The translations under genes and the position numbers were made by a program. Positions 1 to 64,000 of a stretch of DNA of 64,000 nucleotides are shown here, piece after piece. The notes under the pieces were generated by a model. It made no database searches, had not been told where the DNA came from, and saw only the letters and a program-made list of their open reading frames with translations. Every line of letters begins with the position of its first letter. Positions within the stretch are counted from its first letter, which is position 1. Source of the stretch: Callorhinchus milii (lineage: Eukaryota); the NCBI RefSeq assembly GCF_018977255.1, contig NW_024704742.1, positions 138,262,001 through 138,326,000 of the forward strand, in the 5' to 3' direction.

Positions 1-1060
1 ATTCAACACTGAGGTGCAGCCTGCCAGTGCCAGAGTTTTTGGATGATAATAATATAATTAATATAATAATTAATATAATATACAGGTAATTAGTATAATA
101 ACTCAACACTGAGGATCAGACCCCACTGGCAAAATACCCAGGTAACACCTTTATTATAATAATATCATTAATATGGTTACCAATAAACACAGTAATCAGT
201 TTATTTATAAAATCACCCCCAAAATATAGTCGCGCCAGTTTACACATATTCTGGGAAGCATTTTGAGACATCTTGACAAGGTGATAAGGCGCAATATAAA
301 ATGCAAGGATTATTATTATATTGTTAGTGATTCGGATGAGGTGTTAAAATTAAGTCCCACCATTCTGGTTGGGCAAGCGTTAAAGATCCTGCGGTGCTAT
401 TGGTAAAGCCAAGGGAATTTCTCTCTCCCAATATCCTGGCCAATAATCCCCCTGATATAATTGGACACTCACTTCATGGCTGTGTGTCTGTGAGAGTGCA
501 GTGCCCAGATTGGCTGCTGCGTTTGCCTATAAATACACAGTGACTACAGTAAAATCCAGAAGGACACCGTCAACATCCCAGTTTACAGTCAATGTTAAAC
601 AATTAATAATAAACCTCATGTTTGATACAACATCTGTTGTATTGAAGTGACTCAAAATGCTTGAGGCAGTTGCTGACAAGTGTAGTGACTGCAAAATCAC
701 TGCATTTGCTCACAAATAAGTCACTGCATTTGGTGAACACTCTTTCCCCCCCCCACCCCTCCTCTCTGTTTCTCTTCTCTCTCTGCCTGGTGATTTCTTT
801 TGTCTCTGTAAAATGCTTTGTGTAAGCTGTTGTGAAGCTGCTAGACTTTCACTGCGAGAAACACTGTGTAAGAGTGAGCTGTGAGTTTTTTTTGGTCAGC
901 CTGCCCTCAGCCCCTCTTGATCCCAACACCGAGCCGGGTCCAAATCTCTGATTATCCAGGGCCATGGGACATCCTCTTGATGTGAAAGCTGCAGTGAAAA
1001 TGTAATTTATTGTTTGTTGTTACATAAGAAATGCTAGACGAAAAAAGACCAAGATCCATC

Positions 1061-1187
1061 CACGTAGGGTTCTGACGAAATGTTGAACCACTTTCCTTTC
1101 TCCATAGATGTTGCCTGACCTGCTGAGTGCCCAGCGATCACTGTTTTTGTTTCAGATTTCCAGCATCTGCAGTATTTTGTGTTTTAT
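1061..1187 (+). mobile_element. Short Penelope-like terminal-repeat fragment inserted in the CR1 tail
   Basis: Flanked by the near-perfect 12-bp duplication ccaagatccatc (1049-1060) / ccaaggtccatc (1188-1199). Shares the block ctccatagatg..gcctgacctgctgag with the 10340-10610 copy. Starts with a truncated CTGACGA...AA hammerhead-like core. Confidence 0.6.
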
Positions 1188-1237
1188 CCAAGGTCCATCT
1201 AATTCACCTTCCACACTCCTGGCAGTCGCATGCACAT

Positions 1238-1510
1238 ATAATAATAATAATAATCCTTGCATTTGATGTAGCGCTTTTCACGTCTTCTTGACGTCTCAAA
1301 GCACTTCACAGAATATACTGTAAAGTGAATTGACTGTATATTTGTGGGCGAACGCGGCAGCCAATTGCGCACAGCAATGTCCCACAAACAGTCGTAGATT
1401 GAAAATGACCAATTTATTATTGTTTTGTTTTGGAGGATTATTATTAGGCTCTGTGTGGAGTAAGGAAACTTGTCCAAGGTTTCGCCCTCTGCCTGGAATC
1501 GAACTCAGGT
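1238..1510 (-). mobile_element. 5'-truncated tRNA/Deu SINE
   Basis: Reverse complement of the SINE body and (ATT)n tail seen intact at 13512-13835. Confidence 0.9.
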
Positions 1511-4219
1511 GTCATATACACACACACACACACACAGCCCGAACTACCTACATCCTAAATTCCATAATGTTATTTCCTAAAAGAAAACTTGTTAATCTGT
1601 TTGAAAGAATCAACATGTCCTGCTTCAGCCGTCTCCCTCGGGAGTCTGTTCCTCAGGTTCCCTATTCGCTCATTGAAATAGTGTTTGCATAGATTTGTTC
1701 TGAATTCCCCCTTCAATCGCAGGCCGTGGCCTCTGGTATTACTATTCTGGACAAGTTGAAACAGACAGTCATGATCCAGATCGTTTGGCCCCTTTAGAAT
1801 CTTAGACAGCAATCATGTCGCCTCTCAATCTGCTCTTTCCCAGTGTGAACACACCCAACTTACTGAGTCGCTCCTCATAGTCCAGTCCCTCCATTCCCTC
1901 AATCATTTGGTTGCCCTCCTCTGTATCTTCTCGATTTCTCCCATATCCTTTTGTACTGCGGTGACCAGAACTGCATACAGTATCTAAGTACAATCTCACC
2001 AATGATCTATACGGTGGCAGGATTACCCCACTATTTTGGCTGCTATTGATCTTTTGATACATCCCAACATCTGGTTTGCTTTACTCACTGCCACAGAGCA
2101 TTGTTGGGAGAGGTTCAATTTATTATCAATCAGGTCCTTTTCATTTTCCATACACATTATTTTCCTTCAATTCAAATAATAGTCCCTTCCAGGATTTTTT
2201 GTCCTCATGTGAAGTACTTTACATTTCTCCACATTGAATTTCATCTGCCACCAATGCGCCCAACTCAAATATGTTCAAATCCTCCTGTAACCTCTCTTGT
2301 TCAGTTGCGCAATCTACCACCTGCGTTAGCTTGGTGTCATCTGCCAACTTAGCCACTGTGCTTGTGACTCCCAGTTCCAGATCATTTATAAAAATGTTAA
2401 ACAAAAGTGGTCCCAAAACAGACCCTTGTGGAACTCCACTGGTAACATTTTCCCAGTCTGATGACATTCCCTGTACCACCATCCTCCGGGTTCTTACGGT
2501 CAACCAGTTGCGTATCCATTGTAATATACCTCCACTGATTCCCGCTTTCTTGATTTTCAGTACCAGCCTCTCAAGAAGAACTGTATCAAAGGCCTTACTG
2601 AGATCCAGATATAAAGCATTCACAGCCTTACCCTTATCAAGCTCCCTTGTCACACTGTCAAAGAAAAACAGTAAATTATATTGGCAAGACCTTCCCTTCA
2701 TATTGGCTATCATTTAGGATTTTTGTCCAGACGCTCCATGATTTTATCCTCAATAAGAGTCTCCTTAATTTTACTCACAATGGTCGTCAAACTTACTGGT
2801 CTATTTTCCTGGGTCACTTTTGTTACCCAAAATAGGAGTAATATCTGCCTTTCTCCAGTCCCCCAGCTCCTCTCCAGTATTCAGTGATTTCTGAAAGATT
2901 TGTGCCAGAGTTTCTGCGACTTCCTCCCTTAATTCGTTAAGGATCCTTGGATGCAATTCATCCAGCCCCTGAGATTTATTTACCTTAAGTTTGCACGTTG
3001 TTTGGTAGCCATGCTGGTAGTGAAAATGAATAGTGTTGCAACTGTCTTCTGCAACATCCATGAATTCTCTTTCCAGATCAAGTAGGTTACCCGTCTCCTC
3101 CTTGGTAAAGACTGATGCAAAAAACTTAGTTAGCACTACTGCAGCCTGTGCAGCATTATTTGTCATGTTCTCTTGCCACTTTCAGTGGCTCTATCCCGTG
3201 AAAGGTGCTTTACAAATGTAATTTTGTTGTTTTTCTTTTACTCTTAATGTAACTAACAACAAACTTTGTTATTATCATTCACATCTCTTGCCATGTTCAA
3301 TTCAAAACTTTTCTTTGCCATTCTTATGCATTTTTTTTTGCAGTCCTGGCATGCCTGTTGAAGAGCACTAGGGATGCCTTCTCCATTAGCCGACCACAAC
3401 TTCTGGTCCCTTTTCCAACAGAGACCCAATCACTTTCTCTAGATCCCAGGACCCCTCTCCTACTCTGCCCCCTAGCAAGGTCTCCTCTAATACATCATTT
3501 ATAAAGACTTCTCTCTCCCTAATACTTTGGTGCATGGCCAGTCGCTCGCTAAGGCTGACCACTTCAGCCTTGAGTGAATCTACCAGCTCGCGGTTATCGC
3601 AGATGAATCCCTTCAAAACATGAGCCTGGAAGGCAAACATCTCACAACTTCTGTAATGCACAAAGTATTCCATTGTTATTTACAGTATTCGAGGGGGAAA
3701 AAAACTTCAGCACGAGTGAGGTTTCTCACCTGCTTCTTCTCCCTCTACACTGAATTCCCACTTTCACCAAATTCCTTAATGAAAGTCTCTCTGCTCCAGT
3801 GAGACTCTCACAAATCTCCCCTTTATGTTGTCCTCTGACACAAACAGTTTCAACTGGTCAGCAAATAATTAACTAATCCCTTATACCTGGTCTGTGACTA
3901 ATTGTCCATTTGACTTCTTTGCTTGAAAAGTTCTCTCTTGCTCAAAGAATTCCCACTCTTTTGCTTAAAGAAAGAGTTCTGTCTTGCTCTCTAGTTCTCT
4001 CTTGCTCAAGTTGTGTGTGTGTGTGTGTCTCTCTCTCTCTGCGTCTCTGTGATTCCCAAGAGACTACCCTCCATGAAGGGTGCTCTATAAGTGCACATTG
4101 TTGTCTCTATGTGTCTGTCCATTCCGAAGACCTGCTACTGTTATTTACCTCATGAACGGAGGACACTCCGCCACATGCATCAAGGTCTACAGTGTGTTTA
4201 ATTCTCCCCCCTGTTTCAA

Positions 4220-5793
4220 GCTACGGCCCATCTCCAACCTCCCCTTTCTCTCCAAGGTCTTGGAAAGAGTTGTCGCCTCCCAACTGCGCTCTTTCCTCTC
4301 CACCCATTCTCTTTTGAACCCCTTCAGTCAGGTTTCCGTGCTGCTCATAGCACAGAAACTGCCCTGGTCAAGGTCACCAATGATATCCTGACCATCTGTG
4401 ACCAGGGCTCCCTCTGTCTCCTCGTCCTCCTCGACCTATCGGCAGCATTCGATACGGTCGACCACGCTATCCTACTCCACCGCTTGTCCTCCCACCTCAA
4501 CCTTCAAGGCACTGTCCTTGAATGGTTTAGCTCTTACCTTTCCCACCGTCTTCACTTCGTCTCAACGAATGGCTTCTCCTCCACCCCCCGTACTGTCTCA
4601 TGTGGTGTCCCTCAGGGCTCTGTCCTCGGTCCCCTCCTCTTCACCCTCTATATGCTCCCCCTGGTGACATCATCCGCAACATGGGTTAACTTCCACATGT
4701 ATGCGGATGACACCCAACTCTACCTTTCCTCCTCTACTCTCAACTCCACGACCACCGATGTCCTGACAGCCTGCCTGTCCGACATCGAGTCCTGGACGAG
4801 AGACAACTTTCTTCAGCTCAACGTGCGAAAAACCGAGGCCCTCCTGATTGGCTCACGTCAGCGCCTCCGCACCTCAGGCGCTGACACCATCAGCATCCAA
4901 GGCTGCACTCTCCACCTCTCAAAGCCAGTCAGGAACCTCGGCGTTTTGTTCGACCCTGAGCTGTCCTTTCTCCCTCACATCCGCACCACAACTGGCACCG
5001 CCTTCCATCACCTCCGGAATATCGCCAGACTACGGCACTACCTCACCCCTCACGCTGCTGAAACCCTGGTTCACGCCTTTGTCACCTCAAGGCTGGACTA
5101 TGGGAACTCTCTCCTCGCCGGCCTTCCCGCACCTCCCTCCACAAGCTGCAGGTCATTCAGAACTCTGCAGCTCGTGTACTGTCCCGCACCAGGCTTCGGG
5201 ACCACATCACTCCCACCCTCGCTCGCCTCCACTGGCTCCCCATCCCCCAGAGGATTGATTTCAAGATCCTCATCCTCACCTACAAGGCCATTCACGGCCT
5301 TGCTCCCTCCTACCTCTCCAACCTACTATCCCCCTACCTACCTGCCCGTACCCTCCGTTCCTCTGGCTCCGGTCTGCTCCACGTCCCCCGCCCCAACCGC
5401 CCTACTATCGGTGGTCGGGCCTTCAGCCTCTCAGCCCCGAGGCTCTGGAACTCCATCCCCCAGTGCCTTCGCCTTGCTTCCTCCCTTTCCTCCTTCAAGG
5501 CCGGTCTCAAAACCTTTCTCTTTGACCGAGCCTTCAGCTCCCCTCTCGACTCTCTTCCTCCTCCTCGCTCCCTCCCTTCCCTCCCCTCACCCTGACCATT
5601 TCCCCCTCCTCTCTCCCTCCCTTCCCTCCCCTCACCCTGACCATTTCCCCCCTCCTCGCTCCCTCCCTTCCCTCCCCTCCCCCTGACCATTTCCCCCCTG
5701 CTCGGGTCATGACCCAACTGTGCAGCGCCTTGGGACGTCCTCCTGACGTGAAAGGCGCTCTATAAATGGAATCTTGTTGTTGTTGTTGTTGTT
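4220..5793 (+). mobile_element. 5'-truncated young L2-clade LINE (RT C-terminal half, frameshifted)
   Basis: Motifs [64 protein letters not shown]. Pyrimidine-rich 3' UTR with short tandem units, a terminal stem-loop and a (TTG)n tail. Confidence 0.95.
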
Positions 5794-5968
5794 GAACCCA
5801 GCTCATGTTTGAAATTCTGTACACTGTCCAGTGCCTTGGGACGTCCTCTCGACGTGAAAGGCGCTATATAAATGTAATCTGTTTGTTGTTGTTGTTGTTG
5901 GGTTCAGGATCCACCTCTGTACAGCGCTCCGAAACGCTACCCTGCGTGTATAAATGTAAATTGTTGTT

Positions 5969-6338
5969 GTGGAATCCTGTAGTGGTTAGAGAACTCGTCT
6001 CGCAAGCCAGAGGACCTGGATTTGATTTCCGGGAATGGCAAAATGTTGGGTAAGTTTCCTTACTCCACACGCCTCTGTTTACCAGCAGTGGGTAGGAACC
6101 CGATTGTTAATCGCTTGGCGGATCGCTTTTCCAGGGATAATAATCCCTTCCAAAGAAATAAATTTGGTCACTTCAATCCATGACTGTTTGTGGGATGTCG
6201 CTGTGCACAATTGGCTGCCACGTTTGGCCCACAAAATATAGTCAATTCACTTTACAGTATATTCTATGAAGTGCTTTGACGTCTCGAAGACGTGTTAAGG
6301 AGCTATATCAAATGCAAGGATTATTATTATTATTATTA
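5969..6338 (+). mobile_element. tRNA/Deu SINE, long subfamily
   Basis: Degenerate tRNA head, internal gcctctgtttaccagcag...ggaaccc segment, Deu-like core tgtttgtgggatgtcgctgtgcacaattggctgcc, (ATT)n tail. Confidence 0.9.
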
Positions 6339-7799
6339 TGTCCTTCAGGGAAGGAATCCTGCCAGTTTGACCTACATGTGACTCAGCCACACACTCCGTG
6401 GTTTCCTCTTGAAACCTTCAAGCAAGACTCTTATCACATAACCCCCGTAACTTCGCATCAGCACAAGTTATGGACCAGGAGGTTGTTTCACATTCTTACA
6501 TTTGCCATTTGGATGTCAGTGTTGTGCACTCGCTCACACTCTCACCCCATGAGTTAAAACATTGTGCGTCAGCAAGGATTATTATTAAACAGCTGGGGGG
6601 GGGTTCATGTTGACAATTTAAGCTTCCCGGGATTTTATTGACACCCACTATTTTTCGACTGTTTTTGAAGAAAATTCCATTGTTGTATAAATCATCACAC
6701 TGCCCCGCACACTCCTCCGCAAAAACAAAATCCAGCCTGTTCTTTCCTGATCAAACCTCAAGCGCATGCCAAAACTCACTCCCCAAAGCACCACCTCAGG
6801 CAATCAGTGAGATCTCTCGCTGGTTCTCAGTCTCACCAGGGTCAACCTTCTTGTGGATAGAACAACAACAAATTACATTTACACAGCATCTGCCTTTCAC
6901 GTCGGGAGGACGGCCAAAGGCGCTGGACAGTCAGGGATTTGAACCGAGCAGGGGGTTGGGATCAGGAGGGGTGGAGGGCAGTGAGGGTGGGGGTAGGAGG
7001 GTGACCATAGGCTCAGTCGAAGAGTAGGGTCTTGAGACAGGCCTTGGAGGATGTGAGGGAGGGAGTGAGATGAAGGGATTGTGGGATTGAGTTCCAAAGG
7101 GTAGGGGCAGAGAGGCTGAAGGAACGATCGCCGCTGGAGCTTCCTGAGTGGAGGGAGCGGACAGGTCGATATGGAAACAGCCATTGCACTCTGGAACACT
7201 GCCGTGGTGTGTGCCTCAGACAGAGTCCTGTCGAGCAGAACCAGGAGGGCATCTCCAAAATGAGTTGGCGGTTCCTGGTTCTGATAATATTATTAATAAT
7301 TAATAATAATATTAATCCTTGCATTTTATATAGCACTTTTCATGTCTTCGAAACATCTTAAAGCGCTTCACAGAAAAGACTGTACTGTAAAGTGAATTGA
7401 CCGTATATTTGTGGGCGGCAGCCAATTGCACACAGTACTATTGCCTGGCACGAGTGATTGATATTCTGTGATTACTGCTCAAATTGAATGGTATAACTAT
7501 ATAAAAATGGCATGATTGGAAAACCAAATCTTTTTTAGTGGGTCTTTCGACATCGAGAATGTGCGGAGCCTTGGCAATATGGAACTGTACAGCTCTTATT
7601 TCTCCTGGAGACTCGTACAACCTGTACACCAGTCTGATCTGCAAGCGACAGCATTTGGATTAAATCTTAATCAAAATCTAATACGTTGAAGTGACCAATT
7701 TATTATTGTGTTTTTTTTAAGGATTATTACCCCCGGAAAAGTGAACCGCCTATCGACTAACAATAGGGTTCCTACTAGCTGCCTTTGCAGCATTCAAGC

Positions 7800-8200
7800 T
7801 TATCGCACCCTCGATCCCTCTAATCTCCCACACTACCATCCCATCTCCAACCTACCCTTCCTTGCCAAAGTCCTAGAACGCATTGTTGCAGGTCAACTTG
7901 GATCACATCTCTCCCTCCACTCCCTCCTCGAGCCCCTGCAGTCTGGTTTTTGCCCTGATACCCACAGCACAGACAGCACTTGTCAAGGTCAAAACAACGT
8001 CCTCTTTATCTGTGACCAGGGCTCCATCTGCCTCCTCGTCCTCCTGGACCTCTCTGCCGCTTTCGACACTGTCGACCATGCCATCCTCCTCCATTGGCCT
8101 CTCTTCCCTCAGCCACCTTAGTGGGACCGCACTCGCATAGTTCAAGTCCTACTTAACCAGCCACCTCCATTTCATCACAGCAAGTGGTTTCTCCTCCCGC
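7800..8200 (+). mobile_element. Older L2 RT fragment
   Basis: [26 protein letters not shown] and [15 protein letters not shown] in ORF 7708-8121. Confidence 0.85.
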
Positions 8201-8209
8201 CCCATAACA

Positions 8210-8515
8210 ATAATAAATAATATAATAATCCTTGCATTTGATATAGTGTTTTTTATGTCTTCTGGATGTCTCAAAGCGCTTCACAGAATATGCTGCAAAG
8301 TGAATTGACCGTATATTTGTGGACGGAACACGGCAGCCAATTACGCACAGCAGTGTCTCACAAACAGTCGTGGATTGAAAATGACCAATTTATTATTATT
8401 TTGTTTGGAGGGATTATTATCAGGTGTGTGGAGTAAGGAAACTTGCCTAAGGTTTCGCCCTCTGCCTGGAATTGAACCCAGGTGTCTCGCTTGCAAGGCG
8501 AGTGCTCTAACCTCT
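8210..8515 (-). mobile_element. tRNA/Deu SINE
   Basis: Reverse complement of the SINE consensus seen elsewhere in the window. Confidence 0.9.
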
Positions 8516-8854
8516 AACCATCACTTGTGGGATACCCCAGGGACCCCATCCTTGACCCTCTTCTTTTCCTTATCTATAGGTTCCCTCTGGGGGAAACTTC
8601 CAAATGTAAGCGAATAACACACAAATCTACTTTGCCTCCTCCAGCACCAACTCCAGGTCCCTGATGTTCTATCGGCTTGTCTGGCAGACATCATTATTAT
8701 TGGCAGACATCATTGGCAGACATTATTATTAGTATCAGGGCCTGCAGCTGAATATGGACAAAACAGAAGCTATACTCCTTGGCTCCCATCAAAGTCTTCA
8801 CTCCTCAACCTCCCTGGGCTCTCCCTCAGACTCACTGAACCAGTGCACAACCTA

Positions 8855-9388
8855 GTCATTCAGAACTCTGCAGCTCGTGTACTGTCCCGCACCAGGCTTC
8901 GGGACCACATCACTCCCACCCTCGCTCGCCTCCACTGGCTCCCCATCCCCCAGAGATTGATTTCAAGATCCTCATCCTCACCTACAAGGCCATTCACGGC
9001 CTCGCTCCCTCTACCTCTCAACCTACTATCCCCCTACCTACCTGCCCGTACCCTCCGTTCCTCTGGCTCCGGTCTGCTCCACGTCCCCGCCCCAACCGCC
9101 CCTACCCATCGGTGGTCGGGCCTTCAGCCTCTCAGCCCCCAGGCTCTGGAACTCCATCCCCCCAGGCCTTCGCCGCTTCCTCCCTTTCCTCCTTCAAGGC
9201 CGGTCTCAAAACCTTTCTCTTTGACCGGCCTTCAGCTCCCCTCTCGACTCTCTTCCCCCCCTCCTCCCTCCCTTCCCTCACCCTGACCATTTCCCCCCTG
9301 CTCGGGTCATGACCCAACTGTGCAGCGCCTTGGGACGTCCTCCTGACGTGAAAGGCGCTTTATAAATGGAATCTTGTTGTTGTTGTTG
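8855..9388 (+). mobile_element. Young 5'-truncated L2 nested inside an older L2 fragment (about 8530-9585)
   Basis: Near-identical to 5152-5793. The older L2 reads ...aacctag | taggcgtccgg... across the insertion. Confidence 0.9.
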
Positions 9389-10339
9389 TAGGCGTCCGGT
9401 TTGACCCCCAGCTGTCCTTCCTCCCCCACATTGGTCCCTGACCAGGACCGCCTTCTTCCATCTCCACCACATTGCCTGCCTCCAACCGTACCTTACCCCA
9501 GAGTCTGGCTCCGCCACTGTTAAGCGCTCTGAAATGCTACCCTGCGTGGAGGGCACTGTATAAAAGCAAGTTGTTGTTGTTGCTGCTGCTCAAGGTTTCT
9601 CTTAAAGAGAGAGAGAGCACTCACTTCGCAAACCCACACAGGATAGCGTCTCAGACATAGAGAATAAGTACAAGTGAGAAGAGACGTAAAAGAGAGATAT
9701 ATAAGATATATACTGTATATAATAATAATCCTCACATTGATACAGCGCCTTATCAAGTCTTTGAGACGTCTCAAAGCACTTCATAGGATATACTGTAAGT
9801 GAAGTGAATTGAATATACTGTTTGTGGGTGAAATGTGGACGAAATATACACATATAGAGAGATATAAGATATATACAGTGTATATACATATATAGAGAGA
9901 AGAGCGAGAAAGAGACAGACAGATCCCCTCAGAGTACAAGGTTGTAACTTGACATCCAAACTAAACAGACAAGCATTGACTTTTGCACTTTCACATTCAA
10001 TAAATAAACACACGAGGGACCAGAGGAAAACCCATCTAGTTGCATTTATCCAGAAACGTTCACAAACAGAGGACAAGCGCAATGATTGGTTCGCAGGAAG
10101 AAGAACTTTAACCCATTAACCACATCTTCCCATTATCCCCACTGAACCTCTTCCATCACAGCACTGGACTCTTTTGGGAAATGAGTCCAATGTCCTGATG
10201 TCAACCAGTTCCAGTCAGTAAATTCCCGCTGGTTAGAGAGATGTCAAGTCTGGCTCCCGTCTGCCTGTCCAGATGGATGTTTAAAAGATCTCAGCGGCGT
10301 CATTGGAAAAGAGAAGGGAATTTCTCTTTGTTCGGCAGT

Positions 10340-10610
10340 ATTAACACCTCTATTCCCCTGCTTTGTTGCAATCCCCCTTTGTTTTGCATCATTAACACCT
10401 CTTTAACCCATCATCCCCCGTCCTCTACCCCATTTTCTCCTCTGTCTTCCTTGCCCTGACTCCCCCCTCTCTGTTAGCTCTTAAAAGCCTCTCCCCCACA
10501 GCGTGCCCCAGTTCGGACGAAGGGTCATGGACCCGAAACGTTGACTCACTTTCCTCTCTCCATAGATGCCGCCTGACCTGCTGAGGGCTCCCAGCGACTT
10601 GGCTTTTTGA
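10340..10610 (+). mobile_element. Penelope-like element 3' terminal repeat with degenerate minimal hammerhead ribozyme motif
   Basis: Pyrimidine-rich leader followed by cGGACGA-agggtcatggaccc-GAAACG (10514-10540), i.e. CUGANGA/stem II/GAAA architecture with one core substitution. Confidence 0.6.
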
Positions 10611-12111
10611 GAACATAAGAAATGCTGGACGAAAAAAGACCAAGGTCCATCTAGTTCACCTTCCACCTTCCTGGTGGTTGCATGCACATATGTCCTGAAC
10701 TATCTAGGTACTAAATCCCATAATGTTATTTCTGAAAAGAATACTGTCTAATCTGTATTTGTGGGAATCAACATTTCCTGATCTCGCATTCCAAGCACAG
10801 CTATTCTGGGGGAGATAATCTCTCTCCACATCTGTTCAGCGGCTGTTGTCTCTTGGGGCAGAGAGGGGTGGCAGGGGGAGGGAATGGGGGAAAGGGGAAA
10901 GAGAGCTGGATGACTATTCGATAGACTTCGATAGATGGACAGAAACACTACTGGACTGAACTGACTGCCGGTCATGGATACTCAGTGACCTTTAGCACCA
11001 AGGTCTTGCAACATTTCCCTTGAATTGTGTTGGAATGATTTCTGAGAATCCTCAGACTCGGTTACCAATCTACAGTTACTCACAAAATCCCTTGGCCTCA
11101 CTCCCTTCCCTCCCCAACCCTCCCTCCTTCCCGGAGCCTCCTGACAAACCGTCATCCCCTTCCTCCCATGCCGACCCTCTTTGCCTCCTCTCACCTTACT
11201 CTCTCAATACTCTCTCATCCACAAGATACACAAAATATAATTAAATACAGTCAATCCACTTTCCGGTATATCCTGTGAATCACTTTGAGACGCCTCAACG
11301 ATGTGATAAGGCGCTATATCAAATGCAAGGATTATTATTGTTAAAAATAATAATTTGCTCACTTATTCCACGACTGTTTGTGGGACGCTGCTGTGCGCAA
11401 TTGGCTGCCACGGTTCGCGCACAAAATACACAGTCAATCCACTTTACAGTATACTCTGTGAAGCGCTTTGAGACGTCTTGAAGATGTAATAAGGTTCTAT
11501 ATCAAATGCAAGGATTATTATTATTTATATAGCGCCTTATCACATCTCAAAGCGCCTCACAGAATATACTGAAAAGCGAATTGATTGTGTAATTTGTGCG
11601 CGAAACGCAGCAGTCAATTGTGACACAGCAGTGTCCCACAAAACGTCGTGGATTTAGTGACCTAATTATTATTTTTTTTTCTTTTTGAAGGGATTACTAC
11701 TGGAAAATCGATCTGCCAATCAACTGACAACCATTTTCCTCCTAAACAGAGGCTTGTGTATAGAGTAAGGAAACTTGCTTAATGTTTTGCCCTACCCAGG
11801 AATCAAACCCAGGTCCTCTCAGTTGCGAGGCGAGCGATCTAACCAATATGCTACAAGACTTAATGACATGGTCGAGACTTCTGTGACCAGGCTCTCCGTC
11901 CGCATCTGAAACCACGCTGCAATCCCACACTGAAGGCTGCACAGTCACTCTCCTCATTGAGTTTTTCCCTTTGCTTGCCTGCTGTGAGCTGGAGTTCATC
12001 AGCCTTGAGAAACATTGTGTGACGTTCCAACGGGGCAAAGCTCGTCAACGCAGAGCTGGGGTTCGAACCAAGCTTATTCCTCTGGGAACAGACCTTTATA
12101 CTTGGATATAC

Positions 12112-13330
12112 TTTGCAAAAGGGAAGTGTTTAACTAATCTAATGTTTTGAAGATGTATCTGCAGGTTAGATGGGGGGAACCAGTAGATGTAGTATATTTA
12201 GATTTCAAAAAGGCATTTGACAAAGTGCCACAGAAAAGGCTATTGCATAAGGTTCAGGCCCACGGGATTAATGGGAACATATTATTGGATTGAATTGGAT
12301 TGAATGGATTGAATTGGATTGAATGGATTGAAGAGTGGCCAACGGGTAGAAAACAGAGAGTAGAGATAAATGGGTCATTCTCGAATTGGCCAGAGGTGAC
12401 TAGTGGAGTGCCACAGGATCAGTGTTTGGGCCTCAGCTATTTACAATTTACATCAATGATCCGGACGAGGACATTGAATGTAACGTATCTAAATTCGCAG
12501 ATGACACTAAACTCGGTGGGAGAGTGAGCTCTGAGGATGATGCAAAAAGATTGCAGCGGGACATAGATAGGCTCGGGGAGTGGGCGAGGAGGTGGCAGAT
12601 GGAATTTAATGTGGGGAAGTGTGAGGTTATTCACCCGGGTAGAAAAAATAGAAAAACAGATTATTTTTTGGAAGGGGAGAGATTAGATAGTGTTAGTGTT
12701 CAGAGGGATTTGGGTGTCCGTGTACACCGGTCTCAAAAAGTTAGTTTGCAGTGCAGCAGCAACTAAGAAGGCGAACGGCAGTTAGCGTTCATTGCAAAAG
12801 GTTTAGAATATAAGAGTAGGGAAGTCTGACTGCAACTGTATAGGGCTTTGGTGAGACCGCACCGAGAGTATTGTGTCAAGTTTTGGTCCTTATTTAAAAA
12901 AGGACATACTTGCCCTCGAGGGGGTGCAGCGTAGATTCACTCGGTTAGTTCCTGGGATGAGGGGACTGACCTATGAGGAGAGGCTGAATAAACTGGGGCT
13001 GTATTCTCTAGAGTACAGAAGAATTAGGGGAGATCTTATTGAAACATATAAGATTCTTAAAGGGCTGATAAAGTAGACACAGAGGGTCTGTTTCCCCGGG
13101 AGGAGAATCTATAACCCGGGGTCACAGTCTGAAAATTAAGGGTCAGCCTTTTAGAACAGAGTTGAGGAAACATTTCTTCACTCAGAAGGCAGTGACTTTA
13201 TGGAATTCACTCCCCCAGAAGGCTGTAGATGTCAGTCCTTGAACATCTTCAAGGCTGAGACTGATAGATTCTTGAAAAACAGAGGGATTAGGGGATATGG
13301 GGAGAGGGCGGGTAATCAGAGTTAGGTCGT
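12112..13330 (+). mobile_element. 5'-truncated CR1 LINE (RT C-terminus, frameshifted)
   Basis: VTSGVPQ, FTIYIND, SKFADDTKLGG, WQMEFNVGKCEVIH, LEGVQRRFTRLVPGM, RIRGDLIETYKIL. Confidence 0.93.
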
Positions 13331-13511
13331 ATGTTTTTGTGTTTCACTTTAGGGTACATCCTGTGAAGAGCTTTGAGACTATGTAGGTACTAAGGGAATA
13401 AATGTGTCGGAGACTTGAGCTCACAGCCCAGGCTGATGCTCCAGTGCAGTGCTTTGGGGAGAGAGAGAGAGTGCCACATTGTCGGAGACATCGTCCTTCC
13501 GTTCCGTTTGT

Positions 13512-13835
13512 GGAGTCCTGTAGCTCAGTGGTTAGAGCACTCGCTTTGCAAGTGAGAGACCTGAGTTCAATTCCAGGCAGAGGGCGAAACCTCGGGCAAG
13601 TTTCCTTACTCCACACAGAGCCTAATAATAATCCCTCCAAAACCCCAAAACAATAATAAATTGGTCATTTTCAATCCGCGACTGTTTGTGGGACATTGCT
13701 GTGCGCAATTGGCTGCCGCGTTCGCCCACAAATATACAGTCAATTCACTTTACAGTGTGTTCTGTGAAGCGCTTTGGGACGTCCTCCCGACGTGAAAAGC
13801 GCTATATCAAATGCAAGGATTATTTTATTATTATT
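13512..13835 (+). mobile_element. Full-length young tRNA-Ala-derived Deu-domain SINE (short subfamily), inserted into an older Deu-SINE (about 13390-14000)
   Basis: Head GGAGTCCTGTAGCTCAGTGGTTAGAGC (A box), anticodon arm ctcgc-tt-TGC-aa-gtgag, GAGTTCAATTCC (B box), Deu-like core, L2-type 3' stem-loop, (ATT)n tail. Confidence 0.95.
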
Positions 13836-14007
13836 CAGATGTTGAACCAAGGTTTTGTCTGTGCCTGTTTGGGTGGACGTTAAAGAAGAGAAGGGAGTTT
13901 CTCTTTCTTTCCCGGTGTCCAGGCCAACAATTCCCCAGATAAAATCACTCATCTCATGGCTGTTTGCAGGACGTTCCTGTGAGGAAATTTGCTGCCACAT
14001 TCAGCTC

Positions 14008-14560
14008 GGACTCCTGTAGCTCAGTGGTTAGAGCACTCGCCTCGTAAGAAAGATGACCTGGGTTTGATTCCCGGCCAGGGGAAAACTGTGGAAAAATTCT
14101 TCACTCCACATGCCTCTGATTACCCAGCAATAAATAGAAACCCACTTGTTAGTTGATTGGCAGATTGCTTTCTGGGGATAATAGTACCTTAAAAAAAGAG
14201 GTGGTCACTCAATCCACGACTGTTTGTGGGACGCTGCTGTGCGCAATTGGCTGCTGCGTTTCGCCCACAAATATACAGTAAATTCACTTCACATTATGTT
14301 CTGTGAAGCGCTTTGAGACGTCTCAAAACTATATCAGATGCAAGGATTTTGTGGAGTCCTGTAGCTCAGTGGTTAGAGCACTCGCCTTGCAAGCGACACA
14401 CCTGGGGTTCAATTCTAGGCAGGTCAGGGCGAAACCTTGGGCAAGTTTCCTTACTCCACACAGTCAATTCACTTTACAGTCTATTCTGTGAAGCGCTTTG
14501 AGACGTCGAGAAGACGTGAAAAACGCTATATTAAATGCAAAGATTATTATTATTATTACA
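14008..14560 (+). mobile_element. Tandem SINEs: long-subfamily copy followed by an internally deleted copy
   Basis: Two tRNA heads at about 14008 and 14352. The second jumps from ccttactccacac directly to agtcaattcac. Confidence 0.88.
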
Positions 14561-14624
14561 AGGATTATTAAAACGCGGTAGCCAATTGCACACAGCAGTG
14601 TCCACAAACAGTCGTGGATTATTA

Positions 14625-15092
14625 GAACATAAGAAATGTTAGACGAAAAAAGACCAAGGTCATTCTAGTTTGCCTTCCACCTTCCCGGTGGTCGCTGCAC
14701 ATATGTCCTGAGCTCCCTATGTACTATATCCCATCATGTTATTTCCTAAAAGAAAACCATCTTTGTTTGTGTTTGAAAGAATCAACATTTGCTGCTTCAG
14801 CCGTCTCCCTCGGGAGCCTGTTCCACAGGTTCACTAATCGCTCATTGAAATAGTGTTTGCATAGATTTGTTCTGAATTTCTCCCTCTGGTTTTACTATTC
14901 TGGACAAGTTGAAACAGACAGTCATGATCCAGATTGTTTGGCCCCTTTAGAATCTTAGACAGCAATCGTGTCGCCTCTCAATCTGCTCTTTCCCAGTGTG
15001 AACACACCCAACTTACTGAGTCGCTCCTCATAGTCCAGTCCCTCCATTCCCTCAATCATTTGGTTGCCCTCCTCTGTATCTTCTCGATTTCT
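14625..15092 (-). mobile_element. CR1 3' fragment, same family as 1022-1940
   Basis: Near-identical to about 1570-1941 and carries the gaacataagaaatg tail. Confidence 0.9.
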
Positions 15093-15115
15093 CCTGTAAT
15101 CTTTATTGTACAGCA

Positions 15116-15343
15116 ATGAAACGCTGCTTTGACAAAAAAGTCATAGCGACTGAATATGATGTGGGAGACTTGGTTATGGTTATGGACTTCGGGAAGAAAA
15201 GTCATCCTTTTGAAGCCCGATATAGAGGCCGCTTTCCCATAGTAGATAAAGCCAGCCCCTCTGTATATTTACTACAATACAATATAAAAAGGAGGAAGCA
15301 CACGAGATGGCATCACATTAATCAGCTGAAACTGTATAAGTAA
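15116..15343 (+). pseudogene. LTR-retroelement/endogenous retrovirus integrase C-terminal fragment
   Basis: YDVGDLVMV...FEARYRGRFPIVDKASPSVYLL...WHHINQLKLY matches the VGD-x-V / GPY-F-like / H-x-x-QLK pattern of integrase C-termini. It lies upstream of a PPT and LTR. Confidence 0.85.
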
Positions 15344-15383
15344 CACATAATCTGCTTGATCCTTTATAGAAGCAGAACCAAGG

Positions 15384-15542
15384 ATGAGAACGTGGTACTC
15401 ATTAGCAATCTGGATCATCGTGACACCTGCTGCATCAACACCCCTTCATGCACTTGATGTCACAAGTGTTCACGATTGTCCAAATGATAGTGATGGTAGT
15501 GCTGATCGGGTCAGTGTGGTGGGCCCGCCGACCAGTTCATGA
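15384..15542 (+). pseudogene. Truncated env-like ORF (52 aa) with signal-peptide-like start
   Basis: Splice acceptor cctttatAG (15361-15369) just after the pol stop, then ATG: MRTWYSLAIWIIVTPAASTPLHALDVTSVHDCPND...; located between pol and the PPT. Confidence 0.5.
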
Positions 15543-15737
15543 GCTACAACAATGAGCAACCCAGGCGGACCTAATATATTTAATTCGGAGGTGAGGGGTC
15601 AAGGTTTAAGCCTTTCCCCCTCAAGGTGGGGACTGTAAATAATGATTAGCTATGGATGATTATGTTATGTATGATCATGACTATAAGCGTTGATTCATAT
15701 AATTATGGGTAATGTATTCCCTGTTGTTTCATAACAG

Positions 15738-16226
15738 ATATTACAAGAGGACTATTCTAATTTGCCCAAAGCAGATATTCTTGCCCTGAGTGTGACCATC
15801 ACCCTGGCTGCAGGAGTGGAAAGACTGCCTCACAATGACATGGCCTGGTATTACATCTGAAAAGGCAACCTTCCCGCAATACCTTTGCAGTTGTCACATG
15901 AATTTTATGGTCTACTGAAGTTGATGGTTCATCCAAATCCAATTGAGAGGCCTTCAGCAGCTGCCCGGACCAAACACCCCACACTTCGCAGAACAATGGG
16001 AAAATCAGCAACACAGCTCCGCAAGGAGCTCAACGTAGAATGCTTCAGGTCTGCCATGTTGGAAAGGGAACAGATGAAAGCTCGGCTGTTGCAGGCCTTC
16101 CCTCGGACAGACCTCACAGAAGTCCTCCACCCTTGGAAGAAGGACCTCCTGCCAGGGAAGAAGAACCAATGGTTGGTGGGAGGCAGAAGCAATCGGTCAG
16201 TGAGCTTCAACTGTGGTGGCTACTGA
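15738..16226 (+). pseudogene. wee2: Processed (intronless) fragment of a Wee1-family kinase, WEE2/oocyte-type: C-lobe end plus C-terminal tail
   Basis: One frame reads [110 protein letters not shown]...LVGGRSNRSVSFNCGGY*. This matches the Wee1/Wee2 motifs ILQEDY-x-x-LPKADIFAL, HPDPERRPSA, QLR-x-ELN and RS-x-SF-x-CGGY. In-frame TGA at 15858-15860. Confidence 0.93.
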
Positions 16227-16285
16227 AGCCATCTCTGTGCAATGCTCTCAAGAAAGATTCGAATCTGATGAACCAGCTTACTCCA

Positions 16286-16490
16286 ATCCCTCCAAAACAA
16301 AAAACAATAATAAATTGGTCATTTTCAATCCATGACTGTTTGTGGGACACTACTGTGTGCAATTGGCTGCTGCGTTTCGCCCACAAATATACAGTCAATT
16401 CACTTTACAGTCTATTCTGTGAAGCGCTTTGAGATGTTGAGAAGACGTGAAAAGCACTATATCAAATGCAAGGATTATTATTATTATTAA
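16286..16490 (+). mobile_element. 5'-truncated SINE (Deu core plus tail) about 60 nt downstream of the wee2 stop
   Basis: Matches SINE consensus from aatccctccaaaac to the (ATT)n tail, in the same orientation as wee2. Confidence 0.92.
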
Positions 16491-17511
16491 TAAGGAGAAT
16501 AGGCAATTGAATGACCTATAAAACCCCTGGTCAGCAGTAAATGGAACCTAGTGGCCAGCAGGCCGGTACACACTGGTTTAGAGCTATCAGAGACGTTAGA
16601 CCAAGTTATATTTTCCAGAACAAAGAAACATGTCAGCAAACAGTTTCAAGGCCAGGACAGGGAGACTGGGAGGAGGAGATTAGGAGTCAGGAGAAGACTC
16701 ACGAGGGGCAAAGGAATGTGGAAGAACTCATCACTGAGGGGTACCAATACAATAAAGACCATGTGTGTTGGGACTGCTGACTAGTTCGTGAGCAGATCTG
16801 AAGGAAGGTAACGGTCAAAAGGTGATGGATGTGACTGTAAGAGTCAGTACTTATAGAAACTGAGTGAAGTTGTCACTGATTGGGGAGAGAACAGAGGAGG
16901 AGGCTCTGTGGTCACCCTTGCGAAGGGCTGACCTCTCCAACCAAAACCACAGAAACTCAAGATTGAGAACGACTCCTCGGAGGACGAGCTGGAGGGCTGA
17001 AGGAGCGAGAACCACACAGACTCTGAGTCAAAACTCAGGGACCAGCAAACCGGCAGCTCTTCCAGTCGATCACGCTGATCACTGGAGAACTCCGGACTGC
17101 AGACTTCAGGGGAAAGATCGGCTAAGGCAGAATAGCACAGACACACCAGAGGGAGACGGGGCAGCCAAGCGAGAGAGTGAGAGAAAGAGAAAAGGAAGCC
17201 TTGTCACAGACTCCAGAGACCAGTCAAATTTGACCGCTGACCCAGCCTCCTTTCCCAGCAAGCGTCTTCTACCAACCGTGGTGATTGACTGCTGGTTACC
17301 AGTAGGATATTTTCGCACATCCACACATCCATGCATAACGCGCCCTCTTTCCCTTAAAACCTTTGATATTATGTGATCCAAACTTATGATTTATCGAGCC
17401 GTATTCGGGATTAGTACGCGACCATATGTGATCTGGGACTGTATGTGATCTATTTAGTTTAAAGTCTAATGTTCATTTAACCCTTAAGGTATAAACCAAT
17501 CACTAACCCAG

Positions 17512-18024
17512 TGTTAGAAAATAAAATCTTCTTTTCGAGTTCCAATCAAACACAACCACTGTTTGCAACCAGAGTAGTGTTTATTAAACTCCAGGATCCG
17601 TCCAAGTTCCCGATGGGCGTGGGCAAGTGAGCACAATCAATAGATTCACTAACAGAACGATACTACCGCGTAATCCCTCCTCGTGGTCATCTACTTCTGC
17701 CTTCTAGCTCTCAGTCTTCCACCCACGGTAGGTACTGTCCTGGGCGCGCGATCTTGGTCTGGCACGGTGTCTTAAGCTTGTGTCCATCCAATTATGGTGG
17801 AGACATTAGGTCACCTGGCCAAAATCATGCTGGGTTCACGTGAACATCTCATGGGGTGTACGTGCCTCACACACACAAACACACTGTCCTTGAGACAGTC
17901 CGTTATCTTGTGTAAGTGCAGGGAGTTTCAGTCCAGCTGCCCACAACACACTTAACTTAAAAGTTAACCCGTTCGCAACATCTATTATGATTCTAACATT
18001 ATACAAAAAGTGTAAATTCTAACA
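17512..18024 (-). mobile_element. Solo LTR (513 bp) nested in the larger LTR
   Basis: Inverted termini TGTTAGAA...TTCTAACA and a 4-bp TSD CCAG (17508-17511, 18025-18028). AATAAA on the minus strand at about 17580 gives the orientation. Confidence 0.88.
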
Positions 18025-19111
18025 CCAGTTATTTTGATTGAACTTATACTACCAAAACGGTGTTGAGATCTGTGTGTGTATCAATTCAGCCGTTGCCGCT
18101 ACAGTTTACACAATCCCCCAATAAAGATGGTCACTCACTCCATGGCTATTTCTGGCATTTTGCTGAGTAGAAGATGGCTGACTCGTTCACCCACAAACTG
18201 AACACAGTCACTGCACTTTACAATATATTTTGTGAAGCGCTTTGAGATGTCTCGAGGCGCCATATCAAGTGCAAGGATTATTATTATTATAAATTGTTCA
18301 AGGCTTCTAAATGATGTGATAAGTCACCGGATGTCCTCCGGACATGAAAGGCGCTATACAAATGTAATCTTGTTGTTGTTGTATCTCAACAAGGTTATGA
18401 TTGTGGTATTATGTGGGATTATGATATTATTACTATTAAAGTCCGGGATCCCAGAGCCACAAAGCCATCGTCACTTGTGTTCCTGAAAGTGGCGTCTTGC
18501 CAATAATCTGTGCTCAACCCAGGACCAAATAAGGCAGCGATGGTGATGCATGGATGAATTGAAGGATATTACACTGCGGTACACTACTGAAATCTGACAG
18601 CCAAGCCAAGGCCAATTTCCTGAAGTGATTGACACAAAAAAGTCCCTGGAGGATAGCCTGACGGTCAGGGAGAGGGGGAAGAACAGTTAGTGAGAGTACA
18701 CGGTACCCCAATTACCCTAGTCCTCGCCAGGCTCCACTGGCTCCCTATCACACACACTAAACTCCGTACCCCATCACCCCAGCCCTCGAGGGTCAGTGAG
18801 GGACGTCTCGATGACGTGATGAGGCGCTATAACAAATGCAAGGATTATGATTATTATAAGTCGTTTGAGGCCTCCAAATGATGTGATAAGTTGCCGTATC
18901 CCAACAAGATTATGATTGTGATATTATGAATTATTATATATCATAATAATAATCACTCCGCCTCGCCCCCTCCTTAGCCTCCTTCAAGTCCCACCTCAAG
19001 ACCCTCCTCTTCGACCATGCCATCGGCCACCCCCTTCCCCTCCCTTCTCCCCTGACCTCAGCTCGGCTATACAAAAGTAATCTTGTTGTATTATTATTAT
19101 TAAAGTCCGGA

Positions 19112-21032
19112 CAATGAGGGTCAATAAGAAGGTAAGTGAGGAGGTCAGTGAGGAGATCAATGAGGAGGTCAATGAGAAGGACAGTGAGGAGGTCAGTGAG
19201 GGACAGAGAGGAGGTCAGTGAGTGATAGTGAGGGTCAGTGAAGAGGTCAGTGAGGAGGTCAATGAGGACAGTGTGGAGGTCAGTGAGGGACAGTAAACAG
19301 ATCCGTGGGGGACAGTGAGGGATAGTGAGGGGCAGTGAGAGTCTGTGAGGAGGTTAGTGAGGACGTTAGTGAGGGACAGTGAGTTCAGTGAGGGACACTG
19401 GGTCAGTGAGGAGGACAGTGAGGGTCAATAAGGGACAGTGAGGAGGACAGTGAGTGTCAGTAAGGGACAGTGAGGAGGACAGTGAGTGTGTTCTGTGAAG
19501 CGCTTTGGGATGTCCTCCTGACAGTGAGGAGGACAGTGAGGGTCAGTGAGGGACAGTGAGTGTCAGTGAAGGACAGTGAGGAGGACAGTGAGGGACAGTG
19601 AGGACAGTAAGGGTCAGTGAGTTGGTCAGTGAGGGACAGTGACGGTCTGAGGAGGACAGTGAGGGTCAGTGAGGGTCTGAGGGGGTCAGTGAGGAGGTCA
19701 GTGAAGGACAGTGAGGAGGTTAGTGAGGGACAGTGAGTGCCAGTGAGGAGGACAATGAGGGCCAGTGAGGACAGTGAGTGGGACAGTGAGGAGGACAGTG
19801 AGGGTCAGGAGGGGGACAGTGAGGGTCAGTGAGGAGGACAATGAGGGCCAGTGAGGGGGACAGTGAGGACAGTGAGTGGGACAGTGAGGGTCAGGAGGGG
19901 GACAGTGAGGGTCAGTGAGGGAGACAGTGAGGGTCAGTGAGGAGACAGTGAGGGTCAGTGAGGGAGACAGTGAGGGTCAGTGAGGGAGACAGTGAGGGTC
20001 AGTGAGGGAGACAGTGAGGGTCAGTGAGGGAGACAGTGAGGGTCAGTGAGGGAGACAGTGAGGGTCAGTGAGGGAGACAGTGAGGGGGACAGTGAGGGTC
20101 AGTGAGGGGCACAGTGAGGGTCAGTGAGGGGTGAGTGAGGGAGACAGTGGGAGACAGTGAGGGTCAGTGAGGGAGACAGTGAGGGGGACAGTGAGGGTCA
20201 GTGAGGGGCACAGTGAGGGTCAGTGAGGGGTCAGTGAGGGAGACAGTGGGAGACAGTGAGGGAGACAGTGGGAGACAGTGAGGGTCAGTGAGGGAGACAG
20301 TGAGGGTGAGTGAGGGAGACAGTGAGGGTCAGTGAGGGTCAGTGAGGGAGACAGTGAGGGTCAGTGAGGGGGACAGTGAGGGTCAGTGAGGGGGACAGTG
20401 AGGGGGACAGTGAGGGGGACAGTGAGGGGGACAGTGAGGGGGACAGTGAGGGTCAGTGAGGGGGACAGTGAGGGTCAGTGAGGGAGACAGTGAGGGTCAG
20501 TGAGCGGGGACAGTGAGGGTCAGTGAGGGACAGTGAGGGGGACAGTGAGGGGGACAGTGAGGAGGGGACAGTGAGGGGACAGTGAGGGTCAGTGAGGGGG
20601 ACAGTGAGGGTCAGTGAGGGAGACAGTGAGGTGACAGTGGCAGTGAGGGGACAGTGGGGGGGACAGTGAGGGGACAGTGAGGGAGACAGTGGGGTCAGTG
20701 AGGGACAGTGAGGGGACAGTGAGGGAGGACAGTGAGGGAGACAGTGAGGGTCAGTGAGGGGGACAGTGAGGGTCAGTGAGGGAGACAGTGAGGGTCAGTG
20801 AGGGGAACAGTGAGGGGGACAGTGAGGGGACAGTGAGGGAGACAGTGAGGGTCAGTGAGGGGGACAGTGAGGGTCAGTGAGGGAGACAGTGAGGGTCAGT
20901 GAGGGGAACAGTGAGGGGGACAGTGAGGGGACAGTGAGGGAGACAGTGAGGGTCAGTGAGGGGACAGTGAGGGAGACAGTAGGAGACAGTGAGGGTCAGT
21001 GAGGGGGACAGTGAGGGTCAGTGAGGGTCAGT
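19112..21032. repeat. CAGTGAGGG-based minisatellite
   Basis: Well over a hundred units of about 10-12 bp, (GA/GT)CAGTGAGGG, becoming more homogeneous towards the right. Confidence 0.97.
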
Positions 21033-21120
21033 GACGCTGTTTGCGTGATGACGTAGGAGGGGATGACGTGGCCGCGCGCAGTGGTTTCCCTTCGATGGAA
21101 GAATCCAGAAAAAATATCGG
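21031..21120 (+). promoter_or_regulatory. Putative core promoter island with three CRE-type motifs
   Basis: TGACG (21032), TGATGACGTA (21046-21055) and GATGACGTGGC (21062-21072, XBP1/CREB3-type), followed by CCGCGCGC. This is a CpG-dense unique island in an otherwise CpG-poor satellite. Confidence 0.6.
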
Positions 21121-22055
21121 GACAGAGAGAGTGAGAGTGAGAATAGAGAGAGAGAGTGAGAATAGAGAGAGAGAGTGAGAGTGAGAATAGAGAGAGAGAG
21201 AGACTGTGAGAATAGAGAGAGAGAGAGGATAGAGAGAGTGTGTGAATAGAGAGAGAGGAGAGAGTGAGTGTGAATAGAGAGAGAGAGAGAGTGAGTGTGA
21301 GAATAGAGAGAGAGTGAGTGTGAGAATAGAGAGAGAGAGAGAGTGAGTGTGAGAATAGAGAGAGAAGAGAGAGTGTGTGAATAGAGAGAGAGAGAGGGGA
21401 GAGTGAGTGTGAGAATAGAGAGCGATAGAGGATAGAGAGAGTGAGTGTGAGAATAGAGAGAGAGGAGAGAGAGTGTGTGAATAGAGAGAGAGAGAGGAGA
21501 GAGTGAGTGTGAGAATAGAGAGCGAGAGAGGATAGAGAGAGTGTGTGAAAAGAGAGAGAGAGGAAAGAGTGAGTGTGAGAATAGACAGAGAGGAGAGAGA
21601 GTGTGTGAATAGAGAGAGAGAGGAGAGAGTGAGTGTGAGAATAGAGAGCGAGAGAGGATAGAGAGAGTGTGTGAAAAGAGAGAGAGAGGAGAGAGTGAGT
21701 GTGAGAATAGATAGAGAGGGGGAGGATAGAGAGAGTGTGAATAGAGAGAGGAGTGGAGTGCAGTGATTTGGCGGCGGAGAGAGCGAAAGTGTGAGAATAG
21801 ATATGCAGACAGAAAGAGAGAGAGAATGTGAGAATAGAGAGAAAAAGAGCGAGAGATAGAGTGAGAATTGAGAGAGATAAGTGTGAGAATAGAGTGTGGG
21901 AATAGAGAGATAGAGAAAGATAGTGTGGGAATAGAGAGAGAGAGAGAGAGAGAGAAAGGTAGAGTGTGAGAATAGAGAGAGAGTGTGAGAACAGAGAGAT
22001 AGAGTGTGAGAATAGAGTGTGGGAATAGAGAGATAGAGAAAGATAGTGTGGGAAT

Positions 22056-22086
<31 letters not shown>

Positions 22087-22409
22087 TAGAGTGTGAGAAT
22101 AGAGAGAGAGTGTGAGAACAGAGATATAGAGTGTGAGAAAATAGAGAGAGAGAAAGATAGAGTGTGAGAATAGAGAGAGAGAGAGAGTGTGAGAATATAG
22201 AGAAAGAGAGAGAGAGTGTGAGAATAGAGAGAGAGAGATAGAGTGTGAGAATATAGAGAAAGAGAGAGAGTGTGAGAATAGAGAGAGAGAGAGTGAGAAT
22301 AGAGAGAGAGATGGTGTGAAAATAAAGAGTGAGAATATAGTGAAAGAGAGAGAGAGTGTGAGATTAGAGAAAAAAGAAGGAGAGAGTGTGAGAATAGACA
22401 GAGAGAGAG
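21121..22409. repeat. (GA)n-derived satellite with GTGTGAGAATAGAGAG units
   Basis: Direct inspection; it is the source of the spurious 488-aa minus-strand ORFs. Confidence 0.97.
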
Positions 22410-22491
22410 GAGTGGAGCCGCAGTGATTTGTCGGCGGAGAGGAAGAGGAAGAGGAGGAAGAGGAGGCTGTGTCCTGAGCTGCAATGTGAGT
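22410..22491 (+). other. Candidate non-coding first-exon segment ending in a splice donor
   Basis: Unique CpG-containing island ending CAAT|GTGAGT (GT at 22486). No downstream coding exon was recognised in the window. Confidence 0.4.
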
Positions 22492-22535
22492 CACGCTTTA
22501 CCTTCATTTATTGTGAGCTTCAGGCTCCGGGCACC

Positions 22536-23990
22536 GAGAGAGAGAGTGTGAGACAGAGAGAGAGAGAGGGGGGGAGTGTGACAGAGAGAGAGGGGGGGTG
22601 GAGGAGTGTGACAGAGAGAGAGAGGGGGAGTGTGACAGAGAGAGAGGGGGAGTGTGACAGAGAGAGGGAGGGGGGGGAGTGTGACAGAGAGAGAGAGAGA
22701 GGGGGGGGGGAGTGTGACAGAGAGGAGAGGGGGGGGGAGTGTGACAGAGAGAGGGGGGGGAGTGTGACAGAGAGAGAGAGGGGAGGGGGGGAGTGTGACA
22801 GAGAGAGAGAGAGAGGGGGGGGAGTGTGACAGAGAGAGGGGGGGGGAGTGTGACAGAGAGAGAGAGAGGGGGGAGTGTGACAGAGAGAGAGAGGGAGTGT
22901 GACAGAGAGAGAGAGAGGGGGGAGTGTGACAGAGAGAGAGAGAGAGGGGGAGTGTGACAGAGAGAGAGAGAGAGAGGGGGGGGGGTGACAGAGAGAGAGG
23001 GGGGGGAGTGTGACAGAGAGAGAGGGGTGGGGGGGTGTGACAGAGAGAGAGGGGGTGGGGGGGAGTGTGACAGAGAGAAAGAGAGACAGTGAGAGAGAGA
23101 GAGTGAGACAGTGAGAGAGAGTGTGAGACAGAGAGAGAGGGGGAGTGTGACAGAGAGAGTGTGAGACAGAGAGAGAGAGTGTGAGACAGAGAGAGAGTGA
23201 GAGAAAGTGTGAGACAGAGAGAGAGAGTGTGAGACAGAGAGAGAGAGAGAGTGTGACAGAGAGTGTGTGAGACAGAGAGAGAGAGTGTGAGACAGAGAGA
23301 GAGGGGGAGTGTGACAGAGAGTGTGTGAGACAGAGAGAGAGAGTGTGAGACAGAGAGAGAGGGGGAGTGTGACAGAGAGAGAGTGTGAGACAGAGAGAGG
23401 GGGAGTGTGACAGAGAGAGAGAGGGAATGTGACAGAGAGAGAGTGTGAGACTGAGAGAGAGAGTGTGAGACAGAGAGAGAGGGGGAGTGTGACAGAGAGT
23501 GTGTGAGACAGAGAAAAGAGAGTGTGAGACAGAGAGAGAGGGGGAGTGTGACAGAGAGAGTGTGAGACAGAGAGAGAGGGAGTGTGACAGAGAGATAGTG
23601 TGAGACAGTGAGAGAGAGAGTATGACAGAGAGAGAGAGGGAGTGTGACAGAGAGAGAGTGTGAGACAGACAGAGAGAATGTGAGACAGAGAGAGACTGAC
23701 AGAGAGGGAGTGTGACAGAGAGAGACTGACAGAGAGGGAGTGTGACAGAGAGAGAGACTGTGACAGAGAGAGAGTGTGAGACAGAGAGAGAGAGAGTGTG
23801 ACAGAGAGTGTGACAGAGAGAGAGACTGTGACAGAGAGAGGGAGTGTGACAGAGAGAGAGTGTGTGAGATAGAGAGAGAGAGAGTGTGTGAGACAGAGAG
23901 AGTGTGACAGAGAGAGTGTGTGTGAGAGAGAGAAAGTTGATAGAAGAAGACAGAGAGAGAGAGAGGGAGTGTGAGACAGAGTGTGTGAGA
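22536..23990. repeat. GTGTGACAGAGAGAG(G)n satellite
   Basis: Direct inspection; G-runs of 5-10 nt in the left part. Confidence 0.97.
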
Positions 23991-24049
23991 CAGTGGGAGT
24001 GGGGGTGGCAGTGGGGAGTGGCGGTTTGGGGGTTGGTTCGTGTGGGGAT

Positions 24050-25270
24050 GTGAACGGGTGAGGGTGGGTGACAGCGGGAGAGTGACGGTGCAGTGAGAGG
24101 GTGATGGTGAGGGGGTGACTGAGAGGGTGAGAGAGTGACAGTGTTGATGAGAGGGTGACGGTGAGAGAGTGATAGTGAGAGAGTCACAGTGAGAGAGTGA
24201 CAGAGAGGGCAACAGAGTGACAGAGTTGGTGAGAGGGTGAAGGTGAGGGTGAAGGTTGAGAGAGTGACAGTGAGAGAGTGACAGTGAGAGAGTGAGAGAG
24301 TGACAGTGTTGGTGAGAGGGTGATGGTGAGAGAATGACAGTGAGAGAGTGACAGAGAGGGTGACAGAGTGACAGACTTGGTGAGAGGGTGACGGTGAGAG
24401 AGTGATAGTGAGAGAGTCACAGTGAGAGAGTGACAGAGAGGGCAACAGAGTGACAGAGTTGGTGAGAGGGTGAAGGTGAGAGGGTGAAGGTGAGAGGGTG
24501 ACAGTGAGAGAGTGACAGTGAGAGAGTGAGAGAGTGACAGTGTTGGTGAGAGGGTGATGGTGAGAGAATGACAGTGAGAGAGTGACAGAGTGACAGACTT
24601 GGTGAGAGGGTGACGGTGAGAGAGTGATAGTGAGAGAGTCACAGTGAGAGAGTGACAGAGAGGGCAACAGAGTGACAGAGTTGGTGAGAGGGTGAAGGTG
24701 AGAGGGTGACAGTGAGAGAGTGACGGCGGCAGGGGAGTGAGGGTGACGGCGGCGGGGGAGTGATGGTGATGGCGGTGGGTGAGGGCGAAAGAGTGAGGGC
24801 GGGAGAGTGTGAGGGCGAGAGTGTGAAGGCGGGAGAGTGAGGGCGAGAGAGTGAGGGCGAGAGTAACAGTGTAGTGAGAGGATGACAGAGAGAGAGTGAC
24901 GATGAGAGCGTGAGAAAGTGACAGTGAGAGAGTTACGGGGAGAGAGTGAGAGTGACGGTGAGAGAGTGACTGTGAGAGAGTGACAATGAGAGAGTGACGG
25001 TGAGAGAGTGACGGTGAGAGAGTGACAATGAGAGAGTGACAGTGAGAGCGTGAGAGAGTGACAGTGAGAGAGTGACAGTGAGAGTGACAGTGAGAGAGTG
25101 ACAGTGTGACAGTAACAGTGATGGTGAGAGAATGACGGTGAGAGGGTAACAATGAGAGGGTGATGGTGTGACAGTGAGAGGGTGACAGTGTGAGAGAGTG
25201 AGAGTGACAATGAGAGAGTGAGAGAGCAACAGTGACAACGAGAGAGTGACAGTGGCAGAGAGAGAGTGAG
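24050..25270. repeat. GTGACAGTGAGAGA satellite with higher-order structure
   Basis: 14-mer units; a block of about 220-230 bp is repeated three times between about 24150 and 24720. Confidence 0.93.
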
Positions 25271-25494
25271 AGTTTTGGAGACAGCAATGGCACATAGTCA
25301 AATAGCTTTAACCTCATCATTTTAGTAATGAAACTGAGTGATGTTGTGGTCGGCCGAGTGTCTGTCGGGCTTCATCGATACAAGTTGTTGTTGCTGTAGT
25401 TTGGTTTGGAGACTCTCAGGACCTGGTGATGGGTTTGCGCTCGTGTCAGGCAATAGGACATCCAGAGAAACGTTCAAAGGACGGTGTCGCTGAC

Positions 25495-25832
25495 AATAAT
25501 AATAATAATAATAATAATAATCCTTGCATTTGATATAGCGCTGTTCACGTCGGGAGGACGTTCCAAAGCGCTTCACAGAACACACTGTAAAGGGAAGTGA
25601 CTGTATATTTGTGGGTGAACGCGGCGGCCAATGGCGCACAGCAATGCCCCACAAACAGTCGCGGATTGAAAATGACCAATTTATTATTGTTTTTGGTTTT
25701 GGAGGGATTATTATTAGGCTCTGTGTGGAGTAAGGAAACTTGCCCGAGGTTTGGCCCTGACCCCCCCGGGGATTGAACTCAGGTCTCTCGCTTGCAAAGC
25801 GAGTGCTCTAACCACTGAGCTACAGGAACTCC
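25495..25832 (-). mobile_element. Full-length SINE, short subfamily
   Basis: Reverse complement of 13512-13835. Confidence 0.93.
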
Positions 25833-26054
25833 ATGCCTGCAGTTTAGCTCGGAATCAGATTGCTGTGGGTTCAAGCCCCATGTCAGGACTTTGAGCTGAT
25901 AGCCAAGTTGGCTGCTCAGCACAGAAGGACTGGGTGGGGGCAGCAGAGAGTTTGTCCGGTACAGAGGATCACTCTTTGAAAGCAAAATTGCTTCTTGCAA
26001 AACACTTCTTGGAAAAAATAATTAAACTAATTGAGTCAGTCTGGTCTATAATTA

Positions 26055-26895
26055 CAGTGTGGTCTGCACTGGAGGGGGTGCAGAGCAGATTCACCAGAAT
26101 GATACCGGGGTTTAAAGGGTTAAATTATGAGGACAGGTTGTATTAACTCGGTCTGTATTCCCTGAGGTTAGAAGGTTGAGGGCTGATCTGATTGAGGTGT
26201 TGTACCATGATAAAGGGATTCGATAGGCAGCGACAGAGAAACTATTGCCTCTGGTGAGGAATCCAGAACAAGGCATCATCTTAAAATTAGAGCCGGACAT
26301 TTAGCAGTGAAATCAGAGGCCGGTTTTCACCCAAAGGCCAATGGGAATCTGGAACTCTCTCTCTCTCTCTCTCCCCCAAAAGGCTTTGGATTATAACTGG
26401 ATCCTTTCACATTGTCCAGCCTGAGGTGGAGAGATGTTTGTTAGGTCGGGGATCCAGGGATATGGGGCAAAGGCGGGTAATTGGAGTCCTGTAGCTCAGT
26501 GGTTAGAGCACTCGCTTTGCAAGTGAGAGACCTGAGTTCAATTCCAGGCAGAGGGCGAAACCTCGGCAAGTTTCCTTACTCCACACAGAGCCTAATAATA
26601 ATCCTCCAAAACAAAACGATAATAAATTGGTCATTTTCTGTCTACGACTGTTCGTGGGACATTGCTGTGCGCAATTGGCTGCCGCGTTCACCCACAAATA
26701 TACAGTCAATTCACTTTACAGTGTGTTCTGTGAAGCCCTTTGGGACGTCCTCCCGACGTGAAAAGCGCTATATCAAATGCAAGGATTATTATTATTATTA
26801 TTACCAATTGGAGTTGAGGTACAGATCGGCCATGGTCTTATGCAATGGTGGAACAGGCTGGAGGGGCTGAATGGTTTACATCTGTTCGTATGTTT
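26055..26895 (+). mobile_element. CR1 3' fragment containing a full-length SINE (26483-26803)
   Basis: LEGVQSRFTRMIPG motif. CR1 sequence resumes after the SINE with a duplicated aattggagt. Confidence 0.88.
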
Positions 26896-27709
26896 CTAAG
26901 TAACACGCTACATTCTAAAGCAAATTTGGTTATGACACGGTTGCCTGCTTCTCATGATAGCTTTTAGCCGACATATGGTCATTGGATGTTGTCAATATTA
27001 TGCTCTACTTTGCTAAATGTGCAGAGCAGGAGATGATGGTGAACATATTGTAATAATATTATTCCTGGCAGTTCATAGGGTGCCTTATCACATGGTCAAA
27101 ATGTCTCTAAGCACTTCACAGCATTTTTACTGTGAAGTGTTAGTGACTGTGTATTTTGTAGGTGAGCGCCCTAACCAATTTGTGCACAGCAACGTCCTGC
27201 AAACAGCCATAAAGTGAATGACCAATTTGACCAATCCCTGTGTTACAATTTATGTAGCATGAGTGAGTAATAATCATAATGATCCTTGCATCTGATATAA
27301 CACCTTAGCACAACTTTGAGATGTCTCAAAGCATTTTGTAATGAATAATGCATAATTTGTAAGCTCCAGGACTTCAATAAAGTGTGCAAAAATCTGCTGT
27401 TGGATAGAAATAATAATGATCCTTGCATTTGATATGGCCTCCGTTCCACCATTGGTGGCAGTACTTTCAGCCCAAACTCTGGGACACTCCTCCTCTACCC
27501 CCCTATCCCTCTGCTTTGCCTTTTCAAATCGCGCCTGAAGACCTTCCTCTTTGACCGGGCCTATGGTCACTTCAATCCTACCCCCGGCTCGGTGTCGTGC
27601 TCCGCCACTGTTCAGTGTTCTGGGACTACGGTACCCTGTGTGAAGAGCGCTATATAAATGCAAGTTGTTGAAACGATAAAACTGAGGTACAGAGAAGGAG
27701 CCATACAAC

Positions 27710-28270
27710 AACAACAACAAAATTACATTTGTATAGCGCCTTTCATGTCGGGAGGGCTTCCCAAGGCGCTGGGCAGTGCACAGCATTTCAGACCCGAGCT
27801 GGGGTCAGGGTGCGAGAAGGGAGGGGAGTGGAGGGGCAGGGGGGTGGCCGATGGTATGGTTGAAGAGGAGGGTCTTGAGGCGGGGCTTGAAGGAGGCTAA
27901 GGAGGGTATGAGGCGGAGTGTTTCGGGGATGGAATTCCAGAGGTTGGGGCAGAGTGGCTGAAGGCTCTCCCACCAATGGTGGGGCGGGTGGGTCGGGGGA
28001 CATAGAGCAGGCCAGAGCCGGCTGAGCGGAGGGAACGGGCGGGTTGGTAGGGGGTTAGGAGGTCGCAGTGGGGCGAGGCCATGGAGGGCTTTGTAGGTGA
28101 GGACCAGGATCTTGAACTGGATCCTCTGAAGGATAGAGAGCCAATGGCGTCGGGCGAGAGTGGGGGAGATGGGGTCACAGAGTTTGTTGCGGGAGAGGAC
28201 ACGGGCTGCAGAGTTCTGGCTTATCTGCAGCCTGTGGAGGGAGGTGTTGGGAAGGCCGACACGCAGGGCA
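27710..28270 (-). mobile_element. L2 3' fragment
   Basis: (CAA)n tail, terminal stem-loop, [31 protein letters not shown]. Confidence 0.9.
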
Positions 28271-28519
28271 TTATAACTGCATTATAACCGGGCTGCATGG
28301 GATACTCTTTATTGCTTGCTCCAGTCAGCAGCATCTCACAGGTTAATCATATTCTTCCTTTGATTTGATGAGTTTATTCCATTTCTGTACGACTGCTAAG
28401 CACCCATTGTAACTGTACCTAATCCTATGGGATGATGGATTGAATACGTTTTCGTCCACAAGATCCCGAGCCCCTTTCCTGTTAAGTGAAATACTGCAGA
28501 CACATTTCAGCTGGTAATC

Positions 28520-28858
28520 TAATAATGATAATCCTTGCATTTAATATAGCGCCTAATCGGGTCTTTGAGACGTCTCAAAGCGCTTCACAGAACATACTGT
28601 AAAGTGAATTGACAATATTTTTTGGGCGGCAGCCTATTGCACACAGCAGTGTCCCTCAAACAAATTTTAAAATAATTGAAGGAATTATTACCCCAGTAAA
28701 ATGATTCGCCAATTGACTAACAACCGGGTCCGACTTACTGGTAGATAAACAGGCATGTGGAGTAAGGAACCTTGCTTAATCTTTCTTCTTAGCTGGGAAT
28801 TGAACCCAGGTCCTCTCGCTTGCGAGATGAGTGCTCTAACCACTGAGCTGCAGGACCC
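28520..28858 (-). mobile_element. SINE, long subfamily
   Basis: tRNA head at the right end, tail at the left. Confidence 0.88.
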
Positions 28859-31084
28859 CATGTCCTGAAGAATACTTTTCCACCACAAGCTCCCAAGCCA
28901 CTTTCCTGTTAAGTGAAATACTGTAGTCGCATTTAAACTGCTAATATAACCCATAATTGCTAAATTAAAGTGGGTTAGACATGTCATGCAATCTTTCAAA
29001 TCAGATTAAAGCCTTTTGTTCTCTTCTTACCCTCAATTTTGTTCTTTGTCATAATTTGTGCTGTGATCTCAATAAAAATAAATTGTGGCTATCATTGTAC
29101 TGAAAGTGGATTATTCCTACAGACATAGTTATACGAGAGTTGAATTAGCAAATTAGCTTTTTTGTCTGAAGAACAATTGAAGGGAATTATACAATTTCAG
29201 TGGACCTTGATTTTGTAAAAAAAATCTGTTGGAAGGAAATGTTATTAGTCTTTCTATTGTAATAAAATAGTACTTCCTTCAGAGTATTGTGTTTAAATAT
29301 TAGCCATTCATCTAAATAAAATAAAGTACGTCTCGGACTTAATTGTTAGTAATGGAGCAAGCGAGAGGACCTGGGTTTGATTCCCGGGCAGGAGGCGAAA
29401 CGTTGGGCAAGTTTCCTTACTCCACACGCTTCTGTTTACCAACAGTGAGTAGGAACTCAGTTGTTAGTCAATTGGCAGATCGCTTTTCCAGGGATCATAA
29501 TTCCTTCAACTTTTTTTTGTTCAATAAATAATAATTTGGTCACTCAATCCACGACTGTTTGTGGGACACTGCTGTGCATAATTGGCTGTCACGTTTCATC
29601 CACAAAACATACAGTTAATTCACTTTACAGTGTATCCTGTGAAGCGCTTTGAGACATCTTGAAGACGTGATAAGGCGCTATGTGAAATGCAAGGATTATT
29701 ATTATTATTAATGTTTCATGTGTTGCTTAGACTGTTGCTAAGTCCTTAGCTTGCCTAAGATAATGGATATGTACTGTAGTGTGGAACTTTTACTAAAGCC
29801 CCTAAGGCTGAAATCCTCCATTGCAATTGTAATCCAAACCTTTCTGTTTGTGGCTCAAATAACTAACATACTCAGTGTGTTGGAATGTAGACTTGGTGCC
29901 TGGGGTGCTTTAAAGTAAGCCTAGGTCTTCCCTTGTGGGGATATTGATTAGAATCTATTCTCTTTCAATAGTCTATTGTGGAGTCCTGTAGCTCAGTGGT
30001 TAGAGCACTCGCCTCACAAGCGAGAGGACCCGGGTTTGATTCCAGGGCAGGACAAAACATTGGGCAAGTTTCATTATTCCACACTCTGTTTAGCAGCAGT
30101 AAGTAGGAACCCAGTTGTTAGTCGATTGGTGGATCACTTTCCCTGGTTAGTCCACAATTATTTTGGGACATTGCTGTGTGCAATCAGCTGCCGCATTTCG
30201 CCCACTAAAGAAACAGTCAATTCACTTTACAGGCTATCCTGTGAAGCACTTTGAAACGTCTCAAAGACGTGATAAGGTGCTGTACAATTGCAGACAGTGT
30301 TCCAGGTGCAGCCTGACCAGACAGTTATATAGCTTAGACATGTCTTGATGTAGCCCAGAATCCTGTTGACTTTTGTTTGGACATGGTGAGCGATGCGTCG
30401 CCTATCTCCTCTTGGCAAAGCATCATCTTAAAATTAGAGCTAGGCCATTTAGCAGTGAAATCAGGAGGAGGTTTTTCACCCAAAGGGTAGTGGAAATTGG
30501 AACTCTCTCCCCCAAAAGGCTGTGGATGCTGGATCCATACACATTTTCAAGACTGAGTTGGATAGATGTTTGTTAGGTCAGGATATCAAGGGATATGGGG
30601 CAAAGGCAGGTAATTGGAATTGAGCTACAGATCAGCCATGATCTTATAGAATGATAGAACAGACTGTAGGGGCTGAATGGCTTCCTCCTGTTTCTATGAT
30701 CTATTTTTCTTTGTAAATTTTGAAATCATGGTGTTTAGGTTAAGGGAGTCCTGTAGCTCAATTCTTAGAGCACTCGCTTTGCAAGCGAGAGACCTGAGTT
30801 CAGTTCCAGACAGAGGGCGAAACCTTGGGCAAGTTTCCTTACTCCTCACAGAGCCTAATAATAATCCCTCCAAAACCAAAAACAATAATAAATTGGTCAT
30901 TTTCAATCCACGACTGTTTGTGGGAAAAGGGCAGGAGTAAACATGTCAAGGCTTATGTGTGTGTTATGGCTAGATATTACAGCTGAACATCGCCGAGATG
31001 ACTGGATCCCATTAGAAGAAAGAAGGTGTTATTTGCCTTCAGGAGAAGGAAATGGTGAACCTGCTTTCATTTCTACCTCCTTTC

Positions 31085-31470
31085 GTTTTGACTCACCTCT
31101 GAGTCAGAAGGTTATGAGTTCAGGCTTTGTGTTGAGACTTGAGCATAACCTTGGCTGACATTCTAGTACAGTACTGGGGCCAGCCCTGCACTGTTGGAGG
31201 TTGCGTCCTTCTGGTTAGATTTTAAATCGAGGTCCTGTCTGCCTGTTCAGGAGGATGTTAAAAATGCCATAACACTATTCGAAAAAGAGAAGGGAGTTTT
31301 TTTCCTGTGCTAGCCAACAACCATTCCTTCAGATTAATTGAGCATTCACCTAATGGCAGTCGTGGAACCTGGCTGTGTACAAAATTGCTTCAGTTCACTT
31401 GACGCAATTAGTGAAAAGTGCTTTGAGATGGTTTGTTATGATAAGGTGCTATAAAAACACAAGTTCTTTT
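31085..31470 (+). mobile_element. Old Deu-domain SINE (AmnSINE1/SacSINE1-like)
   Basis: ctctgagtcagaagg..gagttca head, cagtactg..gcactgttggagg..gaggtcctgtctgcc..ggatgttaaaaatgccat core, L2-like tail. Related fragments at about 330-540, 13390-14000, 38240-38335 and 49900-50030. Confidence 0.7.
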
Positions 31471-32959
31471 AATTCCACACTCCTGCATCAACTCATTCTC
31501 AACTTGGCAGAAATGTGGCCTTGCTCCTAACTACTTCCATGACCTTCTAACCCCCACCAACCTGCCCGCTCCCTCCGCTCAGCGGACTCCGGCCTGCTTC
31601 ATGTTCCCCGCCATGCTCGCCCCATCATTGGTGGGCAGTCCTTCTGCCACTCTGCCCCTACCCTCTGGAACTCCATCCAGTCCCTCCGCCTTGCCCCTCC
31701 CTTGCCTCCTTCAAGACCCATCTCAAGACTCTCCTCTTCGACGGTGCCTTCAGTCACTCCCTCCTTCGCCTCCCTGCTCTGACCCTCCACGATCCTGGAC
31801 CCCCAGTTCAGGTCCGAAACACTAAATGTCCAGCGCCTTGGGACGTCCTCCCGATGTGAAAGTATCCAAAAGTAATTTTGTTGTTGTTGGGAGGATTTCC
31901 TATTATGTATACAACAAGAACACTAAATTGCATATGTACATTTCACCTGGGAGAACATCTCACAGAACTTTATGTGGATTGGATGGTGTTGTGGGACACA
32001 GCAAATGAGGGAAAAAGGGGCAGTTGGGGGAAACTGAGCAGAGGCTAATAATATATAATAATCCTTGTATTTGATATAGCGCTTTTCATGTCTTCTCGAA
32101 GTCTCAAAGCGCTTCACAGAATATACTGTAAAGGGAATTGACTATATATTTGTGGGCAAAACGCGGCGTCCCACAAACAGTCATGGATTGAGTGACCAAA
32201 TTATTATTTTATTTTATTTTTTCTTGAGGGTTTATTATCTGGTGTGTGGAGTAAGAAAACTTGCCCCAGGGTTTCGCCCTGCTGGGAATCAAACCCAGGT
32301 CTCTCGCTCGCAGAGAGATTGGGGAGGGCATTCCATAGAATAGAGGTGTAGTGACTGGAATCTCAATTGCCAATGGTGGAGAAGAGGGGGTGAGGGATGT
32401 GCAGCAGCCCTGGGTTTGTGGAGCACAGGAAGTGGACGTGAGAATAGGACTGGAGGAGATAGGAGAAGGCGGATGGGGCAAAGTTGTGCAGGATCAGAAG
32501 AACCAACGTATTTCGTAAGTGAGAATTGAGAAACACAGAATATATTAAAATATATGTTTATATATTATAAAATAATACATTTACATTTATATAATACCTT
32601 GCATGTTGGGAGGATGTCTCCAAGCACTTGCATATACTATTTTTAAGAGTGTATTAAAAATGAGAGTAATATTATTTGGCTGTTATGCCAAGGATATCAA
32701 TTGTACATGCCTGAACATAAACTATACTCCAAGGATTTGGAATCAATCCATAGTTTGTCTCTTCTTTAAATAACTGTACATGTGACATACGGTACAGTAT
32801 GGATTATTTATTGTCATTAATAAGGCATGATATTGAAAAAGGTTGATTTGAGCAGATCTTCTTCTGATCAATGTCCTCATTGATCTAAAAAAGAGCCAGT
32901 TCTTCAGTTAGATGTCGATGAAATTAGGAAAGTGAAGAATGTTTCTTCTCTTGGTGAAT

Positions 32960-33328
32960 AGTCCTGTAGTTTAGTGGTTAGAGCACTCGCCTCGCAAGCA
33001 AGAGGACCTGGGTTTGATTCCCGGCCAGGGCAAAACGTTAGGCAAGTTTCCTTACTCCACACGTCTCTGTTTATTTGCGTAGGTAGGAACCCTGATAGGT
33101 TAGTCGATTGGCAGATCATTTTTCCAGGGGTAACAATCCTGTCAAATAAAAAAAATGTGGTCACTCAATCCACGACTGTTCGTGGAACACTGCTGTGCAC
33201 AATTGGCTGCCGAGTTTCACTCACAAAATATACAGTCATTTCACTTTACTGGAAATTCTGTGAAGCGTTTTGAGACGTCTAGAAGATGTGCTAAGGAGCT
33301 ATATCAATACCAGGTTTACTATTATTAT
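32960..33328 (+). mobile_element. SINE, long subfamily
   Basis: Head with CGC anticodon arm, Deu core and tail. Confidence 0.9.
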
Positions 33329-34637
33329 AATTTTTCAGGTAAATTAACTCTCTGGTGGTTTGTTGGATGTTGTGGGTGCAAATCTACTGCCACTTTTGCT
33401 TATAAATTTCCAGTCTCTACACTTGGTAGGAATTGCTTGTGAATAGTAATAATGATAATACTTCTTGCATTTGAAGGATGCTTGCCCAACATGGTTAGAA
33501 CATTCGCCTTGCAAGCGAGAGACCTAGGTTCAATTCCAGGCAGGGCGAAACCTTGGGCAAGTTTCCTTACCCCACACGCCTAATAATAATCTCTCCAAAA
33601 CAAAAAACAATAATAATTTGGTCATTTCCACGACTGTTTGTGGGACACTGCTGTGCGCAATTGGCTGCCACGTTTTGCCCACAAATAACCAGTCAATTTG
33701 CTTTACAGCAAATTTTGTGAAGTGCTTTGAGCCGTCGAGAATACGTGAAAAGCACTATATCAAATGCAAGGATTATTATTATTATTATTATTATTTTGGC
33801 CTGCTGGGAATCGAACCCAGGTCTCTCACGTGCGAGGCAAGTGCTCTAATAATAATAATAATAATCATAATCCTTGCATTTGATATAGCGCCTTATCACT
33901 TTGTTGTGACATCTCAAAGTGCTTCACAGAATATATTGTAGAGTGACTGTATATTTTGTGAGTTGAAAGCACTTTGAATGTTTTGACTTCATAGGCACTA
34001 TAACAAATGCAAAGATTATTATTGTTGTATTATTCTAAACACTTAAGTAAACATTTTCAAAAGTAACTTAAGATTTTCAAATCATAAAGAAAGTTGATGA
34101 ATGCTGCAAATCTGAAATAATAATAATAATTCTTACATTTGATAAAGCGCCTTATCATGTTGTTGAGACATCTCAAAGTGCTGAACAGGCAGACAGAAGC
34201 TCGGTTTAAAGTCTCATCTGAAGGACACACTTCCAACAATCCACCACCACTGCATCAAACAACAACATCAACAACTGGCACTTGTATTGACAGAGGGATT
34301 GAGGGAGAGTGTTCCAGAGTTTTGGGGCACTGGCTGAAAGCACGACCTCCGATGGTGGGGCGGAGAGTACGAGGGACGATCAGGAGGCCGGTACCAGTTG
34401 AGTGGAGGCTTGACCAAACAGTATTGGAAAATGAAAGACAGGTTAATGGGTTGGGATGATCCTTCATCAGAACAGTTACTGCCTCCAGTTATTTAACAGT
34501 AAATCAATAGTTGTAGAGGCAAAAATCCTCACTAAATTGATTTTCTTGGAAATGGATGCACGGTATTAACAGAAATACAGTCAAATCTGGAAATGGAATT
34601 GGAGAAACTGAATTTGGAGTGTTATGTGAACTACTAC

Positions 34638-35010
34638 TACTAATAATAATCCTTGCATTTGATATAGTGCCTTATCGCATCTTCAAGACGCCTCAAAGCG
34701 CTTCACAGAAGATACTGTAAAGCGAATCGAGGTATATTTTATGGGCGAAACGGGGCAGCGAATTGTGCTCAGCAACGTCCCACAAACAGTCGTGGATTGC
34801 GTGGCCAAATTATTGTTATTTTTATTTTTGAGGGGATTATTACCCCCGGAAAAGCAATCCGCCAAACGTCTAACAACCGGGTTCCTACTCACTGCTGGTA
34901 AACAGAGGCGTGTGGAGTAAGGAAACTTGTCTAATGTTTTGCCCTGCCCGGGAAACTCAGGTACTCTCGCTTGAGAGGCGAGCGCTCTAGCCACTGCAAT
35001 ACAGAACTAC
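34638..35010 (-). mobile_element. SINE, long subfamily
   Basis: Full reverse-complement copy. Confidence 0.9.
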
Positions 35011-35516
35011 ACAGAGTATTATGGGAACCAAGAGTGGAAATGAACCAATAATGAAGGTGCCGCCCTTCGGATCAGATGATAAACTGAGTTCCTGCTTGCC
35101 CGTGGAGGTGTTAAACGTTCCTTGGCACTATTTGAACATTTTTGTGGAGTTGGCATCCACATGTGGAGCTCTGGTTTCGATACTCTTAGCTATGATGATG
35201 GGTTACTACAATGTCAGCCACCCAGCTGACAAAAAATTCCTTTTCAATAACCCTTTTGAGGAAGTGGCAAGACATTTGAGGTTTGTGGTTTTAGACAGTG
35301 TGGTATTGTGAGAAATCTGCGCTTTTCTGTGTGCTTCTGGGTACTTGTTCTGTGCTTACGTAGAATTAACATAGATTGTACGGAAACAGGCCACTTGGCC
35401 CAACCAGCCATCTCCATCTCCTCCCTCCCTCCCACACGCTTCTGTTTCGCTCTCCCTCATGTGAAAGTCTTGTTTCCTCTTGAATGTGTCTACACTGACT
35501 GATTGAATCACAGCTT

Positions 35517-36155
35517 CTCTCCACAAGCTGCAGGTCATTCAGAACTCTGCAGCTCGTGTACTGTCCCACACCAGGCTTCGGGACCACATCACTCCCACCC
35601 TCGCTCGCCTCCACTGGCTCCCCATCCCCCAGAGGATTGATTTCAAGATCCTCATCCTCACCTACAAGGCCATTCACGGCCTCGCTCCCTCCTACCTCTC
35701 CGACCTACTATCCCCCTACCTACCTGCCCGTACCCTCCGTTCCTCTGGCTCCGGTCTGCTCCACATCCCCCGCCCCAACCGCCCTACCATCGGTGGTCGG
35801 GCCTTCAGCCTCTCAGCCCCCAGGCTCTGGAACTCCATCCCCCAGTGCCTTCGCCGCCTCCTCCCTCTCCTCCTTCAAGGCCGGTCTCAAAACCTTTCTC
35901 TTTGACCGAGCCTTCAGCTCCCCTCTCGACTCTCTTCCCCCTCCTCGCTCCATCCCTTCCCTCCCCTCACCCTGACCATTTCCCCCTCCTCGCTCCCTCC
36001 CTTCCCTCCCCTCACCCTGACCATTTCCCCCTCCTCGCTCCCTCCCTTCCCTCCCCTCACCCTGACCATTTCCCCCCCAATGCTCGGGTCATGACCCAAC
36101 TGTGCAGCGCCTTGGGACGTCCTCCTGACGTGAAAGGCGCTTTATAAATGGAATC

Positions 36156-36187
<32 letters not shown>
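35517..36187 (+). mobile_element. Young 5'-truncated L2 inserted into a minus-strand CR1-like 3' fragment
   Basis: Near-identical to 5137-5793, with a long (TTG)n tail. Confidence 0.93.
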
Positions 36188-39100
36188 CAGACAGCGAGTT
36201 CCACAATCTCACTGCCCTCTGTGTGATAGTTTCTCCTATATTCTCCTTTAGCTCCCTAGTCGCTAAATTATACTTGTGTTCCCGCTTACAGACTCTCCAA
36301 CAAGTGGGAACAGCCACAATTTGCAAAATTCTTGTCATAACTGTCAGCAATCATCTGAGTGACCACATTTTTATTATTTTTTAAGGGATTACCCCCAGAA
36401 AGCGATCTGCCCCGGTTTTGTAGATATTTCTCCGTCGTAAGGCACAATATTAAATGCAAGATTAAGGACATTATCATAATACTATATTGTTTTCACTGTA
36501 TCGGTGCTTACTCACTTTCATTTTGAACAATTCTGTTGATCCACTCTTAGTTGCCAAGTGTGTTAATTAATTCCACACTCTTAACATCCCTCTGAATGAA
36601 GTATTTCCTTTGAACCTCTCCCCTGATTCTACTGTTAACAATCCTCCTCAGCTTTACCTCCCTGGATATTTTAACAGCAAGTAGAAGATATAAAAACAAG
36701 ATCAAATTGAATTTGTAAAGCGCCCTTCACGTAGGAAAGACGTCCCAGGGCGCTGGACAGTCAGTGGTTTTGGACTGAGAGTTGGGGTCAGGAGGGTTGG
36801 GGGGCAGGAAGGGTGGGGGTGGAAGGGTGGCTGAAGACACGGTCGATGAGGAAGGTCTTCAGATGGGACTGAAGGAGGCAAGAGAGGGAGTGAGGGGGAG
36901 GGATTGCGGGAGTTCCAGAGTGTGGGGGCAGAAATGTTGAATGCCTGACCGCCAATGGTGGGGCAGAAAGTCCAGGGGACCTGAAGAACCAGTGCCTGCC
37001 GAGCGGAGGGAGCGGACAGGCTGATATGGAGTTAGGAGGTCACAGAGGTAGGGGCGAGCAAGACTGTGGAGGGCTTTGAAGGTGAGAACGAGGGTTCTGT
37101 AAATCAGAATCTTTTAACGGATTTTAGAAGATTTGAAATTTAGTTTTACTATTTTGAAGCAACCCACAATATTTATGTTTGGCTAACATATTTATTTTAT
37201 AAGAATAAATAGTAGGATCACTAATTAGTACAAGGATCACAGAGCAGCCGCAGGGAATTTCTTATGGAACAAATATTTACTAATAATAATTAATAATTAA
37301 ATATTTACATGCTGAGTATATTACACATAGAAATCTTTGAAGATTTTCTCTTACCAAATACAGTTTGTCAAAGAGTTGTGAAAACCTAAACTATGACTGA
37401 AACAAACAGTTCACATTGAAGTATAGAAAATAAAAACTGTCATAGTTATAGGCTTGATCACTTGCACTGAAGCAGTCTAAGCTCAGAGTTAGTGCTAGTA
37501 AGGTTAGAAGTGAGATCAGGAAATGTGTTTAGTCCTGTAGCAAGAGGACCGTGCCTTCAGCTCCCCTCTCGACTCTCTTCCTCCTCCTCGCTCCCTCCCT
37601 TCCCTCCCCTCACCCTGACCATTTCCCCCCTCCTCTCTCCCTCCCTTCCCTCCCCTCACCCTGACCATTTCCCCCCTGCTCGGGTCATGACCCAACTGTA
37701 CAGCGCCTTGGGACGTCCTCCTGACGTGAAAGGCGCTCTATAAATGGAATCTTGTTGTTGTTGTTGTTGTAGCGTAGTGGTTAATACGCTTGCCTTGCAA
37801 GCAAGAGGATCTAGGTACATTTCCCGGGCAGAGCGAAATATCTGCAAGTTTCCTTACTCCTTACTCTGTTTACCTAGCAGTAATTAGATAACCAGCTGTT
37901 AGTCAATTGGTGGATCGCTTTCCGGGAATAATAATCCCTCTAAAACAGTCTATTCTGTGAAGCGCTTTGAGACGTCGAGAAGACGTGAAAAGAGCTATAT
38001 CAAATGCAAGGATTATTATTATTAAAAATAATAATAATTCGGTCACCCAATCCACGACTGTTTGTGGGACGCTGCCGTGCGCAATTGGCTGCGGCATTTC
38101 GCCCACAAAATGTGCAGTCACTACACTGTACAGTATATTCTATGAAGCGCTTTGTGGCATCTCGAAGATTTGATAAGATGCTATATCAAATGCAAAGATT
38201 ATTAGTATTATCAAGTTCCACGTCAGCATTCAGAACCCATATAGTCTACACTGGCACTGCACTGCTGCACTGGGCATTGTTGGAGGTGTCGTCCTTTGGA
38301 TGAGGTGTTGAACCGAGTTCCTGTCTGTGTGGCCACACGTAGCACTTTTGGAATAGAAGGCTGTAGATGCAGTACAGAGGAGAGCAACGAGGCTGATCCC
38401 CAGTGTTAGAGGAACCAGCTGTGAGCAACAAATAGACAACCTCAAGCTCTTCAGTCTTGAAAGAAGATGCTCAGTGGGGACCTCATAGTGAAATAGTGTA
38501 AATGGGATTGAAAAATAAAGCCAGATCATTACATCAGGAGTATCGTTGACAGTTAAACAAGAGGACATAGCTTTAAAGTGGTAAAGGGCAATTGCGGGAT
38601 AGATACCAGTAAATTCTACTGGAACAAGTTGCCAGGAAAGGTGGTAGAGGTCAGAACACTAGACTCAGTTATGAAGCAGCTTGATACTATTGTTGGGGGA
38701 TAATAATAATAATAAAAATCCTTGCATTTGGTACAGCACTTTATCATGTCTTCGAAATGTGTCTCAAAGCGCTTCACAGAATATACTGTAAAGTGTAGTG
38801 ACTGTGGGAAGGGATGGTCGGATGGGGGTACTGGAGGGATGAGATTGGATGGGTGGAAGGGCCTTCTTCATTCAGAACAATTTGTGATCTTGTGTTGGGA
38901 GTTTCTCTCTCCCAGGATCACAATACAAAATTACAGTTTCTCAGCGCCTTTCACATCGGGAGGATGTCCCAAGGTGCTGGACAGTTAGGGATTTGGACCT
39001 GAGCTGGGGGTTGGGATCAGGGATGGAAGGCGGAGAGGGGGGGGGGTGAAGGAGGGTGGCCGAAGGCGCGGTCAAAAAGGAGGGTCTTGAGACGTGCCTT

Positions 39101-39221
39101 GAAGGAGGCAAGGGAGCGAGGCGAAGGGACTCTTGGTTGGAGTTTCAAAAGGTGGGGACAGAGAGGCTGAAGGTCCGACTGGCGATGGTGAGGAGGGGAA
39201 GGCCATGTAAGATCACATCGT

Positions 39222-39542
39222 GGAGTCCTGTAGCTCAGTGGTTAGAGCACTCGCTTTGCAAGTGAGAGACCTGAGTTCAATTCCAGGCAGAGGGTGAAAC
39301 CTCGGGCAAGTTTCCTTACTCCACACAGAGCCTAATAATAATCCCTCCAAAAAACAATAATAAAAAATTGGTCATTTTCAATCTACGACTGTTTGTGGGA
39401 CATTGCTGTGCGCAATTGGCTGCTGCGTTCGCCCACAAATATACAGTCAATTCACTTTACAGTATATTCTGTGAAGCGCTTTGGGACGTCCTCCCGACGT
39501 GAAAAGCGCTATATCAAATGCAAGGATTATTATTATTATTAT
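39222..39542 (+). mobile_element. Full-length young SINE, short subfamily
   Basis: Nearly identical to 13512-13835. Confidence 0.95.
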
Positions 39543-40987
39543 CAAGCATTAGAAACCGAAGGATTAGTGACTGCAGAGTAAGAGTTAAAAGAACTGCTCA
39601 AATCTCAAGCAATGCTTGCTCAAGGACAAAGTGAGTGAAAAACAAATACATATTATGGGAATATAATGGTCCGCTGATCAAATGGCTAAACCACGGACGC
39701 TAAAATCTCAAAGAAACTTGTAACTTTATATGGAGTTGCTTTTCACATAAATAGATTACGAGCCAAGTAGGGTTTGTAAACATGTGGATTGGGGAACAAA
39801 AACTGAAGCGTGCAAAGTTAGGAGAGCAGGTCAACCCTTTTCCCAGAGGAGCCAGGTAATATGGTTTTTCTCTGTAACTGCTGCTTAATCTTTGTGTCTC
39901 TAAATCTCTTAATCTCTATCTGACTGTATATTAACCGTATATCCACAGAGGCATGTGGAGGACATTAAAGAAACAGGCGCTACTTTAAAACAAAACCTTT
40001 ATATAGCGATGTCCGTGCACCGAACGGTGTAGCTATCAATCCGGAAACCAGGTATCTTTATTGTTTTCTTCTTTCCTCTAGAGGCTGTTTCAGTAGGAGC
40101 CAATACATATACCAATGCAGCAAAACCTTAGGCAAGTTTCCTTACTCTACATGTCTCTGTTTACCTAGCAGCAAGTAGGAACCCAGTTGTTAGTTGGTTG
40201 GTGAATCGATCGCTTTCCATGGGTAATGATCCCTTAAAAAAATAATAATATTAATTTGGTCACTCAATCCACAAGTGTCTTTGGGACACCACTGTCCACA
40301 ATTGGCTGCTGAGTTTGGCCCACAAATATACAGTCAAGTCACTTTACTGTATATTCTGTGAAGCGCTTTGAGATGTCTCAATGACCTGATAAGGAGCTAT
40401 ATCAAATAAGAATTATTATTACTCTATGTTTTCAGCAACTGTTGGCCAGCAAACTGGGAAAAAATTGCTTATCTTTTCGAATAGTGCCATGGAATATTTA
40501 ACAGCCAACCGAACAGGTACAGACATAACCGCAGGTTAACATGTCTTCTGAAGGACAGCCCTCTGACAATCCCGAGCAGTGTAGCAGAGTGCCAGTCTAC
40601 ATTGTGCGCTCCGACTTAGGGCTTGAACGCACAAATGGCTGACCCAAGCCCTTTTTTGACGCACAGATCTGTTAGGTTCAATGAGTCACTTGGTGGTAAC
40701 CATACAAACCATGATTCATTCAGCTGTGCTGAGAATACTTACTATTGCAGAGGAAAACAACGTGGTTTGAGTAGAAGCCAATTTTATCTGCCAGAGCAAG
40801 TCTTAGCTAACAATTGTCATATTGTAGGAATGTAAATGAGCTAAGACAAGTACAAACACAACAGGATAAGGCCATGAATTGTAAATAGCAACCCATCTGG
40901 TTTCTGCCTATATTTGTCTCAGTGTTGCCAAAGCCCGAGGGCCATTTTGTACACTGTTACTAACTATGAAAAGCATGGTTTTATGTA

Positions 40988-42690
40988 AACAACAACAAGA
41001 TTACATTTGTATAGCGCCTTTCACGTCGGGAGGACGCCCCAAGGCACTGGACAGAGTACAGCATTTCCGACCCGAGCTGGGGTTGGGGGGGAAAGGGAGT
41101 GGGGGGGAAGGGGGGTGGCTGATGGCATGGTCGAAGAGGAGGGTCTTGAGGTGGGACTTGAAGGAGGCTAAGGAGGGGGCGAGGTGGAGTGACTGGGGGA
41201 TGGAATTCAGGAGGTTGGGGGCAGAGTGGCTGAAGGCTCTCCCGCCAATGGTGGGGCGAGTGGGTCGGGGGAACATAGAGCAGGCCAGAGGCAGCTGAGC
41301 GGAGGGAGCGGTCGGGGATTAGGAGGTCGCAGAGGTAGGGTGGGGCGAGACCATGGAAGGCTTTGTATATGAGGACCAGGATCTTGAACTGGATCCTCTG
41401 AAGGATAGAGAGCCAATGGAGTCGGGCGAGAGTGGGGGAAATGGGGTCATGGAGTTTGGTGCGGGAGAGGACATGGGCTGCAGAGTTCTGGATTATCTGC
41501 AGTCTGTGGATGGAGGAGTTGGGAAGGCCGACACGCAGGGAGTTTGCATAGTCGAGCCTGGAGGTGATGAAGGTACGAACAAGAGTTTCAGTGGCCTGAG
41601 GGGTGAGGTAGTGGCGGAGACGAGCGATGTTACGGAGGTGAGGGAAGGCAGAGCGGGTCATGGCTTGAATGTGGGGGAGAAAAGACAGTTGAGGGTCGAA
41701 CACGACCCCCAGGTTCCTGACTGGTGAGTTGAAGTGTGAAACCATGGAGGGTGATGGTGCCAGAGCCTGAGGTGCTGAGGGCCAATCAGGAGGGCCTCAG
41801 TCTTGTTCACATTCAATTGTAGGAAATTTGCCCTCATCCAGGACTTGATGTCATCCACATACATGTCGAAGTTGACCCCATGTCTGTGGATGATGTCACT
41901 AAGGGGGAGCATGTAGATATTAAAGAGGAGACAAGGACAGAGCCCTGGGGGGCGCCAGATGTGACAGTGCGGGGGCTGGAGGAGAAACCATTAGAGGCAA
42001 CAAAGTGGAGACAGTGAGAGAGATACAAATCGAACCAGGGAAGGGCAGATCCGTGAAGATTGAGTAAGGCGGAGAGGTGGTGTATGAGGATGGAGTGGTT
42101 GACAGTGTCGAAGGCGGCAGAGAGGTCGAGGAGGACAAGGAGGCAGAGGGAGCCCTGATCACAGATGTCATTAGTGACTGTGACCGGGGCTGTTTCTGTG
42201 CTGTGGGCAGCGCGGAAGCCGTATTGGAGGAGTTCAAAGAGGGAATGGCGAAAGAGAAAGGAGCGGAGCTGGTACGTGATGACTCATTCTAGGACCTTGG
42301 AGAGGAATGGGAGGTTAGAGATGGGCCGACAGCTGGAGAGGGGGGATGGGTCCAGGGAAGGTTTTTTCAGGTTGGGGGCTGTTTTTAGGGGGGTGGGAAC
42401 TGTAGCGGTGGATAGGGAGAGGTTGATGACATCGGACAGGAGGGGGGCCAGAAGGTGGAGCTGGGAGATGAGGAGAGAGGTGCGGATGGGATTGAAGGAG
42501 CAGGTGGGTTTGAGTTTGCGGACAGTCGCGGTGAGGAAGGAGGGAGAGATAGAGTCGAAGGAGTATAGGGGTGTGATGGGTGGGGGGTTGGGTCGTGAGG
42601 GAGAGGTGATGCTGGGGTGGCTGTGGACAGAGCTGAGGTGGCTGAACGTATCCCCTCGATTTTGGATTCGAGGAAGTCCAACATCTCCTC
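40988..42690 (-). mobile_element. L2 LINE fragment (RT region to 3' tail), second subfamily
   Basis: MYVDDIKSWMRANFLQLNVNKTE, VRNLGVVFDPQLSF, TFITSRLDYANSL, RLQIIQNSAAHVL; (CAA)n tail at about 40990. Confidence 0.93.
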
Positions 42691-45574
42691 ACAGTTGGGT
42701 GTGTGTAAACAATGGGTTACACACATATTTTTCTGTTTAGCTCTGCAATTAGCCCCCAAGAGTTTAAAAGGTTGAGGGTTGATCTGATTGAGGTGTTTAC
42801 CATGAAAAAGAGATTCGATAGGGCAGCTACAGAGAAACTATTTCCTCTAATGCGAGAATCCAGAACAAGGGGCTTCATCTTAAAATCAGAGCCAGGCCAT
42901 TTAGCAGTGAAATCAGAGGCAGTTTTTCGCACAAAGGGTCGTGAAAATCTGGAACTCTCTCCCAGAAAAGGCTGTGGATTGTGGCTAGAGTAGGAGGAGG
43001 GGGCACGAGGATATTTACTGTGCTTTTGAAGCCAAAAGCGACAGCCATTTTACACTCAGCAAGTTCCCATACAATGACAATCATCACCAGATTGGTCTGG
43101 GTGAAAAAGTCCCTTTGCCCCATCTGATCCCAAACAATGATCACTTTAGCTGTCCTGGACACCGGGAGAAAGTCCGTTTTGTTTTTGAATAGTGCTATCT
43201 TTAATGTCTGCTTAGAACAGGCAGACGTTTCAAGTGCAGTCCGGCACTCCCAACAAGGCTGCGCTGGGGTGTCAGATGGAAAGTGAGTTCAAAGTCCGAA
43301 TATGGGGTTTGAACCTTCTGGCTCAGAGATGAGAACACGACCTGAGGTTTATACATACAACTGATCCACCAGCAGCTGAGCCGTTGTTGAACATCACTGG
43401 ATTAACATCCGAATTACACAAGATAATATGATTATTTAGACCGTCAGATCCTAGCCCTATTCCACAGGGTGTTCAGAAAGTCCTCTTAACCTCATGTTAT
43501 TTTACCTCGTGCACTGACCAACAACTGAAACATGTGGAAGAATGATGATAATTGTATTTAATTCTATTCAGTACAGGTGTTTAAGTGTATTTAAATTTCC
43601 AGTGGATGGGTGTAAGTGTGAGCGTGTGAATGAGTGTGTGTGTGTGAGTGTGTATCTGTGTGTGAGTGAGTGAGCGATAATTTTCAAGGTGGATAATGAT
43701 CCATCACCATGTTTAGTACCACGTGGATGAAGTGACAGACGAGAAAATTACTGGTATCAGACATTGTTACACTCCACTTGATCTGCAACACAAAAAAAAC
43801 ATTCATTTGAAGAAAAACATGGGGGGACAACAACAAATTACTTTGTATAGAGCCTTTCACGTCAGGGAGGATGTCCCAAACAGGACTTTGTGAACAACCT
43901 GTACCTTTCATTTTTCCCACCCTGATTGGTCAGTCGCTGAGCCTTCAGCCACTACATCTTTCTGGAATTCTCTCCCCAAATCCCTTTGCTTCTTCTCTCC
44001 TAGCTTGAAACCCTCTGAGAAACATATCTCTTAGATCAACAGCCTTGCATTGTCATTCCTCTCTTCCTGCTAGATAATCCCCGTCAACATTCGGAATTGC
44101 TTCGAGACATTCATCCAACATGAAAAGCACTGTATAAGTGCAAGTTGTTGCTCTTGTACACCATACTTTACAATGTAATTTGTATTTATCTAGTTCCTTT
44201 TGTGCAGTCCCGTAGCATATTGGTTAGTGCACTCACCTAGCAAGTGTTCGAGTCCCAGGCAGGGCAAGTTTCCTTACTCCACGCGCCTGTTTGCCTAGCA
44301 GTAAGGAGGAACCTGGTTGTTAATAGGTTGGTGGACCAATTTTCTGGGAGTAATAATTCCTTCAAAATAAATAAACATGATTTGGTTACTCAATCCACAA
44401 TTGGTAGAACGCTCTCTGTGGGTAATAATCTCTCTCTCCCCCACCCCTCCCCCACCATAACAATAATTATAACATGGGCACTCAATCCACGACTGTTTGT
44501 GGGACACTGCTGTGCAAGTTGATCTGCTTCAAAGTATATATTCTGTGAAGCGCTTTGAGATGTCTCGAAGAAGTGATAAGCTGCTATATCAAATAAAAAT
44601 AATGTTCCTTGCATTTGGTGCAAGTGCAAGGATTATTATTATTATTACTTGAGTGATTCAGCAGTCAGTATTGGCTGGCAGTGTTCCCATGCATGTAAAA
44701 TATCTGCTTGTTCCTCAGAAGCTTTTAAATTCCTTCTGAACTTGATGTTTAGTTAGTTTGTGCCCAGTAAGATCCTACAGACATTCTGAAATGAATGAAT
44801 AATGTATTTGGGGAATTCTGGCCAGGATAAGCGAGGAAATTCCCTTCTCTTAAGAAATAATAAGGAATTCGAGGAAACAGATGGAAAATGGGAATTAGCA
44901 AAGAAGAGTGACTTAAAAATGTTAGAGATAATAGTCTATGGAAGCATTACTTCAGTGGGCGAGTAGTAAACGTATGGAACAGGCACCCTAGGAAGACAGA
45001 CGAAGCAGAACATTTTGTTTGTTTCAAGAACAAATTAGATAGATTTCTGCTAGAAAATAATGCCTGGGGACACAGTGTAGAGTTTGAGACACGACATTTC
45101 AAGCGACTGCCAGGATAGTGGAAGGAGAACTAGGTGGACCTTGGTCTTCTTTTACCAATAAATTCTTATGTTCTTATGTTCACAGTGGTGTGGAGACGAT
45201 GGATAAATTACCCCTTTCTGTGCTGTCGATAATTATGTTTGTGTGATTGGATAAATTTCTTCTCTCGAAATACTTTTGCTAATTATATGTTAATGTAAAA
45301 TTTCTGGTTGCATTACTCACAAGAATTAATTGTTTCCTGGGAAACTGTAACCTTACAAACATGTAGAAATATGATTAATAGTTTTATATAGTTTTCTTGG
45401 TTAGTTAGACACATCTGGAGCCTAACTAGCTAAAACCACATAGCTTATGGTTGATATTGCTGTCTGGTAAGCTTTCTCACTGGTTGTCGAGCGAGGACCA
45501 TCCTACATATTAGAGTTTTGCACAGCAGTTGCTGTGGAGTACTCCTGGAGAATCTGCCGAGCTCAATGACAGAA

Positions 45575-47185
45575 CAACAACAACTTGCATTTATATCGCG
45601 CCCTTCACGCCTGGTAGCATCTCGGGACGCTGAACAGTAGTGGAGCCTAACGTTGAGCTGGAAGGAGTTGAGAGGTGACCGTAGGCACGGTTGAAGAAGA
45701 AGGCCTTGAGCTCTGAAGATGGGGAAAGAGGGGGCAAGGCAGAGGGATAGAGGGAGAGAGTTCCAGAGCTTTGGAGCATAATGGCTGAAAGCACACCCAG
45801 ACGGTGATGGAACGCAAGGGTTGAGGGACATGCAGGAGGCCGGAGCCAACTGAGCGGAAGTGGCCAGTGGGCCCATGGGGGAATAAGCAGCCACCCAGAC
45901 GAGGGGGAGATGCCAGGGTGTGAAAGCATTCGTAGAAGAGTGTGAGATCCAGAAATCGATCCATTCTGTGATAGGAAGTCAGTGGAGCTTCCTAGATTTC
46001 TGCGTCATCCCTTCACTCTCTGCTACCTCCCTACCTCTCCGACTTCCTCATTCCCCAATCCACCACCTGGCGCTCGACTACCGGCTCCTGCTCGATCCTC
46101 GCACCCTTCCCTCTCCCCATCATCAGAGGTCACGCTTTCAGCCACTATGCCCCAAAACTCTGGAACTCTCTCCTTCAATCCCACCTGAAAACCTTCCTCT
46201 TCGACCGTGCTTATGGCCATCTCCCCCATCTCCCCCTGGCTCGGAGTCAGGCTCTGCCACTGTTAGATGCTACACTGCGTGGAGGGCGTATTATAAGTGC
46301 AAGTTGTTGTGTTGGAGCCTGGCGAGGGCTGGTGTGATGGGGGTACAGTGTGGTGAGTACACTAGTGAGAGGGGAATTGGAATAGTTGGGTTGGGTGCGA
46401 GTTAAGGTCGGAGGCGGGCGATGTGACGGAGATGGAGGAAGGTGGTCCCGGTCAGGGTTTAAATCTGCGGGAGGAAGGACAGCTGGGGTTGAACCTGACA
46501 TCTAGATTACGAACAGATTCAGTAAGTCTTATGGAAGGGCCAGGGAGGTTGAGGAGGTCAGAATGCAAGAGAGAAGATGTTGACGGGAGCCAAGGTGTAT
46601 GACTTCCATCTTGTCAACATTCAGTTGGAGGAAACGTTCACTCACCCAGGCCCTGATGTTTGACAGACAAGCTGACAGAACATCAGTGGACTGGGAATCG
46701 CAGCTGGAGGAGGCAAGTAGATTTGTGTGTCATCTGATTACATCCCGTGTCTGTGGATGACATGGCCAAGAGGGAGCATATAGATGAGAAAGAGGAGGGG
46801 GCCAAGGATGGAACTCTAGGTACAGCACAGGTGACCGGGCGGGAGCAGGAGGAGAAACTGTTTGAGGAGATAAAGTGATGGTGGTTCGTTAAGTAGGACT
46901 CGAACCATGTGAGTGTGATACCACTGAGGTGGATGAGGGAGGAGAGGCAGTGGAGGAGGATGGTGTGGTCTTCTGTGTTGAAGGCAGTGGATAGGTCCAG
47001 GACGACGACGAGGCAGAGGGAGCCCTGGTCACAGAGAGAGAGGATGTTGTTTATGGGCTCGAGCAGGGAGTGGAGGGAGAGGTGTGAGCAAAGCTGATTT
47101 GTTTTGAAGCGTTGCAAAACTTTGGCAAGGAAGGGCAAGTTGGAAATAGGATGGTAATTAGAGAAGTTCGAGGGATCGAGGCTGG
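45575..47185 (-). mobile_element. Old fragmented L2, containing a plus-strand L2 3' piece at about 46000-46310
   Basis: [22 protein letters not shown] and VVLDLSTAFNTEDH; tail at about 45575. Confidence 0.8.
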
Positions 47186-48724
47186 ATTTCAACATTCTGT
47201 TGCCAAACATGTCACCTTTTGTAAAAGGATTTGTTTTCTTTGATGTTTTGTGTGAATATGCAGCAGAGTATTGTGTAGGGAGGCTCATTGACAAGTATAA
47301 TACTATAATTATCCTTGCATTTGATTTAGTGCCTTATTACATTGGGGCATCTCAACGCTCTTCTCAGAATTTACCGTAGAGTACATTGATTGCACTTCAT
47401 AGAATCATAGAATGTTACGGCACAGAAGGAGGCCATTCGGCCCATCAAGTCTGTGCGGCTCTTTGACAGAGCAACTGACTTTTATTAAAAGTCTTGTAAT
47501 CAATTTGCGCACAGCATTTATTTCCATAAATAGTCATGAAATGAAAGACTAATTTTTTATTTTTTATCTGGGGAATTGTTGCCCAAAGGACCAGGAGAAA
47601 CACCCACCTCTTTTCAAATGGTGCTGTGAGATCTTTAATGTCCACCTGAACAGACAGACGGGGATATGGTTTAATGTTTCATCTTAAAGGAGTCCTGTAG
47701 CTCAGTGGTTAGAGCACTCGCCTCGCAAGCGAGAGGATCTGGGATTGATTCCCAGGCAGAGCGAAATGTTAGCCAAGTTTCCTTCTGGTTTCCTTCTGGT
47801 TACCTGGCAGGAAGAAGGAACCCGGTTGCAGTCCTGTAGCTCAGTGGCTGGAGCACTTGTCTCACAAGCGAGAAACCTGGGTTCAATTCCGGGCAGGGTG
47901 AAACCTTGGGCAAGTTTCCTTATTCCACATGACTAATAATAATCCCTCCAAAACAAAAAAAATAATAAATTGGTGATTTTCAATTCACGACTGTTTGTGG
48001 GACACTGCTGTGCGCAATTGGCTGCTGCGTTTCGCCCACAAATATACAGTCAATGCTTAGCTGGATCTCTGCTTTGCCCTCGCCTTCTCACATTTAAATC
48101 CTGCTTTAAGACCTTTATATTTGACTGCACTTTTGTTCACCATTCCTCCCCAGCTTCCCCCCACCTCCCCCGGCCACCACCTCCAGCTCAAGCTCCCAAT
48201 TGGCTCTGTAAAGCGCTTTGAGACATCTTCCCAATGCAATATAAGTGTAAATCATTATAGTAATTACTGTAAAAGTGCACTGAGATACGTTGATGTAATA
48301 ATCAGGTGCCATAAAAATGTGAGTTCTTGCACAGGAGCATCCGAAGGAGTGAGATTTTATTTAAATAATTTATATACATTTATTTCTCATGTTTTAGTTC
48401 CATTATTTTTTTGTGGTTACAATCCTCAATTTCTGACTCAGATTGTTTCCACCCACTTCAAGGAATTGAACTAGAAATTCTCAATTCTGGTTAACTGTGA
48501 TGTGTACAAGGAGGGGCAGAAAGCCAGACTGTGTGCGCAAGTTATTCAAGCGCCAGTCGGGACTTTGAGCTTATTGACTCAGCTAACATTCAAGTGCAGT
48601 GCTAGGGGAGTGCTGAATTGTTGGAGTTGCCGTGATAATAATATAATAATCCTTGCATTTGATATAGCGCTTTTCACGTCTGGACGTCTCAAAGCGCTTC
48701 ATAAAATATTCTGTAAAGTGAATT

Positions 48725-49660
48725 GACATCGAGTCCTGGACGAGAGACAACTTTCTTCAGCTCAACGTGTGTAAAACTGAGGCCCTCCTGATTGGCTCAC
48801 GTCAGCGCCTCCGCACCTCAGGCGCTGACAGCCTCAGCATCCAAGGCCGCACTCTCCACCTCTCAAAGCCATCAGGAACCTCGGGGTTCTGTCCGACCCT
48901 GAGCTGTCCTTTCTCCCTCATATCCGCACCACAACTGGCACCGCCTTCCATCACCTCCGGAACATCGCCAGACTACGGCACTACCTCACCCCTCACGCGG
49001 CTGAGACTCTGGTCCACACCTTTATCACCTCAAGGCTGGACTATGGGAACTCTCTCCTCGCCGGCCTTCCCGCCACCTCCCTCCACACTGCAGGTCATTC
49101 AGAACTCTGCAGCTCGTGTACTGTCCCACACCAGACACCGCGACCACATCACTCCCACCCTCGCCCTCACCCTCGCCCTCGCCCTCACCCTCGCTCGCCT
49201 CCACTGGCTCCCCATCCCCCAGAGGATTGAATTCAAGATCCTCATCCTCACCTACAAGGCCATTCACGGCCTCGCTCCCTCCTACCTCTCTGACCTACTA
49301 TCCCCCTCCCTACCTGCCCGTACCCTCCGTTCCTCTGGCTCCGGTCTGCTCCACATCCCCCGCCCCAACCGCCCGACCATCGGTGGCCTTCAGCCTCTCA
49401 GCCCCGAGGCTCTGGAACTCTATCCCCTATCCAGTGCCTTCGCCGCTTCCTCCCTTTCCTCCTTCAAGGCCGGTCTCAAGACCTTTCTCTTTGACCTTCA
49501 GCCTTCAGCTCCCCTCTCGACTCTCTACCCCCTCCTCGCTCCCTCCCTTCCCTCCCCTCACCCTGACCATTTCCCCCCTGCTCGGGTCATGACCCAACTG
49601 TACAGCGCCTTGGGACGTCCTCCCGACGTGAAAGGCGCTCTATAAATGGAATCTTGTTGT
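48725..49660 (+). mobile_element. Young 5'-truncated L2
   Basis: Near-identical to 4781-5780, with an internal (CCCTCR)n micro-expansion at about 49158-49195. Confidence 0.93.
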
Positions 49661-51111
49661 ATATTTGTGGTCGAAACGCGGCAGCCAATTGCGCACAGCA
49701 GCGTCCCCACAAACAGTTGTGGATTGAAAATGCCCAATTTATTATTGTTTTGTTTTGGAGGGATTATTATTATGTGTGTGGGGTAAGGAAACTTGCCCAA
49801 GGTTTCGCCCTGTCTGGAATTGAACCCAGGTCTCTCGCTTGTAAGGCGAGTGCTCTAACCACTGAGCTACAGGACTCCACTGATTCTTTGAATCAGCATT
49901 AAAATCGAGGTCCCATCAATCTGTTTAAGTTAAAGATCCCACGGCGCTATTCGAAAAGAGAAGGGAATTTATCCTGGAGTCCTGGCCGACAATACCCCAG
50001 ATAATATGAATCATTCACGTCGGATTTTCCTACAAGCACACAGTCAATACACGGCATATTGTGATTAGTAATAATAATAATCCTTGCATTTGATATAGCT
50101 ACAAGTGAGACGATTTAGGTTTGAATCCCGGGCGGGACGAAACATTAGGCAAGTTTATTTACTCCACACGCCTCTGTTTACCAGCAGTAAGTAGGAACCC
50201 GGTTGTTAGTTGATTGGCAGATCACTTTTCCGGGGGTAATAATCCCTTCAAAAAAAAATGTGGTCACACAGTCCATGACTGTTTGTGGGACACTGCTGTG
50301 CGCAATTGGCTGCCGCAGTCAATTCACTTTACAGTATATTCTGTGAAGCACATTGAGACTTCTTGAAGGTATAATAAGGTGCTACATCAAATGCAAAGAT
50401 CATTATTGTTATTTTATTATTGTTCAACTAATTCAGAACTCCGCCACCCAGATTCTCACCCGCACAAAAGTTTGTAACCCCATCACACCACTCCTTGTCA
50501 GGCTCCACTTGCTCCCAATCATTGAATGGATTGATTCCAAGATTTTCTCACTCGTTTTCAAATCCCTTCTCGCCCTGGCACCTCCCTACCTCTCTGACCT
50601 GCTCACCCCCCCATCCCCGCACTCATTGCCTCTGCTCGGCTGACTCCGGCCTCCTCTTTGCCCCTCGGTGGCCGTGCATTCAACCACTACGCCTCGAAAC
50701 TCTAGAACTCTCTCCCTCAATCCCTCCGCCCTCCCTCCTCACCTTCAACTCCCGCCTAAAGACTTTCCTTTTTGATTGTGCTCACAGTCACCTCCCCCCT
50801 CCTTCTCCCCGTGGGGTCAGACTTCGCCACTGTTAAGCGCTCCGGGACGCTACCCTGTGTGAAGGGCGCTATATAAAAGTTGTGTTATTATATGTGTGCA
50901 TTCGACTTCCAAACAAGAGGAAATTTTTGTTTACATAGGACTCTCAGTCCTGTTTGAAGACTCTCAAACATGGCCATGGGTTTCCACAGGATGTGAGTTT
51001 TATTCTATTTAACAGTGAGCAGCCTCAGAGGAATAGGAGAATAAGCAGAGCCAGGCCTTGCATTTATGAATTTGTGTGAGGTTTAAGACATGCTAATTGG
51101 TATTTGAATGA

Positions 51112-52270
51112 TCATAGAATCATAGAATCATAGAACTATACAGCACAGAAGGAGGCCATTCGGCTCATTGTGTCTATGCCAGCTCTTTGAAAAGAACTTC
51201 CAAATCAACCCCACTCCCCCGCTCTCTCCACATAGCCCTGAACTCCCCCGCGCTCTCCCCATAGCCCTGCAAACTTGTCCTCCCCAAATAATTATCTGCT
51301 CTCTTAAAAGTTGTTATGGAATCGGCTTCCCTCAGCCTTTCAGGCAATGCATTCCAGATCCCAACAACTCGCTGAGTGTAAACATTTCTCCTCCCCTCCC
51401 CTCTGTTTCTTTTAACAACTATTTTAAACTGGTGCCCTCGGGTTAGCGACCCACCGCCAGTGGGAATAGTCTGTCCGGTTCACCCTATCGAATCCCCTCA
51501 TAATGTTGAAAACTTCTATTAAGTTTCCTCTTAACCCTCTCTGCTCCCAGGAGAATAATCCTTGTGTCTCCGGCCTCTCCTGATCACTGAAGGCCCTCAT
51601 TCCTGGTACCATTCTGGTCAATCTCCTTCGCAACCTCTCCAATGCCTTGACTTCCTTCCTAAAGTGTGGGGCCCAGAACTGAACCCAGTCTCTCGCTGAG
51701 GCCTAACCAGTGTTTTATATAAAGGTTCATCATGACTTCCTGACTTGTGTATTCTATGCCCTATTTATAAAGCCTCATGTCCCGGATGCTTTTTTAACAG
51801 CTGTATCTACCTGTCCGGCCACCTTCAAAGAGTTACTTATATGACCCCCAGGTCTCTCTGCTCCTTCACCCCCTTTAAGATTGTACCATCATATACCATT
51901 ATATTGCCTCTCCTCATTCTTCCTCACAAACTCCATCACTTCGCATTTCTCCTCTAAACTTCATCTGCCCCGTGTCGGCCCATGTTACCAGTCTGTCTAT
52001 GTCCATTCACAGTCTGCTACTGTCCTCCTCACTGTTCACTACTTTTCCAGCTTAGTATCATCTGCATACTTGGAAATGTCCAGGTCATTTATAGAGATCA
52101 AAAACAGCTGTGGTCCCAATATCAATCCCTGGGGACGCCACTGCACCTTCCCTCCAGTCAGAAAAACAACCGTTCACCACCACTCTCTGATTTCTGTCTC
52201 CCAGCCAATTCTGTATCCACTGCCACGGTCCCTTTAATACCATGGGCTTCTATTTTGCTTACAAGTCTAT
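51112..52270 (-). mobile_element. Degraded CR1 3' fragment
   Basis: (ATTCTATG)n tail at 51112-51135; LERLRRRLTRMVPGM and GLRGNLIEVFNIMRG motifs. Confidence 0.88.
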
Positions 52271-53105
52271 TTTGCTTTCAATGATGTTGGCACTTGGTAG
52301 TTCAGTCTGACTTAATCACCTATCCATTGGTTGACTCAGGCATACTTTCTTCTTACTGGTTGCCAAGGAAGAGAAAATGAGAGCAGGAGGCTCATCAGTA
52401 GGACCTGGAAGGCCAGACCAGTCACTGGGGCCGGGAATCCTCCCACTCAGCTCCTGTTAACCCTGCAGCCAAAGACCCTAACGTATAGGGTGGTCCTAGC
52501 TGGACAAGCAGCGGGAAAGTTTGCCAGACAGGGCTCTCAATGGCAAGCTATGTAGGTTTAGCTGGTTAGACTCCAGCAGTTACGCGAATGCACACTCTGA
52601 GTTCCCCAAACCTTGGCTCTGCATCTAAAACTCTGGAATAGGTCAGCAGGATGCATCCCTCTAAACAGTATTCATTCCATTCCAGACATAGAGAAATTTC
52701 CATGTTAGGTGATACACATAGGTGTAGCTCTCTGTCTTGAATTCTCTGAAGCATTATGGGTTTGCACATGCATCAAATTAAAGTGATTAACTGAATTCCA
52801 AGTAGTCTGTTCAGTGCCTTGGGACATTCTCCTGACATGAAAGGCGTTATACAAATATAGTTTGTAGATGTTTTCATGATCCACATGAGCCTCCACATCT
52901 CCTATTACTCTGTCCCCTTCCTCTATGAATCATATTTCTTCTTTTAAACATTGATGTATCAACCACAGCTTCGAGTGGTCCAGGCGCTTGCTGATTTGAA
53001 TCCCGGTCGAGGCTGAGTTTGCTGGCCTCAAATTGGCCCCAGCTTTGCTCCAGTAAAGAAGGGGAAAACCAGCCAGGGTTCCTGCTCCTGGACCCTCTAC
53101 TGGTT

Positions 53106-53468
53106 AATAATAATAATAATAATCCTTGCATTTGATATAGCGCCTCATCACGTCATTGAGACGTCTCAAAGAGCTTCACAGAATATATTGTAAAGTGGAT
53201 TAACTGTGTATTTTGTGGGCGAAATGCGGCAGCCAATTGGGCACAGCAGCGTCCCACACACAGTCGTGGATTGAGTGACCACATTTTAACATTTGTTGGA
53301 GGGATTATTACCCTCGGAAAGCGATTCGCCAATCGACTAACAACCGTGTTCCTACCTGGTTCTGGTAAACAGAGACGTGTGGAGTAAGGAAACTTCCCTG
53401 CCCGGGAATCAAATCCAAGTCCTCTCGCTTGTGAGGCGAGTGCCCTAACCACTGAGCTGCAGGACTCC
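53106..53468 (-). mobile_element. SINE, long subfamily
   Basis: Full reverse-complement copy. Confidence 0.92.
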
Positions 53469-54355
53469 ACTGGTCGTGTGCGTGAGTGTGGCAGTCGACT
53501 GTGGAGATGGTCAGACTTGGCTGTGGGGCCCTCTACAGTCAGTTGACCTGCTGACAGGCACAGCCAAGGCTCACACAAGTACAATGGGCACTTGGACAGG
53601 GTATCAGAGGGTAACCGGCACCCCTGGACCTGCCTCCAGCACGAGGTGGCCAGATGGGTTTACACAGAGAGGAGGAGGTCAGTGGGAGAAAATTAGAGAA
53701 AAAAGTATAAGACGTTTGTACAATGCCTTTCATTTCAGGATGATATCCCAAGGTGCTGCACAGTCAAGGATTTGGTCCTGAACTGGGAGTTGGGATCAGG
53801 TGGGGCGGAGGGCAGAGAGGGTAAGCTTAGGAGGGTGGTCAAAGGCACAGTCGAAGAGGAGGGTCTTGAGGTGGGCCTTGAAGGAGGCAAAGGAGGTGAA
53901 GGGACTGTGAGATGGAGTTCCAAAGGGTACAGAATTTTGTCGAAACATTTCACAATGTTTCGCAGTGACTGTATTTATAGGTGAATTGGCAGCCAATTTG
54001 CTTACAGCTATGTCCCACAAACAGCCATGAAGTGAAAGATGAATTGTTTTAGCCGAGGGATTGTGGCTAATAAACTGGTGGAATTGGCTCGGTGGGCTGA
54101 ATGGATTTCGTAGAATCATAGAAATGCAGAAGGAGGCCATTCGGCCCACCCAGCCTGCTCTGGCTCTCAGAGCAAACTGTCCATTTAATTACACTGCCCC
54201 CTCCTATCCTTGCAAACCTTTCTCTTTCTTCAATTCTTCTCCTGTTCCCATGTTACTATTGAAACAACGACAACAAATTTACATTTGTATAGCGTTATCA
54301 TGTCAGGAGGACCTGAAATAGTATAGGAGTATAGTATGCTCCTGTACTCTTAGAG

Positions 54356-54516
54356 CAGGGTGGTCCAATCGATTTCATCTGCACCATCCCCACTCCCTCC
54401 ATAATCTATAAAGGTTAGGTTTCTGGAAAGGAAACACAAAAATGTTTGCTTATGTGCCCTGTGGACATTTCTTAAATAGAGCATCCGGCCCTCGGCAAAA
54501 GGTTGGACACACCCTG
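54356..54516. mobile_element. hAT (Charlie-like) MITE, 161 bp
   Basis: Terminal inverted repeats CAGGGTGGTCCAA / TTGGACACACCCTG and a perfect 8-bp TSD TCTTAGAG (54348-54355, 54517-54524). Confidence 0.9.
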
Positions 54517-56609
54517 TCTTAGAGGATCTAAACCACAGAGCTTCAAAACCATCTGCCCTTTGTGAGGTGAATGAACAGTGCACTATGTTTCCTCTCAGCT
54601 TTATATGAAATATGTTTTCAAATTGCTTCCGGAAATTGGGGAATACAAAGCTTGCCAAAATCTCCTCTAGCTCGGCTAGTTTCCCTTCTGCCATGGCTTT
54701 GACCACTTCAAAATAGGAAAACGTAATGAGAGTTGGGCAGGAAGATCCCTTTGCTGTGCCATTTATTTGTGCTTTGTTCTCTGCTGATGATGCATTTGAA
54801 CAAATTGCCATTAATGCATTTAGGAGTCCTGGAGCACATTGATTAGCGCACTCGCCTCGCAAGCAAGAGGACCTGGATTTGATTCCTGTGAATATCCTGT
54901 GAAGCGCGTTGAGCCATCTCAAAGACGTGATAAGGCGCTATATCAAATGCAAGGATTATTATTATTATTGCAGTGATAGGTTATGTTCCTAGTTCAGGTT
55001 GACACACCAGTGCGGTACTTGGGAACGTTGTATTGTCAGAGATGATATCTTTCGAGGTCCTGCCTATGTCTGTTTAGGTGGATGTTCAAGATCCTGTAGC
55101 TTAGCACTTGCCTCGCAAGCAAGAGACTGGGTTCGATTCCCGGGCAGGGCGAAACATTAAGCAAACTTCCTTATTCCAAACGCCTGTTTACCCAGCAGTA
55201 AGTAGGAACCCGGTTGTTAGTCGGTTGGTGGATCAATTTTCTGGGAGTAATAATTCCTTTAAAATAAACATGATTTGGTCACTCAATCCACGACTGTTTG
55301 TGGGACACTGCTGTGCGCAATTGGCTGCTGCGTTTCGCCCACAATATACAGTCAATTCACTTTACAGTACATTCTGTGAAGTGCTTTGAGACGTCTCGAA
55401 GACGTAATAAGGAGGCTAAATCAAGGGCAAGGATTATTATTATTATCAATTACAACCCTGGGTTTTTCTAAACTGCCTTGGTTGCCAGTGTAACCTCATC
55501 AAGGTTTGGAGACAGCCTCCTGTTCTGATATTCCAATGCAGAAAAACTGGATGTAATAATAATGGGATGTGTGCGGGTATCAGCCTTGGAGCCAATAGCA
55601 GACCGTGGTTTAGGAGCATTATTGTTTTCCTTTACCGCACTGCTGAGTCCTGACCACTTCTAGGCTGTTAATGGACTGTAATGGATTTTAAATCCCTAAT
55701 TTTGAACAGGTTCAACTGATGAATAAAACCACTTTTGCCACAACCTTCTACGCAGTTGTCACTTCAGTTAATGTATCCGGCTCAGCCTGGCTTGGACTCG
55801 CAGTCAGTTGTGTGAAGAAGTGTTTTGAGACATCCTATTGACGTGAATATAATAATAGTGATAATAATCCTTGCATTTGATATCGGCCTTATCAGGTCTT
55901 CGAGACGTCTCAATACACTGTAAAGAGAATTGACTGTATATTATAGGTGAAACGCGGAGGCAATTTCGTATGGCAGTGTCCCACAAACAGTCGTGGATTG
56001 AGTGACCAAATTATTATTAGCCGTGGAAAGCGGTCCACCAAACGACTAACAAAACAAAACAAAATATACAGTCAATTCAGTTTACAGTCTATTCTGTGAA
56101 GCGTTTTGAGACGTCTCGAAGATGTGATAAGGCACTATATCAAATGCAAGGATTATTATTATCATAACTTACTGCTAGGTAAACAGAGGCGTGTGGAGGA
56201 AGGAAACTTGCCTGAGGTTTCACACCCCACCAGGAATCGAACCCGGGTCCTCTGGTGTGCGAGGTGGGCACGCTAACCTCTGAGCTACAGGACTCCACTT
56301 GATGGGTTAAATGGCTGCCTTCTTTGCTATAATTTGAATGACTTGTAGAGATTTGCAGTGAGGATACGGCTCCCATGGACAGACATGTGCCATCAATAAG
56401 GGGAAGTGAATCCCAGGAGGGAACTGGCTAGACTATATCATGAACCATCTTACTGTAGGCAAGTAAAGGCAGTAATTCAACACCAAATAGCTTTTATATA
56501 ATGCCTTTTACGTCTTGAAGCACTTTACAAAAACGAAGAAGATGAGAGCATTGAAGAAAGACAAGAAGGGGAATGTGAGGGTGTTGAACAAAAACAGAGT
56601 GGACTCCTG

Positions 56610-57281
56610 TAATAATAATAATAATAATCCTTGCATTTGATATAGCGCTTTTCACGTCGGGAGGACGTCCCAAAGCGCTTCGCAGAACACACTGTAAAGT
56701 GAATTGACTGTATATTTGTGGGCGAACGCGGCAGCCAATTGCGCACAGCAATGTCCCACAAACAGTTGTAGATTGAAAATGACCAATTTATTATTGTTTT
56801 GTTTTGGAGGATTATTATTAGGCTCTGTGTGGAGTAAGGAAACTTGCCCAAGGTTTCGCCCTCTGCCTGGAATTGAACTCAGGTCTCTCACTTGCAGAGC
56901 GAGTGCTCTAACCACTGAGCTACAGGTCTCCAAAGTAGCTCAGTGGTTAGAGCACTCGCCTCGCAAGCGAGAGACCTGGGTTTGATTCCCGGCAAGGTGA
57001 AATGTTAACACGCCTCTATTTACCCTGCAGTAAGCAGGAACCCGGTTGTTAGTCGGTTGGCGGATTGCTTTCCTGGGTTTCATAATTCCTTAATACAATA
57101 ATAATAATAAATTGGTCACTCCAGTCCACGACTGTTTGTGGGACACTGCTGTCGCAATTGGCTGCTGCGTTTTGCCCACAAAATATAGTCAATCCCTTTA
57201 TAGTCTATTCTGTGATGCGCTTTGAGAGGTCTCGAAGATGTGATAAGGCGCTATATCAAATGCAAAGCTTATTATTATTAT
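56610..57281. mobile_element. Head-to-head SINE pair (short subfamily on minus 56610-56931; long subfamily on plus 56934-57281)
   Basis: Two tRNA heads abut in opposite orientation at about 56931. Confidence 0.92.
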
Positions 57282-60200
57282 AGTCAAAGAGGTTTTGAAG
57301 CCAGGGAGAGAAAGGGGAAGGTGGAGGGATTTTAGGGGATGGTTCTAGAGTGGCTGTAAGTTCTCACACTCGACTTTAAATTCCTTCATGCCCAGGTACT
57401 TCCCTACCTCTCCCACCTGCTTACTCTACTCCACTACACATCACCTCCGCTGAACTGGCTCCAACCTCCTGCTTGTCCCTCGTGCCCTCCATTCCACCAT
57501 CGGTGACCCTGCGTTCAGCTACTACACCCAAAACTCTGGAACACTCTCCCTCTATCCTCCGCCTTGTCCCCTCCTTCCCCATCTTCAGGTCCCCCTTGAA
57601 GACCTTCCTCTTTGACCGTGTTAAGTCACGATGACCCTGAAGGACTCTGTCTACTCTTATCAAAACCCCTCATTAAATTTGAACACCTCTATTAAATGTC
57701 CCTTCAACTTTCTTTGCTGTAAGGAGAACGATCCCAGCCTGTCTAGTCTTATCTGGCTAACTCTCAGAAGTCAGCCATTTTTTAACATGTGGAATGGTGG
57801 ACAGTCTGTGCACCAAAGCTCTCCGCCTTATAAGCAAACCCAGTTTGTACCAGGCACCCTTTAAGGGGATTGTACTTTATCCCAATATGACGTTAATCTA
57901 TTGAAGTCCATAATTGCTTGCAAAGAGACAGTAACATGAAGGAAAAGTATTAAATATTAAATGCTGCAGCTGTTTATTGCTTGGGCGACACAATGCTATG
58001 TGCCGTGTAGCATAATAGATGGTTGGAAATGAAATTAATTCAATTCAGTAGCAGAGTGAGATCAGAAACCACAAGAGTGAAGCTTTAGCTTGAGTGCTTT
58101 ATAATAATGGACCTTATGGACTGAACTGTCCCCATCCTCACTAGGCTCCACAGGCTCCCTCAACAACAACTAACGTCTACAAATTGCATTTACACAGCGC
58201 TTTCAATGTCAGGTCTCAAGCGGATCCACTTCAAGATCTTTGTCTTGGCCGTCAAAATCCCTTAATGGTCTCTACCCATAACGTGACTGCTCTAATTCTG
58301 GTCCACGGCTTTGTTCCTCATCCCCTCAGTCCCACCATGAATGTCCATCCTAGTTTTCAGCCACAATTCCCTTGTTCTCGGTTACTTGCTACCCCAAATT
58401 CCCTTTTCTTTTTGTCGTTTTTCACTGCCTTCAAAGCCCCCTTTAAAAGTGTAACTTTTGATTGTACATTTGGCCAACACACATATCTCTCTGTCCAATG
58501 ATCCCCACCATTCGTTTACAAAATACACAGTAACTACACTTTACAGTGAATCCCATGAGGCGCTTTGAGTCACCTTCCTGTTGTGCCAAAAAAAATCCTT
58601 AATTCTTACATTTGGTGGGTATATTGGACATGAAAAGTACTAAATCAAATGCAATATATTTACATTTAAAGCCTACATGTGTGCTCTGACCCGCTCAGTT
58701 TCCCCCACCTACATAAGAACATAAGAATTTGCTGGCGAAAGAAACAAAGGTCCATCTAGTTTGCCTTCCACCATTCTGGCAGTCGCTTGACATGTCATGT
58801 CCCAAACTATGCACTGCATCCCGAGATACTATTTTCTCAGACCGTGGTGTCTGGTTCTACTGTTCAGTACAAAATAAAACAGCTTATCATGATCAACATT
58901 ATCTATTAATCTTAAAGAGTGTAACCATATTGCATCTCAACCTTCTCTTCTCCAGTGTGAACATGCCCAGTTTATCTGATCGCTAACATAACATGGCCCG
59001 CCTACCCTATTATCCCGCTGAGACTTTGATCCACATATTCAGCCATCCAGGCTTGACTGCGCTAACTATCTGCTCACTGACTGATCAGCTCTTCCCTTCA
59101 CAAGCTGCAAACCACCCAGAACTTCGCACTGGGCTCCTCAAGCCTATCACCCCCATCCTCGTCAGCTTCACTAGCTCCCCATTCCACAGCGGATCAAGTT
59201 CCTTGTTTTAAATCCCTCTGTGGTCTTGTTCCACCCTACATCTGCAGCCTCCTCAAACCCTACATATCCAGCTATTCCTTCCACATAGGGGTGCTGGCTT
59301 GCTTAATGACCTCCTTCCCTGCCAGCCCCCCGGGGTCGAGCTTTCAGTGCATCTTCAGTTGAGGGATCTGTCCTGTGAGATGGCTCCCTGGTTTTTGTGA
59401 GTGGCGAGTGGTATCTGACACATGCGAAACCTATCACCATACTTAAGAATATCCAAACCAAGAATAAGATTTCCATGTATTCCACCTATAAGTGGAAATC
59501 CTAGAGATAGATTGTTGGAAAGGAATGCGCTCTCTCTCCCGGGAGGGACGTGTCCTGTTAGACTATTAGGCGAAGGTTGGCAAAAGCCAAGGCTTGGGGT
59601 GACCCCAGAGTGTGTGCTAGGATAACTGCTGGAGTTTAACCAGTTAAAGCAGCATAACTTGCCAGGAAGTAGTCACCCGGTTGTTAGTCAATTGGCGGAT
59701 CGCTTTCTGGGGGTAATAATCCCTTAAAAAATAATAATAATTTGGTCACTCAATCCACGATGTTTGTGGGTCACTGCGGTGGGCAGTTGCTGCCACATTT
59801 CGCCCATAAAATATACATTCCCTACACTTTACACTATATTCTGTGAAGCGCCTTGGGACGTCATCCTGACATAAACAGCGCTATAAAAATGTAATTTTGT
59901 ATTGTATTATAATTATACGGCAGCAAAGATCACTTCAGCAAAGGTCTTATAGAAATCTAATTCCTCAACATCAACTGCATTTTCATTGTCTACTTTCAAA
60001 GAATTCAGCAAGGTCGGTGAAGCATAACTTTCCTTTCATAAATCCAGGTTGACTGCTTTGAATTATACTCTCCTTGATCTGACAAGTTAATCTTTTACTT
60101 GGATTCCAGTACCTTGATGAACAAGGGATTAGAAGACTGGTTCTAAGCAAAATTCTCCTGCAATCCCGACGTTCGTAGTTACTCTTCTGAAGCTATGAAA

Positions 60201-61339
60201 TCCTTGACTGTCCAGCACCTTGGGACATCCTCCCATCGCGAGTGGCGCTATACAAATATAATTTGTTGTTATTGAAATTCTTTAATAATAATAATAATCC
60301 TTACATTTGATAGAGTGCCAGTTCCCTTCAAAAATAAATTTACAGCTCCACCTCAATCATGGTTTGTGACAGAGAATTGCACATTCCCCCCACACACTGT
60401 AACCTCGTCTATCATTCTTTTCGACATTATCTTAAGCGTGTACCCAGTGAAGATTGCATAGAGATTATGGAGAAATGGCAGTTCCCTTACACTTAGTGGC
60501 AGAGAAGGTTTCAAGGTTTTTTCTCCGTCCTTCCACCTTAGTTTTTTTAGTTTCTGATAGACAGCAGGGGTGAAGGTATCAAGTGGAATATAAAAATTGG
60601 TATGGATTAATTGGGTCAAATTGCCTGTTTTCAATGTCGTTTTATAGAATTCTGGGCACGTGTGGAATCCTGTAGAATAGTGGTTAGATCACTCGCTTCG
60701 CAAGTGAGAGGACCCAAGTTCGATTCCTGGGCAGGTTTAAACCTTAGGTAAGTTTGCTTACTCCACACGCCTCTGTTTCTCAAGCAGTATGTAGGAAATC
60801 GGTTGTTAGTCGATTGGCGGATCACTTTTCCGGGATAATAATCCCTTCAAAAAAAAAATTTAGTCACTCAATCCACGACTCTTTGTGTAACACTGTTGTG
60901 TTCACTTGGCTGCCACATTTCGCTCCCTCCCTTCCCTCCCCTCACCCTGACCATTTCCCCCTGACCCAACTGTCCAGCACCTTGGGACGTCCTCCCGACG
61001 TGAAATGCGCTCTATAAATGGAATCTTGTTGTTGTTGTTGTTTAGAGGGTTGTAATTTTATCAGGTCTGGGGTGATATTGGAAATTCGTGGCTTGAAAGT
61101 TGAGCAGTTTTTCTGGTTTGTTCAGCTACTTGTGAAATTGGACCTTTGCCATCCTTCCCACCTTATAATAATAAAATTCATGGATGATAGGTTTTGTGGT
61201 TGTTCGCTCACCTCTGATGCTATCTCATCTCATGCCCTTCGATACATTATGAGGCTATCACGAACAGATATGTGATGTCAATCTCTGTGATATTAGCAGC
61301 AAACCAATTAGCAACCAAGCGATTAGACATTGTGGCTAT

Positions 61340-62555
61340 CTCTGCCTCTGCCCACAGCACAGAGACAGCGCTTATCAAAGTCACAAACAATGTCCTATCT
61401 GTGACCAGGGCTCCCTCTGCCTTCTCGTCCTCCTGGATCTCTTTGCCACGTTCGACACAATCGACCTCAGCATCCTCCTCCACCAACTCTTCTCCCTCAT
61501 CCACCTTAGTTAGATCGCACTCGCATGGTTCGAATCCTACTTAATCAACGCCTCCACTTCATCTCGGCAAATGTTTTTTCCTCCCGCTCCTGACCCGTCA
61601 CCAGAGGGGTGCCCTAGGGCTCTCCACCCTTGGTCCTCTTCCAAAATCAACTTTGCCTCCTCCGCATCGACTCCAAGTCCACCGATGTTCTATTAACTTG
61701 TCTGACAGACACCAGGGCCTGGATGAGTGTAAATTTCCTGCAGTTGAATGTGGACAAGATGGAAGTCATATTCCTTGGCTTCTGTCAACATTTTCACTCC
61801 TGCGGATCTGAATTCCTCAACCGCCCTGGGCTCTCCCTCAGACTCACCGAACCAGTGCGCAATCTAGGCATCGGTTCAACCCCCAGCTGTCCTTCCTTCC
61901 CCACATTGTTCCCCGACCAGGACGGCATTCCTCCCTATCCGCCACATTGCTCATCTCTGTCCGTACCTTAACCCAAATGCAGCTGAAACCCTCATGCATG
62001 CGTTTGTCACCTCCCACCTGGATTACTCCCAACTCATTCCTCGCCGGTCTCCCCAGCTCCACCATTCACAAGATCAGTTCATTCAGACTCTGCCGCTCGT
62101 TTACTGACCTGGACCAAACTCCGTACCCACATCTCACCAGTTGTAGCCCTTGCTCCACTGGCTCCCAAACACCGGACGGATTGACTTCCAAGATCCTCAC
62201 ACTCGTGTTCAAATCCCTTCACTCTCTGGCACCTCCCTATCTCTCCGATATCCTCACTCCCCAATCCAGCATCTGGCGCCTCCACTCGACTGGCACCGGC
62301 TCCTGCTTATCCCTCGCACCTTCCGACCCACCATTAGAGGTTGCGCTTTCAGCCACTATGCCCTGAAACTCTGGAACACTCTCCCTCAATTCCTCCGCCT
62401 TGCCCTTCTCTTCCCGTTTCCAAGTCCCGCCTAAAAACCTTTCTTTTCAACTGTGTTTACGGTCACCTCCCCAGCTCGGAGTCAGGCTCTGCTACTGTTA
62501 AGCGCTCCGAGACTCTACCCTTTATGGAGGGCATTATATAAATGCAAGTTGTTGT
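61340..62555 (+). mobile_element. Old L2 fragment
   Basis: [34 protein letters not shown] motifs and an L2 tail. Confidence 0.88.
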
Positions 62556-62914
62556 TAACTGCCTTAAATGGGGTGCAGTGCAGCTTCGCAATAACACATT
62601 TCACTGTGGTGTGGATTTACTTATAACATGGTTACACTGTGGAACCCACTCCTTGTGTAAGAGCACAGCTTGCTGCCCACATGTCAGCTGTTTTTTTTGA
62701 GCTTGAAGGACTGAAGTTACCAGCTTACACAGCAAGGTCCCAGATACTGCAGGAAATGGATGATCAAATTATCATGTGATTAAGGCCAGGACATTGACCG
62801 GGAGAAATGTGCTCTTTTACAGGACCAGGAAGAGGCCATTCAGCCTCTCAAGCCTGTTCCACCATTCTATAAGATCACGGCTGATCTGTACCTCAACTCC
62901 AATTGCCCGCCTTT

Positions 62915-63468
62915 GCTTGTCGGCCTCCCCAACTCCTCCCTCCATAGGCTGCAGATCATCCAGAACTTTGCAGCCCATGTCCTCTCCCGCACCAGGCTCG
63001 GTGACCCCATCTCCTCCATCCTCGCCCGACTCCACTGGCTTCCCATCACACAGAGGATACAGTTCAAGAACCTTCAAAGCCCTCCATGGTCTTGCTCCCC
63101 ACGACCTCTCTGACCTCCTAACCCCCAACCATCCTGTTCGCTCCCTCCGCTCAGGGGGCTCCAGCCTGCTTCACGTTCCCCTCCTCGCTCACCCCACTAT
63201 CGGCGGGTTGGCCTTCCGTCACTCTGCCCCCACCCTCTGGAACTCCATCCCGCAGTTCATCCGTGTTACCCCCTCCCTCGCCACCTTCAAGACCCACTCA
63301 AGACCCTCCTCTTCGACTGTTCTTTCGATCTCCCTGTTTCCACCCCTGCTTTCCATCCTCCCTGACCCCGACCCCCAGCTCGGGTCTGTAACTCTTGTCT
63401 GTCCAGCACCTTGGGATGTCCTCCTGACGTGAAAGGCACTACAAATGTAATTTTGTTGTGGTTGTTGT
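62915..63468 (+). mobile_element. L2 3' fragment
   Basis: GLPNSSLHRLQIIQNFAAHVLSRTRL and LARLHWLPI motifs; terminal stem-loop and tail. Confidence 0.9.
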
Positions 63469-63511
63469 CGTTTGCCCCATAATCCCTTGATCCTCTGACC
63501 TAACAAACATC

Positions 63512-63816
63512 GGAGTCCTGTAGCTCAGTGGTTAGAGCACTCGCTTTGCAAGTGAGAGACCTGAGTTCAATTCCAGGCAGAGGGCGAAACCTTGGGCAAG
63601 TTTCCTTACTCCACACAGAGCCTAATAATAATCCCTCCAAAACCCAAAACAATAATAAATTGGTCATTTTCAATCTACGACTGTTTGTGGGACATTGCTG
63701 TGCGCAATTGGCTGCCGCGTTCGCCCACAAATATACAGTCAATTCACTTTACAGTATATTCTGTGAAGCGCTTTGGAACGTCCTCTTCTACATTGGATTA
63801 TTATTATTATTATTAT
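63512..63816 (+). mobile_element. Young SINE, short subfamily, with altered 3' stem-loop
   Basis: Head and body near-identical to 13512-13770; the 3' arm of the hairpin is replaced. Confidence 0.92.
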
Positions 63817-64000
63817 CCACCTTAGTCTGGACAATGTGAATGGATACAGTCATAATCCACAGTCTTGTGGCGGAGAGAGAGAGAGAGAGACTTCCAGATT
63901 TCCACTACCTTTGGGTGAAAAATTGGCTCTGATTTCAGTCCAAAATGGCCTGGCTCTAATTTTAAGATGATGCCCCCACCCTGTTCTGGATTTCCTTGCC

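Follow-up and report, generated by a model that had tools for sequence, protein, structure and literature searches.

The Callorhinchus milii sequence considered here (hereafter the window, 64,000 nt) carries a piece of wee2 inside the long terminal repeat (LTR) of a retrovirus-like element. It is highly probable that this piece is a 5'-truncated processed copy of wee2 mRNA that landed at a duplicated target in an existing LTR, the likely enzyme being the reverse transcriptase (RT) of an L2-type LINE bound to a SINE tail in the 3' UTR of the parent. Features are on the + strand unless stated otherwise.

The wee2 fragment and its parent gene

The insert starts at 15736, and the wee2-derived sequence occupies 15736–16487. 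Its coding part (15736–16226; parent CDS 1211–1701) contains the Wee1-family frame that an earlier sequence-only reading had described at 15738–16226, with one premature TGA at 15858. The assignment to WEE2 made there also holds. The translated fragment is 89–90% identical to C. milii wee2-A, which is its best match; its best PDB match is WEE2, its closest homologues are WEE2 proteins, and a separate wee1 paralogue lies on C17. The parent gene lies on C5; its 11 coding exons, separated by GT-AG introns, translate exactly to P0002. A search with SSBP1, the neighbour of WEE2 in human, gave a single match on C13, which is uninformative for WEE2 synteny.

The window copy corresponds to mRNA positions 1211–1961, with 40 differences from the parent over 751 nt (5.3%). 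It comprises the last 14 nt of exon 8 and exons 9–11, joined at 15749/50, 15920/21 and 16066/67, and the three parent introns (696, 755 and 1667 nt) are precisely absent. Since it crosses the exon junctions 8/9, 9/10 and 10/11, the copy is processed, as had been supposed. The splice-acceptor-like sequence …cataacag before 15738 was rejected as a trace of a parent intron; it consists of LTR sequence and the AG of exon 8. The copy starts at residue 405 of 566 and lacks the ATP-binding N-lobe and the catalytic loop, as already remarked from the letters, and also the DLG motif. The coiled coil and the RSVSF motif that it retains are the outcome of 3'-anchored copying, not of selection.

The coding part is followed by the gene-specific start of the wee2 3' UTR (16227–16284), which is continuous with the parent's last exon, and by the 3' part of a tRNA-derived SINE, which lacks its head but has a hairpin and an (ATT)n tail (16285–16487). 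The sequence-only reading had taken this SINE for a separate unit, but in the parent the same headless SINE and (ATT)n tail lie in the 3' UTR, about 55 nt past the stop codon, with the same junction and the same hairpin-loop variant. The parent's last exon aligns unbroken to window positions 16065–16489 at 93.6% identity. Because this exon is continuous through the SINE, the piece is part of the wee2 mRNA and not a later insertion. Full-length SINE relatives with tRNA-Ala-like heads occur within the window. By description only, these heads fit the CmiSINE (SINE2-1_CM / SINE2B-1_CM) or SacSINE1-CM families, which are described as sharing their tail (PMC5499810).

The host LTR and the insertion site

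The TGTAAA at 15634, directly after a polypurine-rich tract (15624–15633; same junction in the related copy L023), and the TTTACA that ends at 18110 are the termini of one LTR family, in agreement with the earlier reading. The body of this LTR has at least 52 genome matches (40 of 66 candidates scored). The best 20 of the 52 matches were fetched, namely the window, its duplicate and 18 others, which include two pairs that are duplicates of each other. In 17 of these 18 the site is empty: the first 101 nt of the LTR (15634–15734 in the window, equal to the 5' end of the other copies) are joined directly to the equivalent of 16494. The two flanks thus co-occur in one element, as had been assumed. 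The remaining copy lacks the segment, and wee2 was found in none of the 18.

TAATAA is present once in 13 of the 17 empty sites. The window has TCATAA (15729–15734, one change from TAATAA), an extra C, the insert and then TAATAA (16488–16493), the right copy being defined by the empty-site comparison and overlapping the register of the tail. The duplicated target is short and has one mismatch between its two copies, and no LTR sequence was lost or replaced at the insertion site. It is from the empty sites and the target duplication, not from a clock, that the insertion is placed after the LTR. For the wee2 copy, the LTR served as a landing site and played no active part.

The sequence beyond the SINE had been described as non-repeat, which is incorrect, as 16494–18110 consists of the LTR and a second solo LTR. 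The body of the host LTR (16494–17511) lacks about 35 nt of the other copies just 5' of the nested LTR. The latter (17512–18024, no strand assigned, 513 nt, TGTTAG...CTAACA) belongs to an unrelated family, is flanked by CCAG on both sides and is followed by the 3' end of the host LTR (18025–18110). Its family has at least 46 matches (40 of 596 candidates scored), with a clear 4-nt duplication at four of the seven other copies inspected. Empty host-LTR copies measure 1170–1230 nt, and the window copy reaches 2.5 kb because of the wee2 insert and the nested solo LTR. A 170-aa frame at 16864–17376 has no Pfam match. Long low-complexity (GA/GT-rich) tandem arrays fill window positions 19000–25300.

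Upstream of the LTR, an integrase-like frame spans 15020–15343; its match to SH3_Tf2-1 is weak (E=0.014, under the cut-off). Its part at 15111–15343, about 90% identical to copy L023, is a broken relic, the 3' end of pol/integrase in an LTR element truncated on its 5' side. About 290 nt separate the integrase end from the LTR. The locus has no env, and no 5' LTR of the host element was found nearby. Copy L023 has an integrase before its LTR and a primer-site-like sequence after it. Among PDB chains, the RT of its element is nearest to foamy-virus Pol; for a family member, this match has an E-value of 1.8e-26, and the next group follows at 3.6e-13. Foamy-like endogenous retroviruses are described from fish, C. 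milii included (PMC5512871). The family shares with them an RT nearest to foamy Pol among PDB chains; the locus differs in lacking env, and this likeness is a ranking among PDB chains, with no claim of membership. From such sequence comparison, the label retrovirus-like is fair.

Two further loci, L094 (G000:C1:133.516-133.526 Mb) and L040, are broken relics of the host element; their RT is closest to foamy-virus Pol, and they have a weak integrase-core match. The copies L025 and L026 were considered as paired LTRs of a full element and rejected, being a tandem duplication with a sulfotransferase-like frame in between. This intronless frame of 351 aa, recognised by eye (L093, 4932–5987), lies between the duplicated LTR copies on C20.

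The sole second locus with LTR and wee2 among the matches listed is an inverted duplicate covering window positions 5793–24430. It lies at G000:C1 about 138,236,000-138,254,000, is at least 18 kb long and is 93–99% identical to the window. A comparison of the two over 8.5 kb gave 43 substitutions and 86 gaps, of which 78 are one base long; in the upstream arm, 39 of 60 gaps are in homopolymers. This second locus goes back to a young segmental duplication or to duplication in the assembly, and not to a further proviral integration.

The earlier reading had left two origins open, a retrocopy that landed in the LTR later and a retroviral transduction into U3 in the manner of a v-onc gene. The first stands. 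The second, in which the element would have acquired the wee2 transcript through template switching, is extremely improbable, although the insert lies some 100 nt into the LTR of an element whose RT ranks nearest to foamy-virus Pol, LTR-mediated retroposition is documented in fish (PMC5131818), and dating does not separate LTR and insert. Against it stand the 18 other LTR copies fetched, whose lack of wee2 is the outcome that the earlier reading had named as refuting transduction, a target that is duplicated with no LTR sequence replaced, a tail of non-LTR type, the origin of the second LTR-wee2 locus by duplication, a frame that decays neutrally, and an insert end shared with 19 other retrocopy loci. 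Germline capture by a retrovirus, which that reading had considered, is likewise contradicted by the position of this insert as one of about 20 scattered copies that end at the parent's SINE tail. At the 18 other wee2 retrocopy loci no LTR flanks were found, none coinciding with the LTR matches listed.

A family of wee2 retrocopies ending at one SINE tail

The wee2 coding fragment was found at 23 places in the genome (all 23 candidates scored): the window, its near-identical duplicate, three parent exons and 18 other loci. The parental gene that the earlier reading had called for is thus the one on C5, and it is accompanied by 20 retrocopy loci. All 20 end between mRNA positions 1956 and 1969, the parent's tail ending at 1961, while they start anywhere between 475 and 1718. 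They all terminate in (ATT)n, with a poly(A) tract at none. In 18 of the 20 tails compared, the hairpin loop is of the parent's variant or close to it, unlike in free SINE and LINE tails; of the other two, one is a second, doubled tail and one belongs to a copy without the 5' arm. The 946 nt of parent UTR that lie 3' of the tail have no genome copies except one 148-nt match of 76%. In automatic calls, the target-site duplications of most other wee2 copies are short or ambiguous.

Several copies show individual features. Behind the wee2 copy at L014 (C2:121.077 Mb) lies a further SINE tail with a different loop type, a case of tail doubling. The copy at L044 (C5:51.889 Mb) jumps from mRNA position 1314 to 1916 and keeps the tail end, and that at L090 (C2:43.372 Mb) jumps from 778 to 1699 and from 1850 to 1909. 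Both retain the last 45–55 nt of the tail, their gaps being either RT jumps or later deletions. L056 / L092 (G000:C4:52738344-52739165, - strand) contains a stop-free wee2 frame for residues 289–566 with 92% identity. A 339-aa UniRef entry (P0001) may derive from a retrocopy like this one.

The tail of the parent is identical to the tail of a LINE in the window at 52 of 70 positions and has the same predicted hairpin, one pair of the stem having changed in a compensatory way. Compared with shuffled sequences, hairpin stability gave z values of -0.52 for the parent, +0.63 for the window copy and -2.14 for the LINE tail in the window; the parent's hairpin in its present form does not exceed the shuffles in stability. 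At one position of the stem, the parent's tail (L041, about 2953–3030) now has A, against G in 10 of 11 copies, which weakens the stem; the low-divergence copy L007 shares this A.

The parent UTR has an AATAAA at position 80, within the SINE piece, and the next poly(A) hexamer follows at 1188. A contig from a single run, X4, ends 17 nt beyond the latter. There is a weak hint that the SINE tail is internal to the parent mRNA; the X4 contig over the tail has 26 letters on one side and was therefore not counted as bridging.

Ordinary retroposition of the poly(A) type (L1-like, relaxed) would have copied an abundant maternal mRNA that ended, or was primed, at the A/U-rich SINE tail without specific recognition. 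WEE2 is an oocyte transcript, whose abundance alone favours copies, and both the AATAAA inside the SINE piece and the weak hairpin of the present parent fit such a route. It is nevertheless decidedly unlikely, as the (ATT)n ends without poly(A) speak against it and the AATAAA would cut the transcript upstream of the tail. The control genes gave no retrocopies either: wee1 (last exon and UTR) matched itself once, and RPL21 had one match, a single exon. These two were the usable controls, a GAPDH search having given no candidate, not even the parent.

Decay, age and genealogy

The frame of the window copy is disabled and decaying neutrally. Polarised with 10 other copies, its branch has 14 non-synonymous and two synonymous changes. 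Two of these, common to other copies and with the same or a similar residue in sharks, were reassigned to the parent, which leaves 12 to 2 (p=0.54 against neutrality, p=0.0005 against an omega of 0.2). The TGA at 15858 had been attributed to deamination of CGA. The comparison of parent and copy shows AGA>TGA instead, an A>T change, with A in the parent and in all six informative other copies.

Private changes number 17 in 735 positions of the retrocopy and 15 in 584 of the LTR (p=0.86), and dating does not separate the two events. The closest of the 14 LTR copies compared differs by 9.8%, against an end branch of 0.024 for the retrocopy. The tree (11 rows) is star-like and has no starred fork; in it the parent falls together with the two copies of lowest divergence (support 80/81). 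The window copy keeps shark-like residues where the parent has changed. The star-like tree and these residues are the pattern that repeated copying from an evolving parent over time predicts, to judge from the sequences.

The copies could instead go back to one early wee2-SINE chimera acting as a master element, or to an independent template switch from SINE to mRNA for each copy. Both are very improbable. The window, L092, L004 and L008 do have a few alleles in common that the parent lacks, but these form a nested pattern and in several cases agree with the residues of sharks. The grouping of the parent with the two least diverged copies argues against a master, and independent switches would not give the parent's own UTR-SINE junction and loop variant.

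Proposed mechanism

Stringent LINEs of the L2 type are described as requiring a 3' stem-loop (PMC4176376, PMC3747384), and CmiSINE tails are given as 78.6% similar to L2-2_CM (PMC5499810). The enzyme that produced the wee2 copies would accordingly be L2-2_CM or a relative; this partner is suggested by the homology of the tail to a LINE tail. In the proposed sequence of events, the L2 ORF2 protein would have bound the SINE tail within the maternal wee2 mRNA. Reverse transcription would then have begun within the transcript, at the (AUU)n repeat some 950 nt short of the likely poly(A) site, by priming on an AT-rich target that resembles the tail. Premature termination may have given the copies their nested 5' ends. 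WEE2 is expressed in oocytes, and it is there that the copying would have taken place.

Possible transcription of the window copy

The RNA evidence consists of contigs from runs guessed to be RNA, none of which is on record as such. Contigs from X1 and X2, from two studies, match 15736–16138 without a difference, and an X3 contig has eight listed window alleles, six of them private, including the stop. These matches are a weak hint that the window copy or its duplicate is transcribed. Positions 15111–15554 are covered in X11 and X12 and have no cover in X1 and X2, where missing cover is no proof. Among the contigs listed, none bridges the junction between LTR and wee2. An ATG at 15924 opens a frame of 100 codons behind four upstream ATGs, with no sign of selection. 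Runs likewise guessed to be RNA give deep cover of other copies of both LTR families at 16887–17219 and 17553–18107.

Relation to known systems and significance

The wee2 insert is classed as a processed pseudogene and works like the mobilisation of SINEs by stringent LINEs. With the L2-clade systems described for CmiSINEs and SacSINE1-CM with L2-2_CM (PMC5499810) and for ZfL2 (PMC4176376), it shares a tRNA-Ala-type SINE, a LINE-like hairpin and a tandem-repeat tail, and the wee2 copies are likewise 3' co-terminal and 5'-truncated. It differs in that a spliced host mRNA with a headless SINE piece in its UTR was mobilised and that priming is likely internal to this mRNA. Intron loss, 5' truncation, target duplication, a germline-expressed parent and neutral decay are common to it and to L1 processed pseudogenes as described (PMC5470649, PMC3747384). 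Unlike these, the wee2 copies have no poly(A) and do not extend past the SINE tail into the distal UTR, and the control genes are without copies.

An mRNA fragment between LTR-element sequences also recalls LTR-mediated retroposition or transduction (PMC5131818, where FAM8A1-HERV-K and Bs1 are named), whereas the wee2 target was duplicated and not replaced, the tail is of non-LTR type, and the element has not propagated the insert. Retrocopies inserted into pre-existing LTR elements are filtered out in that study, as described (PMC5131818). Platypus snoRTE chimeras (cited in PMC5499810) offer another parallel, in that RNA foreign to the element rides on a retroposon tail.

The same holds for SVA elements with 5' transductions. 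In contrast to both, the source of the wee2 copies stays the host gene itself, and the cargo consists of protein-coding exons. No published report of a wee2 retrocopy family was found in the literature covered, most subscription journals lying outside this coverage.

The locus itself is a dead retrocopy, and the idea of an oncogene-like capture by a fish retrovirus fails. Its interest lies in the route by which the copies arose. LINEs that recognise their own tail are reviewed as limiting which cellular RNAs are retrotransposed (PMC5470649). A single SINE insertion in the UTR appears to have lifted this limit for wee2 mRNA, repeatedly and over time. As a wider proposal, to which we give slightly less than an even chance, wherever stringent L2/CR1 LINEs prevail, a germline mRNA would be licensed for retroposition by a SINE tail lying in sense orientation in its 3' UTR. 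wee2 would have given rise to its roughly 20 copies by internal priming, and the principle may explain most retrocopies in this genome; the present copy, which lies close to the beginning of an LTR, may be transcribed and could encode a 100-residue C-terminal Wee2 peptide. As 138 C. milii genes are reported to carry such SINEs in their 3' UTRs (PMC5499810), the idea can be tested genome-wide. The wee2 copies, for their part, preserve older states of the wee2 gene.

Follow-up and report, generated by a model that had tools for sequence, protein, structure and literature searches.

The wee2 copy and its SINE tail

Positions 15736-16226 of the window, the whole 64-kb stretch of Callorhinchus milii DNA analysed here, contain on the plus strand an intron-less and 5'-truncated copy of wee2. 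According to protein alignment and tblastn it comprises codons 405-566 and the stop codon. Translation of 15738-16223, with an X at the TGA at 15858, gave 162 amino acids that align with residues 405-566 of C. milii Wee1-like kinase 2-A with 145 identities (90%), up to the last residue of the parental protein. The TGA at 15858 is the only premature stop codon; the fragment's own stop codon is located at 16224-16226. Residues 1-403 of wee2 were not found elsewhere in the window by tblastn (next-best E 4.8), nor was a second wee2 copy detected in it by the same method. A Pfam scan of both wee2 pieces gave no match. Two elasmobranch isoforms (P0022 and P0030) diverge from the common sequence at MLE(R) and take other last exons, which suggests a parental exon boundary near 16064-16070. 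The window reads through this boundary without an intron, and a contig from DNA sequencing run X1 (record 5, 15981-16114, one letter different) also crosses it uninterrupted. Since the intron is missing, the start lies at codon 404/405, one TGA interrupts the frame and the upstream part is absent, the fragment was classified as a retrocopy. It is a processed, 5'-truncated and disabled copy, and no function of the wee2 copy itself is evident. Another candidate for a parental exon start, cag/ATA, was rejected because its AG also fits codon E404; the human wee2 exon boundary presumably lies four codons later.

Directly 3' of the stop codon, 50 nt of wee2 3' UTR were recognized (16227-16276, plus strand), a region also covered by a variant multi-copy X1 contig. 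The UTR is followed on the same strand by a headless CmiSINE-type remnant (16277-16489), which according to alignment consists of 8 nt, an internal deletion of 14-17 nt, the body and the tail. The name CmiSINE was assigned from the published description (PMC5499810). The SINE body is 6.1-11.8% divergent from the eight window copies, out of 14 compared, that align over at least 200 nt. Intact relatives in the window carry tRNA-like heads (Rfam) and L2-like tails. A preliminary description of this DNA had reported a 5'-truncated wee2 fragment without poly(A) that runs into a same-strand, headless SINE, and alignment confirmed this arrangement. The assignment to wee2 also stood, but the start was corrected from 15738 to 15736 by contig alignment. 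Sequence inspection revealed no poly(A) after the wee2 UTR, and neither flank of the SINE retains a remnant of one.

In local alignments, the same-strand similarity to intact SINE copies starts at 16285. The 8 nt preceding this position, CTTACTCC, were found 21 times in the window, counting both strands: 20 times in a SINE context and once at the wee2-SINE junction. In intact SINEs, the distance from this motif to the downstream AATCCC is either 14-17 nt (short form) or 66-75 nt (long form). A random 8-mer would match the whole missing SINE head with a probability of about 0.0017 and its last 30 nt with one of 0.0004, and a chance match was rejected. As the motif is SINE sequence with a deletion after it, the remnant starts at 16277 rather than 16285, and moving the start shortens the UTR to 50 nt. 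An apparent 3' UTR had been described correctly, but not its length of about 60 nt. The microhomology that had been proposed at the wee2-SINE junction did not hold: the motif is SINE-derived and followed by the internal deletion, and a template switch at a simple microhomology would have kept the absent 14-17 nt.

Among the SINE copies of the window, the spacer between the motif and AATCCC measures 66-75, 17, 14 or 0 nt, and other internal deletions are seen in the copies located at about 14345-14560 and 37780-38025. The SINE family thus shrinks repeatedly between these two motifs. When the alternate reading frame across the UTR and the SINE was used in a protein search, three matches were obtained; two were due to SINE-derived parts of unrelated gene models, and the third was a repetitive protein. 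A 27-mer spanning the junction had no match among metagenome contigs. Two peptidase gene models of C. milii, A0A4W3J8N0 (P0044) and A0A4W3GT73 (P0043), have C-termini that correspond to translated sense SINE, and A0A4W3J8N0 retains the SINE stretch deleted from the wee2 remnant. If these models represent real transcripts, both also carry an L2-type tail.

The SINE remnant ends with an L2-type 3' stem-loop with a loop of the GAGAA subtype (16423-16458, plus strand; alignment and folding) and an (ATT)5A terminal repeat (16474-16489, plus strand), at which reverse transcription presumably started. In alignments, the tail matches four L2 3' ends in the window and has the same two-part hairpin, in accordance with the L2-type stem-loop and (ATT)n described before. 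The fold itself is decayed and not significant alone (z -0.47 vs -3.07 in an intact young copy). All 14 tails in the window classed as L2 have pyrimidine loops, 12 of them CCTCCY, whereas the loop of the wee2 unit is of the GAGAA type. Since loop recognition is specific in zebrafish L2 (PMC4176376), the LINE partner of the GAGAA-type tail was probably one other than the young L2 present here.

Altogether, 49 SINE/L2-type hairpins were found in the 64 kb, and the loop sequence tracks the subfamily. Near-identical young SINEs and L2 copies have a common CCTCCC loop, and older SINEs have CTCGAA, CTTGAA or CGAGAA loops. The tails end with ATT in SINEs and mostly with GTT in L2. The L2 3' portion at 4202-5790 contains an open frame of 494 codons (RVT_1, E 7.9e-27), and its 3' UTR includes a tandem repeat of 45 nt; L2 ends nearly identical to it are located at 9310, 36092 and 37688.

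The interrupted LTR element

The wee2-SINE unit lies within the LTR of a Gypsy-like element. Upstream, a putative remnant of an integrase C-terminal (SH3-like) domain of this insertion host was assigned to 15101-15343 (plus strand) on the basis of a weak Pfam match to SH3_Tf2-1 (E 0.0059, below the curated cut-off). For the same region, Atlas pointed to SH3_Tf2-1 (13% of members) and MLVIN_C (89%), although its recognition threshold was not reached, and a PDB search with the integrase-like ORF gave no match. The integrase-like end is followed by a frame of 52 codons with a signal-peptide-like start (15384-15542). Another copy of the element aligns only from 15578, which suggests a deletion near 15384-15542. 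A purine-rich, polypurine-tract-like sequence (15623-15632, plus strand) immediately precedes the LTR.

The left part of the interrupted LTR (15634-15734, plus strand) starts with TGTAAA and was delimited by contig depth and by a contig of run X6, which derives from another LTR copy and aligns exactly to 15634-15734. X1 depth was 259-284 in the bins from 15638 to 15731, and none of the 23 X1 contigs with a variant at 15701 showed more than 34 letters to their end. The right part extends from 16490 to 18110 (plus strand; sequence and X1 depth). It contains a TATA at 16517, an AATAAA at 17520 and a terminal TTTACA at 18105, which inverts the TGTAAA at 15634, and its X1 depth was 97-293 over 16531-16718. 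Nested in this right part is an LTR-like insert on the minus strand at about 17560-18024, with TG...CA ends and an AATAAA near its end; its flanks, CCAC and CCAG, differ by one mismatch. A blastn search with 14501-18000 revealed no second LTR copy within the window.

Alignments of other LTR copies stop at 15734 and resume at 16504-16506 or earlier; the wee2 contigs start at 15736. The (ATT)5A repeat meets LTR-like sequence within about 15 nt, and the sequence ATAA, a candidate 4-bp target duplication, brackets the whole wee2-SINE unit at 15731-15734 and 16490-16493 (both plus strand); the repeat is short, AT-rich and weak alone. Judged from the sequence, the locus is compatible with a single insertion that was accompanied by a 4-bp duplication and added one base, the C at 15735. 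Among the contig joints listed, none skipped 15735-16489. The preliminary description had named wee2 UTR sequence continuing past 16490 as an observation that would argue for independent insertion of the SINE; judged from its motifs and contig depth, the downstream sequence is LTR-like and multi-copy.

The window consists mostly of L2, CR1-like, SINE and satellite sequences, including GA-rich tandem arrays that extend over about 6 kb (19135-25272) and have repeat units of 10-12, 17-27 and 28-42 nt. In a Pfam scan of 20 window ORFs, only reverse transcriptase was detected, in 2 of the 20.

Further wee2 copies and a possible spliced transcript

Contigs from four of 24 listed sequencing runs were aligned to the window. 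X1 is a DNA run, and the types of X5, X6 and X8 are guesses. Contig depth is a rough measure rather than a copy number; locus-specific X1 pieces had a depth of 8-9.9. An X1 contig with a depth of 29.6, about three times that of the locus, has other letters at 16258 and 16264 and spans 16222 to at least 16306. It thus crosses both 16277 and 16285, i.e., the junction between wee2 UTR and SINE. This extent assumes that distances are counted to the end of the aligned piece, an assumption checked on four long SINE-bearing records (maxima of 34-50 vs whole-record values of 79-413). The contig may hold an internal gap, as indels were seen only among those listed, and the pieces crossing the junction extend only 22-30 letters into the SINE, fewer than the 31 letters required by the aligner. 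A window-like X5 contig matches the window letters at 16258 and 16264.

X1 pieces of similar depth (29.7 at 15797-15942; 27.6 at 16170) carry residues of the parent, including C461, which is present in the RefSeq parent (XP_007896861.2) and absent from all four other aligned C. milii wee2 sequences. If these three contigs, grouped by their equal depth only, represent one collapsed set, the parent or its recent copies would share the junction. At 16170, the window has a T and all covering X1, X5 and X6 contigs have a C, so that the T is either an assembly error or confined to the individual that was sequenced. The exon boundary is also covered by X1 contigs that differ from the window at 16070 and 16072 and extend over at least 16031-16109, which indicates that further processed wee2 copies exist. 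Contigs of X6 that were 8% divergent did not cover 16202-16248. Window-identical X1 contigs were absent at many wee2 positions, and such gaps are uninformative.

Four further wee2-like gene models were found for C. milii, two of which (P0003 and P0042) fall into one cluster; the loci of A0A4W3J5Y7, A0A4W3I337 and A0A4W3IQV3 are among the wee2 copies of this species. The window copy differs from the parent at 17 amino acids, 11 of them private and six common to other C. milii wee2-like models. Of the six residues that the window copy has in common with P0003 and P0042, three also occur in one or more of four elasmobranchs. In gene model A0A4W3IQV3 (P0047), wee2 runs straight into a sense SINE tail, followed by a second SINE of an older type. 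For its 16-residue SINE segment, the 12 best window matches were SINE tails of the same AAAAG-like type. This gene prediction may have joined wee2 and SINE over a predicted intron, and the C. milii genome contains about 520,000 SINEs (PMC5499810). A protein search for fragments that show the upstream wee2 piece gave none among those of 30-88 amino acids and two matches among those of 89-284 amino acids.

Some contigs suggest that the copy is transcribed. Record 9 of X5 contains 264 letters identical to the window from 15736 onwards, preceded by 61 letters that do not fit upstream, and record 25 of X8 is likewise window-identical from 15736, with one letter that does not fit upstream. Two other records match within the unit or across its 3' end (X5 record 10, 16001-16314, one difference; X8 record 32, 16465-16818, none). 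That X5 and X8 are RNA runs is a guess and not on record. The window letters at 16011 and 16072 were found in X1 only at a depth of 8, which favours the 15736 locus as the source of the transcript. A pyrimidine-rich LTR stretch together with the extra C at 15735 and an AG forms a candidate 3' splice site (15712-15737, plus strand), and there is no other AG between 15688 and 15735. A transcript was thus probably spliced onto the wee2 copy at the LTR-wee2 junction. The AG at the 5' junction also fits wee2 codon E404, and since this codon supplies an AG as well, a longer near-identical wee2 copy elsewhere is a possible source.

Origin of the wee2-SINE unit and comparison with known systems

The most likely explanation of these observations is that the SINE resided in the 3' UTR of the source transcript and that an L2 primed there. 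We consider it likely that L2 ORF2 protein attached to the stem-loop within the wee2 mRNA, started synthesis at the ATT repeat and continued back as far as codon 404/405. In this scheme, a 5'-truncated SINE with a small internal deletion would be located in sense orientation 50 nt past the stop codon of wee2, so that the spliced mRNA would hold an L2-type stem-loop and (ATT)n internally. In the germ line, the ORF2 protein would bind the stem-loop and prime at the ATT repeat on nicked DNA, and copying would run back through SINE remnant, UTR and exons until the enzyme drops off. At the 15736 locus, drop-off at codon 404/405 within an LTR would explain why the unit lacks poly(A) and is accompanied by a 4-bp duplication and a single extra base, and repeated events would give rise to a family of wee2 copies with a single common 3' junction. 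The parent gene as carrier, L2 as enzyme, the internal priming and the insertion as a single event are inferred. The scheme is supported by the variant contig across the junction, the parent-like X1 pieces of matching depth, the further processed copies and A0A4W3IQV3, and also by the 3' terminus of the insert, which coincides with (ATT)n and is flanked by the 4-bp repeat. It also agrees with published data on C. milii: the tails of CmiSINEs match L2-2_CM, and 104 CmiSINE and 34 SacSINE1-CM matches have been reported in C. milii mRNAs, in the former case all within 3' UTRs and in the latter in 3' UTRs (PMC5499810). In platypus, 72.5% of 40 L2/Mon-1 chimeras have TSDs of 1-9 bp (PMC4476161). 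The loop mismatch, the six residues common to other copies and the lack of a skipping joint among those listed count against it. Of the mechanism suggested in the preliminary description, the single wee2-SINE unit, the L2-type priming and the read-through from a UTR-resident SINE were retained, since the variant multi-copy contig crosses the junction. The template switch at a microhomology was not, because CTTACTCC is SINE sequence, the following 14-17 nt are missing and the junction appears to be shared by other copies.

The common junction and the six residues that the window copy shares with P0003 and P0042, in contrast to the parent, would also be expected if wee2 and SINE had been joined once outside the parent, by a template switch or by a SINE landing in an early wee2 pseudogene, and the transcribed chimera had then been amplified like a SINE, as platypus snoRTE. 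The window-identical contigs in the probable RNA runs suggest that such a copy can be transcribed. However, three of the six residues are also found in one or more sharks, which would follow from a later change in the parent, and the X1 set with a depth of about 29 has the parent's own C461; we regard such a master copy as unlikely. A template switch private to this locus, in which the L2 started on free SINE RNA, skipped 14-17 nt and jumped to wee2 mRNA, has counterparts in the switches of L2 and its SINEs to U6 in platypus and lizard (PMC4476161) and would agree with a 5'-truncated SINE and the absence of poly(A). It is nevertheless quite improbable, because the variant multi-copy contig crosses the same junction and because the proposed microhomology is SINE sequence.

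The high density of SINE-type tails in the window and the large number of retrocopies in cartilaginous fish (14,081 across the VGP set; bioRxiv 10.64898/2026.06.26.734816) make it conceivable that a poly(A)-type retrocopy made by L1 or Tx1 was inserted first and the SINE later, in or beside it. But a poly(A) remnant is absent on both sides of the SINE, the LTR resumes about 15 nt past the tail, one repeat brackets the unit and the junction appears to be shared with other copies, which leaves two separate insertions very unlikely. Just as little probability was assigned to a capture by the LTR element, whose Gypsy-like reverse transcriptase would have switched onto wee2 mRNA and back. LTR sequence is indeed found on both sides, as in LTR-mediated retrocopies (PMC5470649), but the 3' end lies exactly at the (ATT)n of the SINE, the flanks contain a short candidate duplication and, at the left boundary, the insert is missing from other copies of the LTR.

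A UTR-resident SINE tail offers a concrete route to retrocopies, here for one gene and on indirect evidence. Its signature would be copies that end at one internal point, with one common junction and no poly(A), and the 3' UTR matches of the 104 CmiSINEs and 34 SacSINE1-CM elements (PMC5499810) form a ready test set. One might speculate, with considerable reservation, that in genomes with stringent LINEs a sense SINE in the UTR serves as a general licence for retrocopy formation, so that the SINE content of UTRs decides which genes make pseudogenes. If so, wee2 would be the type case, the burst of each gene would be limited to the active period of an L2 with the matching loop, and a spliced-in copy that still carries the tail could seed a second generation of chimeric copies. 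According to the standard view, stringent LINEs such as L2 and CR1 seldom copy host mRNAs (PMC5470649, PMC4476161). One survey links retrocopies outside mammals to L1 (PMC3136929), and a survey of 244 genomes credits CR1 or Tx1 with the cartilaginous fish retrocopies by correlation (bioRxiv 10.64898/2026.06.26.734816). Our literature search, which covered few subscription papers, revealed no description of a family of mRNA retrocopies whose 3' ends lie at a SINE in the UTR, and none of wee2 pseudogenes in chimaeras.

Tail-dependent mobilisation, U6-L2/SINE chimeras, SINEU (PMC4494074) and snoRTE are already known. Mobilisation of SINEs via a shared 3' tail has been described for CmiSINEs and SacSINE1-CM with the stringent L2-2_CM (PMC5499810), an elephant shark SINE-LINE pair with a common 3' end has been reported (PMC3747384, PMC1845163), and recognition of the stem-loop was described for ZfL2 ORF2 (PMC4176376). 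The wee2 unit resembles the CmiSINE/L2-2_CM system in its stem-loop plus microsatellite tail, its 5' truncation and its tiny candidate TSD. The passenger, however, is a spliced protein-coding mRNA, and the tail would be internal to a Pol II transcript rather than at the end of a Pol III RNA.

Two established retrocopy classes were considered and the unit was assigned to neither. Like processed pseudogenes of the L1 type (PMC5470649, PMC3136929), the wee2 copy is intron-less, 5'-truncated, disabled and derived from a germ-line mRNA, but its 3' end is formed by a SINE tail, 50 nt downstream of the wee2 stop, that terminates in (ATT)5A without an A-tract or poly(A), and it has a 4-bp repeat instead of a long TSD. 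With LTR-mediated retrocopies (Tan et al. 2016, via PMC5470649) it has the flanking LTR sequence in common. A 3' end formed by a SINE microsatellite plus a 4-bp repeat does not belong to that class; the ends are those of a non-LTR, target-primed insertion, and the LTR looks like the target and not like the carrier.

Other parallels are provided by chimeras. The U6-L2, U6-Mon-1 and U6-AnolisSINE2 chimeras, which have been attributed to template switches onto snRNA (PMC4476161), have, as does the wee2 unit, host RNA at the 5' side, an L2-partner SINE at the 3' side, a short TSD (a candidate one in the wee2 unit) and a genome with stringent LINEs. In contrast to them, the wee2 unit has a junction apparently common to several copies, which points to an RNA that already held the tail. 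In platypus snoRTE, a snoRNA with an RTE tail that reached up to 40,000 copies (Schmitz et al. 2008, via PMC5499810), host RNA is likewise fused to a LINE-related tail and repeatedly amplified. The wee2 unit differs from it in being an mRNA with a SINE/L2 tail, present in a handful of copies and probably templated by the gene itself.
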